From Clostridiales bacterium (GTDB lineage: Bacteria; Bacillota; Clostridia; Christensenellales; Aristaeellaceae): a stretch of 64,000 nucleotides of DNA. Of this stretch, positions 1-64,000 are shown one piece after another; position 1 is the first letter of the stretch; every line of letters starts with the position of its first letter. The notes beneath the pieces are model-generated. The model saw only the letters and a list, made by a program, of their open reading frames with translations. It was not told the origin of the DNA and ran no database searches. The DNA is taken from the NCBI GenBank assembly GCA_015056055.1, contig SVHC01000010.1:4385-68384 (forward strand), read 5' to 3'. The position numbers were made by a program, and so were the translations under genes.

Positions 1-1838
1 TTGCGGCTCTGGCTGAAGGTGACCTTCAAGACGGCGATATCCTCGCTGGCGGCATATCCGCCGGTGGCGTAGTCGATCAGCTCCTTGGCCTTGTCTCCGT
101 AGACGGTTTTCAGGAAGTTCTCATCGCCGGGATAGACGTTCATGGTTTTGTAGCTGTTTCGTCCGGTTGCAGGATCTTCGATGTTGAACTGAAGCGAGAA
201 CAGAGGATCCTGCTGCTTTTCAGCAAAGGTGCGCACGAGAATATCCTGCTTGATGGCAGCCAGCCATTCGCGGATGGTAAACAGAGCGTCCTTGCTGTCC
301 AGATTCATATAGTCGGAATGAATGCCGAACTTCTGATAGGTTTCTTCGCTGCTGCGCAGTGCGCTGACCCTGCTGTTGAGGTAGAGGTACTTCACATTGT
401 CGGTATCCAGCGCAAATTCGCTGATCAGGCTCTGCCGGTAATCGTCGCTTTCAATGATGCGCTTCAGTATGCCCTGCGCGCCGTTTCGGATTTCCGCATT
501 GGGATAGCGGCGGTGCACCGTGCGGTTTCCGAAACGGTAGGTGACAACCACGGAACTGGAGTCAGCGTAGGAAGCTCTGACGCCGTTTGGATAACCGTCA
601 ACCTCGTCGCGCATGAGGGTGCACCACTCGTAGGCTGCGTCAAGCGCATCGGCTCTGGTCAGGGTGATATATTCGTCATTATGATAATTCTGGGGACGAT
701 AGGAGATGGATGTGAGGCTGTCGCGCTCCGGCATGAAATGATCGTATCCGAAAGCGTCGGTATGAAGCGCATACACGCCGCCAACCAGCACCAGCGCGGC
801 GAGCGCCGGCAGATAGCACTGCTTCAGGATGCCGCAGAAACGCTGATTGAACAGAATCCGGCACACCCAGTAGGTAAGCGCCGCGCCCAGAACCATGCCC
901 AAAACAAGGCTGATTTCCGTAACAAAGGACATCTGCACAATCACGCCCAGCAGGCTGCCGCCCATCAGCGGGAGAAGAAAGCCCATCACCGTATGCAGCC
1001 AGCCGAATGCAAGCGTGTGTTCGTTGGCTTCGGTTCTGCGTACGCGGCAGAGCAGATAGCTCAGGCCAAGCGCCGCGAGGATGGCCAGAACGCCGGGCAG
1101 CCACACAAACTCAGCGGGGCGGTAGAAGCCCTTGTAGAGCGAGAAAGTGGGGAAGAAGGACCGCAGCATCGTATCGAAGCCGGTGCTGACCTTGGTGTCC
1201 AGATAAAGCTTGGCAAGGTTGTTCCACAGAAACGCCATGCCCTCCGCGCCAACCACCAGCACCAGTCCGGCCAGAATGGCCGCCCAGTAGGTTCCGGTCA
1301 GAACGCTGCAAAGCATGCCCATGGCGAAGCCGTAGAGGTTGATGAGCAGCAGCATGCCGAACTTGGGCATCAGCACGCTCCAGTCCACAAAGCCCATCAG
1401 ACCGTTGGCAGCCACGATCACCAGATAGATCAGGAAGTTCAGCACAATCGGCACGACGCACAGCAGCGCGTAGGCAATCAGGCGGCGGAGGAAATCCGTT
1501 TCGCGCCTGTCCGGCAGCGCGGCGTGGAGCAGTCCCTGCCTGCGGCTGAACAGATGGCGCATCAGCATCATGGCGGTCAGGAAGCCCAATCCGCCGTAAA
1601 CTGCCGTCATCAGTTCCAGATTCAGCGGGTCGGTCATGGGGCTGACGGAAACCAGCGAGGTCATGCTGCGGGAATAATCTTCATAGGGCATGGCCTCGGT
1701 GTATACCTCCTTCTGGAGCGGAATGTGGGAAAGGCCCCAGAACGGAAGGATGAAAAAGACAACCGCAAAAACGATAACGCCGATAAACAGATTGCGTTTT
1801 AATAAAAAACGGGTAGCATTCCGGTTAGTGCTGCGCAT
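1..1838 (-). CDS. multi-pass membrane protein, probable permease partner of the adjacent ABC ATPase; C-terminus lies beyond the window start
   Basis: Not in the ORF track because there is no stop inside the window. My own minus-strand translation from ATG 1838-1836 (overlaps the ATPase stop by 14 nt) stays open to nt 3. It reads MRSTNRNATRFLLKRNLFIGVIVFAVVFFILPFW..., has several hydrophobic helices (LLCVVPIVLNFLIYLVIVAANGLMGF, WAAILAGLVLVVGAEG, LPGVLAILAALGLSYLL), then a soluble part ending ...DYATGGYAASEDIAVLKVTFSQSR. The 494-aa + ORF 318..1802 is its antisense shadow. Confidence 0.6.
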   Translation of the reverse strand, partial: MRSTNRNATRFLLKRNLFIGVIVFAVVFFILPFWGLSHIPLQKEVYTEAMPYEDYSRSMTSLVSVSPMTDPLNLELMTAVYGGLGFLTAMMLMRHLFSRRQGLLHAALPDRRETDFLRRLIAYALLCVVPIVLNFLIYLVIVAANGLMGFVDWSVLMPKFGMLLLINLYGFAMGMLCSVLTGTYWAAILAGLVLVVGAEGMAFLWNNLAKLYLDTKVSTGFDTMLRSFFPTFSLYKGFYRPAEFVWLPGVLAILAALGLSYLLCRVRRTEANEHTLAFGWLHTVMGFLLPLMGGSLLGVIVQMSFVTEISLVLGMVLGAALTYWVCRILFNQRFCGILKQCYLPALAALVLVGGVYALHTDAFGYDHFMPERDSLTSISYRPQNYHNDEYITLTRADALDAAYEWCTLMRDEVDGYPNGVRASYADSSSVVVTYRFGNRTVHRRYPNAEIRNGAQGILKRIIESDDYRQSLISEFALDTDNVKYLYLNSRVSALRSSEETYQKFGIHSDYMNLDSKDALFTIREWLAAIKQDILVRTFAEKQQDPLFSLQFNIEDPATGRNSYKTMNVYPGDENFLKTVYGDKAKELIDYATGGYAASEDIAVLKVTFSQSR

Positions 1839-2712
1839 ATCCACGATCCTCCATTTCCAGAATGAAGATCTCTTCCAGAGAGAGCGGCAGGAATTCCATA
1901 AAGAGCGGATTGAGCGAAGCGAGCTTCTGTTCCAGCTGTGCTTTATCGCCGCGCAGGGTGAGCATGCACAGCCTGCCCTGACGCTGCAGCCGCAGGGGAT
2001 GGAAGGGCGCAAAGGTGTCGTCGCTGACCTCCGCCTCCGGGATGAGCTGTACGCGATGCACATCGCCCAGCATGGAATCCAGATCGCCGGAGCATACCAG
2101 TCGGCCTTCATGCAGGAAACCCACGCTGTCGCAGATATCCTCCATTTCCTGCTGGTTATGACCGGCCAGAACCGTGATCAGTCCGCGGTCGATGGTTTCC
2201 TGACTGAGCACGCGCTTGAAGCTGTCGCGCATCACGGGATCGAGGCCGTCAAAGGTTTCGTCGCACAGAAGCACGCGGGGATTGAGCGAAAGCCCAAGGC
2301 AAATCTGCGCGCGCTTCTGCGTGCCCTTCGAAAAGCCGGTAATGCGCTCGTTCATCGGAAGCGTGAAGCGCAGGCAGAGATCGCGCAGCTTTGCTGCGTC
2401 AAAATATGGATAATAGGCCGCCTGCATGCGTCCCATCTCGGCGATGGTGGCATTGGGCAGGAAGGTGGGTTCATCGCTGAGATAGCAGATTTTCTGCTTC
2501 GCGTCCGGATTTTCAAATACAGGCGCATCGTCCAGCAATACGCTGCCCTGATCCGCGCGCAGAATGCCGCTCATCACGCGCAGCAGGGTGGATTTGCCCG
2601 CGCCGTTGGTGCCGAGCATGCCGAAAATATGGCCTTCCTCCAGCTTCAGGGAAAGATCGGCAAGAGCCTGCTTCTTTCCAAAATTCTTTTCAATCTGACT
2701 GACGGTTAACAT
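1825..2712 (-). CDS. ABC transporter ATP-binding protein
   Basis: Walker A GTNGAGKST, signature-like FSKGTQKR, Walker B LLCDETFDGLD. The ATG overlaps the stop of the upstream GntR gene (ATGTTAA). Confidence 0.9.
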   Translation of the reverse strand: MLTVSQIEKNFGKKQALADLSLKLEEGHIFGMLGTNGAGKSTLLRVMSGILRADQGSVLLDDAPVFENPDAKQKICYLSDEPTFLPNATIAEMGRMQAAYYPYFDAAKLRDLCLRFTLPMNERITGFSKGTQKRAQICLGLSLNPRVLLCDETFDGLDPVMRDSFKRVLSQETIDRGLITVLAGHNQQEMEDICDSVGFLHEGRLVCSGDLDSMLGDVHRVQLIPEAEVSDDTFAPFHPLRLQRQGRLCMLTLRGDKAQLEQKLASLNPLFMEFLPLSLEEIFILEMEDRGYAQH

Positions 2713-3083
2713 ACGTCTCCCTCCTCATAGGCTTGTTCAACGAGGCTGGCGACCGCTTCTTTGGACAGCCCCAGCTCGCGGCAGGCGCGGAGCGTTTCGA
2801 GCGTCTGTTTCAGCTGATCCGCGCGCTGCTTTTCCAGCATGCCCGCCAGATCTTCGCTCACAAAGCTGCCCCGGCCGGGCACGGACACGATCATCCCTTC
2901 ATCCTCCATACGGCGGTAGGCTTTCTGGATGGTGTTGGGGTTGATGCCGAGCTCCGTGGCCAGCTGCCGCACAGACGGCATGGCCTCGCCTGCCTTCACT
3001 ACGCCCAGAACCAGCTGTCTGCGCAGCTGCTCCACGAGCTGTTCATACAGAGGCTGCTTGCTCTTGGGGTTGACAAGGAACAT
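2706..3083 (-). CDS. GntR-family transcriptional regulator, YtrA-like short subfamily
   Basis: Winged-HTH stretch LPSVRQLATELGINPNTIQKAYRRMEDEGMIVSVPGRGSFV with only a short C-terminal helical tail. The track ORF (to 3302) is over-extended. AGGAGG at 3090-3097 fits ATG 3083 (MFLVNPK) or 3089 (MPMFLV). Confidence 0.85.
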   Translation of the reverse strand: MFLVNPKSKQPLYEQLVEQLRRQLVLGVVKAGEAMPSVRQLATELGINPNTIQKAYRRMEDEGMIVSVPGRGSFVSEDLAGMLEKQRADQLKQTLETLRACRELGLSKEAVASLVEQAYEEGDVC

Positions 3084-3105
3084 AGGCATTCCTCCTTCTT
3101 GGATT

Positions 3106-3132
3106 AACTGTACTAGTACGAGTAATACAGTT
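3106..3132. promoter_or_regulatory. candidate YtrA-type operator: perfect inverted repeat AACTGTA-N13-TACAGTT
   Basis: Arms at 3106-3112 and 3126-3132 with a 13-nt spacer. It sits between the -10 box and the RBS of the GntR-ABC operon. Confidence 0.55.
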
Positions 3133-3135
3133 GTG

Positions 3136-3164
3136 ATTATATACAGGCGAAAAGCATTTGTCAA
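3136..3164 (-). promoter_or_regulatory. sigma-A type promoter of the GntR-ABC-permease operon
   Basis: Minus strand reads TTGACA (3164-3159), a 17-nt spacer, then TATAAT (3141-3136). Confidence 0.7.
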
Positions 3165-3460
3165 CGAATTGGAAGAAAAGTTCCAACTTGTAACAGCGCA
3201 GAGAGGGAACCGGTTCGATCTCTGAATATGGAAACGAATGGAATGGCCTTTTTCTTCCGGCCTTCGGGCAAAAACATTGTGTCCGACGTTTTTATAGAAC
3301 AATCGCTTCAGAATGGTCGATTCAAATTCCAGATGAGCTTGCCAAGGGTTAGAACGAAGACAATGGAAATGCCCTTGAAGCTTTCATTTCAAGGGCGTTT
3401 TGTAAATTGGCAGCTCATGCGGAAAAGCTGATTAAACTTGCTTCTGAGGTAAAAAACTTT

Positions 3461-4918
3461 TTATTCCGCATAATACTGCGCTTGGAGACCGTACAGTTCT
3501 GCATACTGCGCATGTTGAGCCATTAACGTATCATGGGAGCCGTATTCAGCCAAGCATCCCTGATGCAATACGGCGATCTGGTCACAGAATCTGCACGCCG
3601 ACAATCTGTGAGAAATATAGATTGCCGTCTTGCTGCCGATAAGAGCATCAAAGCTTCGATACAATTCATATTCTGCTCGCGGATCCATAGCTGCCGTAGG
3701 TTCGTCCAAGATGATTATTGGAGCCTGTTTACACAGTGCACGTGCGAGCGCAATCTTCTGCGCCTCACCGCCAGAGGGCTCAAAGCCATGTTCCTCAAAC
3801 CTTCGTCCAACAATGGAATCTATCCCATGGGGTAAGGCTGCGGCTTTTGAGTCCAAGCCTACCTGTTCGATCATTCTAGCGAGTTTTTCATTATCCATGC
3901 TTCTTCCAAGAAGAATATTTTCACGGATCGAACAGTCAAACAGCTGAAAATCCTGAAAAACAGTAGAGAATTGTGCAAGGTACTGATCGTAGTCATATTC
4001 CTGAATATCAATGCCGTCCATCAGAATGGTGCCCTCGGTGGGAACATAGAGACGGCACAGCAATTTGATCAGCGTTGATTTGCCAGACCCATTCTCACCA
4101 ACCAGAGCCAAACGCTGGCCGGGTTCGATCATCAAATCGATATGTCGAAGCGCCCAGTTTTCAGCGCCCGGATAGCAAAAGCCGACATTACGGAATTCGA
4201 TACGGTGTTCCTTGTGTAAATTCAGCGATAGCTTCCCAGTACGAAGCAGTTGGGGAATGTGCAGGTATTCATTCAAATGTGCGTAATAGAAGTCATACGC
4301 TCGTATTTCAGTCAGCCGATCCATTAGGCTGCGCATAGCCGCTGAGAAGGAAGTTACGGCACTGATGCACATTGTAAAAGAACCGATGCTCAAACTGCCG
4401 GAAATCACTTTGAGAATCAGCACGCCATAGCATACACTTTGCTGGAGAAAAGTAAGCCCTGCACGTTTGATTCCTGAAGCAATATAGCAGTTGTTTTGTC
4501 GTCTGATGCTGTCGTTGGCTTTGGCAGCCACCTGTTTTTCACGTTCAAGCAGCCATGATACCATTCCATTTATGCGGATTTCTTTGCCATATTGTGCCTG
4601 TTCAAATAATTCTGCATAGTATACCCAGCGGCGACTGTTCTGAACAACCTCCATGGACAGCGACATGGATTTTTTCATCGCTTTACTTTCTATCAGAGAA
4701 GCAACAATTGCCAGACTGGCAAAAAGGAGAATAAACCCCAATTCCATGGTGCTGAGAATAGCAAGCAGCCCGACGATGGCAATCGCCTGTCCGAGAATGT
4801 TGGCGCCGCAATCCAGCAGATTTCCTACACCTCTTTCTACACCAACTACACACTTCCTACACCTTTTTTCTCCCTGGAACAGAAACCAAATTCGCACAGC
4901 TGGCTTTTCTTCTTCCAT
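3461..4918 (-). pseudogene. 5'-truncated ABC exporter (fused TMD-NBD type); first ~90-100 aa (TM1-2) missing
   Basis: C-terminal NBD is intact: Walker A GENGSGKST at about aa 275-282, signature PSGGEAQK, Walker B IIILDEPTAAMD. Full-length exporters of this type usually carry Walker A near aa 370. The first ~30 aa of the ORF (MEEEKPAVRIWFLFQGEKRCRKCVVGVERGVG) are translated from the CTACACC repeat block rather than from a TM helix. The region is visibly AT-richer than its neighbours. Confidence 0.65.
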
Positions 4919-5141
4919 TGATGTAGTTTTCAGGTGTAGTTGGTGTAGTTTCGGGTGTAGGTTTGGTGTAGGTACTTAATGGCGAAAACCCTTACAGGAC
5001 AGGCGTTTTCAGCGTTTGGTGTAGTTTGTGTAGGTTTTTATATTTCTGAGGGAAAAATGAAAAATACAGAAATACAGTATGCAGAAAAAGGTAAAATACA
5101 TAAATCATATTGGAGTTGAAATAACCTACACAAACTACACC
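4825..5141. repeat. array of at least 12 GGTGTAG / CTACACC heptamers in three orientation blocks, including a perfect 19-bp inverted repeat
   Basis: CTACAC(C/A) at 4825, 4837, 4846 and 4857. (G)GTGTAG at 4921, 4933, 4942, 4954, 4965, 5018 and 5027. Two CTACAC units lie within 5123-5141. GGTGTAGTTTGTGTAGGTT (5018-5036) is the exact reverse complement of 5123-5141, with an 86-bp AT-rich spacer. Confidence 0.8.
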
Positions 5142-5782
5142 TGCTGCATTTTCACTGCATAAATACTGTGCATACAACGCATTTCTATGTGTTTGCTGAA
5201 ATACGCAGGATAAATATAAAACCGTCTTTCTGTGCCGTAAAGTGCCCGCCGCAAAATATGCTTTCACTCTACCCCAAATTCTTGCCGGGATTCTGAAACA
5301 GCTCGCCACGCTTTCAAATATAGAACGGCTGCCTATTTCTCATCCACGTTATAGCTTCACCGCGCCGGTGTTCTTATATGGTCGATCTGTAATACTTCGA
5401 AAAGCCTTTTCTCCGATGTGGCCAAATGGCCACATCGGGAGGCCATATTATTTTCATGTGGTAATGGCAGTCTCCAAAATATATTTGTAGAAAGGAAATT
5501 ACTCACCAGAAACAAAATGAGTTTTCATTAGGCTTCGGGCTGAACCACACTTCTTCCAGAATTCTGGTAGAAGGTAAATATAGCATGCGGTTATTTGGAG
5601 TGAGTGAGGAATATAACTCTCAGTTTCTTATCAGCATTATATCATGAAAACATGGAATCCGAAAGAGTTGAATACTTCGGACGTTTCTTTTAACCCGTGA
5701 CGTTTTCTTTAAATCGTCCAAAGTCGGGCGCATTTTTGCTTATTTAGCTTCGAAATATCATAAAAAGTTCCCCAGAACAAAA

Positions 5783-5819
5783 GAAAAAAGGCTGGACAGG
5801 GACAATCCCCATCCAGCCA
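5783..5819 (-). terminator. rho-independent terminator (second one downstream of tRNA-Trp 1)
   Basis: Minus strand reads GGCTGGATGGGGATTGTCCCTGTCCAGCC followed by TTTTTTCTTTTG. Confidence 0.6.
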
Positions 5820-5908
5820 AATGACGCCGCATATCCGATTTCTTGCGTCCAACAGGGTGATTTTGTCGCTATAGCCCTATATTTTGACGCTTTATCAGTC
5901 TATAAGTG

Positions 5909-5950
5909 CAAAAATAATCACCCATGCTTTGTATCAAAACATGAGTGATT
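5909..5950 (-). terminator. rho-independent terminator of tRNA-Trp 1
   Basis: Minus strand reads AATCACTCATG-loop-CATGGGTGATT followed by ATTTTTG, starting 4 nt after the tRNA CCA end. Confidence 0.65.
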
Positions 5951-5953
5951 AGG

Positions 5954-6027
5954 TGGCAGGGGCAGAAGGACTCGAACCCTCAACAAAGGTTTTGGAGACC
6001 CACGTGTTACCATTACACCATGCCCCT
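5954..6027 (-). tRNA. trnW: tRNA-Trp (anticodon CCA), CCA end encoded
   Basis: Minus strand reads AGGGGCATGGTGTAATGGTAACACGTGGGTCTCCAAAACCTTTGTTGAGGGTTCGAGTCCTTCTGCCCCTGCCA. It folds with a 7-bp acceptor AGGGGCA/TGCCCCT, D stem GTGT/ACAC, anticodon loop CU-CCA-AA, and T arm GAGGG-TTCGAGT-CCTTC. Confidence 0.9.
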
Positions 6028-6048
6028 ATGTTCTTGCGAACAATTGGC

Positions 6049-6077
6049 ATTATAACTGAAAGTGAAGTGAATGTCAA
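6049..6077 (-). promoter_or_regulatory. sigma-A promoter of tRNA-Trp 1
   Basis: Minus strand reads TTGACA (6077-6072), a 17-nt spacer, then TATAAT (6054-6049). The -10 box ends 22 nt before the mature 5' end. Confidence 0.75.
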
Positions 6078-6137
6078 TACTTTTGTGAAAGAAATTTTTA
6101 GGAATACATAGTTTTTTGTGTGCAACGCAATTTGCTG

Positions 6138-6175
6138 TATAAAAGCACCATCCGGGAATAATTCCGGGATGGTGC
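6138..6175 (-). terminator. rho-independent terminator downstream of the small ORF 6287..6490
   Basis: GCACCATCCGGGAAT / ATTCCGGGATGGTGC hairpin at 6145-6175 with one central mismatch, followed on the minus strand by TTTTATA. Confidence 0.55.
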
Positions 6176-6286
6176 GAAACTCAATTGGTTATACTGCTGA
6201 ATTTGTTCAAATCAAACGAGCAACACAGTCATACATCAAGAGTGGAGAAGGAGAGATGCAGATAATGTGATCGTTTTATGGATGAT

Positions 6287-6490
6287 TTAGTGTACGCCTG
6301 TGCCGCTTCCGTCAAACAGCTGCCTGCAGGAATTGTAGAACTTTGAAGCTCCCTGAAAGCCAAGGGTGGAGCGTTCTCTTTTTTGCTTTGCGTTGCGCTC
6401 TCTTACGATTTCGGGATTTTCTACAGGCTTTTTCTTGCGAAGTGAATTCCACTTCTGCGCAATGAAATGAAGGAAATTTGTGTTTTTCAT
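6287..6490 (-). CDS. small basic hypothetical protein (67 aa)
   Basis: MKNTNFLHFIAQKWNSLRKKKPVENPEIVRERNAKQKRERS... GAGGAG RBS 8 nt upstream of ATG 6490. A plausible promoter lies upstream and a terminator downstream. No recognisable domain. Confidence 0.35.
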   Translation of the reverse strand: MKNTNFLHFIAQKWNSLRKKKPVENPEIVRERNAKQKRERSTLGFQGASKFYNSCRQLFDGSGTGVH

Positions 6491-6618
6491 GACATTCACT
6501 CCTCTCTTTACACTAATATAGTACTATAAAACTAGGCGAAAAGTCAATTGACAGTATGAATAAAGTTAAGAAAAGAATTTTGGGAGCGTGCAACTGAGAA
6601 AGACGGAAGAAAAAGGTG

Positions 6619-6647
6619 TTGACATTCGCAAAAGAAAAGATTAAACT
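6619..6647 (+). promoter_or_regulatory. sigma-A type promoter of the phosphodiesterase-family gene
   Basis: TTGACA (6619-6624), a 17-nt spacer, then TAAACT (6642-6647). Confidence 0.55.
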
Positions 6648-6700
6648 TGCGGTATGGGTAAAGTTTGCATAGCACAGAAGTGCGATTTTATGGAGGAAAG

Positions 6701-7477
6701 ATGTGTATGTGTAAGGTTCAGCTTATACTGGTAGACGGAATGCGTCCCGATGCTTTGGCTGCCTGCAAAAATCCGTATGTGAATGAGTTACTGGAAAACA
6801 GCCTTTATACCCTGAAGGCGCAGACGGTTATGCCGTCTGTTACGCTGCCGTGCCATATGTCGCTGTTTCATTCGGTAGAGCCCGGTCGCCATGGTATTAC
6901 CACCAATACCTATATGCCGATGGCGCGTCCGGTCGATGGTATTTGCGAACGAGTCCGAAAAGGTGGAAAGAAACCCGGACTGTACTATAACTGGGAAGAG
7001 CTAAAGGATCTTGCTCGTCCGGACAGCCTTGCTAACTCCGTTTACTATTCCGGCCATTGCTACGGTTATGCAGCAGCCAATCCGTATGTTGCAAACGAAG
7101 CCATTCGCGCGATAAATGAACTTGGGCTGGATTTCACATTCACCTATTTTGGATGGAGCGATGAGGCGGGTCACAATTTCGGCTGGATGGGTGAGGAATA
7201 TCTGCATGCGGTTCACGAGTCCTGGAATTGCATTCGCAAAATGGTTGAGAGTGCACCGGAGGACTGCATCACCATTATCACTGCGGATCACGGCGGTCAT
7301 GACCGTGCACACGGCACGGATATGCCGGAGGATATGCTGATTCCTGTGATTTTGCACGGAAAGGGATTAAAGGGTGAACTGGAAGGCGATGTTTCTATCA
7401 TGGACATTGCTCCGACAATTGTGAAGCTTCTGGGCTGCGAATGCGCGCCCGAATGGGAAGGCAAAAGCCTGCTGTAA
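6701..7477 (+). CDS. alkaline-phosphatase superfamily protein (type I phosphodiesterase / nucleotide pyrophosphatase-like)
   Basis: LILVDGMRPDAL, MPSVTLPCHMSLFHSVEPGRHGI and ITADHGGHD metal-ligand motifs. GGAGGA RBS before ATG 6701; the track start 6665 is a TTG extension. Confidence 0.7.
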   Translation: MCMCKVQLILVDGMRPDALAACKNPYVNELLENSLYTLKAQTVMPSVTLPCHMSLFHSVEPGRHGITTNTYMPMARPVDGICERVRKGGKKPGLYYNWEELKDLARPDSLANSVYYSGHCYGYAAANPYVANEAIRAINELGLDFTFTYFGWSDEAGHNFGWMGEEYLHAVHESWNCIRKMVESAPEDCITIITADHGGHDRAHGTDMPEDMLIPVILHGKGLKGELEGDVSIMDIAPTIVKLLGCECAPEWEGKSLL

Positions 7478-7493
7478 TATAAGAATCAATAGA

Positions 7494-7532
7494 AAGCGTC
7501 TGCACCAAAGTCCGGTGCAGACGCTTTTGCTT
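7494..7532. terminator. bidirectional rho-independent terminator between convergent genes
   Basis: AGCGTCTGCACC-aaagtcc-GGTGCAGACGCT, flanked by an A-run upstream and TTTTGCTT downstream. Confidence 0.75.
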
Positions 7533-7582
7533 GAAACGACAAGAATAGCGGATGGGCGCAAGAATCCGATATTCATCAGGAA

Positions 7583-9460
7583 TCAGCCGTAGGAACGCAT
7601 GAAGTCGAACCAATGACCGTCCGTTTCGGGAAGAAGAGGGTCTCCATCCATGTGGACAACGCAGATATTTTCCCGCGCATAATCATAGGGAAGGACGAGG
7701 AATTTACCGGTGATGGGATAGGATTCTGTACCACTGTCGAACGAAGTACCGCCGGTTAATACCATATCCAGCATGATGTAGTCGTAGTTCGGTGCACCGG
7801 CTTTATAGCAGGTGCCTTCAAAGCGGGCATAAATGTCGCTCATGGGATAGGCGTACCAGTATTCCACGCAGACCGTGCCGTTTTCGCCGGGGGTGAAGGT
7901 AAGTGAACATGTGCGGGTATCGCCGCTGATATCAATGGCTGTGAACGAAGTCCAGTCGCCGTAAAGATCTTCCGGCATCAGCGCTTCGCTTTGATATTCG
8001 TATACCGTGAAATCGAGAATAGCATCGTTTTCGCCGGTGTACAGGGAACCATCCTTCAGACTGAGAGAGGGCTGGAAAGTTACAGTGGTTCCATCCTCAT
8101 TCACAATATTGACCTGCAGATTGGAGTAGATATCACTGATGTTTCCCTGAACGATAAAGGGAGCGCCGCTGTCGCTGCGGAAAAGAACAGAGCCTGTTTC
8201 GATTCCGCTGTCTGCAAAATAGCATTCATTTACCGCGACGGATGCGTTTTCATCCCCGGGAACAATACAATAAACCTCTCCGCCTTCCGCAAAGGCATAA
8301 CGGTCATAGGGAATCTCCGCAAGGAACGGATAGCACTGGATGTAGCCTTCTTCTTCAAAAAGACCGTAATATCCGTCGCCCATGGGCCCTTCGGCATAGC
8401 CGACGTGCGCTACTGCGCAAAGTGAATTTGTATCCGCGATCATCTGACGGATATTCTGAAGAGACTGCGATGCAAGCGCAGATTTTTTTTCGGAAGGGGT
8501 ACGCTCATGGTAGGGGGAAAGCGTGACATGGCCTTCCTGAGGCAACGACAGGCAAAGTTCGCTGTAGTCACTGTTGTACAGAATCGGAGGATTGGTATCG
8601 GTAAGAATCCATTCTGCATAGCAGGGCTGCCTGCCATGTCCGGCTTGCTCCGAAAGAATTATGATTGTATTTCCATCACTATTCAGAGCATAAACGCCGC
8701 AGTAGATTTCCACGGGTACATTATGTACTTTGCGGATAAACCGCATGGAACCGTCTTCGGAAAAGTCGAAGTACATATCGGTCAGAATGCCATTTTCCTG
8801 CACGATTGCTTCCCACTGGCCTACAATACCGGATGCGAGAAGTTTTTCTGAATCTGTTATTGAAACATCGGCCATGGTCATCAAATATTCGCGCAGTTCA
8901 TCTGCGTCGTGAATGGGGGAAACGCTATTGGTGCGCGCAAGGAAAATGTCGTCATATTCGCCGGACACGGAACAGATGAGACCATCATCGGCAAGCGAGA
9001 TAGTGCATTCCTGAGCCTCATTCCAGTACAAGCCTTCCATGGAAAAGCCGGAGAATCTTCTTATCAGAAAATGACCGGTATTGCTTTCGGTGCTCAAAAG
9101 GTCCTCGTCGGATAAAGGCGTAAATTCGGCGAGGTGGTAGGTATAGACGCTGTCATCATCCATCAGGTGATTGACCTCGGCATACAGAGTGCCGCCGACA
9201 AAGCGGAATTCAATAGCGTATTTATCGCCGCTGTAATCGACGGTGAGGGGTTCATCCGGCTCAAAGAGATAATTTCCGCATATACGCTGTGCAAATGGAA
9301 GATTTTCAGTCGTGGTGTTTTGCAGCTTTCCGCGAAGATTGCTTAGAAAACTGCTTCCATCCGCAAGGGCTGAGAAGGTTTCGAAGGGCATGAGGGAAGA
9401 AATCACGATTACAAGTGTCGTGAAAAGCACAAGCATAGAGTGATGGCGTTTGTTCTTCAT
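7583..9460 (-). CDS. secreted protein of unknown function (625 aa)
   Basis: N-terminal signal-like MKNKRHHSMLVLFTTLVIVISSLMPFETFSALADG. GGGGGA RBS. No motif I recognise. Confidence 0.6.
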   Translation of the reverse strand: MKNKRHHSMLVLFTTLVIVISSLMPFETFSALADGSSFLSNLRGKLQNTTTENLPFAQRICGNYLFEPDEPLTVDYSGDKYAIEFRFVGGTLYAEVNHLMDDDSVYTYHLAEFTPLSDEDLLSTESNTGHFLIRRFSGFSMEGLYWNEAQECTISLADDGLICSVSGEYDDIFLARTNSVSPIHDADELREYLMTMADVSITDSEKLLASGIVGQWEAIVQENGILTDMYFDFSEDGSMRFIRKVHNVPVEIYCGVYALNSDGNTIIILSEQAGHGRQPCYAEWILTDTNPPILYNSDYSELCLSLPQEGHVTLSPYHERTPSEKKSALASQSLQNIRQMIADTNSLCAVAHVGYAEGPMGDGYYGLFEEEGYIQCYPFLAEIPYDRYAFAEGGEVYCIVPGDENASVAVNECYFADSGIETGSVLFRSDSGAPFIVQGNISDIYSNLQVNIVNEDGTTVTFQPSLSLKDGSLYTGENDAILDFTVYEYQSEALMPEDLYGDWTSFTAIDISGDTRTCSLTFTPGENGTVCVEYWYAYPMSDIYARFEGTCYKAGAPNYDYIMLDMVLTGGTSFDSGTESYPITGKFLVLPYDYARENICVVHMDGDPLLPETDGHWFDFMRSYG

Positions 9461-9498
9461 ATTGATCCCCCTTTTCTAAAATAGTACCGACTAAATTT

Positions 9499-9527
9499 AT
9501 TGTAATATAAATTCAGGACAATTGCAA
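9499..9527 (-). promoter_or_regulatory. sigma-A type promoter for 7583..9460
   Basis: Minus strand reads TTGCAA (9527-9522), a 17-nt spacer, then TACAAT (9504-9499). Confidence 0.5.
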
Positions 9528-9536
9528 GCGGATGGC

Positions 9537-10478
9537 TCAAAGACCGTTTACAATGTTTTCAGGGCGCTTCCCTGTAAGCGTATCCAGAATTTGACGGGAG
9601 CATGCTTCAGCCATTTCATAGCGCGTTTCGCATGTGTTGGTGCCGATATGAGGTGTGCAGACTACGCGGTCATGGGTGAGCAATTCATTGGGAATGTGCG
9701 GCTCATTCGGATATACATCCAGACCGGCGCCGGAAATCTGCCCGGAGGCGAGTGCATCCAGCAATGAGGCAGTATCAACAACTGCGCCGCGGGAGGTGTT
9801 GATGAGGATGGAGCCGGGCTTCATCTGCTTAAATGTGGAAGCGTTCATAAGACCTCGCGTTTTATCTGTCAGCGGACAATGAAGGGAAACAATATCCGAT
9901 TCATGAAGCAGTGTGGAAAGGTCTGTGGGTTCGGCAACAGCCGGGTCAGCACCTCTTCGGCTGTATGCAATGACGCGCATTCCCAGTGTGCGGGCAAGCT
10001 GCGCAGTACGGCTGCCGATGCGTCCGCATCCGATGATGCCGAGCGTCTGATTCCGCAGACTTCGGCCCATATAGCGTCCCATGCCGAAAAGACCTTCGGG
10101 CGCTTCTTTGCGCATGCGCAGATTCATTTCACCGATACGGCGCGATACGCAGAGCATGAGTCCGATGGCAAGCTCTGCAGTATCCTGCGTGACGGTATCG
10201 GGAATGTTGGTAACGGGAATCCCACAGGCGGCAGCGGTATGCGTATCTACGCCGTCATATCCTGCGCCGTAATTTGCGATGATTTTAAGATTTTGCCCTG
10301 CACGGATAACGTTGCCCGGAAGCTTGCCGCCGGCAACAACTGCATCTGCATGCCCAATAAGCTGCAAAAGTTCCTCTTCGCTGAATGCTGCAATAGGCGC
10401 AGGGATAACGATATCGTGTCCTTCCAAAAGGTGGAAACCTTCGGCAGGTACGCCGTGGGTAACAAGAATATTTGCCAT
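9537..10478 (-). CDS. D-isomer-specific 2-hydroxyacid dehydrogenase (glyoxylate/hydroxypyruvate reductase-like)
   Basis: NAD fold GIIGCGRIGSRTAQLARTLGMRV, then catalytic-region LINTSRGAVVD and PHIGTNT. AGGAGG RBS before ATG 10478 (MANILVTHG); the 5' part of the track ORF is an extension. Confidence 0.85.
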   Translation of the reverse strand: MANILVTHGVPAEGFHLLEGHDIVIPAPIAAFSEEELLQLIGHADAVVAGGKLPGNVIRAGQNLKIIANYGAGYDGVDTHTAAACGIPVTNIPDTVTQDTAELAIGLMLCVSRRIGEMNLRMRKEAPEGLFGMGRYMGRSLRNQTLGIIGCGRIGSRTAQLARTLGMRVIAYSRRGADPAVAEPTDLSTLLHESDIVSLHCPLTDKTRGLMNASTFKQMKPGSILINTSRGAVVDTASLLDALASGQISGAGLDVYPNEPHIPNELLTHDRVVCTPHIGTNTCETRYEMAEACSRQILDTLTGKRPENIVNGL

Positions 10479-10540
10479 AATGCCTCCTGAGTTTGATGAA
10501 CGCGCCGGAGAATTCTTCCGGCGCGTTATGAATAAGCTGG

Positions 10541-11665
10541 TTAATATCTTCCGTATGTCTGTATGGCGGCCATTACAAGGCGCATGCTCGTAAGCAGGCT
10601 TCCGTTGTTGATGGAGCCGGCAGTGGTAAGATTCAAGCCGCGCCCGGTAGCTTTGGCAGCTTCGCAATCGCGTCGAACCTGAGCTACGATTTCCTCTTCT
10701 TCGTTGCGCATAAAGGTGAAGGGCGCGAGGCATCCGTCAATGCGGGCTTTGGGCAGATGCTTGCGAATTTCGGATACCATAACTGTAGGACCGAAATTCA
10801 CGCCGTTCAGATTCAGCCTTCCGAGAATGGGGATGATGTGACCCATTGCACTGTCGGAATGCTGATAGCGGGGATCGTTTTCGCCGGGGGCAAATCTGGC
10901 AAATACATCCCGTAAAATCGGATACGCAAACATTTCGTACATTTCGGGCGTGAGCAGACAGCAGTTGTCATCCGCAAAGGAGAAGCCATAACTGCCGCTG
11001 GTTTCGGGCGTTACGCCGCATTCCACATCCCAGATTTCATTCATCTCAATGATGACCTTTTTGATCACGTTGGAAAAACGCATTGCAAGATCAGGCTCAT
11101 CGAGAAGAAGGAAAATAAAGTTTTCCTCGCCCATCAGCGAACAGGCAAGCGTAACCGGACCGCGCACATGGCGCATGGGATAGGGGAGCTTGCCGGTGAT
11201 TTCAAAGATGCGGTTCTTTTCCTTTTCCCAGTTGGGAGGAAGCATGAAGGAGCGGATATCAAGCTTTTCCACGCGATCCAGCATAGCTTCAACTTCTTCG
11301 GGAGTTTCGGCGCAGCGGTGGAGCCATTCACTGTGATTTACGTATTCATAGCGACTGCCGAAAATTTCGCCGATGGCTTTGATGCGGGGAAACTGCAGAT
11401 CATTTTTTGTGAAAACTTCCGGCAGCAGACGGCGGCCGACGATTTTTTCGGCTTTGTCGTTATAACGTTTGTTGAGCTCTGCCTGGCGGATAGGATCAAC
11501 CGGATCCCAGGGATGACCTTCTTCGCCAAGCTCTGCATACACACATTCGTTGCTCATGCGGATTCCGAGTGCAACCTGAGGTGCATCGGGAGAAAAGCAA
11601 TTGTCTTTATGTGCAATCTCTTCGTCTTTCCAGAATTGCTCAATATCCAGATCAAGATGTACCAT
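10541..11665 (-). CDS. uroporphyrinogen-decarboxylase (URO-D)-like family protein
   Basis: 374 aa, with overall resemblance to URO-D/MtaA-type TIM-barrel proteins (recollection only). AAGGAGG RBS before ATG 11665 (MVHLDLDIEQFW). Confidence 0.45.
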   Translation of the reverse strand: MVHLDLDIEQFWKDEEIAHKDNCFSPDAPQVALGIRMSNECVYAELGEEGHPWDPVDPIRQAELNKRYNDKAEKIVGRRLLPEVFTKNDLQFPRIKAIGEIFGSRYEYVNHSEWLHRCAETPEEVEAMLDRVEKLDIRSFMLPPNWEKEKNRIFEITGKLPYPMRHVRGPVTLACSLMGEENFIFLLLDEPDLAMRFSNVIKKVIIEMNEIWDVECGVTPETSGSYGFSFADDNCCLLTPEMYEMFAYPILRDVFARFAPGENDPRYQHSDSAMGHIIPILGRLNLNGVNFGPTVMVSEIRKHLPKARIDGCLAPFTFMRNEEEEIVAQVRRDCEAAKATGRGLNLTTAGSINNGSLLTSMRLVMAAIQTYGRY

Positions 11666-11804
11666 TGAGATGTCCTCCTTGGCTGATAAAGCGGCGGTTT
11701 GTTTTATGTGCCATCTATTCGGTGGATAATAAAATGCAGTTTTATACAATTATTATAGGGCAACGCGAATGGTGTGTCAACAGAACTTTTGCAATCCCAT
11801 GCGA

Positions 11805-11833
11805 TTGACAGAAGATGGAAAAATTGCTATCAT
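11805..11833 (+). promoter_or_regulatory. sigma-A type promoter of the DUF368 gene
   Basis: TTGACA (11805-11810), a 17-nt spacer, then TATCAT (11828-11833). Confidence 0.6.
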
Positions 11834-11874
11834 GGTCGATAGAAATTTCTGTTTTTGCTGGAGGTAAATGGTTC

Positions 11875-12711
11875 ATGAGTAAAAAAAAGCAGAACGGTAT
11901 TCTGATGCGCTTGATTCAGGGCGCACTGATTGGCACCGGAGCGATACTACCTGGAATTTCCGGCGGCGTTCTGATGGTCATATTCGGTATATATCAGCCT
12001 ATTATGTCGCTTTTGGCACATCCGTTTAAAACATTTAAGGAGAACATGAAGCTGCTTTTGCCTGTAATTATCGGCGTAGGTTTGGGCGTGCTTGGCATTT
12101 CGAAGATTCTGGGGTTCCTGCTGGACGCTTATCCGGATCAGTCTGTATGCCTGTTTGTGGGTTTGATTGGCGGAATGCTGCCCAGTCTGTTCCGCGAAGC
12201 AGGTGAAAAGGGCAGAGGCAAATCCTCCTGGGTGGCTCTGATTGTTGCATTTATTGTGATAATGGCCCTGCTATTGAGCTTGCAGGTGATTCAGGTGGAA
12301 ATCGTCCCCAACCTCTGGTGGTATTTGTTCTGCGGATTCTGTCTGGCTCTTTCTGTTATTGCTCCGGGCATGAGCTTTTCCACACTCCTGATGCCTCTTG
12401 GCTTATATACTCCCTTTATTGCAGGCATTGGCGATTTGAATTTCAGCATTCTGATTCCTGCCGGCATCGGAGCAGTGCTGACAGTGATTCTCTTTGCCAA
12501 GGCAGTAACCACTCTTTTGGACAAACACTATGCGCCTGTATTTCATGGAATCATTGGCATCGTAATTGCGGCTACTCTGGTAATCATTCCTTTTCAGAGC
12601 TTTACGGCAGGCGTAGGCGTTGCGCTGATTAACATTGCATGCATTGCAGTAGGCGTAATTGCAGCCCTTGCACTGGATAAGTTTAACAGCAGCGTAGAAA
12701 AACCCGACTAA
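11875..12711 (+). CDS. DUF368-family polytopic membrane protein (family recently linked to undecaprenyl-phosphate recycling)
   Basis: GALIGTGAILPGISGGVLMVIFGIY, then a second half with VIAPGMSFSTLLMPLGLY. Multi-TM throughout. GGAGGT RBS before ATG 11875. Confidence 0.7.
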   Translation: MSKKKQNGILMRLIQGALIGTGAILPGISGGVLMVIFGIYQPIMSLLAHPFKTFKENMKLLLPVIIGVGLGVLGISKILGFLLDAYPDQSVCLFVGLIGGMLPSLFREAGEKGRGKSSWVALIVAFIVIMALLLSLQVIQVEIVPNLWWYLFCGFCLALSVIAPGMSFSTLLMPLGLYTPFIAGIGDLNFSILIPAGIGAVLTVILFAKAVTTLLDKHYAPVFHGIIGIVIAATLVIIPFQSFTAGVGVALINIACIAVGVIAALALDKFNSSVEKPD

Positions 12712-12725
12712 TAAAATAGACAATG

Positions 12726-12761
12726 CAAAACCCACCATCCTGAAATGGTGGGTTTTGTATT
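12726..12761. terminator. bidirectional rho-independent terminator
   Basis: CAAAACCCACCAT-cctgaa-ATGGTGGGTTTTG with a flanking A-run and T-run. Confidence 0.8.
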
Positions 12762-12765
12762 GGAA

Positions 12766-14682
12766 TCATTGATTCAGCAGAGTGTGATAATAGTAGATTG
12801 GCATGGCGCTCCAACCGTGGCAGAGACTACCGGCATTGTCGAAAGCGCGCTGACCTTCCTCGGTTTCCCAGAAGGTAGTAGCTCCGGCGGCAAGCATTTT
12901 TTCGTATCGCATATCGATGTCTTTAAGGACGAAAGATGCGTAGCGCTGATGGTCCGTAAGCAAAAGTGCATCGTACAGGAAGCAGCGCATGCTGAGCGTT
13001 GCAGGCGTCAGGCAGGACTCGTCAGATGCTAGAGTGCTGGCAATCTGCAAGGCGCATTCACCCTGTGCAGCGCCGCAAAGGATAGCCAGAGCATTTACAA
13101 GCGCGCTAGCAGCAGAATCCTCGGTACTGTTTATGAATACGTTTCTTTCGTGATCGAAGAAGCGATCGTAAATGGCATTATTGAGCTTGCGGATCAATTC
13201 CGTATAATCGATATTCAGGTTCAAAAATCCGGTCAGCGTCTGCATGGATTGCAATGCCAGTGAAAGCAGGCAATTCAATGCAGCGTCGAAACGCTTTTCA
13301 TCCCATCCAAAGAGTCTGCCGCTCATGCCTTCCGACCATTCATAGAAATTCCAGTGGCATTCTTCCGAAAATACGGGTACAAGGCCATTTTCCATACGAT
13401 TGAGAAAAACATTCAGGATGGATGTAAGTTTGGGCCAGATTTCACGCGCGAGAGTAAGATCGCCTGAATGCTGCGTATATTCGCGGACGGCGGTGAAATA
13501 GTGCAGGGAGAAGGAGGGAATTGTCAGATCATCGCGGCTGGGAGTGCAGATGGAAAGAAGTCCGTCTGCGCGGTCGTCCTTGCTCATCAGCAGAAGATTG
13601 GCGCGGGGGAATACGAACTCTTCAAAGGCGTAGTAGCCGCACAGCATCTGATTGCGTCCGTCCATGGCGTAAAGTGCCTGTTCTCTCCAAGGTGTATCCT
13701 CATAATGCTCATGCATGCACATGCAAAGCGTACGCACTGAAGCATCATAAACGCGCTTTTGTAATTCGTTCATGTCAGGCAGATTGGAGGAGAGATTTAC
13801 GGGATAATGCACCGGGAGCACGGTCAGCACGTCAAGCTGCAAGGGAGACTCGGCAAACAGCTCCAGATAACGCAAACCCAGACGACGGAATGGGTTTGTA
13901 TATACATTAAGACCTTTGCGAAGGCGGATTTCTTCGCTGAAATCACGGGAGTGAATCAGGCGTCGAACGCCTCCGTCTTCAATGTGCTCACCGTAGGCAA
14001 TCAGGACTTCCTGTTCTGCGGAAGAAGTGAGCCGAAAAGTGAGATAACCGGTTTCTTCACGCCCGAGATCGATCAGAAAATGCGTGTTCTGATCATTTTT
14101 TATCAGTGTTGCAGTGGCTGCGGGTTTAATGACGGGCAATGCAGTTGGACGAGGGGAGAGCGGGAGCTCCTGTTTTACCGCCTTGCTGGGCAAAAAGTCA
14201 ATGAGGCGGCCGGTCATCCAATCATCTTCGTTTGCCATGTTATAGCGGAAACCGAATCCGAGCTGGCTGGTAATGTCCTTTGCACGTCCGCATTGATAGC
14301 ACAGGCTTTGACGGGAAAGGGTTTTGGTGTCTGAATAACAGACAAGACTTTCGTCGAGATAAAGCTCATAACGGATGGCAGCATTACCGGGATAGTAGCT
14401 CATATTGCCTTTGCCGTAATGCCAGACTATAATTGCCAGATGATTGAGCCCGCATTTGCAATGGGATGCCAGATTCAGTGTGTCATAAATTTTATAATGC
14501 GGAAAATCGTGGTACTGACCGGAAAAGATCAGATTTCCGTTGAGATATACCGCATAATTGGAATCGGCAGAAATGAACAATTTTGCCTCCTGACCATCGT
14601 AAAAGAAGGAATCATAGAATTCCGCATATTGGTCAATGGCTTGGCCCTGCGAAAGCCATATCCATTCAGATTGTGTCCACAT
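12766..14682 (-). CDS. six-hairpin glycosidase, alpha-L-rhamnosidase (GH78)-like
   Basis: 638 aa. The C-terminal ...TFWETEEGQRAFDNAGSLCHGWSAMPIYYY resembles the GH78 catalytic-domain end. AGGAGG RBS. Confidence 0.5.
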   Translation of the reverse strand: MWTQSEWIWLSQGQAIDQYAEFYDSFFYDGQEAKLFISADSNYAVYLNGNLIFSGQYHDFPHYKIYDTLNLASHCKCGLNHLAIIVWHYGKGNMSYYPGNAAIRYELYLDESLVCYSDTKTLSRQSLCYQCGRAKDITSQLGFGFRYNMANEDDWMTGRLIDFLPSKAVKQELPLSPRPTALPVIKPAATATLIKNDQNTHFLIDLGREETGYLTFRLTSSAEQEVLIAYGEHIEDGGVRRLIHSRDFSEEIRLRKGLNVYTNPFRRLGLRYLELFAESPLQLDVLTVLPVHYPVNLSSNLPDMNELQKRVYDASVRTLCMCMHEHYEDTPWREQALYAMDGRNQMLCGYYAFEEFVFPRANLLLMSKDDRADGLLSICTPSRDDLTIPSFSLHYFTAVREYTQHSGDLTLAREIWPKLTSILNVFLNRMENGLVPVFSEECHWNFYEWSEGMSGRLFGWDEKRFDAALNCLLSLALQSMQTLTGFLNLNIDYTELIRKLNNAIYDRFFDHERNVFINSTEDSAASALVNALAILCGAAQGECALQIASTLASDESCLTPATLSMRCFLYDALLLTDHQRYASFVLKDIDMRYEKMLAAGATTFWETEEGQRAFDNAGSLCHGWSAMPIYYYHTLLNQ

Positions 14683-14820
14683 ATTACAGCCTCCTGTCTA
14701 CAGGTATTTTATTGGGAGAAATTTGCATCAATCCATAAAGAAAAGAAGAATTCCGTTCGCATGGGGAAAAAACACTTGCTGCCGATATATATCGGAACAG
14801 TCAGAGTGGACTTATATGAA

Positions 14821-14844
14821 AGCCAGCGCCTTGAGGCGCTGGCT
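14821..14844 (-). terminator. hairpin downstream of the Cys-repeat gene (weak U tract)
   Basis: Perfect 10-bp stem AGCCAGCGCC-ttga-GGCGCTGGCT. On the minus strand it is followed only by TTCATATAAG. Confidence 0.4.
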
Positions 14845-14883
14845 GGTGTCATTGGCCCGTCGTTGCTTTTTGAACAAACGCAA

Positions 14884-16890
14884 TTACTCGTTTGAAGGAA
14901 CGGATTCGTGCTGTTCTTCTTCGGAACGCAGCTGTTCATCGGACATTTCGCCATCGGGGAACATCCAGTCGGCGAAGGTAAGCTGCAGCTTGCGAACGTC
15001 GGAATTGGCGGTGAAAGTGAATTTTTCCTTTTTATCGGGCGTCCAGTCCTCGACAGTAATCGTCTTGGTTTCAAGATAATTGCTGTCCTTATCAAAAAGA
15101 TCCACGTTGAAGGAGAAGGTGGAGAAGGTGAAGCCGGTGGTATTGGTTACGATAGCTTCGAACTTATCCATACCATTGGAAAGCGTGGAAACGTTCTGGA
15201 AGCTAACCTGTTCCATCATGGTGCTGACCTTTTCTACCATTTCACCGTTGAAGAGGATAGGCTGCAGATTGGGTAGATTATCATCGGAGACGACGATGGG
15301 AATAATCTGATTGAGGTGATAGAGTGCTACACTCTGCATGTGGTAACCGTCTCTGGTATACTGATCGACAAAAGGCGTATCTTCGGGATAGAAGTCCAAC
15401 TCTTCCAGGGAAACCTGAACGCCCTCGATATAGCTTTCGGCCCATTCACCGAACAGGGGATTTTCAAACTGTGCGCCATGATATCCGATAATTGCATCAT
15501 ATTCGGCGGTGATATAGCGCACCATCTGATCGTGGGTGAAGGTCATACGGAAGACGGCGCGAGCCTGTTTGGCTGCTTCTTCAGCGGCGAGGAGAGCCTG
15601 TTCTTCGGGGCTGAGCTGATTTTCGTCTTCGGAGTCTTTCTTATCTTCCTCGTCATCTTCATAATCGGCAGCAAGTGCGGCGGCGCGGGCTTCATCTTCG
15701 GCAGCAGTCTGAGCAGCGGCGGTATCTTCGAGGGTCATAGCCCAACGCGCTTCGAGACCGGCGGCAAGACTGGCCATGAACCGTTCATCCACGCTGCGCA
15801 AATCAAGACCGCAGGCCTGACAGAGCTTAGGATTATTGGTCCAATCGTGGGTCAACTCAATGCCGTCCAGAGTGCCGCAAACGCTGCAGGGAGAAGGAGC
15901 GGTGCATTGGGTCTGTGTCCAGACATGATCTGCCAGTTCGCCCTGAGTAGCGCTGCACATTCTGCAGGTTTCAGGGGCCAGGCAGGTGGCAGCGGACCAG
16001 TCATGGGGAAGGACATTACCCTGAGTGAGGGAACACATCGTGCAGGTTTCGGGTACCTGACAGGTGGCGGGTGTCCAGTCATGGGGAAGAACATCACCCT
16101 GAACATCACCGCAAAGAGCGCAGGTCATGGGCGCAGAGCAGGTGGCATCCTTCCATTCATGGGAAAGGACATCGCCCTGCGTATCACCGCAAAGAGCGCA
16201 GGTTTCGGGTGCATGGCAGGTGGCGGGCTTCCAATCATGGGGAAGAACATCACCCTGAACATCGCCGCAAAGAGCGCAGGTTTCGGGCGTATGGCAATCG
16301 GCAGCGTTCCATTGATGGGCAAGGACTTCGCCCTGAGTGTCACCGCAAAGAGCGCAGGTTTCGGGGGTGTGGCAATCGGCAGCGCTCCACTGATGAACAA
16401 GGGTTTCGCCCTGCGTATCGCCGCAGAGGGCGCAGGTTTCGGGTGCATGGCAGGTTGCAGCATTCCACTGATGGATGAGTGCCTCACCCTGAGTACTTCC
16501 GCACATAGTGCAGGTTTCGGGGGCGTGGCAGGTGGCGGCAGACCAATCATGGGGGATCACTTCGCCCTGCGTCATACCACACATTGTGCAGGTTTCAGGA
16601 ACCTGACAGGTGGCAGCAGCCCAATTGTGGGGAATCACTTCGCCCTGAATGTCGCCGCAGAGTGTACAGGTTTGAGGTGTATCACAGGTAGCATCTGACC
16701 AGTTGTGCGCAAGGGGGGAACCTAAGGTTGCGCCGCAGAGCGTACAGGTCTTGGGAGTGTGGCAGTCAGCTGGCTGCCATTCATGCTTGTAATTGTAGAC
16801 AAGGAAACAGACCGTTGTAGCTATCGCAATGACAAGCACAACGGTAATAAGAGCATTCCGGACCTTGCGTTTGGTTTTGCGTTTATTCAT
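14884..16890 (-). CDS. N-terminally membrane-anchored extracytoplasmic protein with 12 tandem 26-aa Cys3His repeats plus an acidic linker and a C-terminal globular domain
   Basis: MNKRKTKRKVRN, then TM ALITVVLVIAIATTVCFLVY, then repeats of H-x-W-x4-C-x5-C-x2-C-G-x3-G (for example HQWNAATCHAPETCALCGDTQGETLV). GGAGGA RBS. Confidence 0.8.
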   Translation of the reverse strand: MNKRKTKRKVRNALITVVLVIAIATTVCFLVYNYKHEWQPADCHTPKTCTLCGATLGSPLAHNWSDATCDTPQTCTLCGDIQGEVIPHNWAAATCQVPETCTMCGMTQGEVIPHDWSAATCHAPETCTMCGSTQGEALIHQWNAATCHAPETCALCGDTQGETLVHQWSAADCHTPETCALCGDTQGEVLAHQWNAADCHTPETCALCGDVQGDVLPHDWKPATCHAPETCALCGDTQGDVLSHEWKDATCSAPMTCALCGDVQGDVLPHDWTPATCQVPETCTMCSLTQGNVLPHDWSAATCLAPETCRMCSATQGELADHVWTQTQCTAPSPCSVCGTLDGIELTHDWTNNPKLCQACGLDLRSVDERFMASLAAGLEARWAMTLEDTAAAQTAAEDEARAAALAADYEDDEEDKKDSEDENQLSPEEQALLAAEEAAKQARAVFRMTFTHDQMVRYITAEYDAIIGYHGAQFENPLFGEWAESYIEGVQVSLEELDFYPEDTPFVDQYTRDGYHMQSVALYHLNQIIPIVVSDDNLPNLQPILFNGEMVEKVSTMMEQVSFQNVSTLSNGMDKFEAIVTNTTGFTFSTFSFNVDLFDKDSNYLETKTITVEDWTPDKKEKFTFTANSDVRKLQLTFADWMFPDGEMSDEQLRSEEEQHESVPSNE
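15808..16785 (-). repeat. in-frame 78-bp tandem repeats (12 full copies and 1 partial) encoding the Cys3His units
   Basis: Counted from the translation, aa 36-361. The copies have diverged, mainly at third codon positions and a few residues. Confidence 0.85.
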
Positions 16891-17105
16891 ACGTTGATTC
16901 CTCCAGTTCCGGAAGAGCTTCCTATAGAGAAGTGTTCCGGTATATACAAATACAGTTACCTATAGTATACTTGAAACGGTAGAAAATGTAAACTTATTTT
17001 TTGAAGGAATTATAGATTCCTTCATACAAGAACCAAGTGTAATTTGCTTTGGCTTTTTTGAAATTGGAACAGGAATGTTAAAAATGATAAAAGATGAAAA
17101 AAGTA

Positions 17106-17134
17106 TTGCAAATTGATGCAGAATTTGGTAATAT
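17106..17134 (+). promoter_or_regulatory. sigma-A promoter (extended -10) driving the riboswitch-adhesin transcript
   Basis: TTGCAA (17106-17111), a 17-nt spacer, then TGgTAATAT (17126-17134). Confidence 0.6.
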
Positions 17135-17274
17135 ATTACCCGAGAGATACCATTTCTTACTACTGCTTGAAGAAGGGAGGTTTTTTACTGTTTGCACTCC
17201 GGAAGACACCAGAGCGTCCGAAGGTTTGCAAAAGGACAAGAATCTGCTTTTTTAACCCATACTGTAGAGAGAAA

Positions 17275-17360
17275 TACTGAAAAGGGCAAACCATTCGAAA
17301 GGATGGGGCGCAAAGCTAAGGGGCCTAAGGCCGCAAGGTTATGGCAGCCCGGCCGCCAAT
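17275..17360 (+). promoter_or_regulatory. c-di-GMP-I (GEMM-I) riboswitch aptamer
   Basis: AAAAGGGCAAACCAUUCGAAAGGAUGGGGCGCAAAGCUAAGGGGCCUAAGGCCGCAAGGUUAUGGCAGCCC. The core GGGCAAACCAUUCGAAAG..UGGG.CGCAAAGC is nearly identical to the Vibrio cholerae Vc2 aptamer as I remember it. The first hairpin is capped by a GAAA tetraloop. The second hairpin carries the 11-nt tetraloop receptor CCUAAG...UAUGG. Confidence 0.85.
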
Positions 17361-17398
17361 ATTTCGATTCTTTCCAATTATAGAGAGGAGAACGAAAT
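17361..17398 (+). promoter_or_regulatory. putative expression platform: hairpin sequestering the adhesin RBS
   Basis: ATTTCGATTCTTTCC (17361-17375) can pair with GAGGAGAACGAAAT (17385-17398), which contains the GAGGAG RBS 2-9 nt before ATG 17400. That gives about 13 pairs with one bulge. Confidence 0.45.
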
Positions 17399-17399
17399 A

Positions 17400-20240
17400 A
17401 TGGCAAACAAGTTTAAGAGAAGCTTCGCAATGGTTCTGGCACTGTGTATGTTGGTACTCGCATCTCCCGTGCATGCTCTGGCCGAAGAGAGCGTTTACCC
17501 GGATGACATTAACGCAGACCTGACTGTTGACCAAACCAATGGTACGATTGAAATCGTTTTCACCCCCGTTGATGGCGCAGAGGGCGGAGATCTGGAATGG
17601 GAATCCGATCTGACCCTGGGCGAAAATATTGAAACCGAACTGAGCGATCTGAGCGTTACTGAGGAAAAAACCGAAGATGGCGACACGATCGTTACCGAAA
17701 GCGCTACCATCGTTACCGAAGGTACGCTGGAGAACGGTGCAGACAGCAATGGTGAGGAAGTTCTTGAAGAGATCACTGACACCGAAGCTGAAGATGCGCA
17801 GCAGAATGGTGAAATAACCATCAATGGCGAGGAAACTCATGTTGAAATCACCACTACCGAAGCCGACGGTACCGTTACTGAAACGGATGTAACCGACGGT
17901 TACGAGAAGATCGAGTGGACCGGCGACGGCATCGAGAACATCGAAGACGTTATCGAAGGTCTTGAAGATCTTGAAGGTCTTGAAAACATTGAGCTTCCCT
18001 CTGTGGAAATCGAACTCAATCCCGGTGAAACTACCGAGCCCGTCACTGAAAAGAGTGAAGTGCCGGTAACCGGTACTGTTGGCGACGAAAAGGAAGGCGA
18101 AGACGACACTGAGTACAACTACACCGATATCACTATCGAAGTAGATCGTACCGTGAGTGCTGAGGCTTCCGATCTGGTAGTAACGCCTCCCAGCGCTACT
18201 AACAACTATGATTCTCCCGTTGATCCTACCACGGATACGGACAAGAACTGGGATACCAGCTCCAAGACTAAGGAAGATCCTCAGCGCAACGGCTTGGAAA
18301 AGCCGGCGCCCGGTTTGGTTGACCTTGAGGATGTTCTCATGTATGAACGCTGGCAGGAAGGCGACGATATTCCTGAAGGATTCCACGTTGGCGACATCAA
18401 GGAAGATGCAAAGGGTAATTACATTATCGCTGATGAGCCTCAGGAGATTCCCGAAGGATATGACTTCTTCCACTCCGGCATGGGTGAATACACCGACGCC
18501 GCAGCTCCTGTGTTTAAGTACATCGTTTACCAGCGCGACGAGAGTGGCGAAATCATTTACGGCGAAGACGGTAAGCCTCTTGTTGATGAGGAAAAATCTT
18601 ACCTGATGAATGGTTCTAATGGCAAAGCTCCCGAAAGCGGTATGGACTATCAGCCCGGTCAGCTCGGTTTGACGAATATCGTTTGCGAGCGCTATACGGA
18701 AGAAGATCTGAAAAACGACCTGATTCCGGAAGGCAAGAATGTCGGTGATATCAAGTATGATGAAAACGGCAAGCCTGTGGTTGATGAGGAACAGACAGAG
18801 CTTTTCTACGCCTACTGCGCCGACTTCCTGGTAGAAACAGACGCAGACGCTATGCACTGGTACAAGATGGAAAACCTGGAAGACAGTGGTCACTACACTG
18901 AGGAAGATGCTCAGAAGCTCCGTGCCATCGTTATGAATGGCTACTGGGGTGATGCAGAAGTAGGTACTGTGGAGCAGATTGTTGCCAATCTGACCGAGTA
19001 TGTCCAGGACATGCCTGAAGCCACTGATGAAGAGAAGGCAGAAATGCTGGACCTTCTGCTTGGTATGAAGGAGCATGAAGCTCTGGCTGTTACCCAGGCT
19101 GCAATTTGGGCTTATTCTGTTAACCGCACTAACACTGCCTATATGGATGGCAAGCTTCCTGCTGGTGTAGATAATGTTGAAGTTATCGGCGCCCAGAGTG
19201 CAATCAAGTGTTATGCGTACGATGCGAAGAAGAACAAGACTTCTTGGTATACTGAGTACAAGGCTGCTGTTGATCAGATGAAGGACGGCGGACTGCCCCT
19301 GAATGGAGCGTACGTTAATCTTTCTGAAGAAGTAATGGCAGAACGAGTAGCGGAAGCTATTGAAAGCGATGCCCGCATGGCTCTGATGTTTGAGTACCTG
19401 ATGAGCCTGGAAGGTATTCCGGACACCGATGAGGACGTAACCACGGTTATCAACGAGAACAATTTCATCGAAGATGACTCCCTGTCTCTGGTAATTCATG
19501 ACCGCGTTGAGGATCATGAAGACAACAAGGACGACAACCACGACAATGACGTTTACGACACCGACCTGAAGTTCAGCCTGGCTTTTGTTCCCGGCGAGAA
19601 AGATGAACTGCTGGTTTATCTGTATGGTATCGGCGATGAACCCATCGTACGCCGCCTCAGCGGTACGGGTAACGATGGTATCGAGGATATCACCACGGAC
19701 ACCGACGCAAACGGCAATACTGTTTACGTATTCAAAGATCTGCAGCTGAGCGAGAACTCCAATACGAAGTTCGACCTCCGTCTGGACGGCGTTCATCACC
19801 TGAATCAGGGCGTTTACCTCTACACTGCTCAGGGCGGTCGCCTTGCCTCCCAGACCTTTGTTGGTATGGCAAGCGGTTCGCAGGATATCGACATCACTGC
19901 GAGCATGACCATTAGCTTCAATGTAGATGAGAACAACCATGTTGTTGCAGAACGTTATTGGCACAACGAATCCGACCCCGAAACCACTCCGCCCACTAAG
20001 GATGAACCCCCGGTTATCTCCGAACTGCCTCCGAGTGAGGACGAGGAAGAGCCCACGCCCCCGGTTCGTTATCGTCTGTCCCGTAACGTAGGTCAGCTGG
20101 AAACCATCATTGATGAGGAAGTTCCGCTGGCTGAAGTTCCTGAGACCGGTGATATCTCCATGGTATGGTTTGCCATGGTACTGGTAGCTGGCATGGGACT
20201 TTGCATGCTGAAACTTGCTGAGAAAAAGTGCAAGGCATAA
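17400..20240 (+). CDS. sortase-anchored surface adhesin with a thioester (TQxA) domain
   Basis: Signal peptide MANKFKRSFAMVLALCMLVLASPVHALA and a very acidic D/E/T-rich N-terminal region. Thioester Cys context FYAYCADF and Gln motif LAVTQAAIWAYS. C-terminal sorting signal EVPETGD, then hydrophobic ISMVWFAMVLVAGMGLCML, then KLAEKKCKA. Confidence 0.85.
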   Translation: MANKFKRSFAMVLALCMLVLASPVHALAEESVYPDDINADLTVDQTNGTIEIVFTPVDGAEGGDLEWESDLTLGENIETELSDLSVTEEKTEDGDTIVTESATIVTEGTLENGADSNGEEVLEEITDTEAEDAQQNGEITINGEETHVEITTTEADGTVTETDVTDGYEKIEWTGDGIENIEDVIEGLEDLEGLENIELPSVEIELNPGETTEPVTEKSEVPVTGTVGDEKEGEDDTEYNYTDITIEVDRTVSAEASDLVVTPPSATNNYDSPVDPTTDTDKNWDTSSKTKEDPQRNGLEKPAPGLVDLEDVLMYERWQEGDDIPEGFHVGDIKEDAKGNYIIADEPQEIPEGYDFFHSGMGEYTDAAAPVFKYIVYQRDESGEIIYGEDGKPLVDEEKSYLMNGSNGKAPESGMDYQPGQLGLTNIVCERYTEEDLKNDLIPEGKNVGDIKYDENGKPVVDEEQTELFYAYCADFLVETDADAMHWYKMENLEDSGHYTEEDAQKLRAIVMNGYWGDAEVGTVEQIVANLTEYVQDMPEATDEEKAEMLDLLLGMKEHEALAVTQAAIWAYSVNRTNTAYMDGKLPAGVDNVEVIGAQSAIKCYAYDAKKNKTSWYTEYKAAVDQMKDGGLPLNGAYVNLSEEVMAERVAEAIESDARMALMFEYLMSLEGIPDTDEDVTTVINENNFIEDDSLSLVIHDRVEDHEDNKDDNHDNDVYDTDLKFSLAFVPGEKDELLVYLYGIGDEPIVRRLSGTGNDGIEDITTDTDANGNTVYVFKDLQLSENSNTKFDLRLDGVHHLNQGVYLYTAQGGRLASQTFVGMASGSQDIDITASMTISFNVDENNHVVAERYWHNESDPETTPPTKDEPPVISELPPSEDEEEPTPPVRYRLSRNVGQLETIIDEEVPLAEVPETGDISMVWFAMVLVAGMGLCMLKLAEKKCKA

Positions 20241-20320
20241 GCTACAAAGCCGGATTATTGCGGAATCGGATGGGCGGAAGCCTTTCTGAAAGCGTAAGAA
20301 AGAAATGATTCTCTTGTAAA

Positions 20321-20358
20321 AGGGAGCGAAGGAATACCTTCGCCCTCTTTTTTTTTTT
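20321..20358 (+). terminator. rho-independent terminator of the adhesin gene
   Basis: AGGGAGCGAAGG-aatac-CTTCGCCCTCT followed by a run of about 10 T. Confidence 0.8.
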
Positions 20359-20424
20359 GCAAAAGAATGTTATACTATATAACAAGAGAAAGCGCCGGAA
20401 GGCGGAAAAAAGGAGTTGTCAAAA

Positions 20425-21369
20425 TTGAAAAAATTGCTGGCTGCCTTTCTGGCAGTGTGGATGGGCGTAACTGGTTTGGGCTGTGCGCTGTGTGAGGATG
20501 CGTATATTGATTCTGATTGGAGCAGCTATGAGGGGGAGATGATCTCTCAGTCTCGTGCTGCGGTACCGCTGCTGTTGGAAGCTACCGCTCCGGGTGTGTT
20601 GGTGGAAGAAAACGGGAAGGCACTGATCGACTATTCCAATACCGACGATGGATATGTGATGGTGCTGTATAAAGAGGGAACCAGCAAAAAGCTCAAGGTG
20701 CAGATCAAGGGACCTTCCACGACCTATACATATACCATTTATCCCGGTGAGTGGGCAGTGCTGCCGCTGACAGACGGAAACGGAAAGTATCAGGTCAAGG
20801 TGTTCAAGAATGTGTCCGGAAACTCCTATTCCAATGTGCTGGCTGCAAAGACAACGGTGGAACTTACCGATGAATTCGCACCGTTCCTCAGACCCAATCA
20901 GTATGTCAATTACAGCGCTTCCAGCCGTGCTGTGGAACTGGCGATGAATCTGACGCAGGGCATTTACCAGCCGCTGGGCAAAGTAGAAGCGATTTATAAT
21001 TACGTGGTAACGTATCTTTCCTACGATAAGGAAAAGGCCAAGAATGTCAAGAGCGGTTATCTGCCGGTGCTGGATGAGATACTGGAATCCAAGAAGGGCA
21101 TCTGCTTTGACTACGCGGCGCTGATGACGGGTATGCTGCGCAGCCAGGGTGTTCCCTGCAAGATGGTGTTTGGCTATGCGGGAAGTGCATACCATGCCTG
21201 GATTAGCGTGTGGAGCGAGGATACCGGCTGGGTGGATGGCGTAATTTTCTTTGACGGTACCACTTGGCAGCGTCTGGATCCTACTTTTGCTTCCTCCGGT
21301 AATCAGAGCGAATCGATTATGGAGTATATCGGCAACGGTAAGAACTATAAGGAAAAGTATTTCTATTAA
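20425..21369 (+). CDS. secreted transglutaminase-like (Cys-His-Asp core) protein
   Basis: Signal-like KKLLAAFLAVWMGVTGLGCALC. Transglutaminase core KKGICFDYAALMTGMLRSQGVPCKMVFGYAG..YHAWISVW....WQRLDPT. The likely start is TTG 20425, 9 nt after AGGAG; the track start 20416 abuts the RBS. Confidence 0.75.
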   Translation: MKKLLAAFLAVWMGVTGLGCALCEDAYIDSDWSSYEGEMISQSRAAVPLLLEATAPGVLVEENGKALIDYSNTDDGYVMVLYKEGTSKKLKVQIKGPSTTYTYTIYPGEWAVLPLTDGNGKYQVKVFKNVSGNSYSNVLAAKTTVELTDEFAPFLRPNQYVNYSASSRAVELAMNLTQGIYQPLGKVEAIYNYVVTYLSYDKEKAKNVKSGYLPVLDEILESKKGICFDYAALMTGMLRSQGVPCKMVFGYAGSAYHAWISVWSEDTGWVDGVIFFDGTTWQRLDPTFASSGNQSESIMEYIGNGKNYKEKYFY

Positions 21370-21425
21370 GCTGTTCAAAGTACCGAAGAGGATGGACCAT
21401 CCGCGGATGGTTTGTGGATGAAGAT

Positions 21426-22472
21426 ATGAAAGTGCTTGAATTGACAAATTTGGAAAAAGCTGATCTTTTTAAACAGTTGGCGCTGCTGATGCATTCCGGC
21501 GTGACTGCGGGAGATGGACTCAGTCTGTTGGCTGAAGGGGAACCCAACGAAAAAATCCGCGAGATGCTTGTGAAGATGACGGAGAGTGTAGATGCCGGTG
21601 CGTATCTCTCGCAGGCTTTTGAGGAAACCGGAAGTTTTCCTGCCTATGTGACGGGTCTTTTGCAGATGGGAGAGCAGGTGGGACGAAGCGAGGAAACGCT
21701 AACTGCTCTTTCCGACTATTACGAGCAGAAGGAGCGGATGGAGCGGCAGCTGGTCAGTTCTCTGACCTATCCCGCGATTTTGCTGCTTTTGATGGCTGTT
21801 GTGATCATCATTCTGCTCAGCCAGGTGTTGCCGGTGTTCAACGATATTTATGCTTCCTTAGGAGGAAAGCTTACCGGCGTTGCTGGTGGATTGCTGCTGG
21901 CAGGCCAACTTCTGGATAAGGCGATTCCTGTGCTGTGTGGACTGCTGGTGGTAGTTCTGGGCTTTTTTGCGGTGTTCTCTCTGCATAAGGAGTGGAGAAA
22001 GAAGATTCTGGGATTCTTCTCGGCACGCTGGGGAGATAAGGGTATTTTCCGCAAGATGAATAATGCCCGCTTCGCGCAGGCGCTGTCGATGGGATACACC
22101 AGCGGTATGCCGCTGGAGGATGCGGCAGATCTGGCTGCTCTGCTACTCAAAGACATTCCGCCGGTTCAGGAAAGATGCAAAAAATGCAGCGAAATGCTGC
22201 AGCAGGGCGAGGATCTGGCTGTGGCGTTGGAGGCGGCGGAGCTGATGCCTCCGTCTACCTGCAGAATGCTGACTCTGGGTCTGCGCAGCGGAACGGGCGA
22301 CAGCGTGATGGAAGATATCTCCCGCAGGATGCAGGAGGACGCGCATAATGCTTTGGAGAGTATTGTGGCTCGGGTGGAGCCGGCGTTGGTGCTGGTGACC
22401 TCCGTACTGGTGGGCGTGATTCTTCTGTCGGTGATGCTGCCGCTGATGAATATTATGACAGCGATCGGGTGA
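21426..22472 (+). CDS. type II secretion / type IV pilus platform protein (GspF/PilC family)
   Basis: Two T2SSF-like halves (LFKQLALLMHSGVTAGDGLSLL... and FAQALSMGYTSGMPLEDAADL...), each followed by TM segments. The start is ambiguous (GTG 21414 or ATG 21426). Confidence 0.75.
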   Translation: MKVLELTNLEKADLFKQLALLMHSGVTAGDGLSLLAEGEPNEKIREMLVKMTESVDAGAYLSQAFEETGSFPAYVTGLLQMGEQVGRSEETLTALSDYYEQKERMERQLVSSLTYPAILLLLMAVVIIILLSQVLPVFNDIYASLGGKLTGVAGGLLLAGQLLDKAIPVLCGLLVVVLGFFAVFSLHKEWRKKILGFFSARWGDKGIFRKMNNARFAQALSMGYTSGMPLEDAADLAALLLKDIPPVQERCKKCSEMLQQGEDLAVALEAAELMPPSTCRMLTLGLRSGTGDSVMEDISRRMQEDAHNALESIVARVEPALVLVTSVLVGVILLSVMLPLMNIMTAIG

Positions 22473-22476
22473 GAAC

Positions 22477-22791
22477 GTGAAGAAAAAAAGAGGATTGCAG
22501 ACGATTCTTTCCTGCGTAGTTATGCCCGTGCTGGCAATTTTGGTGCTGGTATGCTTTTTAAGCGCGGTTTCCAATCTGACAAGCGGGCGGCAGAGCGAGG
22601 ATATGGACAAGCTGGAAGATGTGCTTCGCCGCGCAGCGGTAGCCTGCTATGCTGCGGAGGGGATCTACCCGCCGGATCTGGAATATCTGCAGGAGCATTA
22701 TGGTGTGCAGATTGACGAAAGGCGCTATGTGGTGGATTACGTGGCGATTGCGGATAATCTGATGCCGGATATCACGATTCTGGAAAAATAA
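22477..22791 (+). CDS. small bitopic pilin-like protein (no Glu+5)
   Basis: GTG start 4 nt after the GspF stop. MKKKRG-LQTILSCVVMPVLAILVLVCFL, then an ~70-aa soluble part. Confidence 0.55.
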   Translation: MKKKRGLQTILSCVVMPVLAILVLVCFLSAVSNLTSGRQSEDMDKLEDVLRRAAVACYAAEGIYPPDLEYLQEHYGVQIDERRYVVDYVAIADNLMPDITILEK

Positions 22792-22815
22792 GAATGGACA
22801 AGCAATGGTGACAGG

Positions 22816-23298
22816 ATGAAAAAGAAAAACCAATTGGGCAGCGTGCTGGTTTTGCTGGTGTTTGCGGTGTTCATGGTCTCGGTTTTAATGGTGCTGCTCA
22901 CCGGTGCGGATGTGGTAGAGAAGATCCATAGCCGCGATCAGGCCAGCTATGACCACAGAACGCTGGTACAATATATCACTACCCGGGTTCGTCAGGCCGA
23001 TCAGCGTGGCATGGTGGATGTGCGCAGCTTTGGCGACGGTGATGCATTGGTGCTTACGGAGGAAATAGACGGAGATTTGTATGAAACTCTGGTCTATTGT
23101 TCCGATGGGTATTTGAGGGAACTGTTTGTGGAAGCGGGTCTGGAAATGGATGCGGAATTTGGCGAGGAGATTCTGCCGATTCAGCGCGTTTGTTTTCAGG
23201 ATGAAAATACCTATATCCGCGTACAGTTGACGCTGACAGAGGGAGAGGAAGAGGAAATGATTCTTTCTCTTCGCAGCGAGAGGGGGACAATGCGATGA
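22816..23298 (+). CDS. small bitopic membrane protein (160 aa), pilus/pseudopilus accessory candidate
   Basis: MKKKNQLG-SVLVLLVFAVFMVSVLMVLL N-terminal anchor. I recall similar clostridial proteins being binned as a DUF family, but this is unverified. Confidence 0.55.
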   Translation: MKKKNQLGSVLVLLVFAVFMVSVLMVLLTGADVVEKIHSRDQASYDHRTLVQYITTRVRQADQRGMVDVRSFGDGDALVLTEEIDGDLYETLVYCSDGYLRELFVEAGLEMDAEFGEEILPIQRVCFQDENTYIRVQLTLTEGEEEEMILSLRSERGTMR

Positions 23299-23693
23299 AG
23301 AGCAAAGCACCTCTTGCGCTGATGGAGCAGCTGGTGATGATTCTGGTGTTCGCACTGGCTGCGGCATTGTGTTTGCAGATTTTTGTGCTTTCGGGCAATC
23401 TTTCCGTGACAAGTGAAACCCGCGACCGGGCAGTAACGGCAGTTCAGAATACAGCAGAAACGCTAAAACTGTGCCGGGGCGATTTGGAAGAGGTTCAGAA
23501 ACTGCTGGGTGGAGAGAAAACCGAAGATTGCTGGCAGATGATTTTGACTGGAAAAGAAACGCTGTGTGTAACGGCAGAACGGATTGCAGACGAAGCTGAA
23601 GCACTGGGCGAGGCCAGAGTGTATGCAGTCAACGATAAAGGCAGCGTGGTTTTTGAAGTGAATGTATGCTGGCAGGAGGAATGGGATGGATAA
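23295..23693 (+). CDS. pseudopilin-like protein with non-canonical leader
   Basis: MKSKAP-LALMEQLVMILVFALAAALCL. LALME aligns with the pilin F-T-L-I-E motif and conserves the Glu, but the residue at -1 is Pro rather than Gly. The ATGA overlaps the upstream stop. Confidence 0.55.
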   Translation: MKSKAPLALMEQLVMILVFALAAALCLQIFVLSGNLSVTSETRDRAVTAVQNTAETLKLCRGDLEEVQKLLGGEKTEDCWQMILTGKETLCVTAERIADEAEALGEARVYAVNDKGSVVFEVNVCWQEEWDG

Positions 23694-24093
23694 GCAGCAG
23701 AAAAAGTTTCAGGCTCCCATGGTGGGAGGAAGCTCCTTGCTGGTGATTTTTGCCATTCTGTGTCTGACGGTTTTTGCTCTCCTGGGGTTTAGTACCGTGC
23801 AGGCAGACCGTAGGCTGGCAGATGCCAGTATTAAGGCCGTAGAAGGGTATTATAAGGCTGATAGCGAGGCAGAAAGGATTCTGGCCGCGATTCGCAGCGG
23901 CGAGGCTCCTGCAGGGGTACAGTGCGATGAAAACGTGTATCGTTACGCCTGTACCGTTTCCGACACTCAGAAGCTCTTGGTAGAGGCACGGGTTGAAAAC
24001 AGGGACGAATGGGAAATTCTGCGCTGGCAGACGGTTTCAACGGCAGAGTGGAATGAAGAAGAGTATATTACTGTGTGGGACGGCGAGAGTTAG
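23686..24093 (+). CDS. small bitopic membrane protein (135 aa), pilus accessory candidate
   Basis: MDKQQKKFQAPMVGG-SSLLVIFAILCLTVFALLGF. AGGAGGA RBS and an 8-nt overlap with the upstream gene. The track start 23662 is an extension. Confidence 0.55.
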   Translation: MDKQQKKFQAPMVGGSSLLVIFAILCLTVFALLGFSTVQADRRLADASIKAVEGYYKADSEAERILAAIRSGEAPAGVQCDENVYRYACTVSDTQKLLVEARVENRDEWEILRWQTVSTAEWNEEEYITVWDGES

Positions 24094-24124
24094 ACAGATT
24101 TGAGAAAAAAGGCAGGCATTGTAT

Positions 24125-25180
24125 ATGGCTGATTTGATGTATTATCTGCAGCAAGCGGTAGAGAAACACGCTTCGGATATTTTTATTGTGGCAGGTGCTC
24201 CGGTGAGCTTCAAGCTGGATGGAAAAGTATGCCATATAAGTGATCAGAAGGTTATGCCGGAGGAAACGCTGGAACTTATTACCGAGATTTACGGAAATGC
24301 CAAACGTTCCATGGACGCATTTCTTCGAAACGGTGATGATGACTTTTCCTTTGCTGTGCCGGGAATGGCGCGCTTCCGTGTAAATGCCTATCGTCAGAGA
24401 GGCTCACTGGCAGTAGTGGTACGCGTAGTGTCTTTCAATATCCCGGACTGGAAAAGCATCCATATACCGGAGAGGATTATGGATTTGGCAAATGCGGGTC
24501 ACGGTATGATTCTTATGACCGGCACTGCGGGCAGCGGAAAGTCTACCACACAGGCATGTATTATCGACCGTATTAACCAAACACGGGATTGCCACATTAT
24601 TACGCTGGAAGATCCTATTGAGTTTTTGCACCGCAACCAACGCAGCATTGTGAGTCAAAGAGAAATCGCGGTGGATACCGCTGACTATCTTTCTGCGCTG
24701 CGTGCCTGTCTGCGTCAGGCACCGGATGTGATTCTTCTGGGCGAAATGCGTGATCCAGAAACAATTCGTACCACCATTACAGCGGCGGAAACCGGTCATC
24801 TGATTATTGCGACGCTGCACACCAAAGGAGCTGTCAATGCCATTGATCGCATTATTGACAGTTTTCCGAGTGAGCATCAGGCGCAGATTCGCATGATGCT
24901 TTCTACGGTATTGCAGACTGTTGTTTCACAGCAAATGCTGCCTGACCAACATGGTGGAATGGTGCCCGCCTTTGAAGTGATGCATGTCAATAGTGCCATT
25001 CGCAGCCTGATTCGCGACAATAAGAGCCATCAGATTAATAATGTGATCGCTGCCGGCGGAAAAGAAGGCATGATCACCATGGATCAGGCTATTCTGGAAT
25101 TGTATAAAAATGGCGCGATTACAAAGGATACAGCCTTGGATTACGCTGATGCGCCGGATATGATGAGGCGTCAACTGTAA
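24125..25180 (+). CDS. pilT: PilT-family (retraction-type) hexameric ATPase
   Basis: Alignable along its length with Pseudomonas PilT as I remember it: ASDIFIVAGAPVSFKLDG, FSFAVPGMARFRVNAY, Walker A GTAGSGKST, ITLEDPIEF, ILLGEMRD, AAETGHLIIATLHT. About 350 aa, lacking the N-terminal extension of PilB/GspE. Confidence 0.85.
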   Translation: MADLMYYLQQAVEKHASDIFIVAGAPVSFKLDGKVCHISDQKVMPEETLELITEIYGNAKRSMDAFLRNGDDDFSFAVPGMARFRVNAYRQRGSLAVVVRVVSFNIPDWKSIHIPERIMDLANAGHGMILMTGTAGSGKSTTQACIIDRINQTRDCHIITLEDPIEFLHRNQRSIVSQREIAVDTADYLSALRACLRQAPDVILLGEMRDPETIRTTITAAETGHLIIATLHTKGAVNAIDRIIDSFPSEHQAQIRMMLSTVLQTVVSQQMLPDQHGGMVPAFEVMHVNSAIRSLIRDNKSHQINNVIAAGGKEGMITMDQAILELYKNGAITKDTALDYADAPDMMRRQL

Positions 25181-25214
25181 AACTATCTTCGGTTTTATGG
25201 GTGTATATGGTAAA

Positions 25215-25254
25215 GGTAGATGCATGGAAAATGGCCATGTATCTGCCTTTTTTT
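25215..25254 (+). terminator. rho-independent terminator of the pilT operon
   Basis: GGTAGATGCATGG-loop-CCATGTATCTGCC (13 pairs including 2 G-U) followed by TTTTTTT. Confidence 0.7.
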
Positions 25255-25555
25255 ATGTTGGAATGAAACTGGAGCGGGTGATTGATTTGATCTGTGATGC
25301 TGTGGCCATTGAGAAATGAGTTGCGTAGCCTTTTTATTCGTCAACACAAACAATAGGATGACGTCAGAAGGCCTAAAATGGCGCATGACAGCGTTTGTGA
25401 AGGGGGATAGAAGAAATTTATTTGAAGAAGTGTGGAAGAGGCGGAAGATGCATATTTGGAAGAAGTGGAACGGTATGGTACGGTAGAATGTCGTGTGCCC
25501 GGTGCAGTGTGAAAAGAACTATTGGCTTTATAGCCGTGAAGAAGCAAAGTGGGAT

Positions 25556-25613
25556 AACAAATGAAAGACTCGTATGCATAAGGCGCTTTGAGCGCTTTCT
25601 GGCATACGAGTCT
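25556..25613 (-). terminator. nested hairpin terminator candidate for the c-di-GMP operon
   Basis: Perfect 12-bp outer stem AGACTCGTATGC/GCATACGAGTCT (25566-25577 / 25602-25613) enclosing an inner GCGCT...AGCGC stem. On the minus strand it is followed by TTCATTTGTT. Confidence 0.45.
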
Positions 25614-25701
25614 GTTCGATTTGCTTGTGGTAGTCACACTGTGTACTGAACAGTGTGCACGATGTGGTGAGAGATTGGGAGATAAGCTCCCTTGTGTGAT
25701 T

Positions 25702-28254
25702 TTAGATGCCGACCTCTGCAGGTGCAGGGGGAGTAGATTTGGTCAGCGAGGGGATACGCAGTTCGATTTTATTGTTTTCCACCAATTCGGCAAAGATTTC
25801 AATAAGGTTGGGGTCGAACTGTTTTCCGGCCTCAGAGCGCAGAATGGACAGAGCCTCATGTACGGGCGTAGCAGATTTGTAATTGCGGATAGAGGTAATA
25901 GCATCGAAGGAATCAGCAATACAGAGGATACGACCGGTGATGGGAATGTTGGTCTGCGCCAAGCGACGAGGATAACCGCGGCCGTCGTAACGCTCGTGGT
26001 GAGAGAGAACGGCGGGAATAACGTAATCCAGTGAGGGAAGATGCCGGATGATGTTGACCGCATTTTCAACATGGCTCTTCATCACTTCGTACTCTTCTGC
26101 AGTAAGCTTGCCGGGCTTATTGAGGATTTCTTCACGGATGCCGATTTTACCGATGTCGTGCAACAAACCGGCTTCGCGGATAATCTCTACCAAATCGGAG
26201 GACATGCCTGCAGCCTTGGCAAGTTCAGCGGCGTAATAGGCCACGTTCTGGGAGTGCTGGAACGTATAATGGTCTTTGGCATCGACCGCTGCGGTAAGAG
26301 CGTAGATGGTACTGGCATGTTCATCGTAACCGCTTTTGTAAAGCGTGTTGCTGGGTTCTCTGCGGTGAATATCGGCGGAGTACATCTGCACGGCATTTTT
26401 ACCGGTGCGCTTGACGGTGTAAACGGTGGTATCGGCATTGCGATAGAGTTCCTTGGCGGAAGAAGCCATGTAGGGAGCAGCGCAGATACCGATGCTGGCC
26501 GTCATGGTACCGGCAGGTTTACTGCCGGCGAAGGAAGACGTGATATTGCTGATTTGTTCAGCTACGTTATCGGCCAGACATTTGGCGGAGTAGATATCAT
26601 AGCCGGGGAGAATCAGGGCAAATTCATCGCCTCCGATACGGGCAGCATAGCCGTTTTCGTTGACGGCAGATGCCAGAATGGCGGCAATACTACGGAGTAC
26701 GGCGTCACCTTCATTGGTACCGTAAAGCTGATTGTACTGCTTGAAATCGTCGATATTGATCAGGCACAGGGAAAGAGCGGTGTCCTTGCACTTTTCAAAT
26801 TCACGATCAAGAATATCGTAGAAGAATTTGAAGTTGAGCAGGCCGGTCATATCGTCCCTCTGCGCTTCTTCCACGGCTCGTTCGTAATTGTAGGCGTTCT
26901 GAACGGCACTGGCACATACGGTAGCAAGAGACTGCAGGAAACGAAGGGTATCGGGATGCTGCGAGAACTTTCCGTGACGATCGGGCAGAATCATGAAGCC
27001 TATCAGGTCACCTTCGTGATTCATAGGGATGAAGCAATCAAGCTGTTGGTTGATCAGAAGGGCTTTTTCCTTTTCCCAGAGGCTGCGATAGAGAGTTCTG
27101 CGGGAAAAGTCCTGGGATGTTACATAGCCATGCTTGTCCTTCAGATATTTGACCAACGGATGGGTGGCATCAAAGGAGAAACTCTTTTCTTCCAGAGGAT
27201 TGAGAGTGTGTTCAATGCGATATGTGCCGCCGGAATCACGGACAAGCACAAAGAGACGGTCTATATCGAAGACTTCCTGTGCTGTGTTGGTCATGCTCTG
27301 CAGGATTTCACTGACACTCATCATGTGAGATAGGTTTTCAGAAAAATGATTGAGAGCGTTGTTGCGCTTCTGATCCTTGCGAGAGAAAATCGCATCGCAC
27401 AGGGAGTTGATGGCCAGATACAGCAGGCCAATCAACAAAAAGAGGAAAACAGCAATGATCATCAGTGTGCTGGTGTAGCCCAAACCAACGTTCTGCATGA
27501 GAAAACGCTGGAGAACCAGAGCCAGATCTGAGAAAATCGCCAGACCGATGACGGCGGAGATGATTATATAATTGGACTTGGAAAGAAGGATGGTCATGCG
27601 GAAAAGCCGTTTCCGGTAAAGTGCGTAGAAAAGGAAAATTGCGTTGCAAACACCGGAGAGCATATCCATAGGAAGACCTATGAACATGGGCAGGGTAGTG
27701 AGCAGATGACCCATGACCAGAACAGCCAGACCACCCATTACAGGCGTCAATTGGCGCAGGGCGATGTGATTTCCGCGGCAATGACGCCAAGCCAGAATAC
27801 ACATTTGCGCCAAAGTAGGCACAATTAAAGCAAAGAGGAAATAAATGTGCCAATTGTAGTGATAGAGGAAGGTGGGAGTATCGCCGGTTCGAATGACTTC
27901 CGGCAGGGGAATAAAGAAATTGGTGAGGCAATTGAATACAAACAGTGCCAGGTAGAAGAACATCCAGAATTTGCGGCCATGGCTATTGGTTTCATCCAGA
28001 AAAGCCAGAACAAACTGATAATAACCATAGGCAACCATCATCATACCCAGAAGGGAAACATGGTGCCAGAAGTTGACATTTGGCCACAATTCAATTCGCA
28101 TGCCCAGCGAGCCGCCGTTCCACAAAAGCATGATGCCCAGAAGCAGTGAGAAGGAACGAAGAGCTTTTTCCTTGGGCTTGGAAACCAAGAAGGTCAGCAG
28201 AAGAAAGAGGTAGCAGAAGATGGAGAAGACGGCAATCCAACTATATCCATTCAT
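25702..28254 (-). CDS. polytopic membrane sensor with GAF-like, GGDEF and HD-GYP domains (c-di-GMP synthesis/degradation)
   Basis: About 300 aa of TM helices, then RIGGDEFALILPG (intact GGDEF), then HD-GYP motifs LLHDIGKIGI and HHERYDGRGYP. Confidence 0.85.
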   Translation of the reverse strand: MNGYSWIAVFSIFCYLFLLLTFLVSKPKEKALRSFSLLLGIMLLWNGGSLGMRIELWPNVNFWHHVSLLGMMMVAYGYYQFVLAFLDETNSHGRKFWMFFYLALFVFNCLTNFFIPLPEVIRTGDTPTFLYHYNWHIYFLFALIVPTLAQMCILAWRHCRGNHIALRQLTPVMGGLAVLVMGHLLTTLPMFIGLPMDMLSGVCNAIFLFYALYRKRLFRMTILLSKSNYIIISAVIGLAIFSDLALVLQRFLMQNVGLGYTSTLMIIAVFLFLLIGLLYLAINSLCDAIFSRKDQKRNNALNHFSENLSHMMSVSEILQSMTNTAQEVFDIDRLFVLVRDSGGTYRIEHTLNPLEEKSFSFDATHPLVKYLKDKHGYVTSQDFSRRTLYRSLWEKEKALLINQQLDCFIPMNHEGDLIGFMILPDRHGKFSQHPDTLRFLQSLATVCASAVQNAYNYERAVEEAQRDDMTGLLNFKFFYDILDREFEKCKDTALSLCLINIDDFKQYNQLYGTNEGDAVLRSIAAILASAVNENGYAARIGGDEFALILPGYDIYSAKCLADNVAEQISNITSSFAGSKPAGTMTASIGICAAPYMASSAKELYRNADTTVYTVKRTGKNAVQMYSADIHRREPSNTLYKSGYDEHASTIYALTAAVDAKDHYTFQHSQNVAYYAAELAKAAGMSSDLVEIIREAGLLHDIGKIGIREEILNKPGKLTAEEYEVMKSHVENAVNIIRHLPSLDYVIPAVLSHHERYDGRGYPRRLAQTNIPITGRILCIADSFDAITSIRNYKSATPVHEALSILRSEAGKQFDPNLIEIFAELVENNKIELRIPSLTKSTPPAPAEVGI

Positions 28255-29881
28255 TCAGCAGTTCCCCCTTTCCGACACTGTCCATCATGTGACAATTGAG
28301 CAAATCGTTGATTTCGCAGCTTTCGGCATTCATGGTACGAATTTTGGATCCGTATTTACGTTCGTAGAGTTCGAAGGTTCCGCACTTGAGCAGTGTGATC
28401 TTCAGCGGATCGATTCCCAGAATCTTCTTAAGATCCTCATAATCCTGATCCAGATAGCGGAAATAGATTCCCAGCTGATCTTGCAGCAGTCTGATACTGA
28501 TGGCGCTGTTGATCAGGTTGCTGCGCTGCAGTTCTACATACATGTGCAGATACGGTCTGTTCTGCTCGGTATATTCCTTTTTGGCTGTCCAAGAGGCAAT
28601 GGGAAGCCTGGACAGCTGAATCGCTTGTGTGATGGATTTTTCTGTGATGCGGGTAAATCCGGCGATATCAATAATCTGCGGAACGCGATCCACATACTGG
28701 AAGCGGGGAATGGAATTGCCCTCGCTCTCGCTTCCGATACCGGTACAGCGGAATACATCGCCTACGCGATAGCGGGCGAAGGCGCCGCCCTTAAATACGG
28801 TCAGTACGAGTTCATAAATACCGCCGGGGAGAACTTCATTCCAGAGAATGGTATGGGGCTGATAGTTGGGGTCGGCCAAGCTTCTGTCCAACTCATCTTC
28901 GGGAATAAATTCATAGAAGCAGGCGTCAGGGAAGAAATAGACACCTTCGCGGCTCCAGGTTTCGCAACCGATACATGTGGGTTCGGTGCCGGCAAAAATC
29001 TCCATGGGGGTAATGCCCCACATCTTTTCAAGATCGGCTTTGTAGCATCGATTGTCTGTGCCGGCGTACATGAAACATTTGAGATGGAAAAGGTCCTTGG
29101 GCAGCAGATCACGATTTTCTCTGCGGCATTTTTTCTTGGCCATAAGATAACGCAAGATCATTTTGGGGGAGGTGCCCAACAGCTTGTCTTTGAGACTGTG
29201 TCCGCCGGAACTCATGCTTGAAATGCTCTGACTGACATAATAAAGGACACTGCCCAGGCCAAAGAAGTATTCAAGACCTTTCTTCATGCCTAGTTTGAAA
29301 CCCTGCTTGTTGCGCTCTCTAAAGCTCATTTTTACCGCTTCTTTAACCGGCGGGAAAAACTCAATATCGATTTCATCTTCCAAAAGCAGGGGCAGAAGAC
29401 CGGTAACATAGGGCATCGGTGCCAGCGCATAAAGCATGTGGTCGGTTACACTGATGTCGAAATCACCCTTTTGACGACTGGTAGCCAGAATCAAGCAGCT
29501 GATGACATTGTGTTTGAACGTATCCAACATCGCCTTGGTATAAGGGGCTGTCTTGATGGGGTGGACGCCACCTTCCCATGTAGTCTGCACCCAAAGAACG
29601 GGATCGGCAGGCAGTGAGGAGGTCTGCTTGGAAAGCAACATGGGCGCGTAATCCTCATAAGAGGTCAGCGGCACCATTTCGCGGAATTCATTGATGGTAT
29701 GGGGGTATTTGCCTTTGAGAATGCTCTGACCGATTCCGCTGTTGGACCACAGTTCGATTTGTTCAAGCAGCAGTCGGTTCTGAATGCTCATGAATTCTTC
29801 GGAGGACAGCGTCAAAAAACCGCAGTATTCTTCCCAGATTTCTGCTTTGGTATATTCGTGAAGCTTTTCCTGGAATCTCAT
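28241..29881 (-). CDS. GH3-family-like (acyl-acid amido synthetase / adenylate-forming) protein
   Basis: Motif 3-like ARYRVGDVFRCTG (compare plant GH3 YRLGDVV). Motif 2-like IFAGTEPTCIGCE (compare YGSSE). The position of the P-loop-like SSGTT motif is degenerate (VQTTWEGGVHPIK). Size is 546 aa. The assignment rests on recollection of family motifs. Confidence 0.5.
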   Translation of the reverse strand: MRFQEKLHEYTKAEIWEEYCGFLTLSSEEFMSIQNRLLLEQIELWSNSGIGQSILKGKYPHTINEFREMVPLTSYEDYAPMLLSKQTSSLPADPVLWVQTTWEGGVHPIKTAPYTKAMLDTFKHNVISCLILATSRQKGDFDISVTDHMLYALAPMPYVTGLLPLLLEDEIDIEFFPPVKEAVKMSFRERNKQGFKLGMKKGLEYFFGLGSVLYYVSQSISSMSSGGHSLKDKLLGTSPKMILRYLMAKKKCRRENRDLLPKDLFHLKCFMYAGTDNRCYKADLEKMWGITPMEIFAGTEPTCIGCETWSREGVYFFPDACFYEFIPEDELDRSLADPNYQPHTILWNEVLPGGIYELVLTVFKGGAFARYRVGDVFRCTGIGSESEGNSIPRFQYVDRVPQIIDIAGFTRITEKSITQAIQLSRLPIASWTAKKEYTEQNRPYLHMYVELQRSNLINSAISIRLLQDQLGIYFRYLDQDYEDLKKILGIDPLKITLLKCGTFELYERKYGSKIRTMNAESCEINDLLNCHMMDSVGKGELLNEWI

Positions 29882-30471
29882 GATTCAACCTCCTTCTCGC
29901 CTTGATGACGAAGGTTTTGACATGCCAGACGGAGGCTGGCTTTTGTAGGAATCAGGAAGGGTGTTTCCTGTTGATAGCGTTTGTAATCGCAGAAGGTTCG
30001 GGGAAAGGTGATGCGATCCTGGAAGCAGGCATAAGCAAGGTCCATGAGGGAAAAGAACATTCCGCGGAGCAGCAAGCCATAAAAAGGAGCAGCAGCAAGT
30101 CCTAAAAAGAAAAATAGCAGGAAAAAAAACAGAATACCCGGATGGCGGCAGAGTGCGTAGACGCCTTTATCATACACACTGCGTCCATCCGTTTGCTTGG
30201 CGTAGGTTTCTTCGAAAGGAAGCGCGAAGAAAAGGCTGTAGATCAGCGCCAAAATTGATATAAACGCAAAAAAGATGAAAATCCAGTCTACGATACTATC
30301 AAATGCATTGATCCGGCAGGCAGCGTACAAATCCAACCCTGCTGCGCCGGCGAGCAACGCAGTACCCAAAGCGAAAAAGAATCGGGGAAAGCTGCGTTGC
30401 CAGGAAAAACTGTTAATATCATAGAGGAAGTAGAGGAGAAAAGCTGCAAGCCCCAAAGCCAGTGAAATCAT
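29878..30471 (-). CDS. ICMT/PEMT-like integral membrane methyltransferase
   Basis: Five or six TM segments and GVYALCRHPGILFFFLLFF (compare the RHPxY motif of isoprenylcysteine / phospholipid methyltransferases). GGAGGA RBS before ATG 30471. The track ORF up to 30705 overlaps the upstream gene and is an extension. Confidence 0.45.
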   Translation of the reverse strand: MISLALGLAAFLLYFLYDINSFSWQRSFPRFFFALGTALLAGAAGLDLYAACRINAFDSIVDWIFIFFAFISILALIYSLFFALPFEETYAKQTDGRSVYDKGVYALCRHPGILFFFLLFFFLGLAAAPFYGLLLRGMFFSLMDLAYACFQDRITFPRTFCDYKRYQQETPFLIPTKASLRLACQNLRHQGEKEVES

Positions 30472-30496
30472 ACGTCCTCCTGCAGGTGCAAGTGAA

Positions 30497-32824
30497 TTAC
30501 TTTTTGTTTTCCGCCATAGATTCCATGCTGGGATCATAGAAAATGAACTGAGCACGGCCTTGTTCCTTGGCCACATAGGCAGCCGTATCGGCATGATCCA
30601 ACAAATCTTCGTAGGTATCGCCATCATCGGGATAAACGGCGGCACCGATGCTGCCGGACAAGGGATAATCGATGGTATCTGTGCGGTAGGGGGTCTGCAG
30701 CACATTGCAGAGTTCTTCCAGACGCTTTGTCAAATCAGCACGTTCCAGACCGCTGACGAAGACTACGAATTCGTCGCCTGCATAGCGGGCAACCACATCG
30801 ATGTGACGGAAGGTACCCAGAAGACGCTTGGCAATGAAGCACAGCACGTCGTCGCCGACCATATGTCCCAGAGTATCGTTGACCTGCTTAAAGTGATCCA
30901 GGTCAAAGAAGATGATGGCGCTGCCGGTTTGTGCACCCTTTTTGAGGGCGCTGCTGACGAATTGCTCAAAGTAAGTACGGTTGTAAAGACCTGTCAGCGG
31001 GTCGCGATTGGCTTTTTCCATCCAACGGTTGACCTCATTTTTCCAACCGGCCATGTTTACCAACGTACCGGAAATTATGTCTTCACCGCCGGAAGCGATA
31101 TGTTCGCAATGCATATGAACTTCCATCCACTCGTAGCGGGACTCGTTGGTATAAAAGCGCAGAGTATTCTCAGCCCAGCCTTCGTTTTTGCAGCAACGGT
31201 CCATAAGATTACGGAAATCCTGGCGGTCATTTTCATGAATCAGATCGGAATGAGCAAAGAGTGCGGAGGCTTCGGAAATAACCAGCTGACCGTAAAGAAG
31301 GGGAGAAAAAATATCAGAGAAGACTACGCGATCCTGGCTGACCAGGAAAGTGAACATGATAATGTTGCTTCCGGTGGGATGGGGAGCAATGTCGTTGGTT
31401 TGAATGGTGGGGGTATCGTTGGTTTCCACATATTTCAATTGCCCGTTTTCAAAGGCAGTCTTCTGGAATTCATCGACGGGCATGGGACGGAAGTAGTAAA
31501 AACCCTGAATCATATCGCAACCGGATTGACGCAGATACTGAACCTGGGAGGCAATATCGATTCCTTCGGCAACGGTATGAATCTGCAGCTGAGAGGTGAT
31601 TTTTAGAATCGCTTCTACGATATAGCGGTTGGCGCGGCTATTGTTTTCGCCGATAAAGAAGCTGCGATCCAATTTAAGTGTGTCAATGCTCAGTTCACGA
31701 AGGAGCTGCAGGGGAATAGCACTCTCGCCAAAGTGATCCAGAGAACATTTGAAACCGTAAGAATGAATTTCATCGACCAGGGCGCGCAGCCTTTGCGGCT
31801 TTTCAAAAAGAATGGGTTCGCTCAGTTCAAATTCCAGATATTCCGGTGCGACGCGATACTTCTGAGCAATACGGTTATAGGGCTCCAGAAAGTGGTCATG
31901 TTCCAGTGTTTCCAGAGACAGATTGACGGAAATCGGGCAGGGGCTCATGCCCAACTGCTTCCACTGTGCCATTTTGCTGCAAACTACTTCGAAAAGATAT
32001 TGATCAAAGCGGTGAATAAGTCTGTATTCCTCCAGAAGCGGAACAAACATTTCAGGAGTAAGCAGACCGCGCTGCGGATGACGCCAGCGAACCAACGCTT
32101 CTGCGCCTACGATACGACCGTCGCCCAGGCGAACCTTGGGCTGCATATAGACAAGAAAATCACCGTTAGCCAAGGAACGATCCATCTGTTCAATCAGTTC
32201 CCAACGGTGGATGGCTTTTTCATCGGTAGGGTTGTTGTGATAAAAACGGAAACGGGGCGCATTTTTTTCCATGTCCAACATCTGCAGCGCTTTTTCCTGC
32301 ATATCGCTGAAAGGCTCGGAAGTGGTAGAGGGAAGATAAGCGCCGAAAATCAGATCCATATGATAGGGAATTTTACGCTGAATATTAAATTGATTGATGC
32401 TTTCATAAATTCGCAGCAGGCGGGCACGGATAGCATCTTCCTGACGATTTTTAATCAGAAAACACAATGTACCGCCACTCAGTCGAGCCGCGGCTTCAGA
32501 GGAACTCAGCGAAGTACGCAGAATACGGGCGATATAGAACAGAACCTGGTCGCTTTTTGCGCTGCCAAAGGTGTGGACAATCTGCCGCCAGTTTTTCAGC
32601 TCCATGACTACAACGGCATGGTGAGGTGTGTTGCTGCTGAAATATTGCAAAGCAACACGCCTTAATCCCTCACTATTCAGAAGACCGGTTACAGAATCGG
32701 AAAGGGCGCGGGATTGCAACCGCTTGATGCGGCGGATATATATCAGCATAACAATGACTGTCAGCACAAACAGGACTGACAGGGCGAAAACCCACTGAGA
32801 AGGAGTAAAAAGAGGGCTATTCAC
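30497..32824 (-). CDS. membrane-anchored degenerate-GGDEF / EAL / PAS-like / GGDEF(AGDEF) protein
   Basis: N-terminal TM WVFALSVLFVLTVIVMLIYI. The first cyclase-like domain has RLSGGTLCFLI in place of GGDEF. EAL domain: GAEALVRW..., LDHFGES. C-terminal RYAGDEFVVFV. Confidence 0.8.
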   Translation of the reverse strand: MNSPLFTPSQWVFALSVLFVLTVIVMLIYIRRIKRLQSRALSDSVTGLLNSEGLRRVALQYFSSNTPHHAVVVMELKNWRQIVHTFGSAKSDQVLFYIARILRTSLSSSEAAARLSGGTLCFLIKNRQEDAIRARLLRIYESINQFNIQRKIPYHMDLIFGAYLPSTTSEPFSDMQEKALQMLDMEKNAPRFRFYHNNPTDEKAIHRWELIEQMDRSLANGDFLVYMQPKVRLGDGRIVGAEALVRWRHPQRGLLTPEMFVPLLEEYRLIHRFDQYLFEVVCSKMAQWKQLGMSPCPISVNLSLETLEHDHFLEPYNRIAQKYRVAPEYLEFELSEPILFEKPQRLRALVDEIHSYGFKCSLDHFGESAIPLQLLRELSIDTLKLDRSFFIGENNSRANRYIVEAILKITSQLQIHTVAEGIDIASQVQYLRQSGCDMIQGFYYFRPMPVDEFQKTAFENGQLKYVETNDTPTIQTNDIAPHPTGSNIIMFTFLVSQDRVVFSDIFSPLLYGQLVISEASALFAHSDLIHENDRQDFRNLMDRCCKNEGWAENTLRFYTNESRYEWMEVHMHCEHIASGGEDIISGTLVNMAGWKNEVNRWMEKANRDPLTGLYNRTYFEQFVSSALKKGAQTGSAIIFFDLDHFKQVNDTLGHMVGDDVLCFIAKRLLGTFRHIDVVARYAGDEFVVFVSGLERADLTKRLEELCNVLQTPYRTDTIDYPLSGSIGAAVYPDDGDTYEDLLDHADTAAYVAKEQGRAQFIFYDPSMESMAENKK

Positions 32825-33084
32825 TGTATTTTTTCCTCACATATTGTAGGCGTTTATGGCATGAAAAGCAGCAAATTTATGAATCTAAATTTGAAGATAC
32901 TAAATTTATTTTATTATATCACGAATTTATTGCTACTTCAACATGAATGGACGATATTTTGTTCAATAATTTTGATGTTTTCTGTTGTGTTTTTAAGGGA
33001 CAGAATGTATAATGCATATAGTGTTTCAAAAGATTTTAGGTTGTGATTGGAACCTTAATTAAAAAACAATTGGGGAGGAGTTCG

Positions 33085-34185
33085 ATGAGAAAGATTTTGA
33101 AGGTTGTTTTGCTGCTGACGCTGGTAGTCGGTTTGGTCTTCGGTGGCAAAAGTTTGTTGGATGATGTAAGCAGCGGACGGGATAATGACATGGCCAGAGA
33201 ATTGGCGCGAGGCGGCAGGACAACGGCAGCGCCTACTGAAGCTCCCACTGAAGCTCCTACGGCAGCGCCCACCGAAGCTCCTACGGCAGCTCCCACTGAA
33301 GCTCCTACGGCAGCGCCCACCGAAGCCCCTACGGCAGCGCCCACCGAAGCTCCTACGGCAGCGCCCACTGAAGCTCCTACGGCAGCGCCCACCGAAGCCC
33401 CTACGGCTGCGCCCACCGAAGCTCCCACGGCAGCGCCCACTGAAGCTCCTACGGCTGCGCCCACCGAAGCTCCCACGGCAGCGCCCACTGAAGCTCCTAC
33501 GCCTGTGCCTACGGTTAAACCCACCGAGGTTCCCACACCTGCGGCAACGCAGAAGACAAGAGCAGATCTTACGCATAGTGACCCGATAGTCATGGAACTT
33601 CTTGCTATGGATCTGGATGTGCTTAGGGAATACAATCCGGAAGTTGTTGGTTGGGTATTCATTCCCGATACGGCGATTGACTATCCCATGGTACAGGGTG
33701 CTGATAACGACTTCTATTTGAATCACACATGGATGAAGGATGAAAACAACGCAGGTGCGATTTTCATGGAAGCGGAAAATTCCCTGGATATGAGCGATTT
33801 CAATACCATTATTTACGGTCACAACATGAGAAATGGAGCCATGTTCAGTGATCTGAACAAGTATCAGAGTCGCAGCTATATGGCCGATCATCCTTATGCA
33901 TATGTGCTTACTGACAATGGCGTCTATCGCTATGATCTGTATGCTACTTACAAGGCAGGCGTGCGTTCCATCACCTATGCCATGAAGATTCAGACTGAAA
34001 AGAAGAGGATGGAACTGATCAATTTCATTGACAACTATTCGCAGGTCACTATGGATATAGCCCCCGGTGTCGACGATCATATCCTGACGCTGTCGACTTG
34101 TTCCGGTGTAGGTCAGCCCAATCGCCGCGTGGTTATTGGAATTTTCAATGCGGAAGGATCCTGTCTAATTAATCCCTTGGAATAA
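33085..34185 (+). CDS. srtB: class B sortase with N-terminal TM anchor and long APTEAPTA repeat stalk
   Basis: MRKILKVVLLLTLVVGLVFGG anchor, then a 92-aa repeat stalk. Catalytic domain: PDTAIDYPMVQGADNDFYLNH, IIYGHNMRNGAMFSDL, LTLSTCS...RRVV. GGGGAGGAG RBS. Confidence 0.8.
   Translation: MRKILKVVLLLTLVVGLVFGGKSLLDDVSSGRDNDMARELARGGRTTAAPTEAPTEAPTAAPTEAPTAAPTEAPTAAPTEAPTAAPTEAPTAAPTEAPTAAPTEAPTAAPTEAPTAAPTEAPTAAPTEAPTAAPTEAPTPVPTVKPTEVPTPAATQKTRADLTHSDPIVMELLAMDLDVLREYNPEVVGWVFIPDTAIDYPMVQGADNDFYLNHTWMKDENNAGAIFMEAENSLDMSDFNTIIYGHNMRNGAMFSDLNKYQSRSYMADHPYAYVLTDNGVYRYDLYATYKAGVRSITYAMKIQTEKKRMELINFIDNYSQVTMDIAPGVDDHILTLSTCSGVGQPNRRVVIGIFNAEGSCLINPLE
33226..33501 (+). repeat. 11.5 tandem copies of a 24-bp unit (GCAGCGCCCACCGAAGCTCCTACG-like) encoding (AAPTEAPT)n
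   Basis: Read directly from the sequence. The copies differ only at a few synonymous positions. Confidence 0.9.
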
Positions 34186-34200
34186 AAATCCGGAATGAAA

Positions 34201-34234
34201 ATGCCTCTCTCATTGTTGAGGGAGGCATTTTTCT
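34201..34234 (+). terminator. rho-independent terminator of srtB
   Basis: ATGCCTCTCTC-attgtt-GAGGGAGGCAT followed by TTTTCT. Confidence 0.75.
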
Positions 34235-34378
34235 ATCTTCTATATGTCGAACTTGGCTGTAGTTACATAATACGCGCCAAATGGCGGTGTGAAACGGCAT
34301 CTTTTTCAGAATGGCCCTTTAATAATTGCCTGCTGATGAGGGGCATAGAAATGTCCCGCCTTTCGACTTCTTGTTTTG

Positions 34379-34858
34379 TTAGAAATTTTCTAAGATGTAC
34401 TGAGAAACAGAAGGTTCTGTTGGGGGGATATCGATGCTAAAGAATTCATGAGCAGGTACAGGATCGGCTGTGTAATCGACTAAACCTGCTCTTCGATTTG
34501 CCAGGGGATTACGTTTTTCCCACTCAATGAATGCTTCCAGGCGACTTCGGATCAAACTTTTATCTGTCCATTCTTCGCACCATTTTTCAAATTGATTCAT
34601 GATTTCTTCGGGAGTGGTTGGTTCAATACCGAACATCCAATGTCCGTAGGTTTTTAAAGTCGGCAGCAAAGCATTCACAAAAATGCCTGGACGAATATAG
34701 TATTCTTCCTTGGAAAAGCTGCTTCCCTGAATATAGAAACAAAGTGTAAATTCGCCTATATCTTTTGTCCAGCGTTTATTCCTTTTTTTAAATCCTTTTG
34801 CTTTCAAATACGGCGTTACGTATGCAATTAATTCTTCTTCGGATAAGGTGTGACTCAT
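34379..34858 (-). CDS. hypothetical cytoplasmic protein (possibly DUF4304-like)
   Basis: 159 aa with AAGGAGG RBS. AT-richer than its neighbours. KGFKKRNKRWTKDIGEFTLCFYIQGS is reminiscent of DUF4304 proteins, but that recollection is weak. Confidence 0.5.
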   Translation of the reverse strand: MSHTLSEEELIAYVTPYLKAKGFKKRNKRWTKDIGEFTLCFYIQGSSFSKEEYYIRPGIFVNALLPTLKTYGHWMFGIEPTTPEEIMNQFEKWCEEWTDKSLIRSRLEAFIEWEKRNPLANRRAGLVDYTADPVPAHEFFSIDIPPTEPSVSQYILENF

Positions 34859-34941
34859 GTCGCGTCCTCCTTCCTTTGGCTAATCAATAACCATAGTGAC
34901 AAACCCATTATAGCATACAGGTCTAACTGAAACAAGTGTAC

Positions 34942-34971
34942 TAAAAAGCCGGAACCCTTTCGGATTCCGGC
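34942..34971 (-). terminator. rho-independent terminator of the antiporter gene
   Basis: Minus strand reads GCCGGAATCCGAAAGGGTTCCGGC followed by TTTTTAG. Confidence 0.7.
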
Positions 34972-34998
34972 AGAAAACCAGGATTTCAAAATGTGCTG

Positions 34999-36003
34999 TT
35001 ATCGTACAAACATATAGATGAAATAGCCGATGTAAGCAGCGAGCATGATTGCGCCTTCTACACGATTGACCTTCCTGTCGGTTGCGGCGAACAGAAGCAC
35101 AAGAGCGCTGACGCCGATAACTGCAATTGTATCAATAACTGCAAGAATATCAACAGTGATGGGGGAGACAACCGCGCTCATACCAAGAATGTACACGATA
35201 TTAAAGATGTTTGAACCGACTACGTTACCGAGAGCGAGATCGCTTTCGCCCTTCTTTGCTGCAATCATGGAGGTTACAAGCTCCGGCAGCGAGGTTCCGA
35301 GTGCAACGATGGTCATACCGACGAGAGTTTCGCTCATGCCGAATTTGATCGCAATTGCCGAAGCACCGTCTACAACGAAATCGCCACCCAGAATGATGCA
35401 GGCAATACCGACAACGATAAAAATAAGAGACTTAAGAGGAGAGAGAACTTTGATTTCATCATCTTCTTCAACTGCACCGGCTTTGCGAACCTTGAGTGCA
35501 GAACTGATCTGCCAATACATGTAGAAAGCAAAGATTGCAAGAAGAACAGCTCCGCCGGCTGCGCCAAGCGTGTAGGTGACCCCGGCAACTGCGGCACTGC
35601 CTTCGCTTACTGCGGGCACTACGGGGTTCATGCCAAGCAAGAGCGCAACGAGAAGGGCAACGGTACAGAGAATAGAAAAGGGGATTTCTTTTTTTATCGA
35701 AGTGGGCAGCACGCAAACGGGGGCAATAAGGGCACTTGCACCAAGGACAACAAGGGTATTAAAAATGTTTGATCCTACTACATTGCTTACTGCAAGGGCA
35801 TTTTTTCCCGCAATGGCAGAACTAATGGAAACCGATGCTTCGGGAAGGCTCGTACCAAAGGCAACAACGGTGAGCCCGATAATGATTGCGGGAACCTTGA
35901 GAAGCTTTGCTACGCTCGAAGATCCTTCTACAAACCAGTCAGCACCCTTGATAAGCAGCACGAAGCCGCCAATGAGAGCCAAAAGTGCAAGGAAAATATT
36001 CAT
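34999..36003 (-). CDS. CaCA-family cation/Ca2+ antiporter (YrbG-like)
   Basis: Two alpha-repeat motifs, GLTVVAFGTSLPE and GMTIVALGTSLPE, each followed by GSNIFN. About 10 TM segments. AAGGAGGA RBS. Confidence 0.85.
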   Translation of the reverse strand: MNIFLALLALIGGFVLLIKGADWFVEGSSSVAKLLKVPAIIIGLTVVAFGTSLPEASVSISSAIAGKNALAVSNVVGSNIFNTLVVLGASALIAPVCVLPTSIKKEIPFSILCTVALLVALLLGMNPVVPAVSEGSAAVAGVTYTLGAAGGAVLLAIFAFYMYWQISSALKVRKAGAVEEDDEIKVLSPLKSLIFIVVGIACIILGGDFVVDGASAIAIKFGMSETLVGMTIVALGTSLPELVTSMIAAKKGESDLALGNVVGSNIFNIVYILGMSAVVSPITVDILAVIDTIAVIGVSALVLLFAATDRKVNRVEGAIMLAAYIGYFIYMFVR

Positions 36004-36266
36004 TTTTCCTACATCCTCCTTAAGTGTCCGTTTGTTATACTACCTATTATAATATAGCACCTCGATACAGGCACAGTAATTATAACCAACGATAAATTGA
36101 AAGTCAATGACTCACATTATCTTTTACAATAGGAAGAGAGATTGTCAAAGTGCTTTCGCACCGTCTCATTACGCAACTGCCAGCGATATTTACAACGGAG
36201 GCTGGCGAGAGCAAATCTTTGGATTTGCCGAACATAGCCAGCGCCGCTGTGGCGATGGCTGAAAAG

Positions 36267-36306
36267 AAAAGAGCCTTTCCTTTTCGGAAAAAGCTCTTTT
36301 GGCAGG
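36267..36306. repeat. copy A of a ~40-bp direct repeat (terminator hairpin plus TGGCAGG, the complement of the tRNA-Trp 3' end)
   Basis: AAAAGAGCCTTTCCTTTTCGGAAAAAGCTCTTTTGGCAGG compared with 37954-37993 AAAAGAGCCTTTCCTTTTCAGGAAAAGCTCTCATGGCAGG: 36 of 40 identical. It also acts as the terminator for 36311..36736. Confidence 0.75.
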
Positions 36307-36310
36307 TGGA

Positions 36311-36736
36311 TCAATCCCAATAATAGTGGAGCCTGTACAAATACAGACCGTTAACTGAGTCAAGGAGTTCTATTTCTTTGCCTATATTTCGATCAAGCGG
36401 AATTGGTTCTATGTCAAGCGTGGAAATAAGAATCCCTTCTTTGCTGGGAAAGCACTGTTTTGTTACCAGATAAATACCAGAGTATTCGGGCAGATATTCA
36501 ATCGTTTGGACAAAGCTGTTGCTTTCTGAAAGTAGTTTTGCTGCATGTTCTTCGGAAACAGATTGTTCCAATATTGCGTCAGTCACGAGTCTTTGCCAAG
36601 GAGATGAATTGGAAAGAATGTCGAGTGTTATCGCCTCAAATTGATTTGTATAACGAACAGAATATCCATAGCATAGGAGTATGCATATTTCAAAGACAAA
36701 AATCAACGATAGGCGAATCAAACGGCTATTTTTCAT
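36311..36736 (-). CDS. small secreted or membrane-anchored hypothetical protein
   Basis: MKNSRLIRLSLIFVFEICILLCYGYS N-terminal hydrophobic segment. AGGAGA RBS. Clearly AT-richer than flanking genes. Confidence 0.5.
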   Translation of the reverse strand: MKNSRLIRLSLIFVFEICILLCYGYSVRYTNQFEAITLDILSNSSPWQRLVTDAILEQSVSEEHAAKLLSESNSFVQTIEYLPEYSGIYLVTKQCFPSKEGILISTLDIEPIPLDRNIGKEIELLDSVNGLYLYRLHYYWD

Positions 36737-36761
36737 ATTGTCTCCTAACCCAAACCGCTAT

Positions 36762-37715
36762 TTATGCATTTTGGAGAATTTTTCCATATGCGGATAGATC
36801 CGGCTTGCCGTGAAGATCGATGTAATCTTGACCCAGGTAGCAGCCGAAGGCTGTGATTGAATTAAAGCCAAGGGAACGGTAGAAAGCCACATCCTGACGC
36901 ATTACATCTGCATGGAGTGTGAAGGGCTTGGGCGGGTAGACCCAGCCAGACAACAGGGAGTTATCCGTCCAGTAGTCGAGCACCTTGGCGTTCTCGGGCC
37001 CGAAAAAGGCCAGCAAGTCTTCCAGCCCCGTACGCTCAGACACATTCTCCGGGCAAGACGCATCATCAATGGGACGATTTAGTTTGCGGTGGAATGGCGC
37101 GTATTCCAGAAACACACCCGCATCCGGTTTGACCTGCGTGGGCACGCGCAGCGTATCCATGTAAGCGAGATAAGCTACACAGGCCTGAGGATCCACCTTG
37201 CGGATGCCGCGCTGCATTGCGTTGACAATCATCAGCTGCTGATCGGATGGAGATAAATGTCGGCAATACTCGCAATGGCAGCTATAGCTGGCTACATCAT
37301 CCAGCCAGAAATAATACAGGTGATTTTCAGCCGGCAGCTGCAATGCCAATTCTGCCGCACGATCTCCCAGCCGGGCGAGCCCCTCTTCGCTGCTAGCGCA
37401 GATGTTGAAGTCCGCCGTGCGCTCTCCTTCCTTATTCATGCGGAACCATGTCGGATGTTCAGCAAAAAGCGAGCGGGGCATCAGGAACGAAAGCGCATGC
37501 ATCTCATATTCGATGGTCAGACCCATCGCACGGGCTTTATCCAGCAGGGGATACATTTTTTCCTGTTGCTCCAGCATGCGCTGCACATGTGCATCCGCTT
37601 CCTTACCGCCCACAGGATGCAATCCCAGCACATTCAGGCCCAGTACAGAAAATTCGTCCAGCCAGCGCTCGTCCAACTCATGAGGATGAATCACCAGACC
37701 TCTGCGTTCGATCAT
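36762..37715 (-). CDS. TIM-barrel glycosidase-like protein (DUF4838-like)
   Basis: 317 aa. WLDDVASYSCHCEYCRHLSPSDQ (C-x-C-x2-C) is as I recall from DUF4838-type proteins. GGAGG RBS 9 nt before ATG 37715. Confidence 0.45.
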   Translation of the reverse strand: MIERRGLVIHPHELDERWLDEFSVLGLNVLGLHPVGGKEADAHVQRMLEQQEKMYPLLDKARAMGLTIEYEMHALSFLMPRSLFAEHPTWFRMNKEGERTADFNICASSEEGLARLGDRAAELALQLPAENHLYYFWLDDVASYSCHCEYCRHLSPSDQQLMIVNAMQRGIRKVDPQACVAYLAYMDTLRVPTQVKPDAGVFLEYAPFHRKLNRPIDDASCPENVSERTGLEDLLAFFGPENAKVLDYWTDNSLLSGWVYPPKPFTLHADVMRQDVAFYRSLGFNSITAFGCYLGQDYIDLHGKPDLSAYGKILQNA

Positions 37716-37953
37716 TCTGCACAACCTCCATTTTTCTTCGTTTTATCTATAATAGCATGTTTTCACCATGTTGACAACTTGCAGGGAATCCATTTGGAAG
37801 AGTACATAATGGCAACGGGAAAACGATCGCGAGCAGACTTTGCCGTTTTTCAGGTGCTACTTAGCGAGTTCTATATAACCTTATAATATTTTTTAGGTAC
37901 CCTTCATAGTTAACGCAGAGGTGTTTACGCTGCACTTGTGTCAGAGAAATAGA

Positions 37954-37986
37954 AAAAGAGCCTTTCCTTTTCAGGAAAAGCTCTCA
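37954..37986 (-). terminator. rho-independent terminator of tRNA-Trp 2 (copy B of the direct repeat)
   Basis: Minus strand reads AGAGCTTTTCC-tgaaaa-GGAAAGGCTCT followed by TTTTCTATTTC, directly after the CCA end. Confidence 0.75.
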
Positions 37987-38060
37987 TGGCAGGGGCAGTA
38001 AGACTCGAACTCACAACAAAGGTTTTGGAGACCCACGTGTTACCATTACACCATGCCCCT
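37987..38060 (-). tRNA. trnW: tRNA-Trp (anticodon CCA), second copy
   Basis: Identical to copy 1 through position 47. The T arm differs by compensated changes (GTGAG-TTCGAGT-CTTAC versus GAGGG-TTCGAGT-CCTTC). Acceptor and CCA end are identical. Confidence 0.9.
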
Positions 38061-38081
38061 ATGTTCTTTCGAACAGTTGCC

Positions 38082-38110
38082 ATTATAACCGATTCGGCAG
38101 GTGTTGTCAA
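38082..38110 (-). promoter_or_regulatory. sigma-A promoter of tRNA-Trp 2
   Basis: Minus strand reads TTGACA (38110-38105), a 17-nt spacer, then TATAAT (38087-38082). The offset from the tRNA 5' end (22 nt) matches copy 1. Confidence 0.75.
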
Positions 38111-38386
38111 TAGGGAAATGAAAGAAATTTGTAGGTGAAATGCAGGGATGCTGGCGGGAAATGGGGATTTTTGCAGAAAGAGAAATGGGGGAAGGCCAAT
38201 GAAGACAAATTCTTCTGCAAAAAAGGAAATATAATCCATATAATCTTGACGAGGCGAGGATTTTGGTTCATAATAGAATAAGATAATACTGCACAAATAC
38301 ATATAGTGTGTGAATGCGTTTTTGCGGTTTGCAGATATGCATATCCGCGCTGTGATCGTTGTGCAAATTCATATCTGGAGGATGCT

Positions 38387-39670
38387 ATGGCAAAGCGCAT
38401 AGCGGCGGTGGAACCGGGTGGAATCGCAGAGGAACTTGGTCTGCGTGAGGGTGATGTTATTGAGGAAATCAATGGCGAACCCGTACTGGATTCCATCGAC
38501 TATCAGGCACTGATATACGAATCGAAGATTGTTATGAAAACGTCGAGGGAAGAGTATGAATTCGAGAAGGATGAGTACGAGCCCCTTGGCCTTCAACTGG
38601 AAGCAGACGGGATTAGGAACTGTGTCAACAACTGCCTGTTCTGCTTTGTGGAGCAACTGCCGTGCAATGTACGCGATACGATGCGCGTAAAGGATGATGA
38701 CTGGCGCCAGTCGCTGATCATGGGAAACTTTGTCACACTGACGAATGTGCATGAAAAGGAATTGGAGCGCATCGTTCGCAGGGGGGCTTCTCCGCTGTAT
38801 ATTTCGGTACATGCTACCGAGCCGGAATTGCGCAAGAAGCTTCTGGGCTGCGAGAATGCAGGGAATATTATGGAAGTACTCCGCAAACTCCAAAAAGGCG
38901 GTATTTCCTATCATTTGCAGGCGGTACTTTGCCCCGGAATCAACGATGGCGAAGCGCTGGAACGCACGATTGAGGATCTTTATTCGCTTGTGCCGGAAGC
39001 ACTTTCGCTGGCGCTGGTGCCTGTGGGACTTACGAAATTCCGCGATGAACTTACACCGCTGCGTGGTTTTAATAAGGAAGAGGCAAAGGCGGTTCTGGAT
39101 ATTGCGGCCCGCTGGCGCAGAAAGAGCCTGAAAGAACATGGAACGCGATTTGTGTTCCCGTCGGATGAGTTCTATCTCCTGGCAGGCGAGGAAGTTCCGT
39201 TTGATACCGAGTATGAGGATTATGCACAGATTGACAATGGCATCGGTCTTCTTAGAATGCTGGAAACGGAATTCAGTTTTGCTTATGAGGATATGCGGCT
39301 GAAGAAAAAGAAGCCTGCAAAGGTTGTGATTGCAACCGGCGTTTCGGCTCAGCCGTTCTTGGAAAAGCTCATGCGCGATCATCCGGTTGGAAATGTGAAG
39401 GTTTCTGTAAAGGCAATCCGCAATACATTCTTTGGCGAAACCGTTACGGTCGCAGGTTTGATTACGGGCGGTGACCTTGTAAACCAGCTTAAGGGTGTTA
39501 AGGCAGATGCAATCCTGATCACGTGCTGCATGCTCAGGGCAGGGGAAGACGTCTTCCTTGATGATATGACACTTGATGAAGCGACATGCCAGCTTGGTAT
39601 TCCGATCATTCCTGTAGAACGGTCGGGCGATGCGCTTCTTGACACTTTGATTGAAATTTCGGAGGGATAA
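38387..39670 (+). CDS. PDZ-domain radical-SAM-like protein (DUF512 / COG1625 type)
   Basis: N-terminal PDZ-like GIAEELGLREGDVIEEINGEPV. CxxxCxxC cluster CVNNCLFC. GGAGGA RBS before ATG 38387; the track start is an extension. Confidence 0.7.
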   Translation: MAKRIAAVEPGGIAEELGLREGDVIEEINGEPVLDSIDYQALIYESKIVMKTSREEYEFEKDEYEPLGLQLEADGIRNCVNNCLFCFVEQLPCNVRDTMRVKDDDWRQSLIMGNFVTLTNVHEKELERIVRRGASPLYISVHATEPELRKKLLGCENAGNIMEVLRKLQKGGISYHLQAVLCPGINDGEALERTIEDLYSLVPEALSLALVPVGLTKFRDELTPLRGFNKEEAKAVLDIAARWRRKSLKEHGTRFVFPSDEFYLLAGEEVPFDTEYEDYAQIDNGIGLLRMLETEFSFAYEDMRLKKKKPAKVVIATGVSAQPFLEKLMRDHPVGNVKVSVKAIRNTFFGETVTVAGLITGGDLVNQLKGVKADAILITCCMLRAGEDVFLDDMTLDEATCQLGIPIIPVERSGDALLDTLIEISEG

Positions 39671-39671
39671 A

Positions 39672-40994
39672 ATGGCAAGACCGCTTGTTGCAATCGTTGG
39701 ACGTCCGAATGTCGGTAAAAGCACATTTTTCAATAAAATGGCCGGCAGCCGCATTTCGATTGTCGAAAATACGCCCGGTGTTACGCGTGACCGCGTATAC
39801 GCAGACTGCGAATGGCAGAATTACAAATTTACCATGATCGATACCGGTGGTATTGATCCTGACAGCGATGATCCGTTGCTCAAGCAGATGCGCAGGCAGG
39901 CGGAAATCGCAATCGAAACCTGCGACGTTATCCTGTTCTTTGTGGACGGAAAAGAAGGCGTTACCGCAGATGACGAAACCGTTGCCGACCTGATTCGCCG
40001 CTCCGGCAAGCCCACGCTGCTGGTTGTCAACAAGGTGGACAACGTGGGCCAGATGGCGAATATCTATGATTTTTACCAGCTCGGTATGGGTGACCCGATC
40101 GGCGTATCTTCCATCAATCTTTTGAACTTTGGCGACCTGCTGGAGGAAATCTGCAAGCATTTCCCCGAGCCGGATGAAGAAGATGATGAGGAAGAGGTCG
40201 TAAAAATTGCCGTTGTAGGCAAGCCGAATGTAGGCAAATCTTCTCTCGTAAACCGTCTGCTTGGCGAGGACCGCGTCATGGTGTCCGATATTGCGGGAAC
40301 TACGCGCGATGCAATTGACACGCACTTTACCGATAATGGCGAGGAGTTCGTTCTGATTGACACGGCAGGTATCCGCCGCAAACGTGCGATTGCATATCAG
40401 TCGCTGGAACGCTTCTCCGTGGTTCGCTCTTTTGCTGCTATTGACCGCGCAAATGTCGTGCTTCTGGTAATCGATGCTACGCAGGGTGTCACCGAGCAGG
40501 ATACCAAGATTGCCGGTTATATTGATGAACAGGGCAAGGCAGCTGTTATCGTAATCAACAAGTGGGACGCTGTTGCCAAAGAAACCGGAACACTGGAATC
40601 TTTCACAAAGGAAATTCGCAAGGATCTGCAGTTCATGGATTATGCGCCGGTTATCTTCCTGTCGGCTCTGACCGGTCAGCGTGTAAACCGCCTGATCGAC
40701 AAGGTGCGCGAGGTGCAGGCTCAGACTACCCGCCGCATCACCACCGGTCTTCTGAACGACGTTCTGGCTGATGCACAGAATGCAATGCAGCCGCCGAGCA
40801 TGTCCGGACGCCGCCTGCGTATCTATTACGCAACGCAGGCATCCGTTGCGCCTCCCACGTTTGTTCTTTTCGTCAATGACGAAAAGCTTATGCACTTCTC
40901 TTATGAGCGATATCTGCAGAATGCATTCCGCAAGGCCTTTGGATTTGACGGAACGCCCATTCGCTTTATCCTTAGGGAGAAGGTGAAGGACTAA
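39672..40994 (+). CDS. der: ribosome-associated GTPase Der (EngA), double G-domain
   Basis: Two G1 motifs, GRPNVGKST and GKPNVGKSS. DTGG and DTAG. NKVD and NKWD. C-terminal KH-like domain. Confidence 0.95.
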   Translation: MARPLVAIVGRPNVGKSTFFNKMAGSRISIVENTPGVTRDRVYADCEWQNYKFTMIDTGGIDPDSDDPLLKQMRRQAEIAIETCDVILFFVDGKEGVTADDETVADLIRRSGKPTLLVVNKVDNVGQMANIYDFYQLGMGDPIGVSSINLLNFGDLLEEICKHFPEPDEEDDEEEVVKIAVVGKPNVGKSSLVNRLLGEDRVMVSDIAGTTRDAIDTHFTDNGEEFVLIDTAGIRRKRAIAYQSLERFSVVRSFAAIDRANVVLLVIDATQGVTEQDTKIAGYIDEQGKAAVIVINKWDAVAKETGTLESFTKEIRKDLQFMDYAPVIFLSALTGQRVNRLIDKVREVQAQTTRRITTGLLNDVLADAQNAMQPPSMSGRRLRIYYATQASVAPPTFVLFVNDEKLMHFSYERYLQNAFRKAFGFDGTPIRFILREKVKD

Positions 40995-41623
40995 TGATTT
41001 TTCTGAAATATGCGTTTTGTGCGATTATCGGATACCTTTTGGGAACCTTTACGGCAGGTGTGTTTGTAGCAAAGGTATTTTCCAATTTGGATATTCGCAA
41101 GGTGGGCAGCGGAAATCCCGGCACTACGAATGTACTGCGTACGCTTGGGTGGCTTCCGAGCATTCTGACCCTGTTGGGTGATATGATCAAAGGATTGCTC
41201 GGTGCATGGATCGGCTATCTTCTGGCAGGCGATATCGGCGCCCGTATTGGCGGCGTATGTGCCGTAGCAGGTCACAATTGGCCGGTATTTGCGGGCTTTA
41301 AGGGCGGCAAGGGAATTGCCGCTTCATGGGGCGCGATCCTTGCAATCGAGCCTTGGTTCGGTCTTGCTATTCTGGTGGTTGAAATCGGAACCATTGCGGT
41401 GACTCGATGTGTATCCATTGCATCCATTGCTGCAGCGGTGTCATATTCGATCCTTACAATCATTTTCCGCTGGGGCAACTGGACGTACATTGCTTTTGCG
41501 CTGGTTCTGACTGCGTTCGCGGTTTATAGCCATCGTGCAAACATTGACCGCCTGATCAAAGGTACGGAAAACAAACTGGACTTTAAGAAAATCAATTCGA
41601 TTTCCAAGAATCGTAAGAAGTAA
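40994..41623 (+). CDS. plsY: glycerol-3-phosphate acyltransferase PlsY
   Basis: GSGNPGTTNVLR, HNWPVFAGFKGGKG, polytopic. TAATG overlap with der. Confidence 0.9.
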   Translation: MIFLKYAFCAIIGYLLGTFTAGVFVAKVFSNLDIRKVGSGNPGTTNVLRTLGWLPSILTLLGDMIKGLLGAWIGYLLAGDIGARIGGVCAVAGHNWPVFAGFKGGKGIAASWGAILAIEPWFGLAILVVEIGTIAVTRCVSIASIAAAVSYSILTIIFRWGNWTYIAFALVLTAFAVYSHRANIDRLIKGTENKLDFKKINSISKNRKK

Positions 41624-41643
41624 AAGAATAGGGGGAAACACAA

Positions 41644-43173
41644 ATGGCTCACAAGTATTTGATTGGTATTGACAATGGTACCTCCGGCGTAAAGTGCATC
41701 GTAGTAGATGAAACCGGTGCTGTTGCCGCAAGCAAAACGGTGGAATATCCGCTGTACACTCCTCGTCCCGGCTGGGCAGAGCAGAATCCCATCGACTGGT
41801 GGAATGCTACCGTTGAAGGCCTGAAGGCAATCGTATCCCGCGTTCCTGCCGATGAGATCGTAGGTGTAAGCTACTCCGGCCAGATGCATGGTCTTGTTGC
41901 TCTGGATGCCAACAACGAAGTTATTCGTCCCGCAATTCTCTGGTGCGATCAGCGTACCCAGAAGCAGTGCGACTGGATTACCGAAAAGGCAGGCGGCCTG
42001 TCCGGTCTTCTGACCTACACCAACAACGCTATGCTCACCGGCTACACCGGCGGCAAGCTCATCTGGCTCAAGGAAGAAGAGCCGGAAAACTTCGGCAAGA
42101 TGCGCTATTTCGTCTGCCCGAAGGACTATATCCGTTACATGATGACCGGCGAAATCATGACCGATGTTTCTGAAGCATCCGGTACCGGTTTCTTCAATAC
42201 CCGCGAGCGTAAGTGGAGCGAAGATCTGATCGCTCTGTCCGGTCTGCCGCGCTCCATCTTCCCGGACGTTGTTGAATCCAGCGCACCGGCCGGCAAGATC
42301 ACTCCCGAAGTTGCAGCTCTCACCGGTATCCCGGCAGGCACTCCTGTATTTGCCGGCGGCGGCGACGCTGTTATCCAGACGACCGGCGCAGGCCTGATCG
42401 CTCCCGGTATTCTGGGTGTTGCCATCGGTACTTCCGGTAACGTAGCAATGGGTCTGGGCGGCTATGCAGACAACCCCGGCGGAAAGCTGCAGATGTTCTG
42501 CAACAATGCTCCTGATCTGTGGCATGCTTTCGGCTGCACGCTGACTGCAGGCGGTGCATATCGCTGGTACCGTGATACCCTGTGCGAAATGGATTGCGCA
42601 GCTGCCAAGCAGATGGGCATTGGTGCATATGACGTAATGGGCGCTCAGGCCGAGGCTTCCCGTCCCGGTTCCAACGGCGTTATTTTCCTGCCGTACCTGA
42701 CCGGCGAACGCTGCCCCTATCCGGATCCGAATGCACGCGGCACCTTCTACGGCCTGTCTCTGGGCACCACCCGCGGTGACATCACCCGTTCCGTAATGGA
42801 AGGCGTTACCTACTCTCTGAAGCAGGTTGGCGATGTTATGGCTGCACTGACCGCTCCCGAGAAGATCTATCTCTCCGGCGGCGGAAGCTATTCCAAGCTG
42901 TGGCGCCAGATGACTGCGGATATTTTCCAGCTGCCGGTATACACCATGTCTGCTGCAGGCGAGGGCGGCGCATACGGCGCAGTTCTGGTAGCAGGCGTTG
43001 GCGCAGGCGTATGGAAGGATCTGAAGGAAGCTGCAAGCATTCTGCAGGTTGAAACCGAAACTCTGCCCAATCCGGCAAACTTCGCCGCATACGAGGATGC
43101 ATACAGCGTATACGATAAGCTGTACGGCGCTCTGAAGCCGGTATTCGACCACGGCGCAGGCCTGGGTTATTAA
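41644..43173 (+). CDS. FGGY-family carbohydrate kinase, xylulokinase-like
   Basis: IGIDNGTSGVKCIVVD, GGGDAVIQTTGAG, LSGGGSYSKLWRQMTADIF. Confidence 0.8.
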   Translation: MAHKYLIGIDNGTSGVKCIVVDETGAVAASKTVEYPLYTPRPGWAEQNPIDWWNATVEGLKAIVSRVPADEIVGVSYSGQMHGLVALDANNEVIRPAILWCDQRTQKQCDWITEKAGGLSGLLTYTNNAMLTGYTGGKLIWLKEEEPENFGKMRYFVCPKDYIRYMMTGEIMTDVSEASGTGFFNTRERKWSEDLIALSGLPRSIFPDVVESSAPAGKITPEVAALTGIPAGTPVFAGGGDAVIQTTGAGLIAPGILGVAIGTSGNVAMGLGGYADNPGGKLQMFCNNAPDLWHAFGCTLTAGGAYRWYRDTLCEMDCAAAKQMGIGAYDVMGAQAEASRPGSNGVIFLPYLTGERCPYPDPNARGTFYGLSLGTTRGDITRSVMEGVTYSLKQVGDVMAALTAPEKIYLSGGGSYSKLWRQMTADIFQLPVYTMSAAGEGGAYGAVLVAGVGAGVWKDLKEAASILQVETETLPNPANFAAYEDAYSVYDKLYGALKPVFDHGAGLGY

Positions 43174-43177
43174 GAAA

Positions 43178-45151
43178 ATGGCAAAACGCTATGAGGCCAG
43201 CGATATCCAAATATTAGAAGGTCTTGACGCAGTTCGCATGCGCCCGGGAATGTATATCGGTTCCACGGGCGCACGCGGCCTGCACCATATGATATGGGAA
43301 ATCGTTGACAATGCAATTGATGAAGCCGCCAACGGCTATGCAACCGAAATTTCGGTTACGCTGATGAAGGACGGCTCCTGCGAAGTTGCGGACAATGGGC
43401 GCGGCATTCCGGTGGGGATTCATCCCAAGCTTGGAATTTCTGCGGTTGAGGTTGTCTATACGCAGCTGCACGCAGGTGGAAAATTTGATAATGAAAACTA
43501 CGCCTACTCCGGCGGTCTGCACGGGGTAGGCGCGAGCGTCGTTAACGCTCTTTCGGAATGGCTGGTGGTCGATGTCTATCAGGACTATACGCACTATCAG
43601 CAGCGGTATGAGAGTGTGGCGGATAAATCCGGTAAGATTGTGTCCGGTAAGCCTGTAGCGCCACTTGCAAAGGTGGGTAATACGCGCAAGCGTGGAACCA
43701 CTGTTCGATTCAAGCCCGATCCGCGCGTTTTTGAGGAAACCAATTTTTCCGGCGATACTGTACGCCGACGCATTCGCGAACTTGCTTACCTTAATGGTGG
43801 TGTGAAGTTTGTATTCGACGATGAAAGGCAGAAAGACCCGGAAAAGCGGCACAGCGAATTCCTCTTTGAGGGCGGTTTGTCGGATTTTGTAAAGTATCTG
43901 AATGCAGAGAAGAATCCGGAATCCGAGCCGATCCTTTTCGAAGGCAGAAAGGACAGCACACGTCTTCGCGTTGCTATCCAGTACACCGACTCCTATACAG
44001 AGAATACCTTTTCGTTTGTGAATAATATTCCTACGGGTGAAGGCGGAACGCATGAAAGTGGGTTCAAGGCTGCATTCACAAAGGTATTCAATGATTATGC
44101 GCGCAAAATCGGTGCATTGAAAGATAAGGACAATAATCTTTCGGGCGATGACTTCCGCGAAGGCATGACTGCCATCATTGCAGCGAATGTCAAAAAACCG
44201 CAGTTTGAAGGGCAGACTAAGGGAAGACTTGGCAATACCGAAGTCCGTCCTGCAGTCGAAGCTATTGTAACTGAACAGCTTACGCTGTATCTGGAGGATC
44301 TCAAAAACCAGGCTACGGCTCAGTTGATCGTTGAAAAGGCGGTAAAGGCTGCAAAGGTGCGCGAGGCTGCCCGAAAAGCGCGCGATGTTGCACGTCAGAA
44401 GAACCAGCTGGAGGCAGCTCCTCTGGTAGGCAAGCTTTCCAGCTGCACAGGAAGAACTCCTGCTGATAATGAACTGTTTATCGTAGAGGGTGACTCCGCA
44501 GGCGGAAGTGCAAAACAGGGCCGTGACAGAAGATTTCAGGCGATTCTACCGCTGCGTGGAAAGCCTCTCAACGCTGAGAAAAAGCGTTTGGATCAGGTGC
44601 TTCTGAATGAGGAATTCCGATCCATTATTACTGCGCTTGGTACGGGTATCGGCGAGGATTTCGATCTGAAATCGCTGAAATACCATAAGGTCATCATCCT
44701 TTCGGATGCTGATCAGGATGGCGCACACATCCGTGCCATACTGCTTACGTTCTTCTTCCGCTATATGCGCGAACTTGTAACCAGCGGACACGTCTTTATC
44801 GGCATGCCGCCGCTTTACAAGGTTCAGAAGGGAACGAACATCGAATATTGCTACGATGATGCTGCGCTTCCGGATGCCATCCGGCGTGTCGGGCGCGGAT
44901 ATACACTGCAGCGCTATAAAGGTCTTGGCGAAATGAATCCTGAACAGCTGTGGGAAACCACCATGAACCCGCAGGGCAGAAAGCTTATGCAGGTTACGAT
45001 CGAGGATCTCGCAGAAGCAGACCACATGGTAACGCTGCTTATGGGTGATAAGGTAGAGCCGCGCAAGGAATACATCACGCAGCATGCCAATTTCAATAAA
45101 GAGGACAATTTCATGCCGGTAGGAGGGGTGAACAATGGCGAAGAAGCCTAA
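43178..45151 (+). CDS. parE: type IIA DNA topoisomerase subunit B (ParE-like; GyrB not excluded)
   Basis: [62 protein letters not shown]. Confidence 0.85.
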
Positions 45152-47546
45152 GGACATTCAGACCCGGCTGGAAGAAATCGTGCAGAAGTCCATGGAGGAT
45201 GTTATGCACGATTCAATGCTGCCGTATTCGGAGCATGTCATTCTCGAACGCGCACTTCCGCGCGCAGAGGATGGCTTGAAGCCCGTGCAGCGCCGAATTC
45301 TTTTCACCATGCATGAACTGGGCATTACTCCCGATAAGCCGCACCGCAAGTGCGCACGTATCGTTGGTGACTGTCTGGGTAAATACCATCCGCATGGCGA
45401 CTCCTCGGTATATGATGCGCTGGTTCGCCTTGCGCAGCCGTTTGCCATGCGTGCGCCGCTTGTGGATGGCCACGGCAATTTCGGTTCCATTGACGGTGAC
45501 AGCGCTGCTGCAATGCGATATACTGAGGCGCGAATGACTCCGCTTGCAACCGAAATGCTGCGAGATATCGAAAAGGATACGGTTGATTTTCAGCTGAACT
45601 TCGATGACACGCAGAAAGAACCTGTTCTTTTGCCCAGCAGATACCCGAATCTGCTTGTGAATGGCTCTTCCGGTATTGCAGTAGGTCTGGCAACCAACAT
45701 TCCTCCGCACAACTTTGGTGAAGTGGTGGATGGCGCAATCGCGCTTATGGATAAGCCGGATATGAACACGCAGGAACTTATGCAGTATATTCCTGCGCCG
45801 GATTTTCCGACGGGCGGAATTCTCGCGGTCGATGGAGAGCTTCTCAGTGCATATGAGACCGGACGCGGCAAGCTTACGCTGCGGGCACGCACCCATATTG
45901 AGCAGGGGAATGCCGGACGCCAACTGATTGTTATCACGGAAATTCCCTATCAGGTGAACAAGGCGAACATGCTGGAGAAGATTCTCAAGGTCAGCGAAGA
46001 AAAAAAGGCGTTGTTTGCCGGTATTCACGATATAAGGGATGAATCCGACAGAACAGGTATGCGCGCTGTCATCGAGGTCAAGCGCGATGCGGATGCTGAA
46101 AAGATTCTGACAGCCTTGTTCAAATATTCCGATTTGCAGGTAAGTTTTGGTGCAAATATGGTTGCCATTGCAGGCGGGAAACCGGTGCAGATGGGACTCA
46201 AAACCATGCTGATGCACTTTATTACGCATCGGAAACAGGTTGTAACCCGCCGTACCAAATATGAACTGGAACAAGCTCGTGCGAGAGCGCATATTTTGGA
46301 GGGCTTGATTGTTGCGGTCGATAATCTGGATGAAGTAATCAGATTGATTCGCGGCAGCAAAAATCCGAAGGAAGCGCGTGAAAAGCTGATTGCCCGGTTT
46401 GATTTGAGCGAAATGCAGGCACAGGCCATTCTGGATATGCGTTTGCAGCGCCTTACCAACCTGGAAATCCTGACGCTGCGCAAGGAATACGAAGAGGTAT
46501 GCAAGCTGATCGAGCGTCTTGAAGGCATCTTGAAAAGCGAGAAGAAGCTTCTGCGTGTAATCAAGGATGAGCTGGCGGAGATGAAGGAAAAATATGCCGA
46601 TGCCCGCCGCACGGAGCTTGTGAATGCCTTTGAAAAGATCGAAATTGTGCAGGAGGCTGAACCGGCAGAGGAAGTTGCGGTTATCTACACGCGTGCGGGC
46701 TTTATTAAACGTCTGACGCGCAAGGTATACGACAAGACCGAGCCTGCAGAACTGGAAGCCGAAACGGTTCTCCTTACGCAGACAGACAAACGGATTCTGG
46801 TCTTTACCAATAAGGGTTCCATGTTTAATCTGCCTGTTTCACAGACACCGGAATGTGCAAAGGCGAAGGACAGAGGATTGCCTCCGAACGGACTGCTTGC
46901 AGGTCTTGAAAAGGATGAAAAACCCGTTTCCATGATGGTGGCAGGTGATTTTGCCGGAGATTTGCTGTTTGTAAGTGCAAAGGGTACTGTCAAGCGAGCG
47001 GCTTTCAGTGAATATGATGCCAAAAAGAGCAAGATTGCAGCAACGGGTTTGAAAGACGAAGATGAAGTTATCGGCGTATGGCGAATCAATTTGCCGGAAC
47101 TGCTGCTTGTTTCTCAGCAAGGTATGTCCATCCATTTTATGATGGATGAGATTCCGCAGCAGGGTCGAACTGCCGGTGGTGTAAAGGGAATTACGCTGGC
47201 AGAAGGTGACCGGGTAATTGCCGCATTGCAGAATGAAAGCGCCGGCGAATTGCTGATCTTTACGGAAAAAGGTTATGCGAAGCGCAGCTTGCTGGTTGAC
47301 TTTGATTTGCAGGCGCGCGGCGGCAAGGGCTTGCGTGCGGTAACTTTCCAGAAAAACGGAGCTACCGGAACCTATATTGCTGCGGCAAGGTGCGTGACTG
47401 TTCCGTATGACTTCAATATTCGTCAGAAGAGCGGCATGCGCACAAAATTCAATACGGAAATGATCCGAATTGAGGAACGTGCGGGCAAAGGTGCTTTGTA
47501 TGCCGTAGTCGTGATGGATGACATTGTTGAAGATATCGAGGTGTAG
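45135..47546 (+). CDS. parC: type IIA DNA topoisomerase subunit A (ParC-like; GyrA not excluded)
   Basis: [30 protein letters not shown], catalytic-Tyr context [10 protein letters not shown]. There is no GyrA box after the IKR...Y segment at the start of the C-terminal domain, which favours ParC. Confidence 0.85.
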
Positions 47547-47549
47547 CAC

Positions 47550-47846
47550 ATGAGTGAAATCATGGCTTTTCTTGCTGCACTGATTGTGGTGATCAACTTT
47601 GTTGCATTTGCCATGTACGGCATTGATAAGGCAAAGGCACGGTGTGGCGCATGGCGCATTTCGGAAAAAGCATTGCTTACCATCGCGGCTGCCTTCGGCG
47701 GCGTAGGAGCGTTTCTTGGCATGAGATTCTTCCGACATAAGACACAGCATCTGAAGTTCAAACTGCTGGTTCCGCTGTTTATGGTTATCCAGATTGCGGC
47801 AATAGGCTTTACGGTCTATTGGTATTACGGCATTTTTGCAGGATAA
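47550..47846 (+). CDS. DUF1294-family small membrane protein
   Basis: YGIDKAKARCGAWRISEKALLTIAAAFGGVGAFLGMRFFRHKTQH. Confidence 0.7.
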   Translation: MSEIMAFLAALIVVINFVAFAMYGIDKAKARCGAWRISEKALLTIAAAFGGVGAFLGMRFFRHKTQHLKFKLLVPLFMVIQIAAIGFTVYWYYGIFAG

Positions 47847-47852
47847 AAAAGG

Positions 47853-47896
47853 GCGTTTGACCGCTGACATCAGCGCAGCGGTTCAAACGCTTTTTT
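47853..47896. terminator. bidirectional terminator overlapping the 3' end of sigK
   Basis: GCGTTTGACCGCTG-loop-CAGCGGTTCAAACGC, flanked by AAAAAA upstream and TTTTTT downstream. Confidence 0.65.
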
Positions 47897-48562
47897 CAGT
47901 TTTTCAAGAGCAGTTTTTTCGATACGGCTAACATAAGACCGCGATATTCCCATTTTATCGGCCACTTCGCGCTGGGGAAGCGGAGCGTTGCCGAAAAGAC
48001 CGTATCTGAGGACAATAACGCGCTGTTCGCGTTCATCAAGGACATTTCTTATCAATCGAACGGCCTGATCGGATTCTATACGAAGTTCGGTTTCCTGAGG
48101 TACGACATCAGGATCGGTTCCCATAAGATCCATCAGTGAAAGTTCGTTTCCGTTTTTGTCAATGCCAATAGGGTCATCAAGAGAAAGAGAAATCCGTGCT
48201 TTTTTGCGTGTGCGAAGATACATTAGGATTTCGTTTTCAATGCAGCGCGAGGCGTATGTAGTAAGCTTTCCGGCTTCCGGACGGAAGGTGTGGACGGCTT
48301 TTATCAGCCCGATAGAGCCAACAGAAATTAAATCATCGGCGTCTATGGTGCTATGGGTATATTTTTTGGCGATATGCGCAACAAGACGCAGATTGTGCTC
48401 AATCAGGCGTGCAGAGGCTGAATTATCTCCGGAAAGCATGGCTTCAATCAGATGCTTTTCTTCGTCTGCCTTCAGAGGGGTGGGAAATGAAGATCGCCCT
48501 GCGATGTGAGAAAGAAAAAACCATGCACTGTCCCAAAGGGAAAGCAAAGCTTCAAACCACAT
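47870..48562 (-). CDS. sigK: sporulation sigma factor pro-sigma-K
   Basis: FPTPLKADEEKHLIEAML..ARLIEHNLRLVAHIAKKY, CIENEILMYLR, DPIGIDKNGNELSLMDL, ISRSYVSRIEK. These closely parallel B. subtilis SigK as I remember it. GGGAGGTG RBS before ATG 48562; the track ORF is extended upstream. Confidence 0.8.
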   Translation of the reverse strand: MWFEALLSLWDSAWFFLSHIAGRSSFPTPLKADEEKHLIEAMLSGDNSASARLIEHNLRLVAHIAKKYTHSTIDADDLISVGSIGLIKAVHTFRPEAGKLTTYASRCIENEILMYLRTRKKARISLSLDDPIGIDKNGNELSLMDLMGTDPDVVPQETELRIESDQAVRLIRNVLDEREQRVIVLRYGLFGNAPLPQREVADKMGISRSYVSRIEKTALEKLKKAFEPLR

Positions 48563-48627
48563 AAAAATGCGCACCTCCCATTCTTTTTCAGTGTATTCTG
48601 AAAGCTTGGGAAAGGTGCGCATTTCAA

Positions 48628-50640
48628 TTAGCGCAGAATGTAGCCACGGGGGCATTTGAATTCAATTTCGCCGCTCAGGGGATGGGCTGCAGCAACTACT
48701 ACGCGAATCCGCTGACCGGGGCGGATTTTTTGATTCATATAGTCGCTGACCAGAAGCATCTTCTCCGGAAGGAAAATCCAGTTTCCTTCAAGCTGTTCCA
48801 CAGGAAGGAAACCCTCGATGGTGTTATCCAGAATGATGCGTGCTCCGTGCGTTGTAACGCGTGAAACAATGCCTTCGAACGGTTCGCCGGTACGCCTGGA
48901 CAGATACAGGGAGCTTAGCATGGATACGGCGCGGCGCTCCGCTTCGGCAGCAGTCTGTTCAAGACGGGAGGCTTCCAAAGTCCATTCCGGCATGGATTTT
49001 TTATAACGGTCGCGTACGCTGTCTTTTAATTCGTCCAAAAGGGAAAGCTTCAAAAGACGATGCGCCAGCAAATCCGGATATCGGCGAATGGGAGAGGTAA
49101 AATGGCAGTAATCCGTGAGGGCAAGAGCAAAGTGTCCCAGGGGCTGTTCGGAGTAGTGTGCACGGCTGAGTGCGCGCATGACGGCATACTTGATCAGCGG
49201 CTCTTCGCTTTTTCCTTCTGCCAGCGCAAGCAGACCGTTCAGCGCGTGGGTAGAGGCGTCTGCGCGCGGCGGATAACCAAATCTATCCATCTGAAGATTC
49301 AGATTTGCGATGTCGTCCGGCGTGGAGGGCTCATGGACACGGTAGGGGAAAGGGAGCTTTTTTGCGCGCGCATAGGAAGCAACAGCTTCGTTTGCCAGCA
49401 GCATAAAGGATTCGATCAGCTTTTCGGCATCGCCGGATTTGTGCGCATAAATATCAACCGGTTCCAGGGTTTCATCCTGAACAATGCGCGATTCAGCGGT
49501 GTCCAATTCAATGGATTCACGTGCCTTTCGCGCCTCGATAAGGCGGAAAGAGAGTTCGCGCATACGCAGAAGTGTTTTCACAAGGGCTTTCGGAACGGTA
49601 TTGGGCTTTTCGGCAAACAGCGCATTTACGTCCTCATAGGTAAGCCTTGCCCGCGAACGAATCAGAGAGGGGAATATTTTATAGGACACAACGCGGTCGC
49701 CGTCAATGCGCAGAAGGACTGTCATAGCCATGCGGTCTTCATCCGGTTTCAGAGAACATATGCCGTTGCAAAGCGCTTCCGGCAGCATGGGGAGGGTAAG
49801 ACCGGGCAGATATACGCTTGTGCCGCGTGCAAAGGCTTCCTTATCCAGGGGAGAATTTGCGGGAACATAATGCGAAACATCTGCAATGTGTACGCCGAGT
49901 TCCCACTGCTCGCCTTTCTTTTGCAGGGAAATTGCATCGTCAAAATCCTGCGCATTTCTTCCGTCTATGGTAAAAACACGCCGGTCACGCAAATCGCGTC
50001 TGCCGGTGGTAATCACGGGTTTCAGCTTTGCGGATACGTGTTCGGCGAAATCAAGCACTTCATTTGGGAATTCCATTGCAAGGTCATAGGTGTGTGCAGC
50101 GGCAAGAAGGAGCGTGGAAGGGTCGCGTTCGCTGCCAAGCACACATTCAAGCTTTGCAGTCATGGGAGAGGCATTTTTCGGCCATTTTGCAACGGATAGT
50201 ACAAGCACATCACCGCTGCGGGCATCTCCAAGATCACCGTCTATAAAAATAGTGGCGGGCAGACGAGGATTGAGAGGGCGGGCAAACGGTCTTTTTTCCT
50301 GCCTTTTTCCATGAGGGCGGAATTCAAGGGAAGCCACAAATTGATTCAGAGCGCGGTTTTCAATTTTTTCCAGTACCGCGCGAGGACGTTCGCCGCGCTG
50401 GCTTGTGCGACGGACAAGAATCTCATCGCCGTCAATAGCAACGCAGTCCGGCATATCCAGATAGAAATCATTTCCACCGTCAAGAGGCCGTGCGAAGGTT
50501 ACACCGGATATTGAACCCATCGCGCGTGCACGGATAAGTTTTTCGGATGGTTTGTTTTTATGTTTTATGCCGTGTTTTCCGGAATACATGGGGGTGCGTT
50601 TTTCGGAAAAGGTATGTTTTTTACTTTTTTTATGTGCCAT
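48628..50640 (-). CDS. rnr: ribonuclease R (RNB family 3'-5' exoribonuclease with C-terminal S1 domain)
   Basis: RNB-domain motifs TIDGRNAQDFDDAISL and FTSPIRRYPDLLAHR, with an S1-like C-terminus. Start at ATG 50640 (MAHKKSKKH) with AAGGAG RBS. Confidence 0.85.
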   Translation of the reverse strand: MAHKKSKKHTFSEKRTPMYSGKHGIKHKNKPSEKLIRARAMGSISGVTFARPLDGGNDFYLDMPDCVAIDGDEILVRRTSQRGERPRAVLEKIENRALNQFVASLEFRPHGKRQEKRPFARPLNPRLPATIFIDGDLGDARSGDVLVLSVAKWPKNASPMTAKLECVLGSERDPSTLLLAAAHTYDLAMEFPNEVLDFAEHVSAKLKPVITTGRRDLRDRRVFTIDGRNAQDFDDAISLQKKGEQWELGVHIADVSHYVPANSPLDKEAFARGTSVYLPGLTLPMLPEALCNGICSLKPDEDRMAMTVLLRIDGDRVVSYKIFPSLIRSRARLTYEDVNALFAEKPNTVPKALVKTLLRMRELSFRLIEARKARESIELDTAESRIVQDETLEPVDIYAHKSGDAEKLIESFMLLANEAVASYARAKKLPFPYRVHEPSTPDDIANLNLQMDRFGYPPRADASTHALNGLLALAEGKSEEPLIKYAVMRALSRAHYSEQPLGHFALALTDYCHFTSPIRRYPDLLAHRLLKLSLLDELKDSVRDRYKKSMPEWTLEASRLEQTAAEAERRAVSMLSSLYLSRRTGEPFEGIVSRVTTHGARIILDNTIEGFLPVEQLEGNWIFLPEKMLLVSDYMNQKIRPGQRIRVVVAAAHPLSGEIEFKCPRGYILR

Positions 50641-50776
50641 TTGGAACTCCTTATACCTGAAAATGAATAAAAAGAATGCCGCCAGATCAACATGAATCAG
50701 CAATAGCTACAAAAATGTATTTGCTGAAACGTGATTTGCGCGGCATCCCTGATAGTGTGACAAAAACTATAGAAGA

Positions 50777-51133
50777 TTATTCAGCTGCGGACTCAGTAGA
50801 TTCCTCAGCAGCATCTTCGGTGGTATCGCCTTCAACAGATTCTTCAACCTGAACGTTACCATCGGTGGTTTCGACAGTTTCGTCTACGCGAGCGGTGGTG
50901 GTGAGAATGGTAGCAACGATTGCGAGAACAACGAAGACAGCAGCGCCGATCTTGGTGATCAGAGCCAGCTTACCCTCGATGCCCTTGGTCTTGCCCTTGC
51001 CGAAGAAAGTTTCTGCGCCGCCGGCGATAGCGCCCAGACCCTGACGCTGACCTTCCTGAAGAAGAACCGCTACGATCAGAATGATAGCAACAAGAATCAG
51101 AAGAATGCTGGTGACGATCATGAGTGCGCTCAT
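50777..51133 (-). CDS. secG: preprotein translocase subunit SecG with acidic C-terminal extension
   Basis: ILLILVAIILIVAVLLQEGQRQGLGAIAGG, a second TM, then a ~40-aa D/E/T-rich tail. Confidence 0.8.
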   Translation of the reverse strand: MSALMIVTSILLILVAIILIVAVLLQEGQRQGLGAIAGGAETFFGKGKTKGIEGKLALITKIGAAVFVVLAIVATILTTTARVDETVETTDGNVQVEESVEGDTTEDAAEESTESAAE

Positions 51134-51386
51134 TGTAAATGTTTCCTCCCTATGGGCATAGATGCCCTAACCATATTGCAGTGTTGCTTATTATACCACG
51201 TTTTACCTTGTTGTGCAACTGTTTGCAAGAAAATTACACAAAGAAAAGTATCATACATCAGAAAATGCAAAGCTGAGCGGTGTTTTATGAAAATAACAGG
51301 GTGTTTTTGATACATGCACGCTTTTTTACTTTACGCATTGCGAAAAACGTGCTATTATAGTAGTAATACAGTGGAGGAGGTATAAT

Positions 51387-53720
51387 TTGAATATCCTCAT
51401 ACACGCAATGATGTATCCCGAAGGGGAAAAAGATAAGCGGGCAAATACCTCCCTGTTCCTGCATGAATACGCTGTTCAGTGGAAAAAAGCAGGACACGAT
51501 GTGCGGGTCATTCATCATAAGATGGCCTATCCGGCTTGGATGGAAAGGTGTGCGCGGCTTGCGGCGAAGCTTTTCCCTTTACAACATCTGCGCGAATTTA
51601 TCAGTGGATACGGATGCGACGAAGAATGCAGGTTTGAACGGGATGAGATTCCTGTGGTTCGCCGGAATCTCGGTCGTCTGGTTCCGAAAACATTTTTTCG
51701 CAGCGGAACAATTGCCGGTCGTGGAAGATGGGTGCGCGAATATCTGAACAGTGAAGGGTTTGTTCCTGATCTGGTAATTGCGGATTTTGTATGCCCGTCT
51801 ATGCAGATTGCGGCGGAGATGAAAAAGGATATTGCAGCTCCCGTTGCATTGATACTGCATGACACCTGTACCGGATATCTTTCACGAAAATGGACGGGGA
51901 AACGGGCGGAAGGATTGGTACGCTGTGCTGATACAGTGGCATTCCGATCCCTGAGCGCGAAAAAGGAATTCGAAAAAGAACATTTTATTCCATTCAGATC
52001 GTTTTTGATGCCCTCCGGTATAGCGGAAGAAATGTGCGTTTCGCAGTGTGATGAGCGCCGAACGATAAAACGTTATGTGGCAGTTGGGCGCTTGATCGGT
52101 CGCAAGTATTTTGACCGGACTGTTGAAGCGTTTGGTCAAGCGAATTGTCCGGATGCAGAGCTGATTCTGATCGGAGACGGTCCGGAGCGCGCAAAGATAG
52201 AAGAAGTAGCAGCACGACAGCCCAATGCAGAACGGATTCATATACTGGGTCAGCTTCCGCGCGAGGAGGTTTTCCGCGAACTGGAAAAGGCCGATGCATT
52301 TGTGATGCTCAGTGAAAATGAGACCTTTGGAATGGTTTATGTCGAAGCCATGTCCCGCGGAGCTATTCCGATTGCTTCTGTGAACGAAGGTGCGGATGGG
52401 CTGATTCTGGATGGAGAAAACGGATTTCTGCTTCCGGCAGGCGATACGGATGCACTGTGTGCGCTGTTCAAAAAGCTGGATGAACTTCCGGAAAACGAAG
52501 TGCAGAGGCTTTCACGCAATGCATGGAAAACGGCTGAAAACATGACGCAGGGCACTCTTGCACAGGCTGCACTTGAAAATATGCAGATGCAGGAAAAGCC
52601 TGCAAAAATAGCGTTTTTTACCCGTGGTTATCCGCTTCCGTCATCGCCTGCGCATCAGGTGTTTGTGCAGCGCCTTGTTCATGGCATGGCAGACGAGGGT
52701 GTGGATGTGCATGTAATTTACCCTGTCGCACTGCACAAAAGAAAAGCACTTGGTGCGCCAAAATCCTTTACCGAATGGACGGAGGGCGGCAGGCGCGTCG
52801 AGGTGCATTGTCCTTCGCGTTTAAGTCTTGGCTGGTATCCTTTGACGGCGTGGAGTTTTGAAAGAGCTGCCGCAAGGGAAGTCAAGCGGCTTGGAATTCG
52901 CCCCGATGCACTGTATGCGCATTTTGCTGTTCCGCCCGGAACGAGCGCTGCAAAAATTGGCGAAAAAATGGGGATTCCAGCGTTTTTTGCCTATGGCGAA
53001 AGTACGCCGCAGCTTTTGCATAAATACGGGCGCAAACGTGCAGGACGCGCCATGAAGGACCTCAGCGGTGTTGTGGCGGTTTCTACTGCGGCGAAAAATG
53101 AGGTCATCTCGCTGGGGCTTGCGGATGAATGCAAAATCAAAGTTTTCCCCAATGCGGTTGACCCTGCGCAGTTCTCGCCGAGGGACAAAATGGAAAGCCG
53201 CAAAAAAATGGGCATTGCCCCGGATGCATTTGTTCTGGCTTTTGTAGGCGCATTTTCGGAGCGCAAGGGCGTTCTGAGGGCCAATGAAGCGATTGCTCGT
53301 GTTGACGGAGCAAAAGGCATTTTTGCCGGCAAGGGAGAGCAGATGCCGCAAGGGGAGCATGTGCTTTTCACCGGCCCTGTAAAGCCTGAAAACATGGCGG
53401 AATTTCTTTCGGCGGCGGATGCATTCATTCTGCCTACGCGCAATGAAGGATGCTGTAATGCTATTATCGAAGCGATGGCCTGCGGGCTACCGCTGATTAC
53501 ATCCGACCGCGATTTTAACTGTGATATTGCCGGGGAGGACAATGCGATTCTCATCGACCCGGATGATATTGATGCAATGGCGCGCGCCATATCGCTTTTG
53601 AAAGGCGATCCGGAGCGTTGCCGCAGAATGGGACAGGCTTCATTGCTGCGAGCACAGGAGCTGACCATTTCTGCAAGAACAAAAGGGATCCTGCGATTCT
53701 TACATGAACGCATGATATAA
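51387..53720 (+). CDS. fused double glycosyltransferase (two GT4/GT-B-like modules)
   Basis: Two E-x7-E-type regions: SENETFGMVYVEAMSRGAIPIAS (module 1) and TRNEGCCNAIIEAMACGLPLITS (module 2). TTG start 6 nt after GGAGGAGG. Confidence 0.7.
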   Translation: MNILIHAMMYPEGEKDKRANTSLFLHEYAVQWKKAGHDVRVIHHKMAYPAWMERCARLAAKLFPLQHLREFISGYGCDEECRFERDEIPVVRRNLGRLVPKTFFRSGTIAGRGRWVREYLNSEGFVPDLVIADFVCPSMQIAAEMKKDIAAPVALILHDTCTGYLSRKWTGKRAEGLVRCADTVAFRSLSAKKEFEKEHFIPFRSFLMPSGIAEEMCVSQCDERRTIKRYVAVGRLIGRKYFDRTVEAFGQANCPDAELILIGDGPERAKIEEVAARQPNAERIHILGQLPREEVFRELEKADAFVMLSENETFGMVYVEAMSRGAIPIASVNEGADGLILDGENGFLLPAGDTDALCALFKKLDELPENEVQRLSRNAWKTAENMTQGTLAQAALENMQMQEKPAKIAFFTRGYPLPSSPAHQVFVQRLVHGMADEGVDVHVIYPVALHKRKALGAPKSFTEWTEGGRRVEVHCPSRLSLGWYPLTAWSFERAAAREVKRLGIRPDALYAHFAVPPGTSAAKIGEKMGIPAFFAYGESTPQLLHKYGRKRAGRAMKDLSGVVAVSTAAKNEVISLGLADECKIKVFPNAVDPAQFSPRDKMESRKKMGIAPDAFVLAFVGAFSERKGVLRANEAIARVDGAKGIFAGKGEQMPQGEHVLFTGPVKPENMAEFLSAADAFILPTRNEGCCNAIIEAMACGLPLITSDRDFNCDIAGEDNAILIDPDDIDAMARAISLLKGDPERCRRMGQASLLRAQELTISARTKGILRFLHERMI

Positions 53721-53738
53721 ATAAGGAGGCAATTGACT

Positions 53739-54986
53739 ATGAGCGCTTTCGAATTTGCAAAAGAGTGGTATAAGGCACAGGGCGTAGATGTATGCGCCGC
53801 TATGGATGCAGTGGCTAAGATTCCGGTTTCCATGCATTGCTGGCAGGGCGATGACGTTATGGGCTTTGAAGGTGACAGCATGGGTGCATCCGGCGGCATT
53901 CTGACCACCGGTAACTATCCGGGCCGTGCCCGCAATGCAGCAGAGCTCCGCGCCGATATTGAGAAGGCTCTGAGCCTGATCCCCGGCACCAAGAAGGTTA
54001 ATCTGCATGCAAACTATGCCGAACTCAACGGCAAAAAGATCGACCGTGATGCATATACCATTGACGAGTTCACCGGTTGGGTAGACTGGGCAAAGGCAAA
54101 CAATGTTGGTCTGGACTTCAACACCACCAACTTCTCTCATCCCATGGCTGCAAGCGGCTTCACCCTTTCCAGCCCGGATGAAAAGGTTCGCAAGTTCTGG
54201 ATCGAGCACGGCAAGCGCTGCCGCGAGATCGGTGAAGAGTTCGGTAAGCGTCTGGGCAAGACCTGCGTTATCAACCACTGGATGCCCGACGGTTACAAGG
54301 ATGTTCCGGAAGACACCGTAGGCCCGCGTGCACGTATGGTTGCTGCTCTGGACGAAATCTTCAACGCTAAGGAAATCAGCGAAGAGTACCTGCTGGACGG
54401 CGTTGAGTCCAAGGTATTCGGCATCGGCGTTGAAAGCTACACCGTTGGTTCCCATGAACTGATGATGGGCTATGCTCTCTCCCGCAATAAGATGTACACC
54501 CTGGATGCAGGCCACTTCCATCCGACTGAGAAGATCTCCGACAAGATCGGCGCAATCCTTCAGTTCATGCCGCGCGTACTGCTGCACGTTTCCCGTGGTA
54601 TCCGCTGGGATAGCGACCATGTAGTTGCTCTGGATGACGAACTGCAGGCCATCATGAATGAAGTCGCAACCAACAACTATCAGGATCGCGTATGTATCGC
54701 TCTGGACTACTTCGATGCATCCCTCAACCGCGTTGCTGCATGGGGTATTGGTATGCGCAATGCTCAGAAGGCACTGCTGCGCGCCTTCCTGCGTCCGGCC
54801 AACATCCGTGAAGCAGAATACGCAGGCGATTATACCGCACGCCTTGCTATGCAGGAAGCATACAAGGTTGCTCCGTTCTCTGCAATCTGGGATGAATACT
54901 GCCAGCGCCAGAATGCTCCCATTGAGACCGAATGGTTCAAGCAGGTTCAGGATTACGAGAAGAACGTTCAGTTCAAGCGCATCTAA
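53739..54986 (+). CDS. rhaA: L-rhamnose isomerase
   Basis: About 415 aa. N-terminal ...AKIPVSMHCWQGDDVMGFE and overall similarity to RhaA as I remember it. AAGGAGG RBS. Confidence 0.8.
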   Translation: MSAFEFAKEWYKAQGVDVCAAMDAVAKIPVSMHCWQGDDVMGFEGDSMGASGGILTTGNYPGRARNAAELRADIEKALSLIPGTKKVNLHANYAELNGKKIDRDAYTIDEFTGWVDWAKANNVGLDFNTTNFSHPMAASGFTLSSPDEKVRKFWIEHGKRCREIGEEFGKRLGKTCVINHWMPDGYKDVPEDTVGPRARMVAALDEIFNAKEISEEYLLDGVESKVFGIGVESYTVGSHELMMGYALSRNKMYTLDAGHFHPTEKISDKIGAILQFMPRVLLHVSRGIRWDSDHVVALDDELQAIMNEVATNNYQDRVCIALDYFDASLNRVAAWGIGMRNAQKALLRAFLRPANIREAEYAGDYTARLAMQEAYKVAPFSAIWDEYCQRQNAPIETEWFKQVQDYEKNVQFKRI

Positions 54987-55004
54987 TTTGGGCCTTTTGA
55001 TGAT

Positions 55005-55049
55005 CCCGCCTGTTAGCAGATTTACTGTGCTGACGGGCGGGTTCTTTTC
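55005..55049 (+). terminator. rho-independent terminator after rhaA
   Basis: CCCGCCTGTTAGCAG...CTGACGGGCGGG followed by TTCTTTTC. Confidence 0.65.
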
Positions 55050-55072
55050 AATTTGTATTGGAGGCGATTGCT

Positions 55073-57640
55073 ATGCGATATGAAGGCAGAAAAACGCAGA
55101 CAATCTCTTTTCCGCTTGGCGGAATCGGTACGGGCAGCATAGGACTTTCGGGAAACGGTCGCTTGCTGGATTGGGAGATTCGCAACAGACCGAACAAGAA
55201 TTCCGATAATGGCTTTTCTTTCTTCGCCATTAAGGCTGAGGAAGACGGAAAACTCGTAGATGCACGTGTGCTGCAGGGCGATTATTTGCCTCCTTATCAT
55301 GGTCATATCCATGTGAACAGCGTGCGCGGATTTGGCACCGGTCCGGATAGAGCTACCCTGGCGGGTGTGCCGAATTTCCGCGGATGCGTATTTGAGGGTA
55401 CCTATCCCTATGCACATGTACATTTTTCGGATGAGAAGTTCCCGGGAAAACCGATTCTGAAGGCATTCAATCCGTTTATTCCTTCCAATGCGGATGATTC
55501 CGGCATTCCGGCGGCGTTCTTTACAGTGGAAGTTCAGAACGATACCGATAAGGATTTGGACTATACGGTAGCATTCTGCCTGCAGACTATGTTTGCCTTT
55601 GGCTGGAATCGTGCATCCAAGGACGGCAACATTTCCATGATTACCCTTTTGCCGTGCGATGATATTTCCACGGAAAGTCCTGCTTACGGAAATCTTTCCA
55701 TCGCAACTGACAATACGGACTGCTCGCTGCAGGAATACTGGTATCGCGGCCGCTGGTTTGATATGCTTAGTGTGTTCTGGCAGAATTTTTGCGAAAGCGG
55801 CCTGATTCGCGAACGCACTTATTCGGAGAACAATGCATGCGGCGATGTGGGCGTTATCACTGCGCGCGTGCACGCGAAGGCAGGAGAAACGAAAGAAATT
55901 CGTTTTGTACTGGCATGGAATTTCCCGAATTTTGAAAACTACTGGAATCCCATGAAGACGGAGGACGAAACCGAAACCCTCAAAAATGTCTGGAAGAATT
56001 ATTATGCAAAGCAGTTCCCGACTTCGCAGTCTGCTGCACTGTATGCATTGCGTGAATGGGACCGTCTGGACAGCGAAACGCGCCTTTTCCATGATGCGCT
56101 TCATGGCTCGACGCTTCCGGATTATGCCGTGGAAGCGATCGCATCCACCATGTCCGTCTTAAAAACGCCTACCTGTCTGCGCCTTGAGGATGGCACCTTC
56201 TGGGGATGGGAAGGCGTGCATATCACGGTGGGATCGTGCGAGGGCAGCTGTACGCATGTATGGAATTATGCTTATGCTCAGCCGTTCCTTTTCCCGGAAC
56301 TGGAACGCAGCATGAGAACATCGCATTATAAATACGATCTGGATGATGCGGGCGGTCTGCGTTTCCGCACACAGGTTCCGCTGGGCAGGGCATATTCCGG
56401 TCATCGCCCCTGTGTGGATGGTCAGTACGGCGACGTGATGAAAGTCTATCGCGAATGGAAGCTCTGCGGCGATACGCAGTGGCTGAAGAAGCTCTGGCCC
56501 GCAGTGAAAAAATCAATCGAATTTGCATGGAGCGAGGACAATCCGGATAAGTGGGATGCGAACTGCGACGGCGTTCTGGAAGGACGTCAGCATCACACGC
56601 TTGATATGGAGCTTTTCGGTCCCAGCCCGTGGCTGAACGGATTCTATCTTGCCGGTCTGAAAGCCGGTGCAGAAATGGCGAAGGCGATGGGGGAACAGGA
56701 TACCGCACAGAAATATCTGGAAGTGTTCGAAAACGGCCGCAAATGGATCGAAGAAAATCTGTTCAACGGCGAATATTACGAACAGAAAGTGGATATCAAG
56801 GATCCCAATGTACTTCTGCCCTTCGGCGATGCCTACGGTCAGGGTACGGCGTATGACGTATACTGGAATCATGAGGCAAAGGAGATCAAATACCAGATCG
56901 TTAACGGCTGTTCCATTGATCAGATGACGCCTCAGTGGCATGCACGCCTGTTGGGGCTTGGCGATATTTTTGAACCGGAACGTGTGCGCAGTGCACTTGC
57001 TTCCGTTTATAAGTACAATAATAAGACCATGCGTGACTTCTTTAATCCGTGCCGCATTTTCTCGCTCAATGACGAGAGGGGCGCAATTATGTGTGCGTAT
57101 CCGGACGGAGTGGAGAAGCCGGTACTTCCTGTGGTATATGCCGAGGAAACCATGTATGGCTTTGAATATACGGCGGCTGTAACGATGCTGCAGTATGGGC
57201 TGATGGATGAAGGATTGGATATGATTCGATCCATACGCGCCCGCCACGATGGAGAAAATCGCAATCCCTGGAACGAGATGGAATGCGGAAACAATTATGC
57301 GCGTTCCATGGCATCGTATTCCATTCTGCTTGCGCTTTCCGGATTTGAATTTGATATGACGCGCGGCTACATCGGTTTTGCGCCGAAGATCAATGAAAGC
57401 GATTTCCGGGCATTCTGGGCCGTTGATGGCGCATGGGGAAACTATGCACAGTGCGAGAATGAAGCAACGCTTACGGTGCTTTATGGCACCACGGAACTCA
57501 GCAGCCTGAAGGCAGACGGGCGGCAGGCAAATCTTGTCCTGCTTAACGGGCAGCCCATTGATTTCTCTATGCAGGCGGAAGAAATTGCATTTGCGGAAAA
57601 AGTTGCTTTGCATAAGGGCGATATCCTGACAATCAAATAA
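55073..57640 (+). CDS. GH116-family beta-glucosidase / glucosylceramidase-like
   Basis: N-terminal FPLGGIGTGSIGLSGNGRLLDWEIRNRPN and a C-terminal (alpha/alpha)6-type region with NPWNEMECGNNYARSMASY. GGAGG RBS 8 nt before ATG 55073. Confidence 0.75.
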   Translation: MRYEGRKTQTISFPLGGIGTGSIGLSGNGRLLDWEIRNRPNKNSDNGFSFFAIKAEEDGKLVDARVLQGDYLPPYHGHIHVNSVRGFGTGPDRATLAGVPNFRGCVFEGTYPYAHVHFSDEKFPGKPILKAFNPFIPSNADDSGIPAAFFTVEVQNDTDKDLDYTVAFCLQTMFAFGWNRASKDGNISMITLLPCDDISTESPAYGNLSIATDNTDCSLQEYWYRGRWFDMLSVFWQNFCESGLIRERTYSENNACGDVGVITARVHAKAGETKEIRFVLAWNFPNFENYWNPMKTEDETETLKNVWKNYYAKQFPTSQSAALYALREWDRLDSETRLFHDALHGSTLPDYAVEAIASTMSVLKTPTCLRLEDGTFWGWEGVHITVGSCEGSCTHVWNYAYAQPFLFPELERSMRTSHYKYDLDDAGGLRFRTQVPLGRAYSGHRPCVDGQYGDVMKVYREWKLCGDTQWLKKLWPAVKKSIEFAWSEDNPDKWDANCDGVLEGRQHHTLDMELFGPSPWLNGFYLAGLKAGAEMAKAMGEQDTAQKYLEVFENGRKWIEENLFNGEYYEQKVDIKDPNVLLPFGDAYGQGTAYDVYWNHEAKEIKYQIVNGCSIDQMTPQWHARLLGLGDIFEPERVRSALASVYKYNNKTMRDFFNPCRIFSLNDERGAIMCAYPDGVEKPVLPVVYAEETMYGFEYTAAVTMLQYGLMDEGLDMIRSIRARHDGENRNPWNEMECGNNYARSMASYSILLALSGFEFDMTRGYIGFAPKINESDFRAFWAVDGAWGNYAQCENEATLTVLYGTTELSSLKADGRQANLVLLNGQPIDFSMQAEEIAFAEKVALHKGDILTIK

Positions 57641-58174
57641 TTAGAAGGCAGTAGCATCTTTGTTGCTGAACATATTTGCCGAGAAGTGCTTGCCGCCGAC
57701 GAGTTCTATTTCGCTCAAAGGCCGATTTTGGGAAGAGGTCGTGGATGCGCTGCTACTTGGAAAGCTGATGTGAATGGACGCGCGCAAGCAATCGAGTCGA
57801 CTTTCATTCCGGAATTTGAGTTCCCGGGAGTGAGTGCAGCATTAGAAGGTTTTGACCGCTTCTACCTTAGGAGTGTCAATCAGCATCATTATTTAATCCT
57901 TCTGATGATGACCGGCTTGCACAAGAAAATTTTCATTCCCCCTTCCGGCCACAACACGCGTAACAAATTCCGTTGATATCGGCCTGTTTATTGCTATGCC
58001 GATGATTCACAGAAAAAAATTCATAGATAATACACACCCCTGGATCCATCATCAAACTTTCTGAGATTCATCTTTGCTCACTTTTTTAATTTGCGCTTTA
58101 TGAATTTATTACCATAATATATAATGGATATAGGGATTTTCACGCACGACAGCATGCTTTCACAGGAGGCCGAT

Positions 58175-61100
58175 ATGAAGAGATTTTTCATGGCACTGAT
58201 CATTCTGCTGGCAATTGTAATTTCCACAATCGCAGCAATCCCCGCATATGCGGCAGCAGACAATCTCGTTCTGCCGCAGTCGTTGGAAGTCATTCAAGAC
58301 GAAGCCTTTGAGGGCGCCACATCACTGGATTATGTGTATCTCCGCGAAGGTGTTACGATTATAGGCAACCGCGCATTTGCAGATAGCAGCCTGCATTACA
58401 TCTTCCTGCCCTATTCCCTGGAATACATCGCCCCCGACGCATTCGAGGGAACGGATCCCATATTTGATTTTCCGGAAGGAAGCTACGCTGAGGAATGGTT
58501 TGAGGAAAACTATGGCAGCGATGACGATGTATCGGAAGGTCAGTTTAGCTATACCGTCAACGATGACGGCACCGCCACGCTGACCTCTTTCACAGGCACG
58601 AGCAGTGTCGTTTCTGTGCCGGGCAGCATTGACGGCAAAACCGTGAGCGCCATCGGCGACGGATTTATGCAGGGCAACGACGCCGAAACCGTCTATCTTC
58701 CCGAAAGCGTGCGCATCATCGGACGGGACGCATTCCGAAACTGCGCAAATCTGGATTACATCTATCTGCCGAGCATGATCGAAAGCATCGGCGATTATGC
58801 CTTCTCTGGCTGCGAAAAACTTACATCCCTTCGTTTTTCAGACGACCTGTCTTCTATCGGCGCAGGCGCTTTCAGCGAGTCCGGCATCACCAGCGTAAGC
58901 ATTCCCATGAACGTCACTAATCTTCCGGAGCGCGCATTTTACAGCTGCGCATCCCTGAGCAGAGTGAACCTGCCCGAAACCCTGACTGACATCGGCGACA
59001 GATGTTTTGAAGGCTGTACCGCATTGCAGGACATTACGCTGCATGAAAACCTGCGCACCATCGGCAGTCTTGCATTTGCAAACTGCGGCCTGAAACAGGT
59101 CGATCTGCCCTATTCCCTCGCCCACATTGCCAGCGACGCATTTGAGGGCACAGACTGCGAATTCCAGTATGTGAGCGGCAGTTATGCGGAATTCTGGTAT
59201 CAGATGCAGTTTTTCAGCTATGAAGAAGCTACACCGGAAGACCTGCGCTACACACTCAGCGAAGACGGCACCGCCACCATTACTGGCTATAACGGCAATA
59301 GCTGGGGCGTAATCATTCCGGCAGAAATCGATGGCCACAAGGTGACGACCATCGGCGAATATGCTTTCTCCTCAAGCGACATCATCGGCATTCGTCTGCC
59401 GAATACCATCACCAGCATCGAAAACAGCGGATTCCACAGCTGCGATAACCTGCGTGAAATCAACTTCCCGGAAGGCCTTGCCAAGATCGGAAATCTGGCC
59501 TTTAACGGCTGCGACAGCCTGAAGGCGATACAACTTCCCAACAGCATCACCACGATGGGCACCAACGTATTCTTCAGCTGCACTTCCCTACGCGAGGTCA
59601 CTTATCCCAAAAATCTGACCGAAGGCGGCTGGAATCTGTTCGCACAGACCGCCATTGTGGAGATCGTTATTCCCGAAGGCGCCACCTACATTCCCTATGG
59701 CGCATTCTCTCAGTGCTCCAAACTGGAAAAGATCACGATTCCCGACAGCGTGACCATCATCGGCGACAACTGCTTCTCCCACTGCACATCCCTCAAATCG
59801 ATCGTTCTGCCGAAGGATCTGACGATTGTGGAAGATCACACATTTGCTTTCTGCAGCGCGCTGAAGAGCATTGTCATTCCTGAAAAAGTAACGGAAATCC
59901 ATGCCGACGCTTTTCAGGACTGCGCTTCGCTGCAGAGCATCACCCTACCCGGCGGACTTGTGAAGCTTGGTGAGGATTTCCACAACGACCACGGCGTATT
60001 CTACAATTGCGATTCCCTGACTACCATTGATCTGCCCAGAGGGCTCAATTTCATCGCACCCAGCACCTTCCGCAACTGCGATATGCTGGAGGAAGTCATC
60101 GTACCTGAAGGCGTGCGTTACATCTATGTGAGCACTTTTGCGGAATGCACCAATCTCAGGAGGGTATATATTCCCAAAAACACCAGCTACGGCTATTATT
60201 CCGGAGATGGATTCTCTCAGGTTGCATTTTTTGCAGACAGCCCCAAACTGGAGATTTATACCGAATACGAGGCCGCAATGCTGCCTTACCTGAAAGAAAA
60301 CAAAGTTCCTTACTTCTATCTGACACTGGTGGATCAGGGACTGAATTACAAGACCTATTATGAAACCGATCCCTCAACCTATCTGGGCCGCGTTTATTCC
60401 TCCGACCCGATCACCAAGGTAGAAACGCAGGTTTGGGACAGCAGCGGAAACCTTGTATACAGTGATATTTCCGCCGACGGTGAAACCAACGTTGCGACGC
60501 TCAGTGTAAACCTCGCTTATCTGAAGCTGGGCAATTACCGCTACGAGGTACACGGCTGGGCGGACAACAGCGGTGTGGAAGAATACCGGTTGCTGATGGA
60601 CAGCGCATTTTCCATCATTCCGCCACCGCTGAGGGTGCGTCTGAGCGAAGAATTTGTGCCTCCGGAGGTTGTTCACGGACTGGGCTTCCCCTACCAGCCC
60701 GAAGGCAACCTGATTTCAAACAATTACATTGAGTGGATACAGGTCAGCATGACCAATACCGAAACCGGTAAAATCCGTTACAGTCCCCGTTATACGCCGG
60801 GAACCAAAACCTTCTCTATGGCAGAGCTGCATTCGCAGTTTGATTTTACCGATCTTATCGAGGGAGAATATGTCTATAAAATCAGCGCAGGCTTCGGAGA
60901 AACCAACCGGCTGGTTTATTCGCAGAATATCCTGGTCACGGAATATGACGGCATCATCGATGCAGAGATGGCAAAGAGGATTCTTGACTTCTGCAAAGTC
61001 GGCAACAATCCATCTGGCGTATTCGATCAATTCCAGGATTTCCAGACCGTGCTGAGCGAAATTTCCGATCTGGATGCATGCCTGATGGCGATGCCCGCAG

Positions 61101-62098
61101 GCAACGATTGGCTCGTAAGCAATATCGTCGGCTCGTTCACCGGTGTTGAAGGCGACGCATTCATCGTCAACCTGTATAAGACCGAGATACTGAACATGCT
61201 GAAGGGCATGGATGAGGATACGGTGCTGATCAGCGCAGATTCGGATATATCCATCGCCAAGCATCTCATCAGTGCCTTCAAACTTTCCGGAAATTACCAT
61301 ATCTCCTCTCTTAAGGAAAACTTCAAAGATGCAAAGGCGCTCTACAAATCTGCCATTAAAAAGGAATATCGGGAACTACTGGAAGGCGTAAGCGAAGCGG
61401 AAATCGACAAGATGGTTGCTGACGACCTGATGTATATGTCGGAATATATTAAGGATCTGGAAGATGGCTTTGATACGCTCAGTAAGGTTGCTAAGGGCGG
61501 CGAACTCACCCTTGATGCCCTTGAAATACTTGCCATGTCCATGAATGATTACCAGAACAAACTAGCCATTCTTGACAGCCTTAAAAAGGCCTATGTAGGC
61601 AAACTTCCCACGGAATTCAGCTATGCGGTAGACCTCATCAAAGCTGAATACCAGTCTGCGGTATCTGTTATCGTCACCGAAACCTTCCAGAAGATTGGCG
61701 AAGCAGTTGTAGAAAAGGGTATTGATCTGGCTTCAGAGTCTTTCGTTCATGTCCTGACAGGATTCAGCAGCAGCGGCGGATTCACTCTTGCATGCGCGCA
61801 GTTCGCTGTAAAGCTGTTCTACGATTGGAGCGGTTTGGATGATTTCTCGGACAACTATCTCGCCTTTGTGACCCAGTGTAATCTGGTATTGCAGAACAGA
61901 GAAGCATTCAGGCAGGCAGTATATGCCGTTCAGGACGGCGATCAGTCTTCCGAAATGCTTCAGAATGTCTACGTGTCCTTCATCGCCACCCGTACAAGCC
62001 TGATTTCGGTCTATACCAACATGTCTACCAACGGCTTGCATGATGATACGGGCTATATCATTGATCAGTGCGATAGAATCAGGAAGCTGGATATATAA
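58175..62098 (+). CDS. secreted BspA-type leucine-rich-repeat protein with Ig-like middle and ~480-aa helical C-terminal region
   Basis: Signal MKRFFMALIILLAIVISTIAAIPAYAAA. More than 20 LRR units of the I.IP.SVT.IG..AF..C..L type. No LPxTG or cell-wall-binding repeat at the C-terminus. Confidence 0.8.
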   Translation: MKRFFMALIILLAIVISTIAAIPAYAAADNLVLPQSLEVIQDEAFEGATSLDYVYLREGVTIIGNRAFADSSLHYIFLPYSLEYIAPDAFEGTDPIFDFPEGSYAEEWFEENYGSDDDVSEGQFSYTVNDDGTATLTSFTGTSSVVSVPGSIDGKTVSAIGDGFMQGNDAETVYLPESVRIIGRDAFRNCANLDYIYLPSMIESIGDYAFSGCEKLTSLRFSDDLSSIGAGAFSESGITSVSIPMNVTNLPERAFYSCASLSRVNLPETLTDIGDRCFEGCTALQDITLHENLRTIGSLAFANCGLKQVDLPYSLAHIASDAFEGTDCEFQYVSGSYAEFWYQMQFFSYEEATPEDLRYTLSEDGTATITGYNGNSWGVIIPAEIDGHKVTTIGEYAFSSSDIIGIRLPNTITSIENSGFHSCDNLREINFPEGLAKIGNLAFNGCDSLKAIQLPNSITTMGTNVFFSCTSLREVTYPKNLTEGGWNLFAQTAIVEIVIPEGATYIPYGAFSQCSKLEKITIPDSVTIIGDNCFSHCTSLKSIVLPKDLTIVEDHTFAFCSALKSIVIPEKVTEIHADAFQDCASLQSITLPGGLVKLGEDFHNDHGVFYNCDSLTTIDLPRGLNFIAPSTFRNCDMLEEVIVPEGVRYIYVSTFAECTNLRRVYIPKNTSYGYYSGDGFSQVAFFADSPKLEIYTEYEAAMLPYLKENKVPYFYLTLVDQGLNYKTYYETDPSTYLGRVYSSDPITKVETQVWDSSGNLVYSDISADGETNVATLSVNLAYLKLGNYRYEVHGWADNSGVEEYRLLMDSAFSIIPPPLRVRLSEEFVPPEVVHGLGFPYQPEGNLISNNYIEWIQVSMTNTETGKIRYSPRYTPGTKTFSMAELHSQFDFTDLIEGEYVYKISAGFGETNRLVYSQNILVTEYDGIIDAEMAKRILDFCKVGNNPSGVFDQFQDFQTVLSEISDLDACLMAMPAGNDWLVSNIVGSFTGVEGDAFIVNLYKTEILNMLKGMDEDTVLISADSDISIAKHLISAFKLSGNYHISSLKENFKDAKALYKSAIKKEYRELLEGVSEAEIDKMVADDLMYMSEYIKDLEDGFDTLSKVAKGGELTLDALEILAMSMNDYQNKLAILDSLKKAYVGKLPTEFSYAVDLIKAEYQSAVSVIVTETFQKIGEAVVEKGIDLASESFVHVLTGFSSSGGFTLACAQFAVKLFYDWSGLDDFSDNYLAFVTQCNLVLQNREAFRQAVYAVQDGDQSSEMLQNVYVSFIATRTSLISVYTNMSTNGLHDDTGYIIDQCDRIRKLDI

Positions 62099-62150
62099 TA
62101 CCGGAAAAAAGGTGGCCGCAGGCCGCTTACCATTCCTGTGTCAACAAAAA

Positions 62151-62190
62151 ACCACACGCAAAACCTTGGTTTTGCGTGTGGTCATTTTTG
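62151..62190 (+). terminator. rho-independent terminator of the LRR gene
   Basis: Perfect 15-bp stem ACCACACGCAAAACC-tt-GGTTTTGCGTGTGGT followed by CATTTTTG. Confidence 0.85.
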
Positions 62191-62194
62191 TCAA

Positions 62195-62925
62195 AGAAAA
62201 CCACCGGCAATGCCGGTGGATAAAAAGCTTAAGCTATGCACAAAAAAGAGCCTCCTATGCTAGAATGGAGACGACCGGCCAGTCGCAACCAGAAAAACAA
62301 GGAGGTGGAGTCATTGGGTAAGAACAATGACCAGAACAGTTTAGCACACACGAAATGGCGGTGTCAATACCACATAGTATTTGCGCCAAAGTACAGAAGA
62401 CGAGTGATATACGGGAAGTAGAAGCAAGAAATCGGAAAGATGATACGGACGGTATGCGAACGCAATGGAGTAGAGATACTGGAAGCAAGTGCGTGTCCGG
62501 ATCACATCCATCTGTTGGTGAGCATACCGCCCAAGATGGCAGTGTCAAAGTTCATGGGGATATTGAAAGGAAAAACGAGTCTGATGATATTTGATCGGTT
62601 TGCGAACTTGAAGGACAAGTATGGGAACCGACATTTCTGGTGTCGCGGATACTATGTAGATACGGTAGGAAGGAACAAAACTGCAATAGCGAAGTACATA
62701 CAAAAACAGTTAGAAGAAGATCATATTGCAGAACAAATCAGTATGAAGGAGTACATAGACCCGTTTACGGGTGCGCCGGTAGAAGAGGGCAAGTAAAGAC
62801 AGCCACCCGATGAGGGTGGCCGCCTGAAATGGTTTGCGACTGGCAGGTTTTCAGAGCGCGGGTAGTGCCGCCAGTACCATGCCCTTATAGGGCTTAATCA
62901 AGCCACCAGCTTAGCTGGTGGTACA
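62195..62925 (+). mobile_element. IS200/IS605-family insertion sequence (IS200 type, tnpA only); ends approximate
   Basis: A Y1-transposase gene flanked by related subterminal hairpins CCACCGGCAATGCCGGTGG (62201-62219) and CCACCAGCTTAGCTGGTGG (62903-62921). No terminal inverted repeats, as expected for this family. Confidence 0.75.
62314..62796 (+). pseudogene. tnpA: IS200-type Y1 transposase TnpA interrupted by one in-frame TAG (62419-62421)
   Basis: (TTG)GKNNDQNSLAHTKWRCQYHIVFAPKYRRRVIYGK-stop-KQEIGKMIRTVCERNGVEILEASACPDHIHLLVSIPPK...GNRHFWCRGYYVDTVG. The HUH motif (HIH) and catalytic Tyr region are present. Both halves are in the same frame. Confidence 0.8.
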
Positions 62926-62938
62926 TGACTTGATATGC

Positions 62939-64000
62939 TCAGTTTTTGATGTATCCGGTGATGTCTACGGTGGCGTTGTTTGCCAGCATAGCGGCGCCAT
63001 CAAACGTACGAATATTTTCGAACAGGCAATCCTTCATTGCTCCAGCAATGCGCAGGGCATACTCTGCGCGCGAACAGACATTGCGGACGGTGATGTTGTA
63101 AGTTTCATCCTCGGTTGCATGGCGGGTTCCGTACATGCTCATATCACCTATGCGCACGCCGTTGAGTCCATGATCCATATAGGGACTGTTTTTGGAAGAG
63201 TCGAAGACGCCATCGACCAGAATGTTATACAGTTTTACACCGCTTTGATTCAAAAGGCGCACATTGGTGCAGAAGGCTGAAGAAACTACGTTTCGGATAA
63301 TTACATTATAAATATCCGTTTCGCGGCCTTCTACGGTGTACATTTTCTCCAGTTCGCCGTTCAGGCCGGTCAGAGCAACGGTGTCATCTTCGGTGAAACC
63401 AGTGATATTTTCGATGATGATATCATGGCAGCCGGCGCGTAAATCAATGCCGTCAGCATTCTTGACGAGAATTTGTTGATAGCCGCCGGGAATTGTATGC
63501 GACAAACCTTTGTGACTTACACCGTTTTCATCGATTCTGGTACAGTCGGCCAGGAAGTCAATCCCGCCGATATAGCCGTTGCAGCAATGGATGAAATTGA
63601 GCGCCCACCAGCGCTGATTGCGCACATGCAGATTCTGAATTTTGAATCCATTCACATTGGTGAAAAGGATTACATTGTTCACGCTGATGTGGGGATATCC
63701 GTCCTTGAGCGAGGTGAGCTCGGACAGACCATTGTATTTGCCGCCGTCAAGGATTGCGCGTCCTACGCCCCGGATGGTAATATTGTAATCTACGCCATCC
63801 TCTGTTCGCCCCTTTTCGGTTCGGCAGGAGGCGTTGGTGAACATATTGCAGAAGGTGCCATCTGCCATGCGGAGGTGGCAGTTATCCAGCGTAAGCGAAA
63901 AATCTGACGGTAAAAGAATTGTCGAATCAATCTCATAATTGCCGCTGACTGTTGCTGCGTTCACGCCGCGGAGTACCGCGTCATCAATAATTCCCTGAAT
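62939..64000 (-). CDS. right-handed beta-helix glycosidase, GH28 (polygalacturonase/rhamnogalacturonase)-like; N-terminus beyond window end
   Basis: KNADGIDLRAGCHDIIIENITGFTEDDTVAL resembles the GH28 NTDGID...GDDC(I/V)A catalytic pair. The frame stays open upstream of the track's GTG start to nt 64000 (...IQGIIDDAVLRGVNAATVSG). Confidence 0.6.
   Translation of the reverse strand: MQGIIDDAVLRGVNAATVSGNYEIDSTILLPSDFSLTLDNCHLRMADGTFCNMFTNASCRTEKGRTEDGVDYNITIRGVGRAILDGGKYNGLSELTSLKDGYPHISVNNVILFTNVNGFKIQNLHVRNQRWWALNFIHCCNGYIGGIDFLADCTRIDENGVSHKGLSHTIPGGYQQILVKNADGIDLRAGCHDIIIENITGFTEDDTVALTGLNGELEKMYTVEGRETDIYNVIIRNVVSSAFCTNVRLLNQSGVKLYNILVDGVFDSSKNSPYMDHGLNGVRIGDMSMYGTRHATEDETYNITVRNVCSRAEYALRIAGAMKDCLFENIRTFDGAAMLANNATVDITGYIKN

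Follow-up and report, generated by a model that had tools for sequence, protein, structure and literature searches.

The primary type IVa pilus (T4aP) cluster of C. difficile reads pilA1-pilB1-pilC1-pilMN-pilO-pilV-pilU-pilK-pilT-pilD. In Bacillota, the Com pilus is encoded by the seven comGA-GG genes, and its peptidase is encoded elsewhere. In the T2SS and in T4aP, four consecutive pilin-fold genes, one of them for a protein devoid of Glu5, make up the GspH-I-J-K or FimU-PilV-W-X quartet (PMC10191384). Regarding motors, the Tad pilus of Caulobacter retracts without any PilT orthologue, a precedent for a single two-way motor of the T2SSE family (PMC6668835), and extension of the MSHA pilus requires PilT, a precedent for PilT aiding extension (PMC9815625). 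In archaea, surface transglutaminase-family peptidases are linked to T4P loci (PMC4858521), which is a precedent for a link with such an enzyme. To our knowledge, no filament has been shown to use a PilT-clade ATPase as its sole assembly motor.

Here, a seven-gene cassette was analysed in a 64-kb stretch of DNA, hereafter the window, and in related loci. A GspF/PilC-type platform, a PilT-clade ATPase, four paralogous pilin-like proteins and a transglutaminase-fold enzyme are encoded together in this cassette, of which no prior description or test was apparent in the literature searched. Like the T4aP clusters of Clostridia, it is found in monoderm hosts, has a PilC-type platform gene ahead of small bitopic or pilin-like genes with pilT last, and has c-di-GMP riboswitches in its neighbourhood. 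However, pilA, pilB, pilD and pilM/N/O are lacking, the pilin-like proteins have no class III signal, a transglutaminase-like first gene is added, and the platform is ComGB-sized and under all curated PilC cutoffs. With the Com pilus the cassette shares the number of genes, a monoderm host, a short ATPase without N-terminal GSPII domain, a platform of about 340 aa (matching the ComGB model end to end, positions 2-331 of 332) and several pilin-like proteins of about 100-160 aa including a Glu5-less one; besides, one of its small proteins, DUF4860, is a weak ComGG match. It differs from Com by an ATPase that is of the PilT clade instead of ComGA and is placed last instead of first, by a platform under the ComGB cutoff, by the extra transglutaminase-like gene, and by the lack of canonical G/FTLxE prepilins and of nearby DNA-uptake genes.

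The four small proteins also recall the GspH-I-J-K/FimU-PilV-W-X quartet, as XcpW/GspJ is the nearest match of the DUF4860 model and the p143 N-terminus is PilX_N-like. Unlike the cassette, all four members of the quartet carry Gly-1, are cleaved by a prepilin peptidase and prime a major pilin polymerised by PilB or GspE. As for the two motor precedents, Tad (T4c) relies on a TadA/CpaF-clade motor and on pilins processed by TadV, and V. cholerae MSHA still has MshE, an ATPase dedicated to extension. In the archaeal loci (arCOG02164, arCOG09555, arCOG03450), a T4P-like machine is likewise tied, by a conserved genomic association, to an extracytoplasmic enzyme of the transglutaminase fold whose role is unknown, but these loci have a FlaI/PilB-type ATPase, class III pilins cut by archaeal peptidases, and archaeal hosts. 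The likeness between the archaeal enzymes and that of the cassette is one of genomic linkage, with no data on homology.

Gene layout and conservation of the cassette

The cassette forms one transcription unit on the forward strand of the window (20425-25180), between two intrinsic terminators. The first one (20326-20343, + strand), made of a GC-rich stem of 7 bp and the T-run after it, closes the upstream adhesin gene and sets the 5' limit of the unit. Reading of the same strand also suggested a possible extended -10 promoter element, TGtTATACT (20368-20376), in the 72 nt that precede the first gene; this remains an inference, and no full -35/-10 pair was listed there by the consensus promoter scan. 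The unit ends at a strong intrinsic terminator with a 16-bp stem and a T-run (25212-25250, + strand). An earlier note, made without database searches, had placed the same gene set at 20425-25180 and described it as tightly coupled. Both claims held, as every gene was present and the 4-nt gap (22472/22477), the ATGA overlap (23295-23298) and the 8-nt overlap (23686-23693) were all confirmed.

The six core genes were found in the same order and on the same strand in 43 of the 48 informative species-representative loci. These cover Oscillospiraceae, Lachnospiraceae, Acutalibacter and Peptococcaceae, and the cassette keeps its order in dozens of gut and rumen Clostridia. This recurrence of gene order far exceeds chance, and at least 60 species have inherited the gene set as a unit. 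Instead, the flanks vary: the cassette directly follows rplJ-rplL in two loci (L010 and L011) and adhesin genes in the window and two others (L012 and L014), which we read as a unit moving between genomic contexts. One may consider that the cassette is what is left of a decaying type IV pilus operon, without current function. This explanation could draw on the degenerate class III signals and on Roseburia inulinivorans DSM 16841 (L073), in which the platform gene is split and p104 was not detected. It is nevertheless very improbable, since clear purifying selection acts on all seven proteins across Clostridia families. This is illustrated by a PilT identity of 52-77%, by invariant catalytic motifs and by the fixed gene order, and the protein families are sizeable, with 1896 clusters for p104 and 1279 representatives for p132.

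ATPase, platform and transglutaminase-like enzyme

The last gene (24125-25180, + strand, 351 aa) encodes a bona fide PilT-clade ATPase. It scored 417.7 bits against TIGR01420, the PilT/PilU family model (cutoff 319), but only 125.7 against ComGA (cutoff 300) and 105.5 against PilB (cutoff 676), with DotB and TraJ as its next-best NCBIfam matches. Its best solved relative is the PilT of Aquifex (324 bits, full length), followed by PilU (254 bits), whereas PilB structures matched at about 80 bits and over the core only. Across 58 species, the Walker A, Asp box, Walker B and His box motifs are at least 80-95% conserved, and AIRSLIRD, an AIRNLIRE-like motif, is partly conserved. It is the sole T2SSE ATPase of the cassette and of the window, and the sole one within ±10 kb in 61 of the 62 related loci; the second gene found in L061 is PilT-like, not PilB. 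In another locus (L056), the cassette has no adjacent PilT. Hence, the earlier note was right both in aligning this protein end to end with retraction-type PilT and in naming it the only ATPase of the operon.

The platform (21426-22472, + strand, 348 aa; alternative GTG start at 21414) is a polytopic inner-membrane protein that contains two T2SSF domains (PF00482, E 1e-44) and was kept in all loci. Its size is ComGB-like, and it remained below every curated equivalog cutoff, with 173 against 424 for GspF, 123 against 240 for ComGB and 123 against 700 for PilC.

The transglutaminase-like gene (20425-21369, + strand, 314 aa) begins with a TTG codon located 9 nt after AGGAG. In 43 of 48 loci the cassette opens with it, and three loci lack it. 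Its product matches Transglut_core (PF01841, 79.8 bits, E 2e-22) and the transglutaminase domain of TgpA (6g49, E 4e-5), and its GICFDYA, YHAWI and DPT motifs reach at least 95% conservation across 52 species. It is a Cys-His-Asp transglutaminase-fold enzyme with an intact, invariant catalytic triad, extracytoplasmic and membrane-tethered. A lipobox-like L-x-[GAS]-C was matched by regular expression in the proteins of 30 of the 52 species; the protein of the window, which reads TGLGC, gave no match to this expression. The claim that this protein is secreted therefore held in part, as it appears mostly as a lipoprotein or membrane-tethered enzyme, not as a freely secreted one.

The four small membrane-anchored proteins

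The platform gene is followed by four genes encoding small N-terminally membrane-anchored proteins (all + strand). The smallest, p104 (22477-22791), starts with a GTG codon, backed by conserved upstream residues in its homologues. It displays a basic N-terminus, a transmembrane helix and an invariant motif, C-Y-A-x-E-G-x-Y-P-P...Y-G, and belongs to no Pfam family. Cross-species alignments revealed neither a conserved Gly-1 nor a conserved Glu5. Its AlphaFold model (pLDDT 74.8) consists of a helix (4-61), a short helix and two strands, and its sole sensible Foldseek match was the Shewanella type IV pilin 4d40 (probability 0.57). The second protein, p160 (22816-23298), is DUF4860 (PF16152, E 4e-25), without conserved Gly or Glu5 in its N-terminal anchor. 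It was modelled (pLDDT 87.1) as a helix (3-62) with eight strands, and its top full-length Foldseek matches, all of them short of E < 0.001, were XcpW/GspJ (5bw0_A, probability 0.98, TM 0.50) and 5g24, a T4-like pilin of Thermus (probability 0.97). Weak HMM matches to ComGG (E 0.029) and TadF (E 0.08) were also obtained. From its model, DUF4860 is a pilin-like lollipop, and on weak matches it recalls a minor pseudopilin of the GspJ type.

The third protein, p132 (23295-23693), carries a six-residue leader, M-K-S-K-A-P, followed by L-A-L-M-E, with Pro at -1 and Glu at +5. This Glu11 is invariant in 37 species and coincides with the pilin Glu5 when the family profile is matched to solved type IV pilins (8tj2, E 0.08; 8qqj, E 0.13; 9egp, E 0.2). 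Weak as these matches are, they support a pilin-type alpha1N. In a census of 146 representatives of 50%-identity clusters, the leader has six residues, a T4a length, in 137, and residue -1 is Pro in 115, Ser in 12, Thr in 5, Phe in 4 and Gly in none. Gly-1 is reported to be required for the cleavage of PilD substrates (Strom and Lory). Because position -1 is Pro, Ser, Thr or Phe and never Gly, p132 would be used without cleavage of its leader by a prepilin peptidase.

The fourth protein, p143/p135 (23686-24093), has a PilX/GspK-like N-terminus, ...P-x-V-G-G-S-S-L-L-V-I-F-A-V-L-C-L-T, without Glu5. Its Gly14 and Trp114 showed no variation across 36 species, and PilX_N was the commonest Pfam match of its members, though weak (4/36, best E 0.059). 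Its N-terminal helix was related to that of DUF4860 by hhalign (probability 52%), and the four families are weakly related through these helices. Overall, all Foldseek and PDB-profile matches to pilins are weak (E > 0.01). The earlier note had proposed modelling as a check for the pilin fold, and a helix-plus-sheet lollipop was indeed obtained for two proteins, DUF4860 and p104. Its choice of KAP/LALMEQL, with Pro at -1, as the best pilin candidate held, as did the lack of Glu+5 in the other three proteins; the Gly it placed before their helices is conserved across species in p143 only.

These features could also be explained by a membrane complex that is no filament machine. Its PilT-like ATPase and platform would then energise another envelope process, such as exporting or placing adhesins anchored by sortase, or the remodelling of the wall by the transglutaminase-like enzyme, and the four bitopic proteins would be a static scaffold with a role like PilN/PilO or GspL/M. 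In favour of it, Glu5 is missing in three of the four proteins and a full class III signal in all of them, machines other than pili have recruited PilT-like ATPases (in line with the DotB and TraJ matches), and sortase, adhesin and c-di-GMP neighbours are frequent. We consider it unlikely, as lollipops were modelled whose best structural neighbours are pilins and pseudopilins, not PilN/PilO, p132 keeps a pilin alpha1N with its Glu5 and leader length, and most loci have no adhesin or sortase neighbours.

The main rival is that the cassette serves as an accessory module to a canonical type IV pilus or Com-like system whose genes are dispersed. To this system it would supply an alternative set of four priming or capping minor pilins, a paralogous platform, the ATPase for retraction and an enzyme of the tip or wall, while PilB, the major pilin and the prepilin peptidase would be encoded elsewhere. 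Neither a PilB/GspE-type ATPase, nor a prepilin peptidase (GxGD.K motif), nor a canonical class III prepilin (G/[FILMV][ST]L.E) was found in the window or within ±10 kb of the 62 loci. The absence of these three parts, already claimed in the earlier note, held within these limits. Since it covers only the window and ±10 kb, PilB, PilD and a major pilin may still lie elsewhere in these genomes; no Glu5-bearing, high-abundance major-pilin candidate was evident. Prepilin peptidase genes are often unlinked, e.g., comC in B. subtilis. Moreover, PilT is by homology a retraction motor, four small pilin-like proteins with one lacking Glu5 correspond to the make-up of a minor-pilin initiation complex (PMC10191384), and p143 has its invariant Gly at the expected PilD cut position. 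However, minor pilins sharing PilD with a major pilin keep Gly-1, which p132 never has, and p104 and DUF4860 also lack a conserved Gly. Besides, one platform serves both PilB and PilT in canonical systems, leaving a dedicated second platform unexplained, and no linked canonical T4P gene occurred in any of the 62 loci. An accessory module seems to us rather less probable than not.

Proposed mechanism and genomic setting

The earlier note had left two alternatives, missing parts located elsewhere or a reduced PilT-driven machine. The data lean toward the latter without deciding, because the cassette has its own platform, an uncleavable E5 pilin, and moves as a unit between contexts. In its full form, this reading, which we favour over the others while giving it a little less than even odds, describes an autonomous, self-contained and peptidase-independent minimal type IV filament (T4F) machine, with a PilT-clade motor and specific to monoderm Clostridia. 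The PilT-like hexamer would dock on the platform as sole motor, by which a short pseudopilus or stub would be assembled, disassembled or both. This stub would be made of the four small proteins, matching the H/I/J/K-type initiation quartet of other T4F, with p143 as Glu5-less cap, DUF4860 as GspJ-like subunit and p132 as Glu5-bearing subunit, p132 at least being used with its leader uncleaved. The transglutaminase-like lipoprotein may work on the wall side, cutting or re-linking peptide or isopeptide bonds, either for peptidoglycan passage or to process or cross-link the pilin-like proteins or adhesins anchored to the wall. Alternatively, it may be a non-pilin partner carried by the stub.

Several observations weigh against an autonomous machine. 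The invariant Gly of p143, at a GspK/PilX-type cleavage position, could mean that a prepilin peptidase is used. The pilin matches are weak, L056 is without an adjacent PilT, three loci are without the transglutaminase-like gene, and the adhesion context is sparse. There is also the lack of precedent for a PilT-clade sole assembly motor and of an evident major pilin, and PilB and PilD are possibly elsewhere.

From the neighbours found in part of the loci, the autonomous machine might have a cell-surface role in adhesion or biofilm formation. In some loci, the cassette lies close to c-di-GMP-riboswitch-controlled xPxTG adhesins and sortases, and c-di-GMP enzymes are neighbours in the lineage of the window. 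Such a surface-adhesion context was observed in only about a fifth of the loci.

Conservation of the cassette as a unit

Seven plus-strand genes lie within positions 20425–25180 of the window. The first encodes a transglutaminase-like protein (20425–21369; PF01841, 79.8 bits for a cutoff of 23), whose most likely start is the TTG at 20425, with AGGAG 9 nt ahead, and is followed by the gene of a GspF/PilC-type platform protein (21426–22472; two T2SSF domains, PF00482, E 1e-44). Four small proteins come next, each with a basic N-terminus and then a hydrophobic helix: p104 (22477–22791), p160, which matches DUF4860 and is called so hereafter (22816–23298; PF16152, 88 bits for a gathering score of 25), p132 (23295–23693) and p143/p135 (23686–24093; p143 below). 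The last gene encodes a PilT/PilU-family ATPase of 351 aa (24125–25180; TIGR01420, 417.7 bits for a cutoff of 319). Because a strong terminator at the end of the upstream gene (20326–20343) and another after the ATPase gene (25212–25250) bracket this cassette, it constitutes a single transcription unit. The tight junctions described in the earlier note, namely a 4-nt gap, an ATGA overlap and an 8-nt overlap, were all confirmed. In a rumen/gut Clostridiales MAG, the product names given by PGAP are “type II secretion system F family protein”, “DUF4860 domain-containing protein”, two “hypothetical proteins” and “PilT/PilU family type 4a pilus ATPase”. Two antisense ORFs, 17325–19964 (minus strand, 879 aa) and 20419–21447 (minus strand, 342 aa), lie opposite an adhesin gene and the transglutaminase-like gene, respectively. 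Their translations are of low complexity and unsupported, and in all likelihood they are shadow ORFs of a coding strand skewed toward G over C, the GC skew being 0.19–0.26 over 20–26 kb of the window.

One genome per GTDB species was scanned with the DUF4860 alignment, yielding 62 loci hosted by Oscillospiraceae (Oscillibacter valericigenes, Dysosmobacter), Lachnospiraceae (Acetatifactor, Roseburia, Pseudobutyrivibrio), Acutalibacter, Christensenellaceae and Peptococcaceae. The window’s proteins were compared by phmmer with all ORFs of these loci, 48 of which had room for the whole core, i.e., the cassette without its transglutaminase-like gene. The succession platform-p104-DUF4860-p132-p143-PilT was complete in 43 of the 48, always in the same order and on one strand. 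The transglutaminase-like gene was found immediately upstream of the core in 43 loci, elsewhere in two of the 48 and was absent from three; over all loci, it was located downstream and on the opposite strand in L016, L017 and L054. The flanks vary, the core being placed directly after rplJ-rplL in L010 and L011, and after adhesin genes in the window, L012 and L014. Since the order is fixed while the flanks differ, the cassette behaves as a unit. It is a conserved set and not a chance neighbourhood, whose gene order is shared by dozens of species belonging to Clostridia abundant in the gut and rumen. That the cassette might instead be a decaying relic is considered highly improbable. No DUF4860 match was found in PLSDB, which gives no sign of plasmid carriage.

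Individual loci showed further particularities. In Roseburia inulinivorans DSM 16841 (L073), the platform is split into two ORFs (8529–9556 and 9556–9881) and the p104 homologue was undetected, which could reflect either cassette decay in this type strain or mistakes in the assembly, an old draft; the locus of an uncultured Roseburia (L072) is intact. In a Lachnospiraceae MAG (L056:6331–6977), the cassette stops after p143 without an adjacent pilT, the next gene encoding an unrelated membrane protein on the opposite strand.

The ATPase, the platform and the canonical pilus parts

Reviews (PMC6668835, PMC10191384) list four universal parts of type IV filament (T4F) systems, namely a platform, an extension ATPase, a prepilin peptidase and pilins that bear a class III signal. 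The TIGR01420 alignment of the cassette ATPase spans model positions 4–341 of 343, without any N-terminal GSPII domain, and the scores with other NCBIfam models were 125.7 for ComGA (cutoff 300), 105.5 for PilB and 123 for GspE (cutoff 630, core only). Among solved structures, Aquifex PilT was matched end to end with 324 bits, ahead of other PilTs and then of PilU (254 bits), and the PilB, GspE and PilF structures gave about 80 bits over the core only. The motifs GTAGSGKST (Walker A), EDPIE (Asp box), VILLGEMRD (Walker B) and TGHLIIATLHT (His box) are kept across 58 species; the AIRNLIRE motif reads AIRSLIRD in the window’s ATPase, the pattern A..xxIR.xK being conserved. By both the curated cutoff and the motifs, this enzyme is a member of the PilT/PilU family. 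That it works as a retraction motor, opposing a PilB on a shared platform, could be inferred only by homology, and no PilB is linked. The platform protein matches the ComGB model end to end, yet stays under every curated equivalog cutoff (GspF 173/424, ComGB 123/240, PilC 123/700). A GspF/PilC-type platform is present in all loci and this criterion of T4F systems is therefore satisfied.

A single T2SSE ATPase was detected in the 64-kb window and within ±10 kb of 61 of the 62 loci. Neither the window nor the ±10 kb around the 62 loci contains an extension ATPase (PilB/GspE/ComGA/TadA type), the remaining genome not being covered. With the same limit, no prepilin peptidase (A24, GxGD.K motif) was found in the window or the loci except for one regex match, L070:6906–7607 (GIGDIKL motif), which was rejected for want of a Pfam match. 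None of the ORFs of the window or of any locus carries the signal G-[FILMV]-[ST]-L-x-E with a hydrophobic stretch, the clustering of all flanking proteins revealed neither a recurrent type IV pilus (T4P) family nor a recurrent A24 family, and the other genes of the window are unrelated to pili. The absence of an extension ATPase, of a prepilin peptidase and of a canonical leader, which the earlier note had proposed for a pilus-like operon with PilT as its only ATPase, thus held for the window and for ±10 kb of the 62 loci. The one locus with a second ATPase, L061, contains a PilT-like gene (5804–6871, minus strand; 266 bits to the window’s PilT), convergent with and abutting the cassette pilT, and no PilB; this locus is also without the transglutaminase-like gene, and no p132 can be recognised there.

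Three known systems were rejected as identities for the cassette: SpoIIIA, the sporulation channel with a T2SSE-like ATPase and a GspF-like protein, given a full-length PilT-family ATPase and a platform with two T2SSF domains; the Com pilus (ComGA-GG), given the ComGA and ComGB scores and the lack of a canonical (ComGC-type) prepilin; and the type II secretion system, given the GspF and core-only GspE scores and a monoderm host. The cassette is clearly derived from type IV filament systems, as indicated by its platform, PilT and a pilin fold with Glu5. Compared with the T4F superfamily, however, only the platform among the four universal parts is kept in recognisable form, a PilT-clade ATPase stands in place of the extension motor and the cleavage-site glycine is systematically replaced. 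The classification of the superfamily by Denise et al. holds no PilT-only class. Tad pili retract without PilT (discussed in PMC6668835) and extension of the Vibrio cholerae MSHA pilus requires PilT (PMC9815625), two precedents indicating that these motors are less specialised than once thought. No mention of DUF4860 was encountered in the literature searched, no description of the cassette emerged from targeted searches (PilT, type IV pili, transglutaminase, Clostridia, gut commensals), and Roseburia, Oscillibacter and Butyrivibrio are not listed in the supplements of Imam et al. (2011). As far as this literature shows, the cassette is uncharacterised.

Four pilin-like proteins and a possible reduced machine

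The class III signal, composed of a short basic leader, Gly at −1, a hydrophobic alpha1N and Glu5, is complete in none of the proteins, so that the pilin criterion of T4F systems is unmet. In 37 species, the N-terminus of p132 reads M-[KR]-x-[KR]-x-P / L-x-L-M-E-Q-x-V-M-x-L-V-F-A-L-A-A-A, with an invariant Glu. The profile of this family picks solved type IV pilins weakly but specifically (Myxococcus xanthus PilA, E 0.08; Thermus PilA5, 0.13; geopilin, 0.2), Leu7 being aligned with residue 1 of the mature pilin and Glu11 with Glu5. Among 146 representatives of 50%-identity clusters, position −1 is occupied by Pro in 115, Ser in 12, Thr in five, Phe in four and Gly in none, and the leader is exactly six residues long in 137. 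From sequence alone, p132 seems to bear a signal of the type IVa style whose cleavage-site glycine was systematically exchanged for other residues. Studies of PilD substrates indicate that proteins without this glycine escape cleavage. The p143 protein possesses an invariant Gly (...V-G-G-S-S-L-L-V-I-F-A-V-L...) and no Glu5; its N-terminus resembles PilX/GspK-type caps, PilX_N being the commonest, albeit weak, Pfam match among its members. Neither a conserved Gly nor a conserved Glu5 was observed in the family alignments of DUF4860 and p104.

AlphaFold models of DUF4860 and p104 were built from deep alignments. DUF4860 adopts a classical lollipop (pLDDT 87, helix 3–62 and an eight-stranded sheet) and p104 a minimal one (pLDDT 75, helix 4–61, a short helix and two strands). 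The lollipop fold that the earlier note wished to see tested in the small proteins was thus recovered in the two that were modelled, with pilins as structural neighbours, through weak matches. Foldseek searches with both models gave no match at E < 0.001. With DUF4860, only the minor pseudopilin XcpW/GspJ (0.98, TM 0.50/0.52) and a Thermus type IV-like pilin (0.97) were matched over the full length with high probability, and the only sensible neighbour of p104 was a Shewanella pilin. Profile-profile comparison ties all four small families through their N-terminal helices, with probabilities of 52–84%. Profile searches of p104 and p143 against PDB sequences returned only noise, and Pfam scans of p132 family members returned nothing. 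Three of the four families (p104, p132, p143) have no Pfam model and the fourth is a DUF; p104 comprises 1896 clusters at 90% identity and p132 1279 representatives of 50%-identity clusters (E ≤ 0.001). A PilN/PilO-like scaffold is unsupported by the models or the structural neighbours, and a membrane complex other than a filament is regarded as an unlikely identity for the cassette. The same make-up, four small pilin-fold proteins including one without Glu5, is found in the initiation/tip quartets of other type IV filaments (PMC10191384). The cassette contains no obvious major pilin.

A first interpretation is that the cassette encodes an autonomous, reduced type IV filament-like machine, a reading preferred to its rivals, though slightly more likely to be wrong than right. 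The PilT-like ATPase would be its sole motor, and what moves with respect to the membrane would be a short stub of four pilin-like proteins, all or most of them uncleaved. Four features favour this reading: a dedicated platform, one PilT-clade motor only, a Glu5 pilin unfit as a PilD substrate, and inheritance as a unit. The main rival, which remains possible, is an accessory module whose PilB, PilD and major pilin are encoded elsewhere in the genome. In its favour are the invariant Gly of p143, the ubiquity that has been stated for T4P among clostridia and the fact that some peptidase genes are known to be unlinked; against it are the dedicated platform and the loss of Gly-1 from p132. Even if dependent on distant genes, the cassette would still be a new and widespread accessory module, associating its own platform and PilT with atypical minor pilins and an enzyme, and including three families without a Pfam model (p104, p132 and p143, two of them “hypothetical” according to PGAP) and one DUF. 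If the machine is autonomous, it would show that leader cleavage can be dispensed with and that a “retraction” ATPase can suffice as the only motor, and the cassette would offer a minimal system for studying motor-pilin coupling. A bolder form of the autonomous reading, to which we give slightly less credence, is that of an unrecognised T4F subtype, widespread among gut and rumen Clostridia and needing neither a PilB-type extension ATPase nor a prepilin peptidase. A short filament or piston made of uncleaved pilin-like subunits (Pro at −1, Glu at +5) would be powered by the PilT-clade ATPase from a platform of its own and would work with the transglutaminase-fold enzyme at the cell surface. 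Two features held to be universal in the superfamily would then be dispensable.

The transglutaminase-like enzyme and the surface-related neighbours

The Cys-His-Asp triad of the transglutaminase-like protein is intact, and across 52 species conservation reaches at least 95% for the motifs with Cys (GICFDYA), with His (YHAWI) and with Asp (DPT). A lipobox-like regex (L-x-[GAS]-C) was matched by 30 of the 52 homologues and not by the window’s own protein (TGLGC); several others show a visible lipobox variant (IFCSCG in L072) and a few a signal anchor. Because of these conserved triad motifs together with the lipobox, its variant or the anchor, the protein is inferred to be an enzyme that looks active and is anchored on the external side of the membrane, its activity as protease or cross-linker not being established. 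The nearest solved relative is the transglutaminase domain of TgpA (E 4e-5). Leader peptidase cuts on the cytoplasmic face (PMC10191384); being sited outside the membrane, the transglutaminase-like protein cannot be the missing one. It may open or re-link wall peptide cross-links where the machine passes or, alternatively, process or cross-link the pilin-like proteins or wall-anchored adhesins, or else be a non-pilin partner of the quartet. Such a transglutaminase-fold lipoprotein may bear on how monoderm pili cope with a thick cell wall. A comparable and unexplained link to surface transglutaminase-family peptidases is known from archaeal type IV pilus loci (PMC4858521). In the L048 homologue (6920–8584, plus strand; 554 aa), a regex flags a C-terminal SPETG-type tail resembling a sorting signal, which, on this match alone, could mean wall anchoring instead of a lipid anchor.

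The surroundings of the cassette suggest a role at the cell surface or in adhesion, the association being partial and the cassette lying in its own terminator-bounded unit. A c-di-GMP-I riboswitch (17275–17360, plus strand; RF01051, 73 bits) directly precedes the gene of a 946-aa surface adhesin (17400–20240, plus strand) with a thioester (TED/TQXA) domain, an acidic repeat-rich N-terminus and a VPETG wall-sorting signal. Comparable riboswitch-adhesin pairs occur near the cassette in L012, L014 (two), L020 and L031. Direct control of the window’s cassette by the riboswitch was rejected, as the adhesin gene has its own strong terminator, which stands between it and the cassette; no riboswitch lies ahead of the cassette in L010. 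Thirteen loci have sortase genes close to the cassette, often right after pilT, and 11 of 65 loci have sortase-substrate-like proteins. The commonest neighbour, found in 21 loci and absent from the window, is a Trans_reg_C + BTAD (SARP-type) regulator of about 400 aa (e.g., L020:5180–6370 and L031:6128–7327, both minus strand), usually divergent and just upstream of the transglutaminase-like gene, which might be a dedicated activator of the cassette. An unknown protein of some 150 aa, without a Pfam match and marked by a conserved FRQNASWQG...FRS..EL motif, was noticed in 12 loci (e.g., L045:12673–13134 and L031:12560–13045, both plus strand), in many of them on the same strand after pilT, and as two upstream copies in L072.

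In the window’s lineage, c-di-GMP turnover enzymes lie downstream of the cassette on the opposite strand. The window contains genes of a 7TM-GAF-GGDEF-HD-GYP protein (25702–28254, minus strand) and of a GH3-family (acyl-adenylate/amido synthetase-like) protein (28241–29881, minus strand), the start of the former and the end of the latter sharing 14 nt, then that of a GGDEF-EAL-GGDEF protein (30497–32824, minus strand) and that of a sortase with a PT-repeat linker (33043–34185, plus strand). This block (25702–34185) also follows the cassette in L010–L013. Further along the window, positions 58124–62098 (plus strand) encode a 1324-aa BspA-type leucine-rich-repeat surface protein (LRR_5, E 1e-153), another probable adhesin.

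Follow-up and report, generated by a model that had tools for sequence, protein, structure and literature searches.

A conserved three-gene module places a GH3-family enzyme and a putative membrane methyltransferase beside a predicted sensor c-di-GMP phosphodiesterase

Clostridia use c-di-GMP to control adhesion, pili, motility and the formation of biofilms, and for almost all clostridial GGDEF, EAL and HD-GYP sensors the input signals are, to our knowledge, not known. An operon of a Clostridiales bacterium, found in a 64,000-nucleotide stretch of contig SVHC01000010.1 (the window), raises this matter in a concrete form: two genes for c-di-GMP proteins, A and D, lie on either side of a gene for a membrane protein, B, and a GH3-like gene, C. 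Which of these genes belong together, what might the two inner proteins make, and could their product be what one of the outer proteins senses?

The four open reading frames, co-oriented on the minus strand, were recovered at the positions in Table 1. So were all three junctions from which a single transcript had been proposed: a gap of 25 nt between the stop codon of A and the ATG of B, with GGAGGA inside it, an ATGA overlap of B and C (29878-29881) and a 14-nt overlap of C and D (28241-28254), where AAGGGGG precedes the start of D. Genes A to D are a single operon. The promoter-like site upstream of A, with 10 of 12 matches, has the top score in the region and sits in an AT-rich intergenic stretch (32825-33085), beyond which lies a divergent sortase gene. 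At the other end, the hairpin 3′ of D (MFE -52 kcal/mol for a 162-nt stretch, z = -7.25) is followed by a U-rich tract and was overlooked by a simple terminator scan because its loop is long; a convergent T2SSE gene lies past it.

Table 1. Features of the operon, in positions of the window
Feature	Size or sequence	Position	Strand	Basis or context
Gene A	775 aa	30497..32824	-	Pfam, NCBIfam
Gene B	197 aa	29878..30471	-	Polytopic membrane protein; PEMT/ICMT clan by profile links
Gene C	546 aa	28241..29881	-	GH3-like; Pfam, PDB profile, AF2/Foldseek
Gene D	850 aa	25702..28254	-	Pfam HisKA_7TM, GAF, GGDEF, HD-GYP (HD_5)
Promoter-like site	TTGAAG-17-TGnTATAAT (TG-extended)	32913..32941	-	Upstream of A; consensus match alone
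Terminator-like hairpin	hairpin, then CUUUCAUUUGUU	25556..25625	-	Downstream of D

We compared 80 GTDB species-level loci with GH3 identities of 49-84%, which cover Oscillospiraceae, Lachnospiraceae, Hungatella, Anaerovoracaceae, Peptococcaceae and Izemoplasmatales/Mycoplasmatota; cultured carriers of the module include Hungatella hathewayi DSM 13479, Murimonas intestini DSM 26524 and Anaerovorax odorimutans. B lies upstream of C in all 76 loci with room for it and D lies directly downstream of C in 63 of the 64 with room for D, and the start and stop codons of the three genes mostly overlap or lie near each other. The linkage might have been peculiar to this genome, a possibility that the preliminary description had raised against its own proposal; in practically all of the related loci examined, B, C and D follow one another in this order. 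The trio is kept even at 26-41% GH3 identity and in rearranged orientation (L087, L088 and the P0264 contig). These comparisons indicate that the conserved functional unit is the three-gene module B-C-D, which is previously undescribed; a literature search for GH3 with HD-GYP and GGDEF returned only papers on glycoside hydrolase family 3.

Orthologues of A are confined to about 14 of the 80 loci, the closest ones (at least 75% GH3 identity). A is a lineage-specific addition placed ahead of B-C-D, and the bracketing of the inner pair by two c-di-GMP genes, as first described, is not the conserved feature. Read from its N terminus, A comprises a TM helix, a degenerate GGDEF domain (Pfam E 4e-16) in which SGGTL replaces GGDEF, an EAL domain (E 8e-60) whose EALVR is intact, a region weakly like PAS and, at the C terminus, another GGDEF domain (E 2e-61), in which the motif is AGDEF and an RHID I-site is present. 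Pfam upheld the domains previously given for the two outer genes (degenerate GGDEF, EAL and AGDEF in A; GAF, GGDEF and HD-GYP in D), but the PAS of A is marginal (PAS_3 E 0.015, under the Pfam threshold). Extra GGDEF genes were considered as part of the module outside the A-bearing lineage and rejected: they occur in about 7 of 66 loci, which by a rough estimate is near background.

The HD-GYP domain of D (PF13487, E 8e-39) carries LLHDIGK and HHERYDGRGYP. Among the 65 GGDEF-HD-GYP proteins of our second cluster (64 D orthologues and one paralogue in L049), the HD motif is present in 60 and the GYP motif in every one. By these catalytic motifs D is predicted to be a competent c-di-GMP phosphodiesterase. 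In the window its GGDEF site, RIGGDEF, is intact and has no I-site, but nearly all D orthologues have GGKEF or SGKEF instead; SGDEF, NGDEF and NGDKF occur in close relatives and SGKVF, EGKxF or KGKVF in a few proteins elsewhere. Such variation makes cyclase activity doubtful for the family, and the prevalence of GGKEF and SGKEF indicates that D was ancestrally a sensor HD-GYP phosphodiesterase and not a dual turnover enzyme. The earlier assignment of D to c-di-GMP turnover stands as regards the HD-GYP domain and the intact GGDEF of the window, but does not extend to a dual activity of the family.

Compared with PDB, the sensor region of D gave no homologue. It has a counterpart in L078 and L084, where a 7TM-GAF-HisKA-HATPase-REC protein is encoded directly after C and its 7TM region matches that of D (E 6e-31). 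This points to the sensor module of D, and not its output domain, as the partner of B-C, the former being kept while the latter is swapped.

For C, the Pfam models GH3_N, GH3_M and GH3_C (PF03321, PF23571 and PF23572) gave 24.1 bits (cut-off 23.6), 47.7 bits and, under the cut-off, 19.7 bits. Its family profile retrieved 10 distinct plant GH3 sequences from PDB (E 1e-21 to 2e-15), and the AF2 model (pLDDT 91.9, pTM 0.90) aligned in Foldseek with JAR1, GH3.5, GH3.6 and GH3.12 (TM 0.62-0.67, E about 1e-18 to 1e-20). Motif I is TTWEGGVHPIK, in which Thr, Gly and Lys are retained, Trp takes the place of the Gly of TSG and there is an insertion of two residues; the derived form, TTWEGGxxPxK as against TSGxxGxxK, is strictly kept in the clade, and more distant relatives have TSGRSGxxxxK. 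Motif II is FAGTE (AGTE or GGTE in 71 of the 80 loci, among the top variants listed) and motif III GAFARYRVGD (GGAFxRYRVGD-type in 74 of the 80, likewise among the top variants listed). Pfam, the PDB profile and the modelled fold confirm that this inner gene is GH3-like, and it has YRVGD and a degenerate first nucleotide motif, as it was initially described. C is a GH3-family enzyme, predicted to act as an ATP-dependent acyl-acid amido synthetase; because motif I is derived, ATP-dependent adenylation is plausible and not assured. A ‘long GH3’ of 727 aa (P0241) was considered as a fusion and rejected as an internal duplication or assembly artefact.

The earlier view that no function is established for GH3 proteins of bacteria no longer holds: in Singulisphaera acidiphila OlsH, described in 2025, is a GH3-like N-acyl-ornithine synthase that uses free fatty acid and ATP, and its operon includes a methyltransferase (PMC12493201). 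We sought an OlsH orthologue in metagenomes by the published motif and found one (L089) that is OlsH-like by three exact motif matches and gene order. Alignment of the C family with it by hhalign gave 99.3% probability, with 18% identity over about 450 columns. A review sets the OlsH relationship at no less than 30% identity and no less than 70% coverage (PMC12971839), and the identity of C falls below that value. The high alignment score at such low identity makes C a homologue of OlsH, not an orthologue. B was also considered as an OlsG homologue, on the premise that OlsG might be an isoprenylcysteine-type methyltransferase; this was rejected, since in L089 the product of the gene in the OlsG position is a soluble methyltransferase of the class I Rossmann type (Methyltransf_25/RrnaAD).

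The family assignment of B rests on profile links, since its own Pfam, NCBIfam and PDB searches were empty. The protein of the window stays below the thresholds of all Pfam and NCBIfam models (for PEMT, E 0.51 and 11.2 bits, the cut-off being 25), the family profile found nothing meaningful among PDB sequences, and the AF2 model (pLDDT 77, low over residues 85-110 around RHPG) had no Foldseek match in PDB at E < 0.9. The links run through relatives. The N-terminal, B-like domain of P0262 scores 33.7 bits on PEMT (cut-off 25), and hhalign joins the B family alignment to that domain at 99.3% (E 5e-20) and a deeper B alignment to a DUF1295-like neighbour in L088 at 99.2%; of 72 B orthologues, 18 match PEMT (E <= 0.01, best 2e-5), 7 ICMT and 4 DUF1295. 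B carries the motifs GVYALCRHPG, which includes RHPG, and FQDRxTFPxTFxDYxxYxxxxPFLIP, and Y105, R109, H110, P111, F156, Y163, Y166 and P175 are invariant across orthologues. The ICMT/PEMT-like membrane methyltransferase proposed earlier is thus retained as to clan and RHPG motif, but B itself has no direct Pfam match. On these links we assign B to the PEMT/ICMT clan of membrane proteins, as a putative SAM-dependent methyltransferase; the clan also includes NADPH-dependent reductases.

Because B and C are fused as one protein in some lineages (P0244, P0245 and P0262), the two are taken to act together. In L082 the gene after a B-C fusion encodes a B12-radical-SAM enzyme, which is consistent with small-molecule tailoring; no sensor is adjacent to the fusions in L082 and L085. 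A gene for a DegV fatty-acid-binding protein is added in 16 loci (about 20%); it lies directly ahead of B in 15 loci and just downstream of D in L037 and L087, and this adjacency hints at a fatty-acid substrate. Besides B, C and D no neighbour is conserved in more than 16 loci, with neither an alpha/beta-hydrolase nor an uptake system among those conserved. Genes for type IV pili, sortases or adhesins lie near the module in the window, L082 and L087; their association, seen in at most 6 of the 80 loci, was treated as local context. A c-di-GMP-I riboswitch lies 8 kb from the operon, ahead of a gene for a sortase-anchored adhesin. No riboswitch was found inside the operon of the window or upstream of the module in six diverse loci.

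How could these proteins work together? We give roughly even chances to a reading in which the sensor of D reads a methylated lipid-like amide made or modified by B and C, and we infer the substrates, the methylation step, the relation of ligand to receptor and the direction of regulation as follows. C, in the cytosol, would adenylate a hydrophobic carboxylic acid, for which a free fatty acid is the likeliest candidate and which a DegV/FakB-like fatty-acid-binding protein may hand over in some genomes; C would then join it to an amine or amino acid in a reaction like that of OlsH, giving an N-acyl amide. B would methylate the amide either at a free carboxylate, in the manner of ICMT and with a neutral methyl ester as the result, or at an amine, in the manner of PEMT. 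The 7TM-GAF sensor of D would read the membrane-soluble product, or the balance of product and precursor; the HD-GYP domain would hydrolyse c-di-GMP, which the canonical GGDEF found in this genome may also synthesise, and the c-di-GMP level would act on effectors, for example the riboswitch ahead of the adhesin gene. The module probably ties a fatty-acid-derived small molecule to biofilm and adhesion signalling. A fatty acid is suggested as substrate class by the likeness to OlsH, where identity is 18%, and by the DegV genes that adjoin the module in about 20% of loci. The fusions of L082 and L085, which have no sensor beside them, and the different fold class of the protein in the OlsG position count against this reading. 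Co-transcription of enzymes and sensor does not by itself establish that the sensor senses the product; the link first drawn from this product to both flanking c-di-GMP enzymes finds comparative support for D but none for A.

Taken further, B-C might be an autoinducer-type synthase and D its cognate membrane receptor, a proposal that we regard as rather unlikely. The product would be analogous in its chemistry to acyl-homoserine lactones, namely an N-acyl amino-acid methyl ester, neutral and membrane-permeant, or a methylated fatty amide of related kind, and its concentration would be turned by D into c-di-GMP hydrolysis and by the kinase-output variants into a phosphorelay.

B and C could instead supply the membrane with a structural component for stress adaptation, either an amino lipid, methylated or not, or an N-acyl amino acid, with D merely co-expressed or sensing the general state of the membrane. 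The trimethyl-ornithine lipid that OlsH, OlsG and OlsI make is indeed a bulk lipid of the membrane (PMC12493201), B resembles the membrane enzyme PEMT and DegV indicates lipid metabolism. Nevertheless, no OlsI-like alpha/beta-hydrolase O-acyltransferase is conserved beside B-C, and a near-obligate pairing with one 7TM-GAF sensor whose output is swapped is hard to fit to a housekeeping pathway; we consider this explanation unlikely.

We judge it quite unlikely that the pathway runs towards removal of a signal, with D sensing an incoming carboxylic acid (a fatty or aryl acid from host, diet or microbe) that B and C inactivate by conjugation and methylation. DegV proteins bind exogenous fatty acids, and a receptor co-transcribed with signal-clearing enzymes would be a sensible design. 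Plant GH3s act in hormone homeostasis (PMC12493201), the parallel being auxin inactivation, and RpfB turns over the fatty-acid signal DSF (PMC9040794, PMC4504480), in Xanthomonas next to the HD-GYP regulator RpfG. Sequence data do not separate synthesis from turnover, but a C fused to a membrane methyltransferase looks more biosynthetic, and no uptake system is conserved nearby.

Finally, it is very improbable that the carboxylate modified by C and B is part of a protein, such as the C-terminus or a side chain in D or a surface protein: ICMT-family enzymes do methylate protein carboxylates, ICMT at protein C-termini, overlapping genes suggest matched levels of the three proteins, and adhesin, pilus and sortase genes are near in the window, but we know of no characterised GH3 enzyme that acts on proteins, the pilus/sortase neighbourhood is limited to at most 6 of 80 loci, and the DegV and radical-SAM partners indicate small molecules.

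Should D read an amide made or modified by B and C, this would be the first function for GH3-like enzymes of Bacillota, one year after OlsH, the first bacterial GH3 to be characterised. The module is a rare pairing: the genes for a sensor phosphodiesterase and for the two enzymes of a putative small-molecule pathway stay together in many families of gut anaerobes, which gives an unusually direct handle on both ligand and receptor. Were the product an autoinducer, it would amount to a new and widespread form of cell-cell or host-lipid signalling in gut Clostridia and Izemoplasmatales. N-acyl amino acids from gut Clostridia have been reported, in work cited by PMC12493201, and the B-C-D module is one candidate source of them.

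The known systems resemble the module in different parts. Plant GH3 enzymes (JAR1, GH3.5, GH3.6, PBS3), whose amide conjugates are signal-active or signal-inactive, share the fold of C, and its YRVGD in motif III is almost plant-like; C differs from them in its identity of 14-18%, its derived motif I, its bacterial origin and its partnership, sometimes by fusion, with a membrane methyltransferase-like protein. B resembles ICMT and PEMT (PF04140, PF04191) in being polytopic, with about 190 aa, an RHPxG/Y motif and a C-terminal aromatic/Pro motif (FxDYxxYxxxxPxLIP), and the PEMT, ICMT and DUF1295 models also pick out its orthologues and fusion domains. Unlike them, B of the window scores under all thresholds, and QD stands in B at the place of what we take to be an acidic EE pair in the ICMT C-terminal motif.

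OlsH-OlsG-OlsI likewise sets a bacterial GH3-like enzyme beside a methyltransferase, and C and OlsH have in common an AGTE/CSE-type motif II and an xGD motif III, whereas motif I is TTWEGGxxPxK in C and TSGTTQGATK in OlsH. The protein in the OlsG position (L089) is of a different fold class and not homologous to the membrane PEMT/ICMT-like B, and no O-acyltransferase of the OlsI type (alpha/beta-hydrolase) is conserved near B-C-D. In contrast to the OlsH operon, B-C is tied to a 7TM-GAF sensor with c-di-GMP or kinase output, and the hosts are monoderm anaerobes.

The DSF/Rpf system couples a fatty-acid-type signal to a c-di-GMP phosphodiesterase of the HD-GYP (RpfG) or EAL (RpfR) type, and RpfB is an adenylate-forming enzyme that acts on the DSF signal. 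RpfB-dependent turnover of DSF and the link of DSF signalling to HD-GYP are described in PMC9040794 and PMC4504480. The likeness of the module to this system, and to Burkholderia RpfR, is one of working principle. The RpfF synthase, a crotonase, and the sensors, the RpfC kinase or the PAS domain of RpfR, have no homology to their counterparts here, and RpfB is a FadD-type CoA ligase and not a GH3 enzyme. The DSF systems are proteobacterial. In B-C-D, sensor and phosphodiesterase are one protein, D.

Our results show that genes B, C and D of the window, which encode a putative PEMT/ICMT-clan membrane protein, a GH3-like enzyme and a 7TM-GAF-GGDEF-HD-GYP sensor, respectively, belong to a widespread module that is undescribed as far as we could find; a literature search yielded no publication linking GH3-like genes with HD-GYP or GGDEF genes. 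Relatives of C were collected by scanning one genome per GTDB species, which returned 257, and the best 80 loci were examined. Among these best 80, B was found directly upstream of C in all loci with room for it (76/76), and a D orthologue directly downstream in 63 of the 64 with room on that side. Loci carrying B-C-D cover many Clostridia families as well as Izemoplasmatales/Mycoplasmatota, down to 49% GH3 identity, and clustering of all neighbouring ORFs in the 80 loci revealed no other general neighbour. One cultured carrier of the module is Hungatella hathewayi DSM 13479, with the genes at about 1.729-1.735 Mb of NZ_CP102274.1. A gene for DegV, a FakB-type fatty-acid-binding protein, is added in 16 of the 80, usually overlapping the start of B. 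It is also present in a more distant locus, L087 (41% identity), where the order is GGDEF gene, B, C, D, DegV. Further out, the GH3 gene adjoins a REC-HD-GYP gene in L086 (38%), is found with response regulators, a PEMT-like gene and a hybrid kinase on a JGI contig (35%), and in L088 (26%) is accompanied by a B homologue on the opposite strand (hhalign 99.2%) and a convergent GGDEF-HD-GYP protein.

In the window, the module is preceded by a fourth co-oriented gene, A, and the four ORFs and their junctions are as the preliminary description had them. The stop of A is separated from the ATG of B at 30471 by 25 nt containing GGAGGA, B and C are joined by an ATGA overlap at 29878-29881, and C overlaps D by 14 nt, with AAGGGGG preceding the start of D. 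Downstream of the operon, a very stable hairpin (folding z = -7.25) is followed by a U-rich tract and then by a convergent T2SSE gene. Protein C has an exact database record, annotated as "GH3 auxin-responsive promoter family protein", from an uncultured Clostridiales MAG, and the nearest GTDB species are Oscillospiraceae of the ruminant gut.

Features of the window around and within the operon
Feature	Position	Strand	Remarks
tRNA gene	5957-6027	-	
c-di-GMP-I riboswitch (RF01051)	17275-17360	+	73.3 bits; directly upstream of thioester-domain gene
Thioester-domain (TED) surface protein, 946 aa	17400-20240	+	signal peptide, C-terminal VPETG sorting signal, TM helix, charged tail
Type IV pilus/T2SS-like cluster	20416-25180	+	T2SSF, DUF4860, small pilin-like ORFs, T2SSE; converges on operon
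Four-gene operon	25702-32824	-	four co-oriented ORFs
Gene D	25702-28254	-	
Gene C	28241-29881	-	
Basic segment of C	about 29096-29218	-	residues ~222-262
Gene B	29878-30471	-	
Gene A	30497-32824	-	
Promoter-like site	AT-rich intergenic region upstream of operon		TTGAAG-17-TGnTATAAT; consensus match
Sortase gene	33043-34185	+	PT-rich linker; divergent from operon promoter region
tRNA gene	37990-38060	-	

Gene A encodes a protein of 775 aa with a TM helix, a degenerate GGDEF domain in which SGGTL replaces GGDEF (Pfam E 4e-16), an EAL domain in which EALVR is present, and, at its C-terminus, a second GGDEF domain that reads AGDEF and carries an RHID I-site; the PAS domain earlier proposed for it, between these last two, amounts to a marginal match (E 0.015). 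Among the best 80 of the 257 relatives of C, A was found only at the 14 closest loci, and it is therefore a recent addition. The preliminary description had drawn attention to the bracketing of the two inner genes by two c-di-GMP proteins. Its observations stand, and its interpretation stands in part and has since been sharpened: the bracketing is lineage-specific.

Protein D (850 aa) contains HisKA_7TM, GAF, GGDEF and HD-GYP domains in this order (Pfam). Nearly all of its orthologues in the 80 loci read GGKEF or SGKEF at the GGDEF site, the acidic third residue being replaced by Lys, and their HD and HHERxDGxGYP motifs are intact; the ancestral D was thus an HD-GYP phosphodiesterase regulated by a signal, and its GGDEF domain was non-catalytic. 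Unusually, the D of the window reads GGDEF; in its nearest relatives the site is SGDEF, NGDEF, NGDKF or GGKEF. This position is evolving fast in the sub-lineage, which is also the one that gained gene A.

Four independent lines of evidence identify C (546 aa) as a GH3-family enzyme, as had been proposed from the sequence: it matches all three Pfam GH3 domains (one of them below its cut-off), its family profile matches the sequences of plant GH3 crystal structures (E 1e-21), its AF2 model is of high confidence (pLDDT 91.9), and in Foldseek this model aligns to JAR1, GH3.5, GH3.6 and GH3.12 with TM scores of 0.62-0.67. Motifs II (AGTE) and III (GAFARYRVGD) are canonical. The first nucleotide motif, noted as degenerate at the outset, is a derived form, TTWEGGVHPIK, strictly conserved within the clade of C; more distant relatives have TSGRSGxxxxK. 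The family also shares a basic segment, SGGHSLKDKLLGTSPKMILRYLMAKKKCRRENRDLLPKD, which is without counterpart in the alignment to an OlsH orthologue. In its first half (blocks 221-240, pLDDT 72-75) the AF2 model is less confident than in any other internal part, and the segment could serve to bind a membrane or a partner. An apparent "long GH3" of 727 aa, P0241, contains an exact internal repeat of ~180 residues; an artefact of assembly or duplication explains it better than a domain fusion, and it was rejected as such a fusion.

Protein B (197 aa) is polytopic and membrane-embedded, and domain searches with the window protein gave no direct match in Pfam or NCBIfam. In hhalign, its family aligns (99.3%, E 5e-20) with the N-terminal domain of a protein in which B and C are fused. 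This domain itself exceeds the Pfam PEMT threshold at 33.7 bits, and of 72 B orthologues 18 match PEMT, 7 ICMT and 4 DUF1295. These links support the original reading of B as PEMT/ICMT-like and make it a divergent member of that clan and a putative methyltransferase, with a fold not confirmed by a structure-based check. Its invariant residues are located in GxYxxCRHPG and FxxYxxYxxxxPFLIP. Proteins with B N-terminal and C C-terminal occur in several lineages (for example P0244, P0245 and P0262), and B and C therefore act together; this order places the GH3 domain on the cytosolic side of the membrane. In L082 (8001-11710), a PEMT-like/GH3 fusion gene without adjacent 7TM-GAF sensor overlaps by 4 nt the gene that follows it, which encodes a B12-binding radical-SAM protein; the locus may represent a separate branch of tailoring within the same chemistry.

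In two loci, L078 and L084, C is followed by a 7TM-GAF region joined to HisKA-HATPase-REC, replacing GGDEF-HD-GYP. The 7TM regions of these kinases match that of D (E 6e-31 and 1e-24); the conserved partner of B-C is the 7TM-GAF sensor and not the output domain. As the most likely mechanism, we propose that C would adenylate a hydrophobic acid, which is probably a fatty acid, and couple it to an amine, that B would methylate the resulting amide at the membrane, and that the 7TM-GAF sensor of D would read the methylated product, or the balance of product and precursor, and so set HD-GYP activity and hence the c-di-GMP level. Alternatively, B and C could form a purely structural lipid pathway, could serve turnover of the signal rather than its synthesis, or could modify proteins. 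Sequence data show the gene families and their motifs, the synteny, the fusions, the swapping of output domains and the linkage to DegV; the substrates, the methylation by B and the role of D as receptor of the product are inferred. The main caveats are the derived P-loop of C and the unconfirmed fold of B.

The c-di-GMP pool controlled by A and D could plausibly act on the adhesin, pilus and sortase genes. The TED protein looks like a c-di-GMP-controlled, sortase-anchored adhesin, and the small ORFs of the pilus cluster have N-terminal hydrophobic helices. Similar pilus genes are found beside the module in L082, in L087 and at about 6 of the 80 GTDB loci, and sortase homologues hold the same position in six close relatives; the neighbourhood is not conserved, being found in 6 of the 80 or fewer. 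G+C falls to about 0.44-0.47 near 4-8 kb and 34-38 kb.

In DSF/Rpf signalling, an adenylate-forming enzyme acts on a fatty-acid signal that is coupled to an HD-GYP phosphodiesterase. The B-C-D arrangement resembles this system functionally, and its components are not known to be homologous to those of DSF/Rpf. A second comparison is with the GH3-like enzyme OlsH of Singulisphaera acidiphila, which uses a free fatty acid and ATP to form N-acyl-ornithine (PMC12493201), so that the statement that bacterial GH3 proteins have no established function is outdated. The olsH gene lies next to those for OlsG, an N-methyltransferase, and OlsI, an O-acyltransferase (PMC12493201). Using the published OlsH motif, we found an orthologue on a metagenome contig, L089, whose minus strand carries at 4514-7703 an olsI-olsG-olsH-like operon (alpha/beta-hydrolase, class I methyltransferase and GH3-like gene). 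This GH3-like gene has exactly the motifs that were published for OlsH, whose motif I is TSGTTQGATK, and L089 is a useful point of reference when bacterial GH3 proteins are compared. The C family is homologous to this orthologue, yet shares only 18% identity with it. The gene in the OlsG position, next to the alpha/beta-hydrolase, encodes a soluble class I Rossmann methyltransferase that is not homologous to B; the pairing of a GH3-like gene with a methyltransferase therefore recurs with non-homologous methyltransferases. Unlike the OlsH system, B-C is without an acyltransferase partner, and its obligate sensor partner is new.
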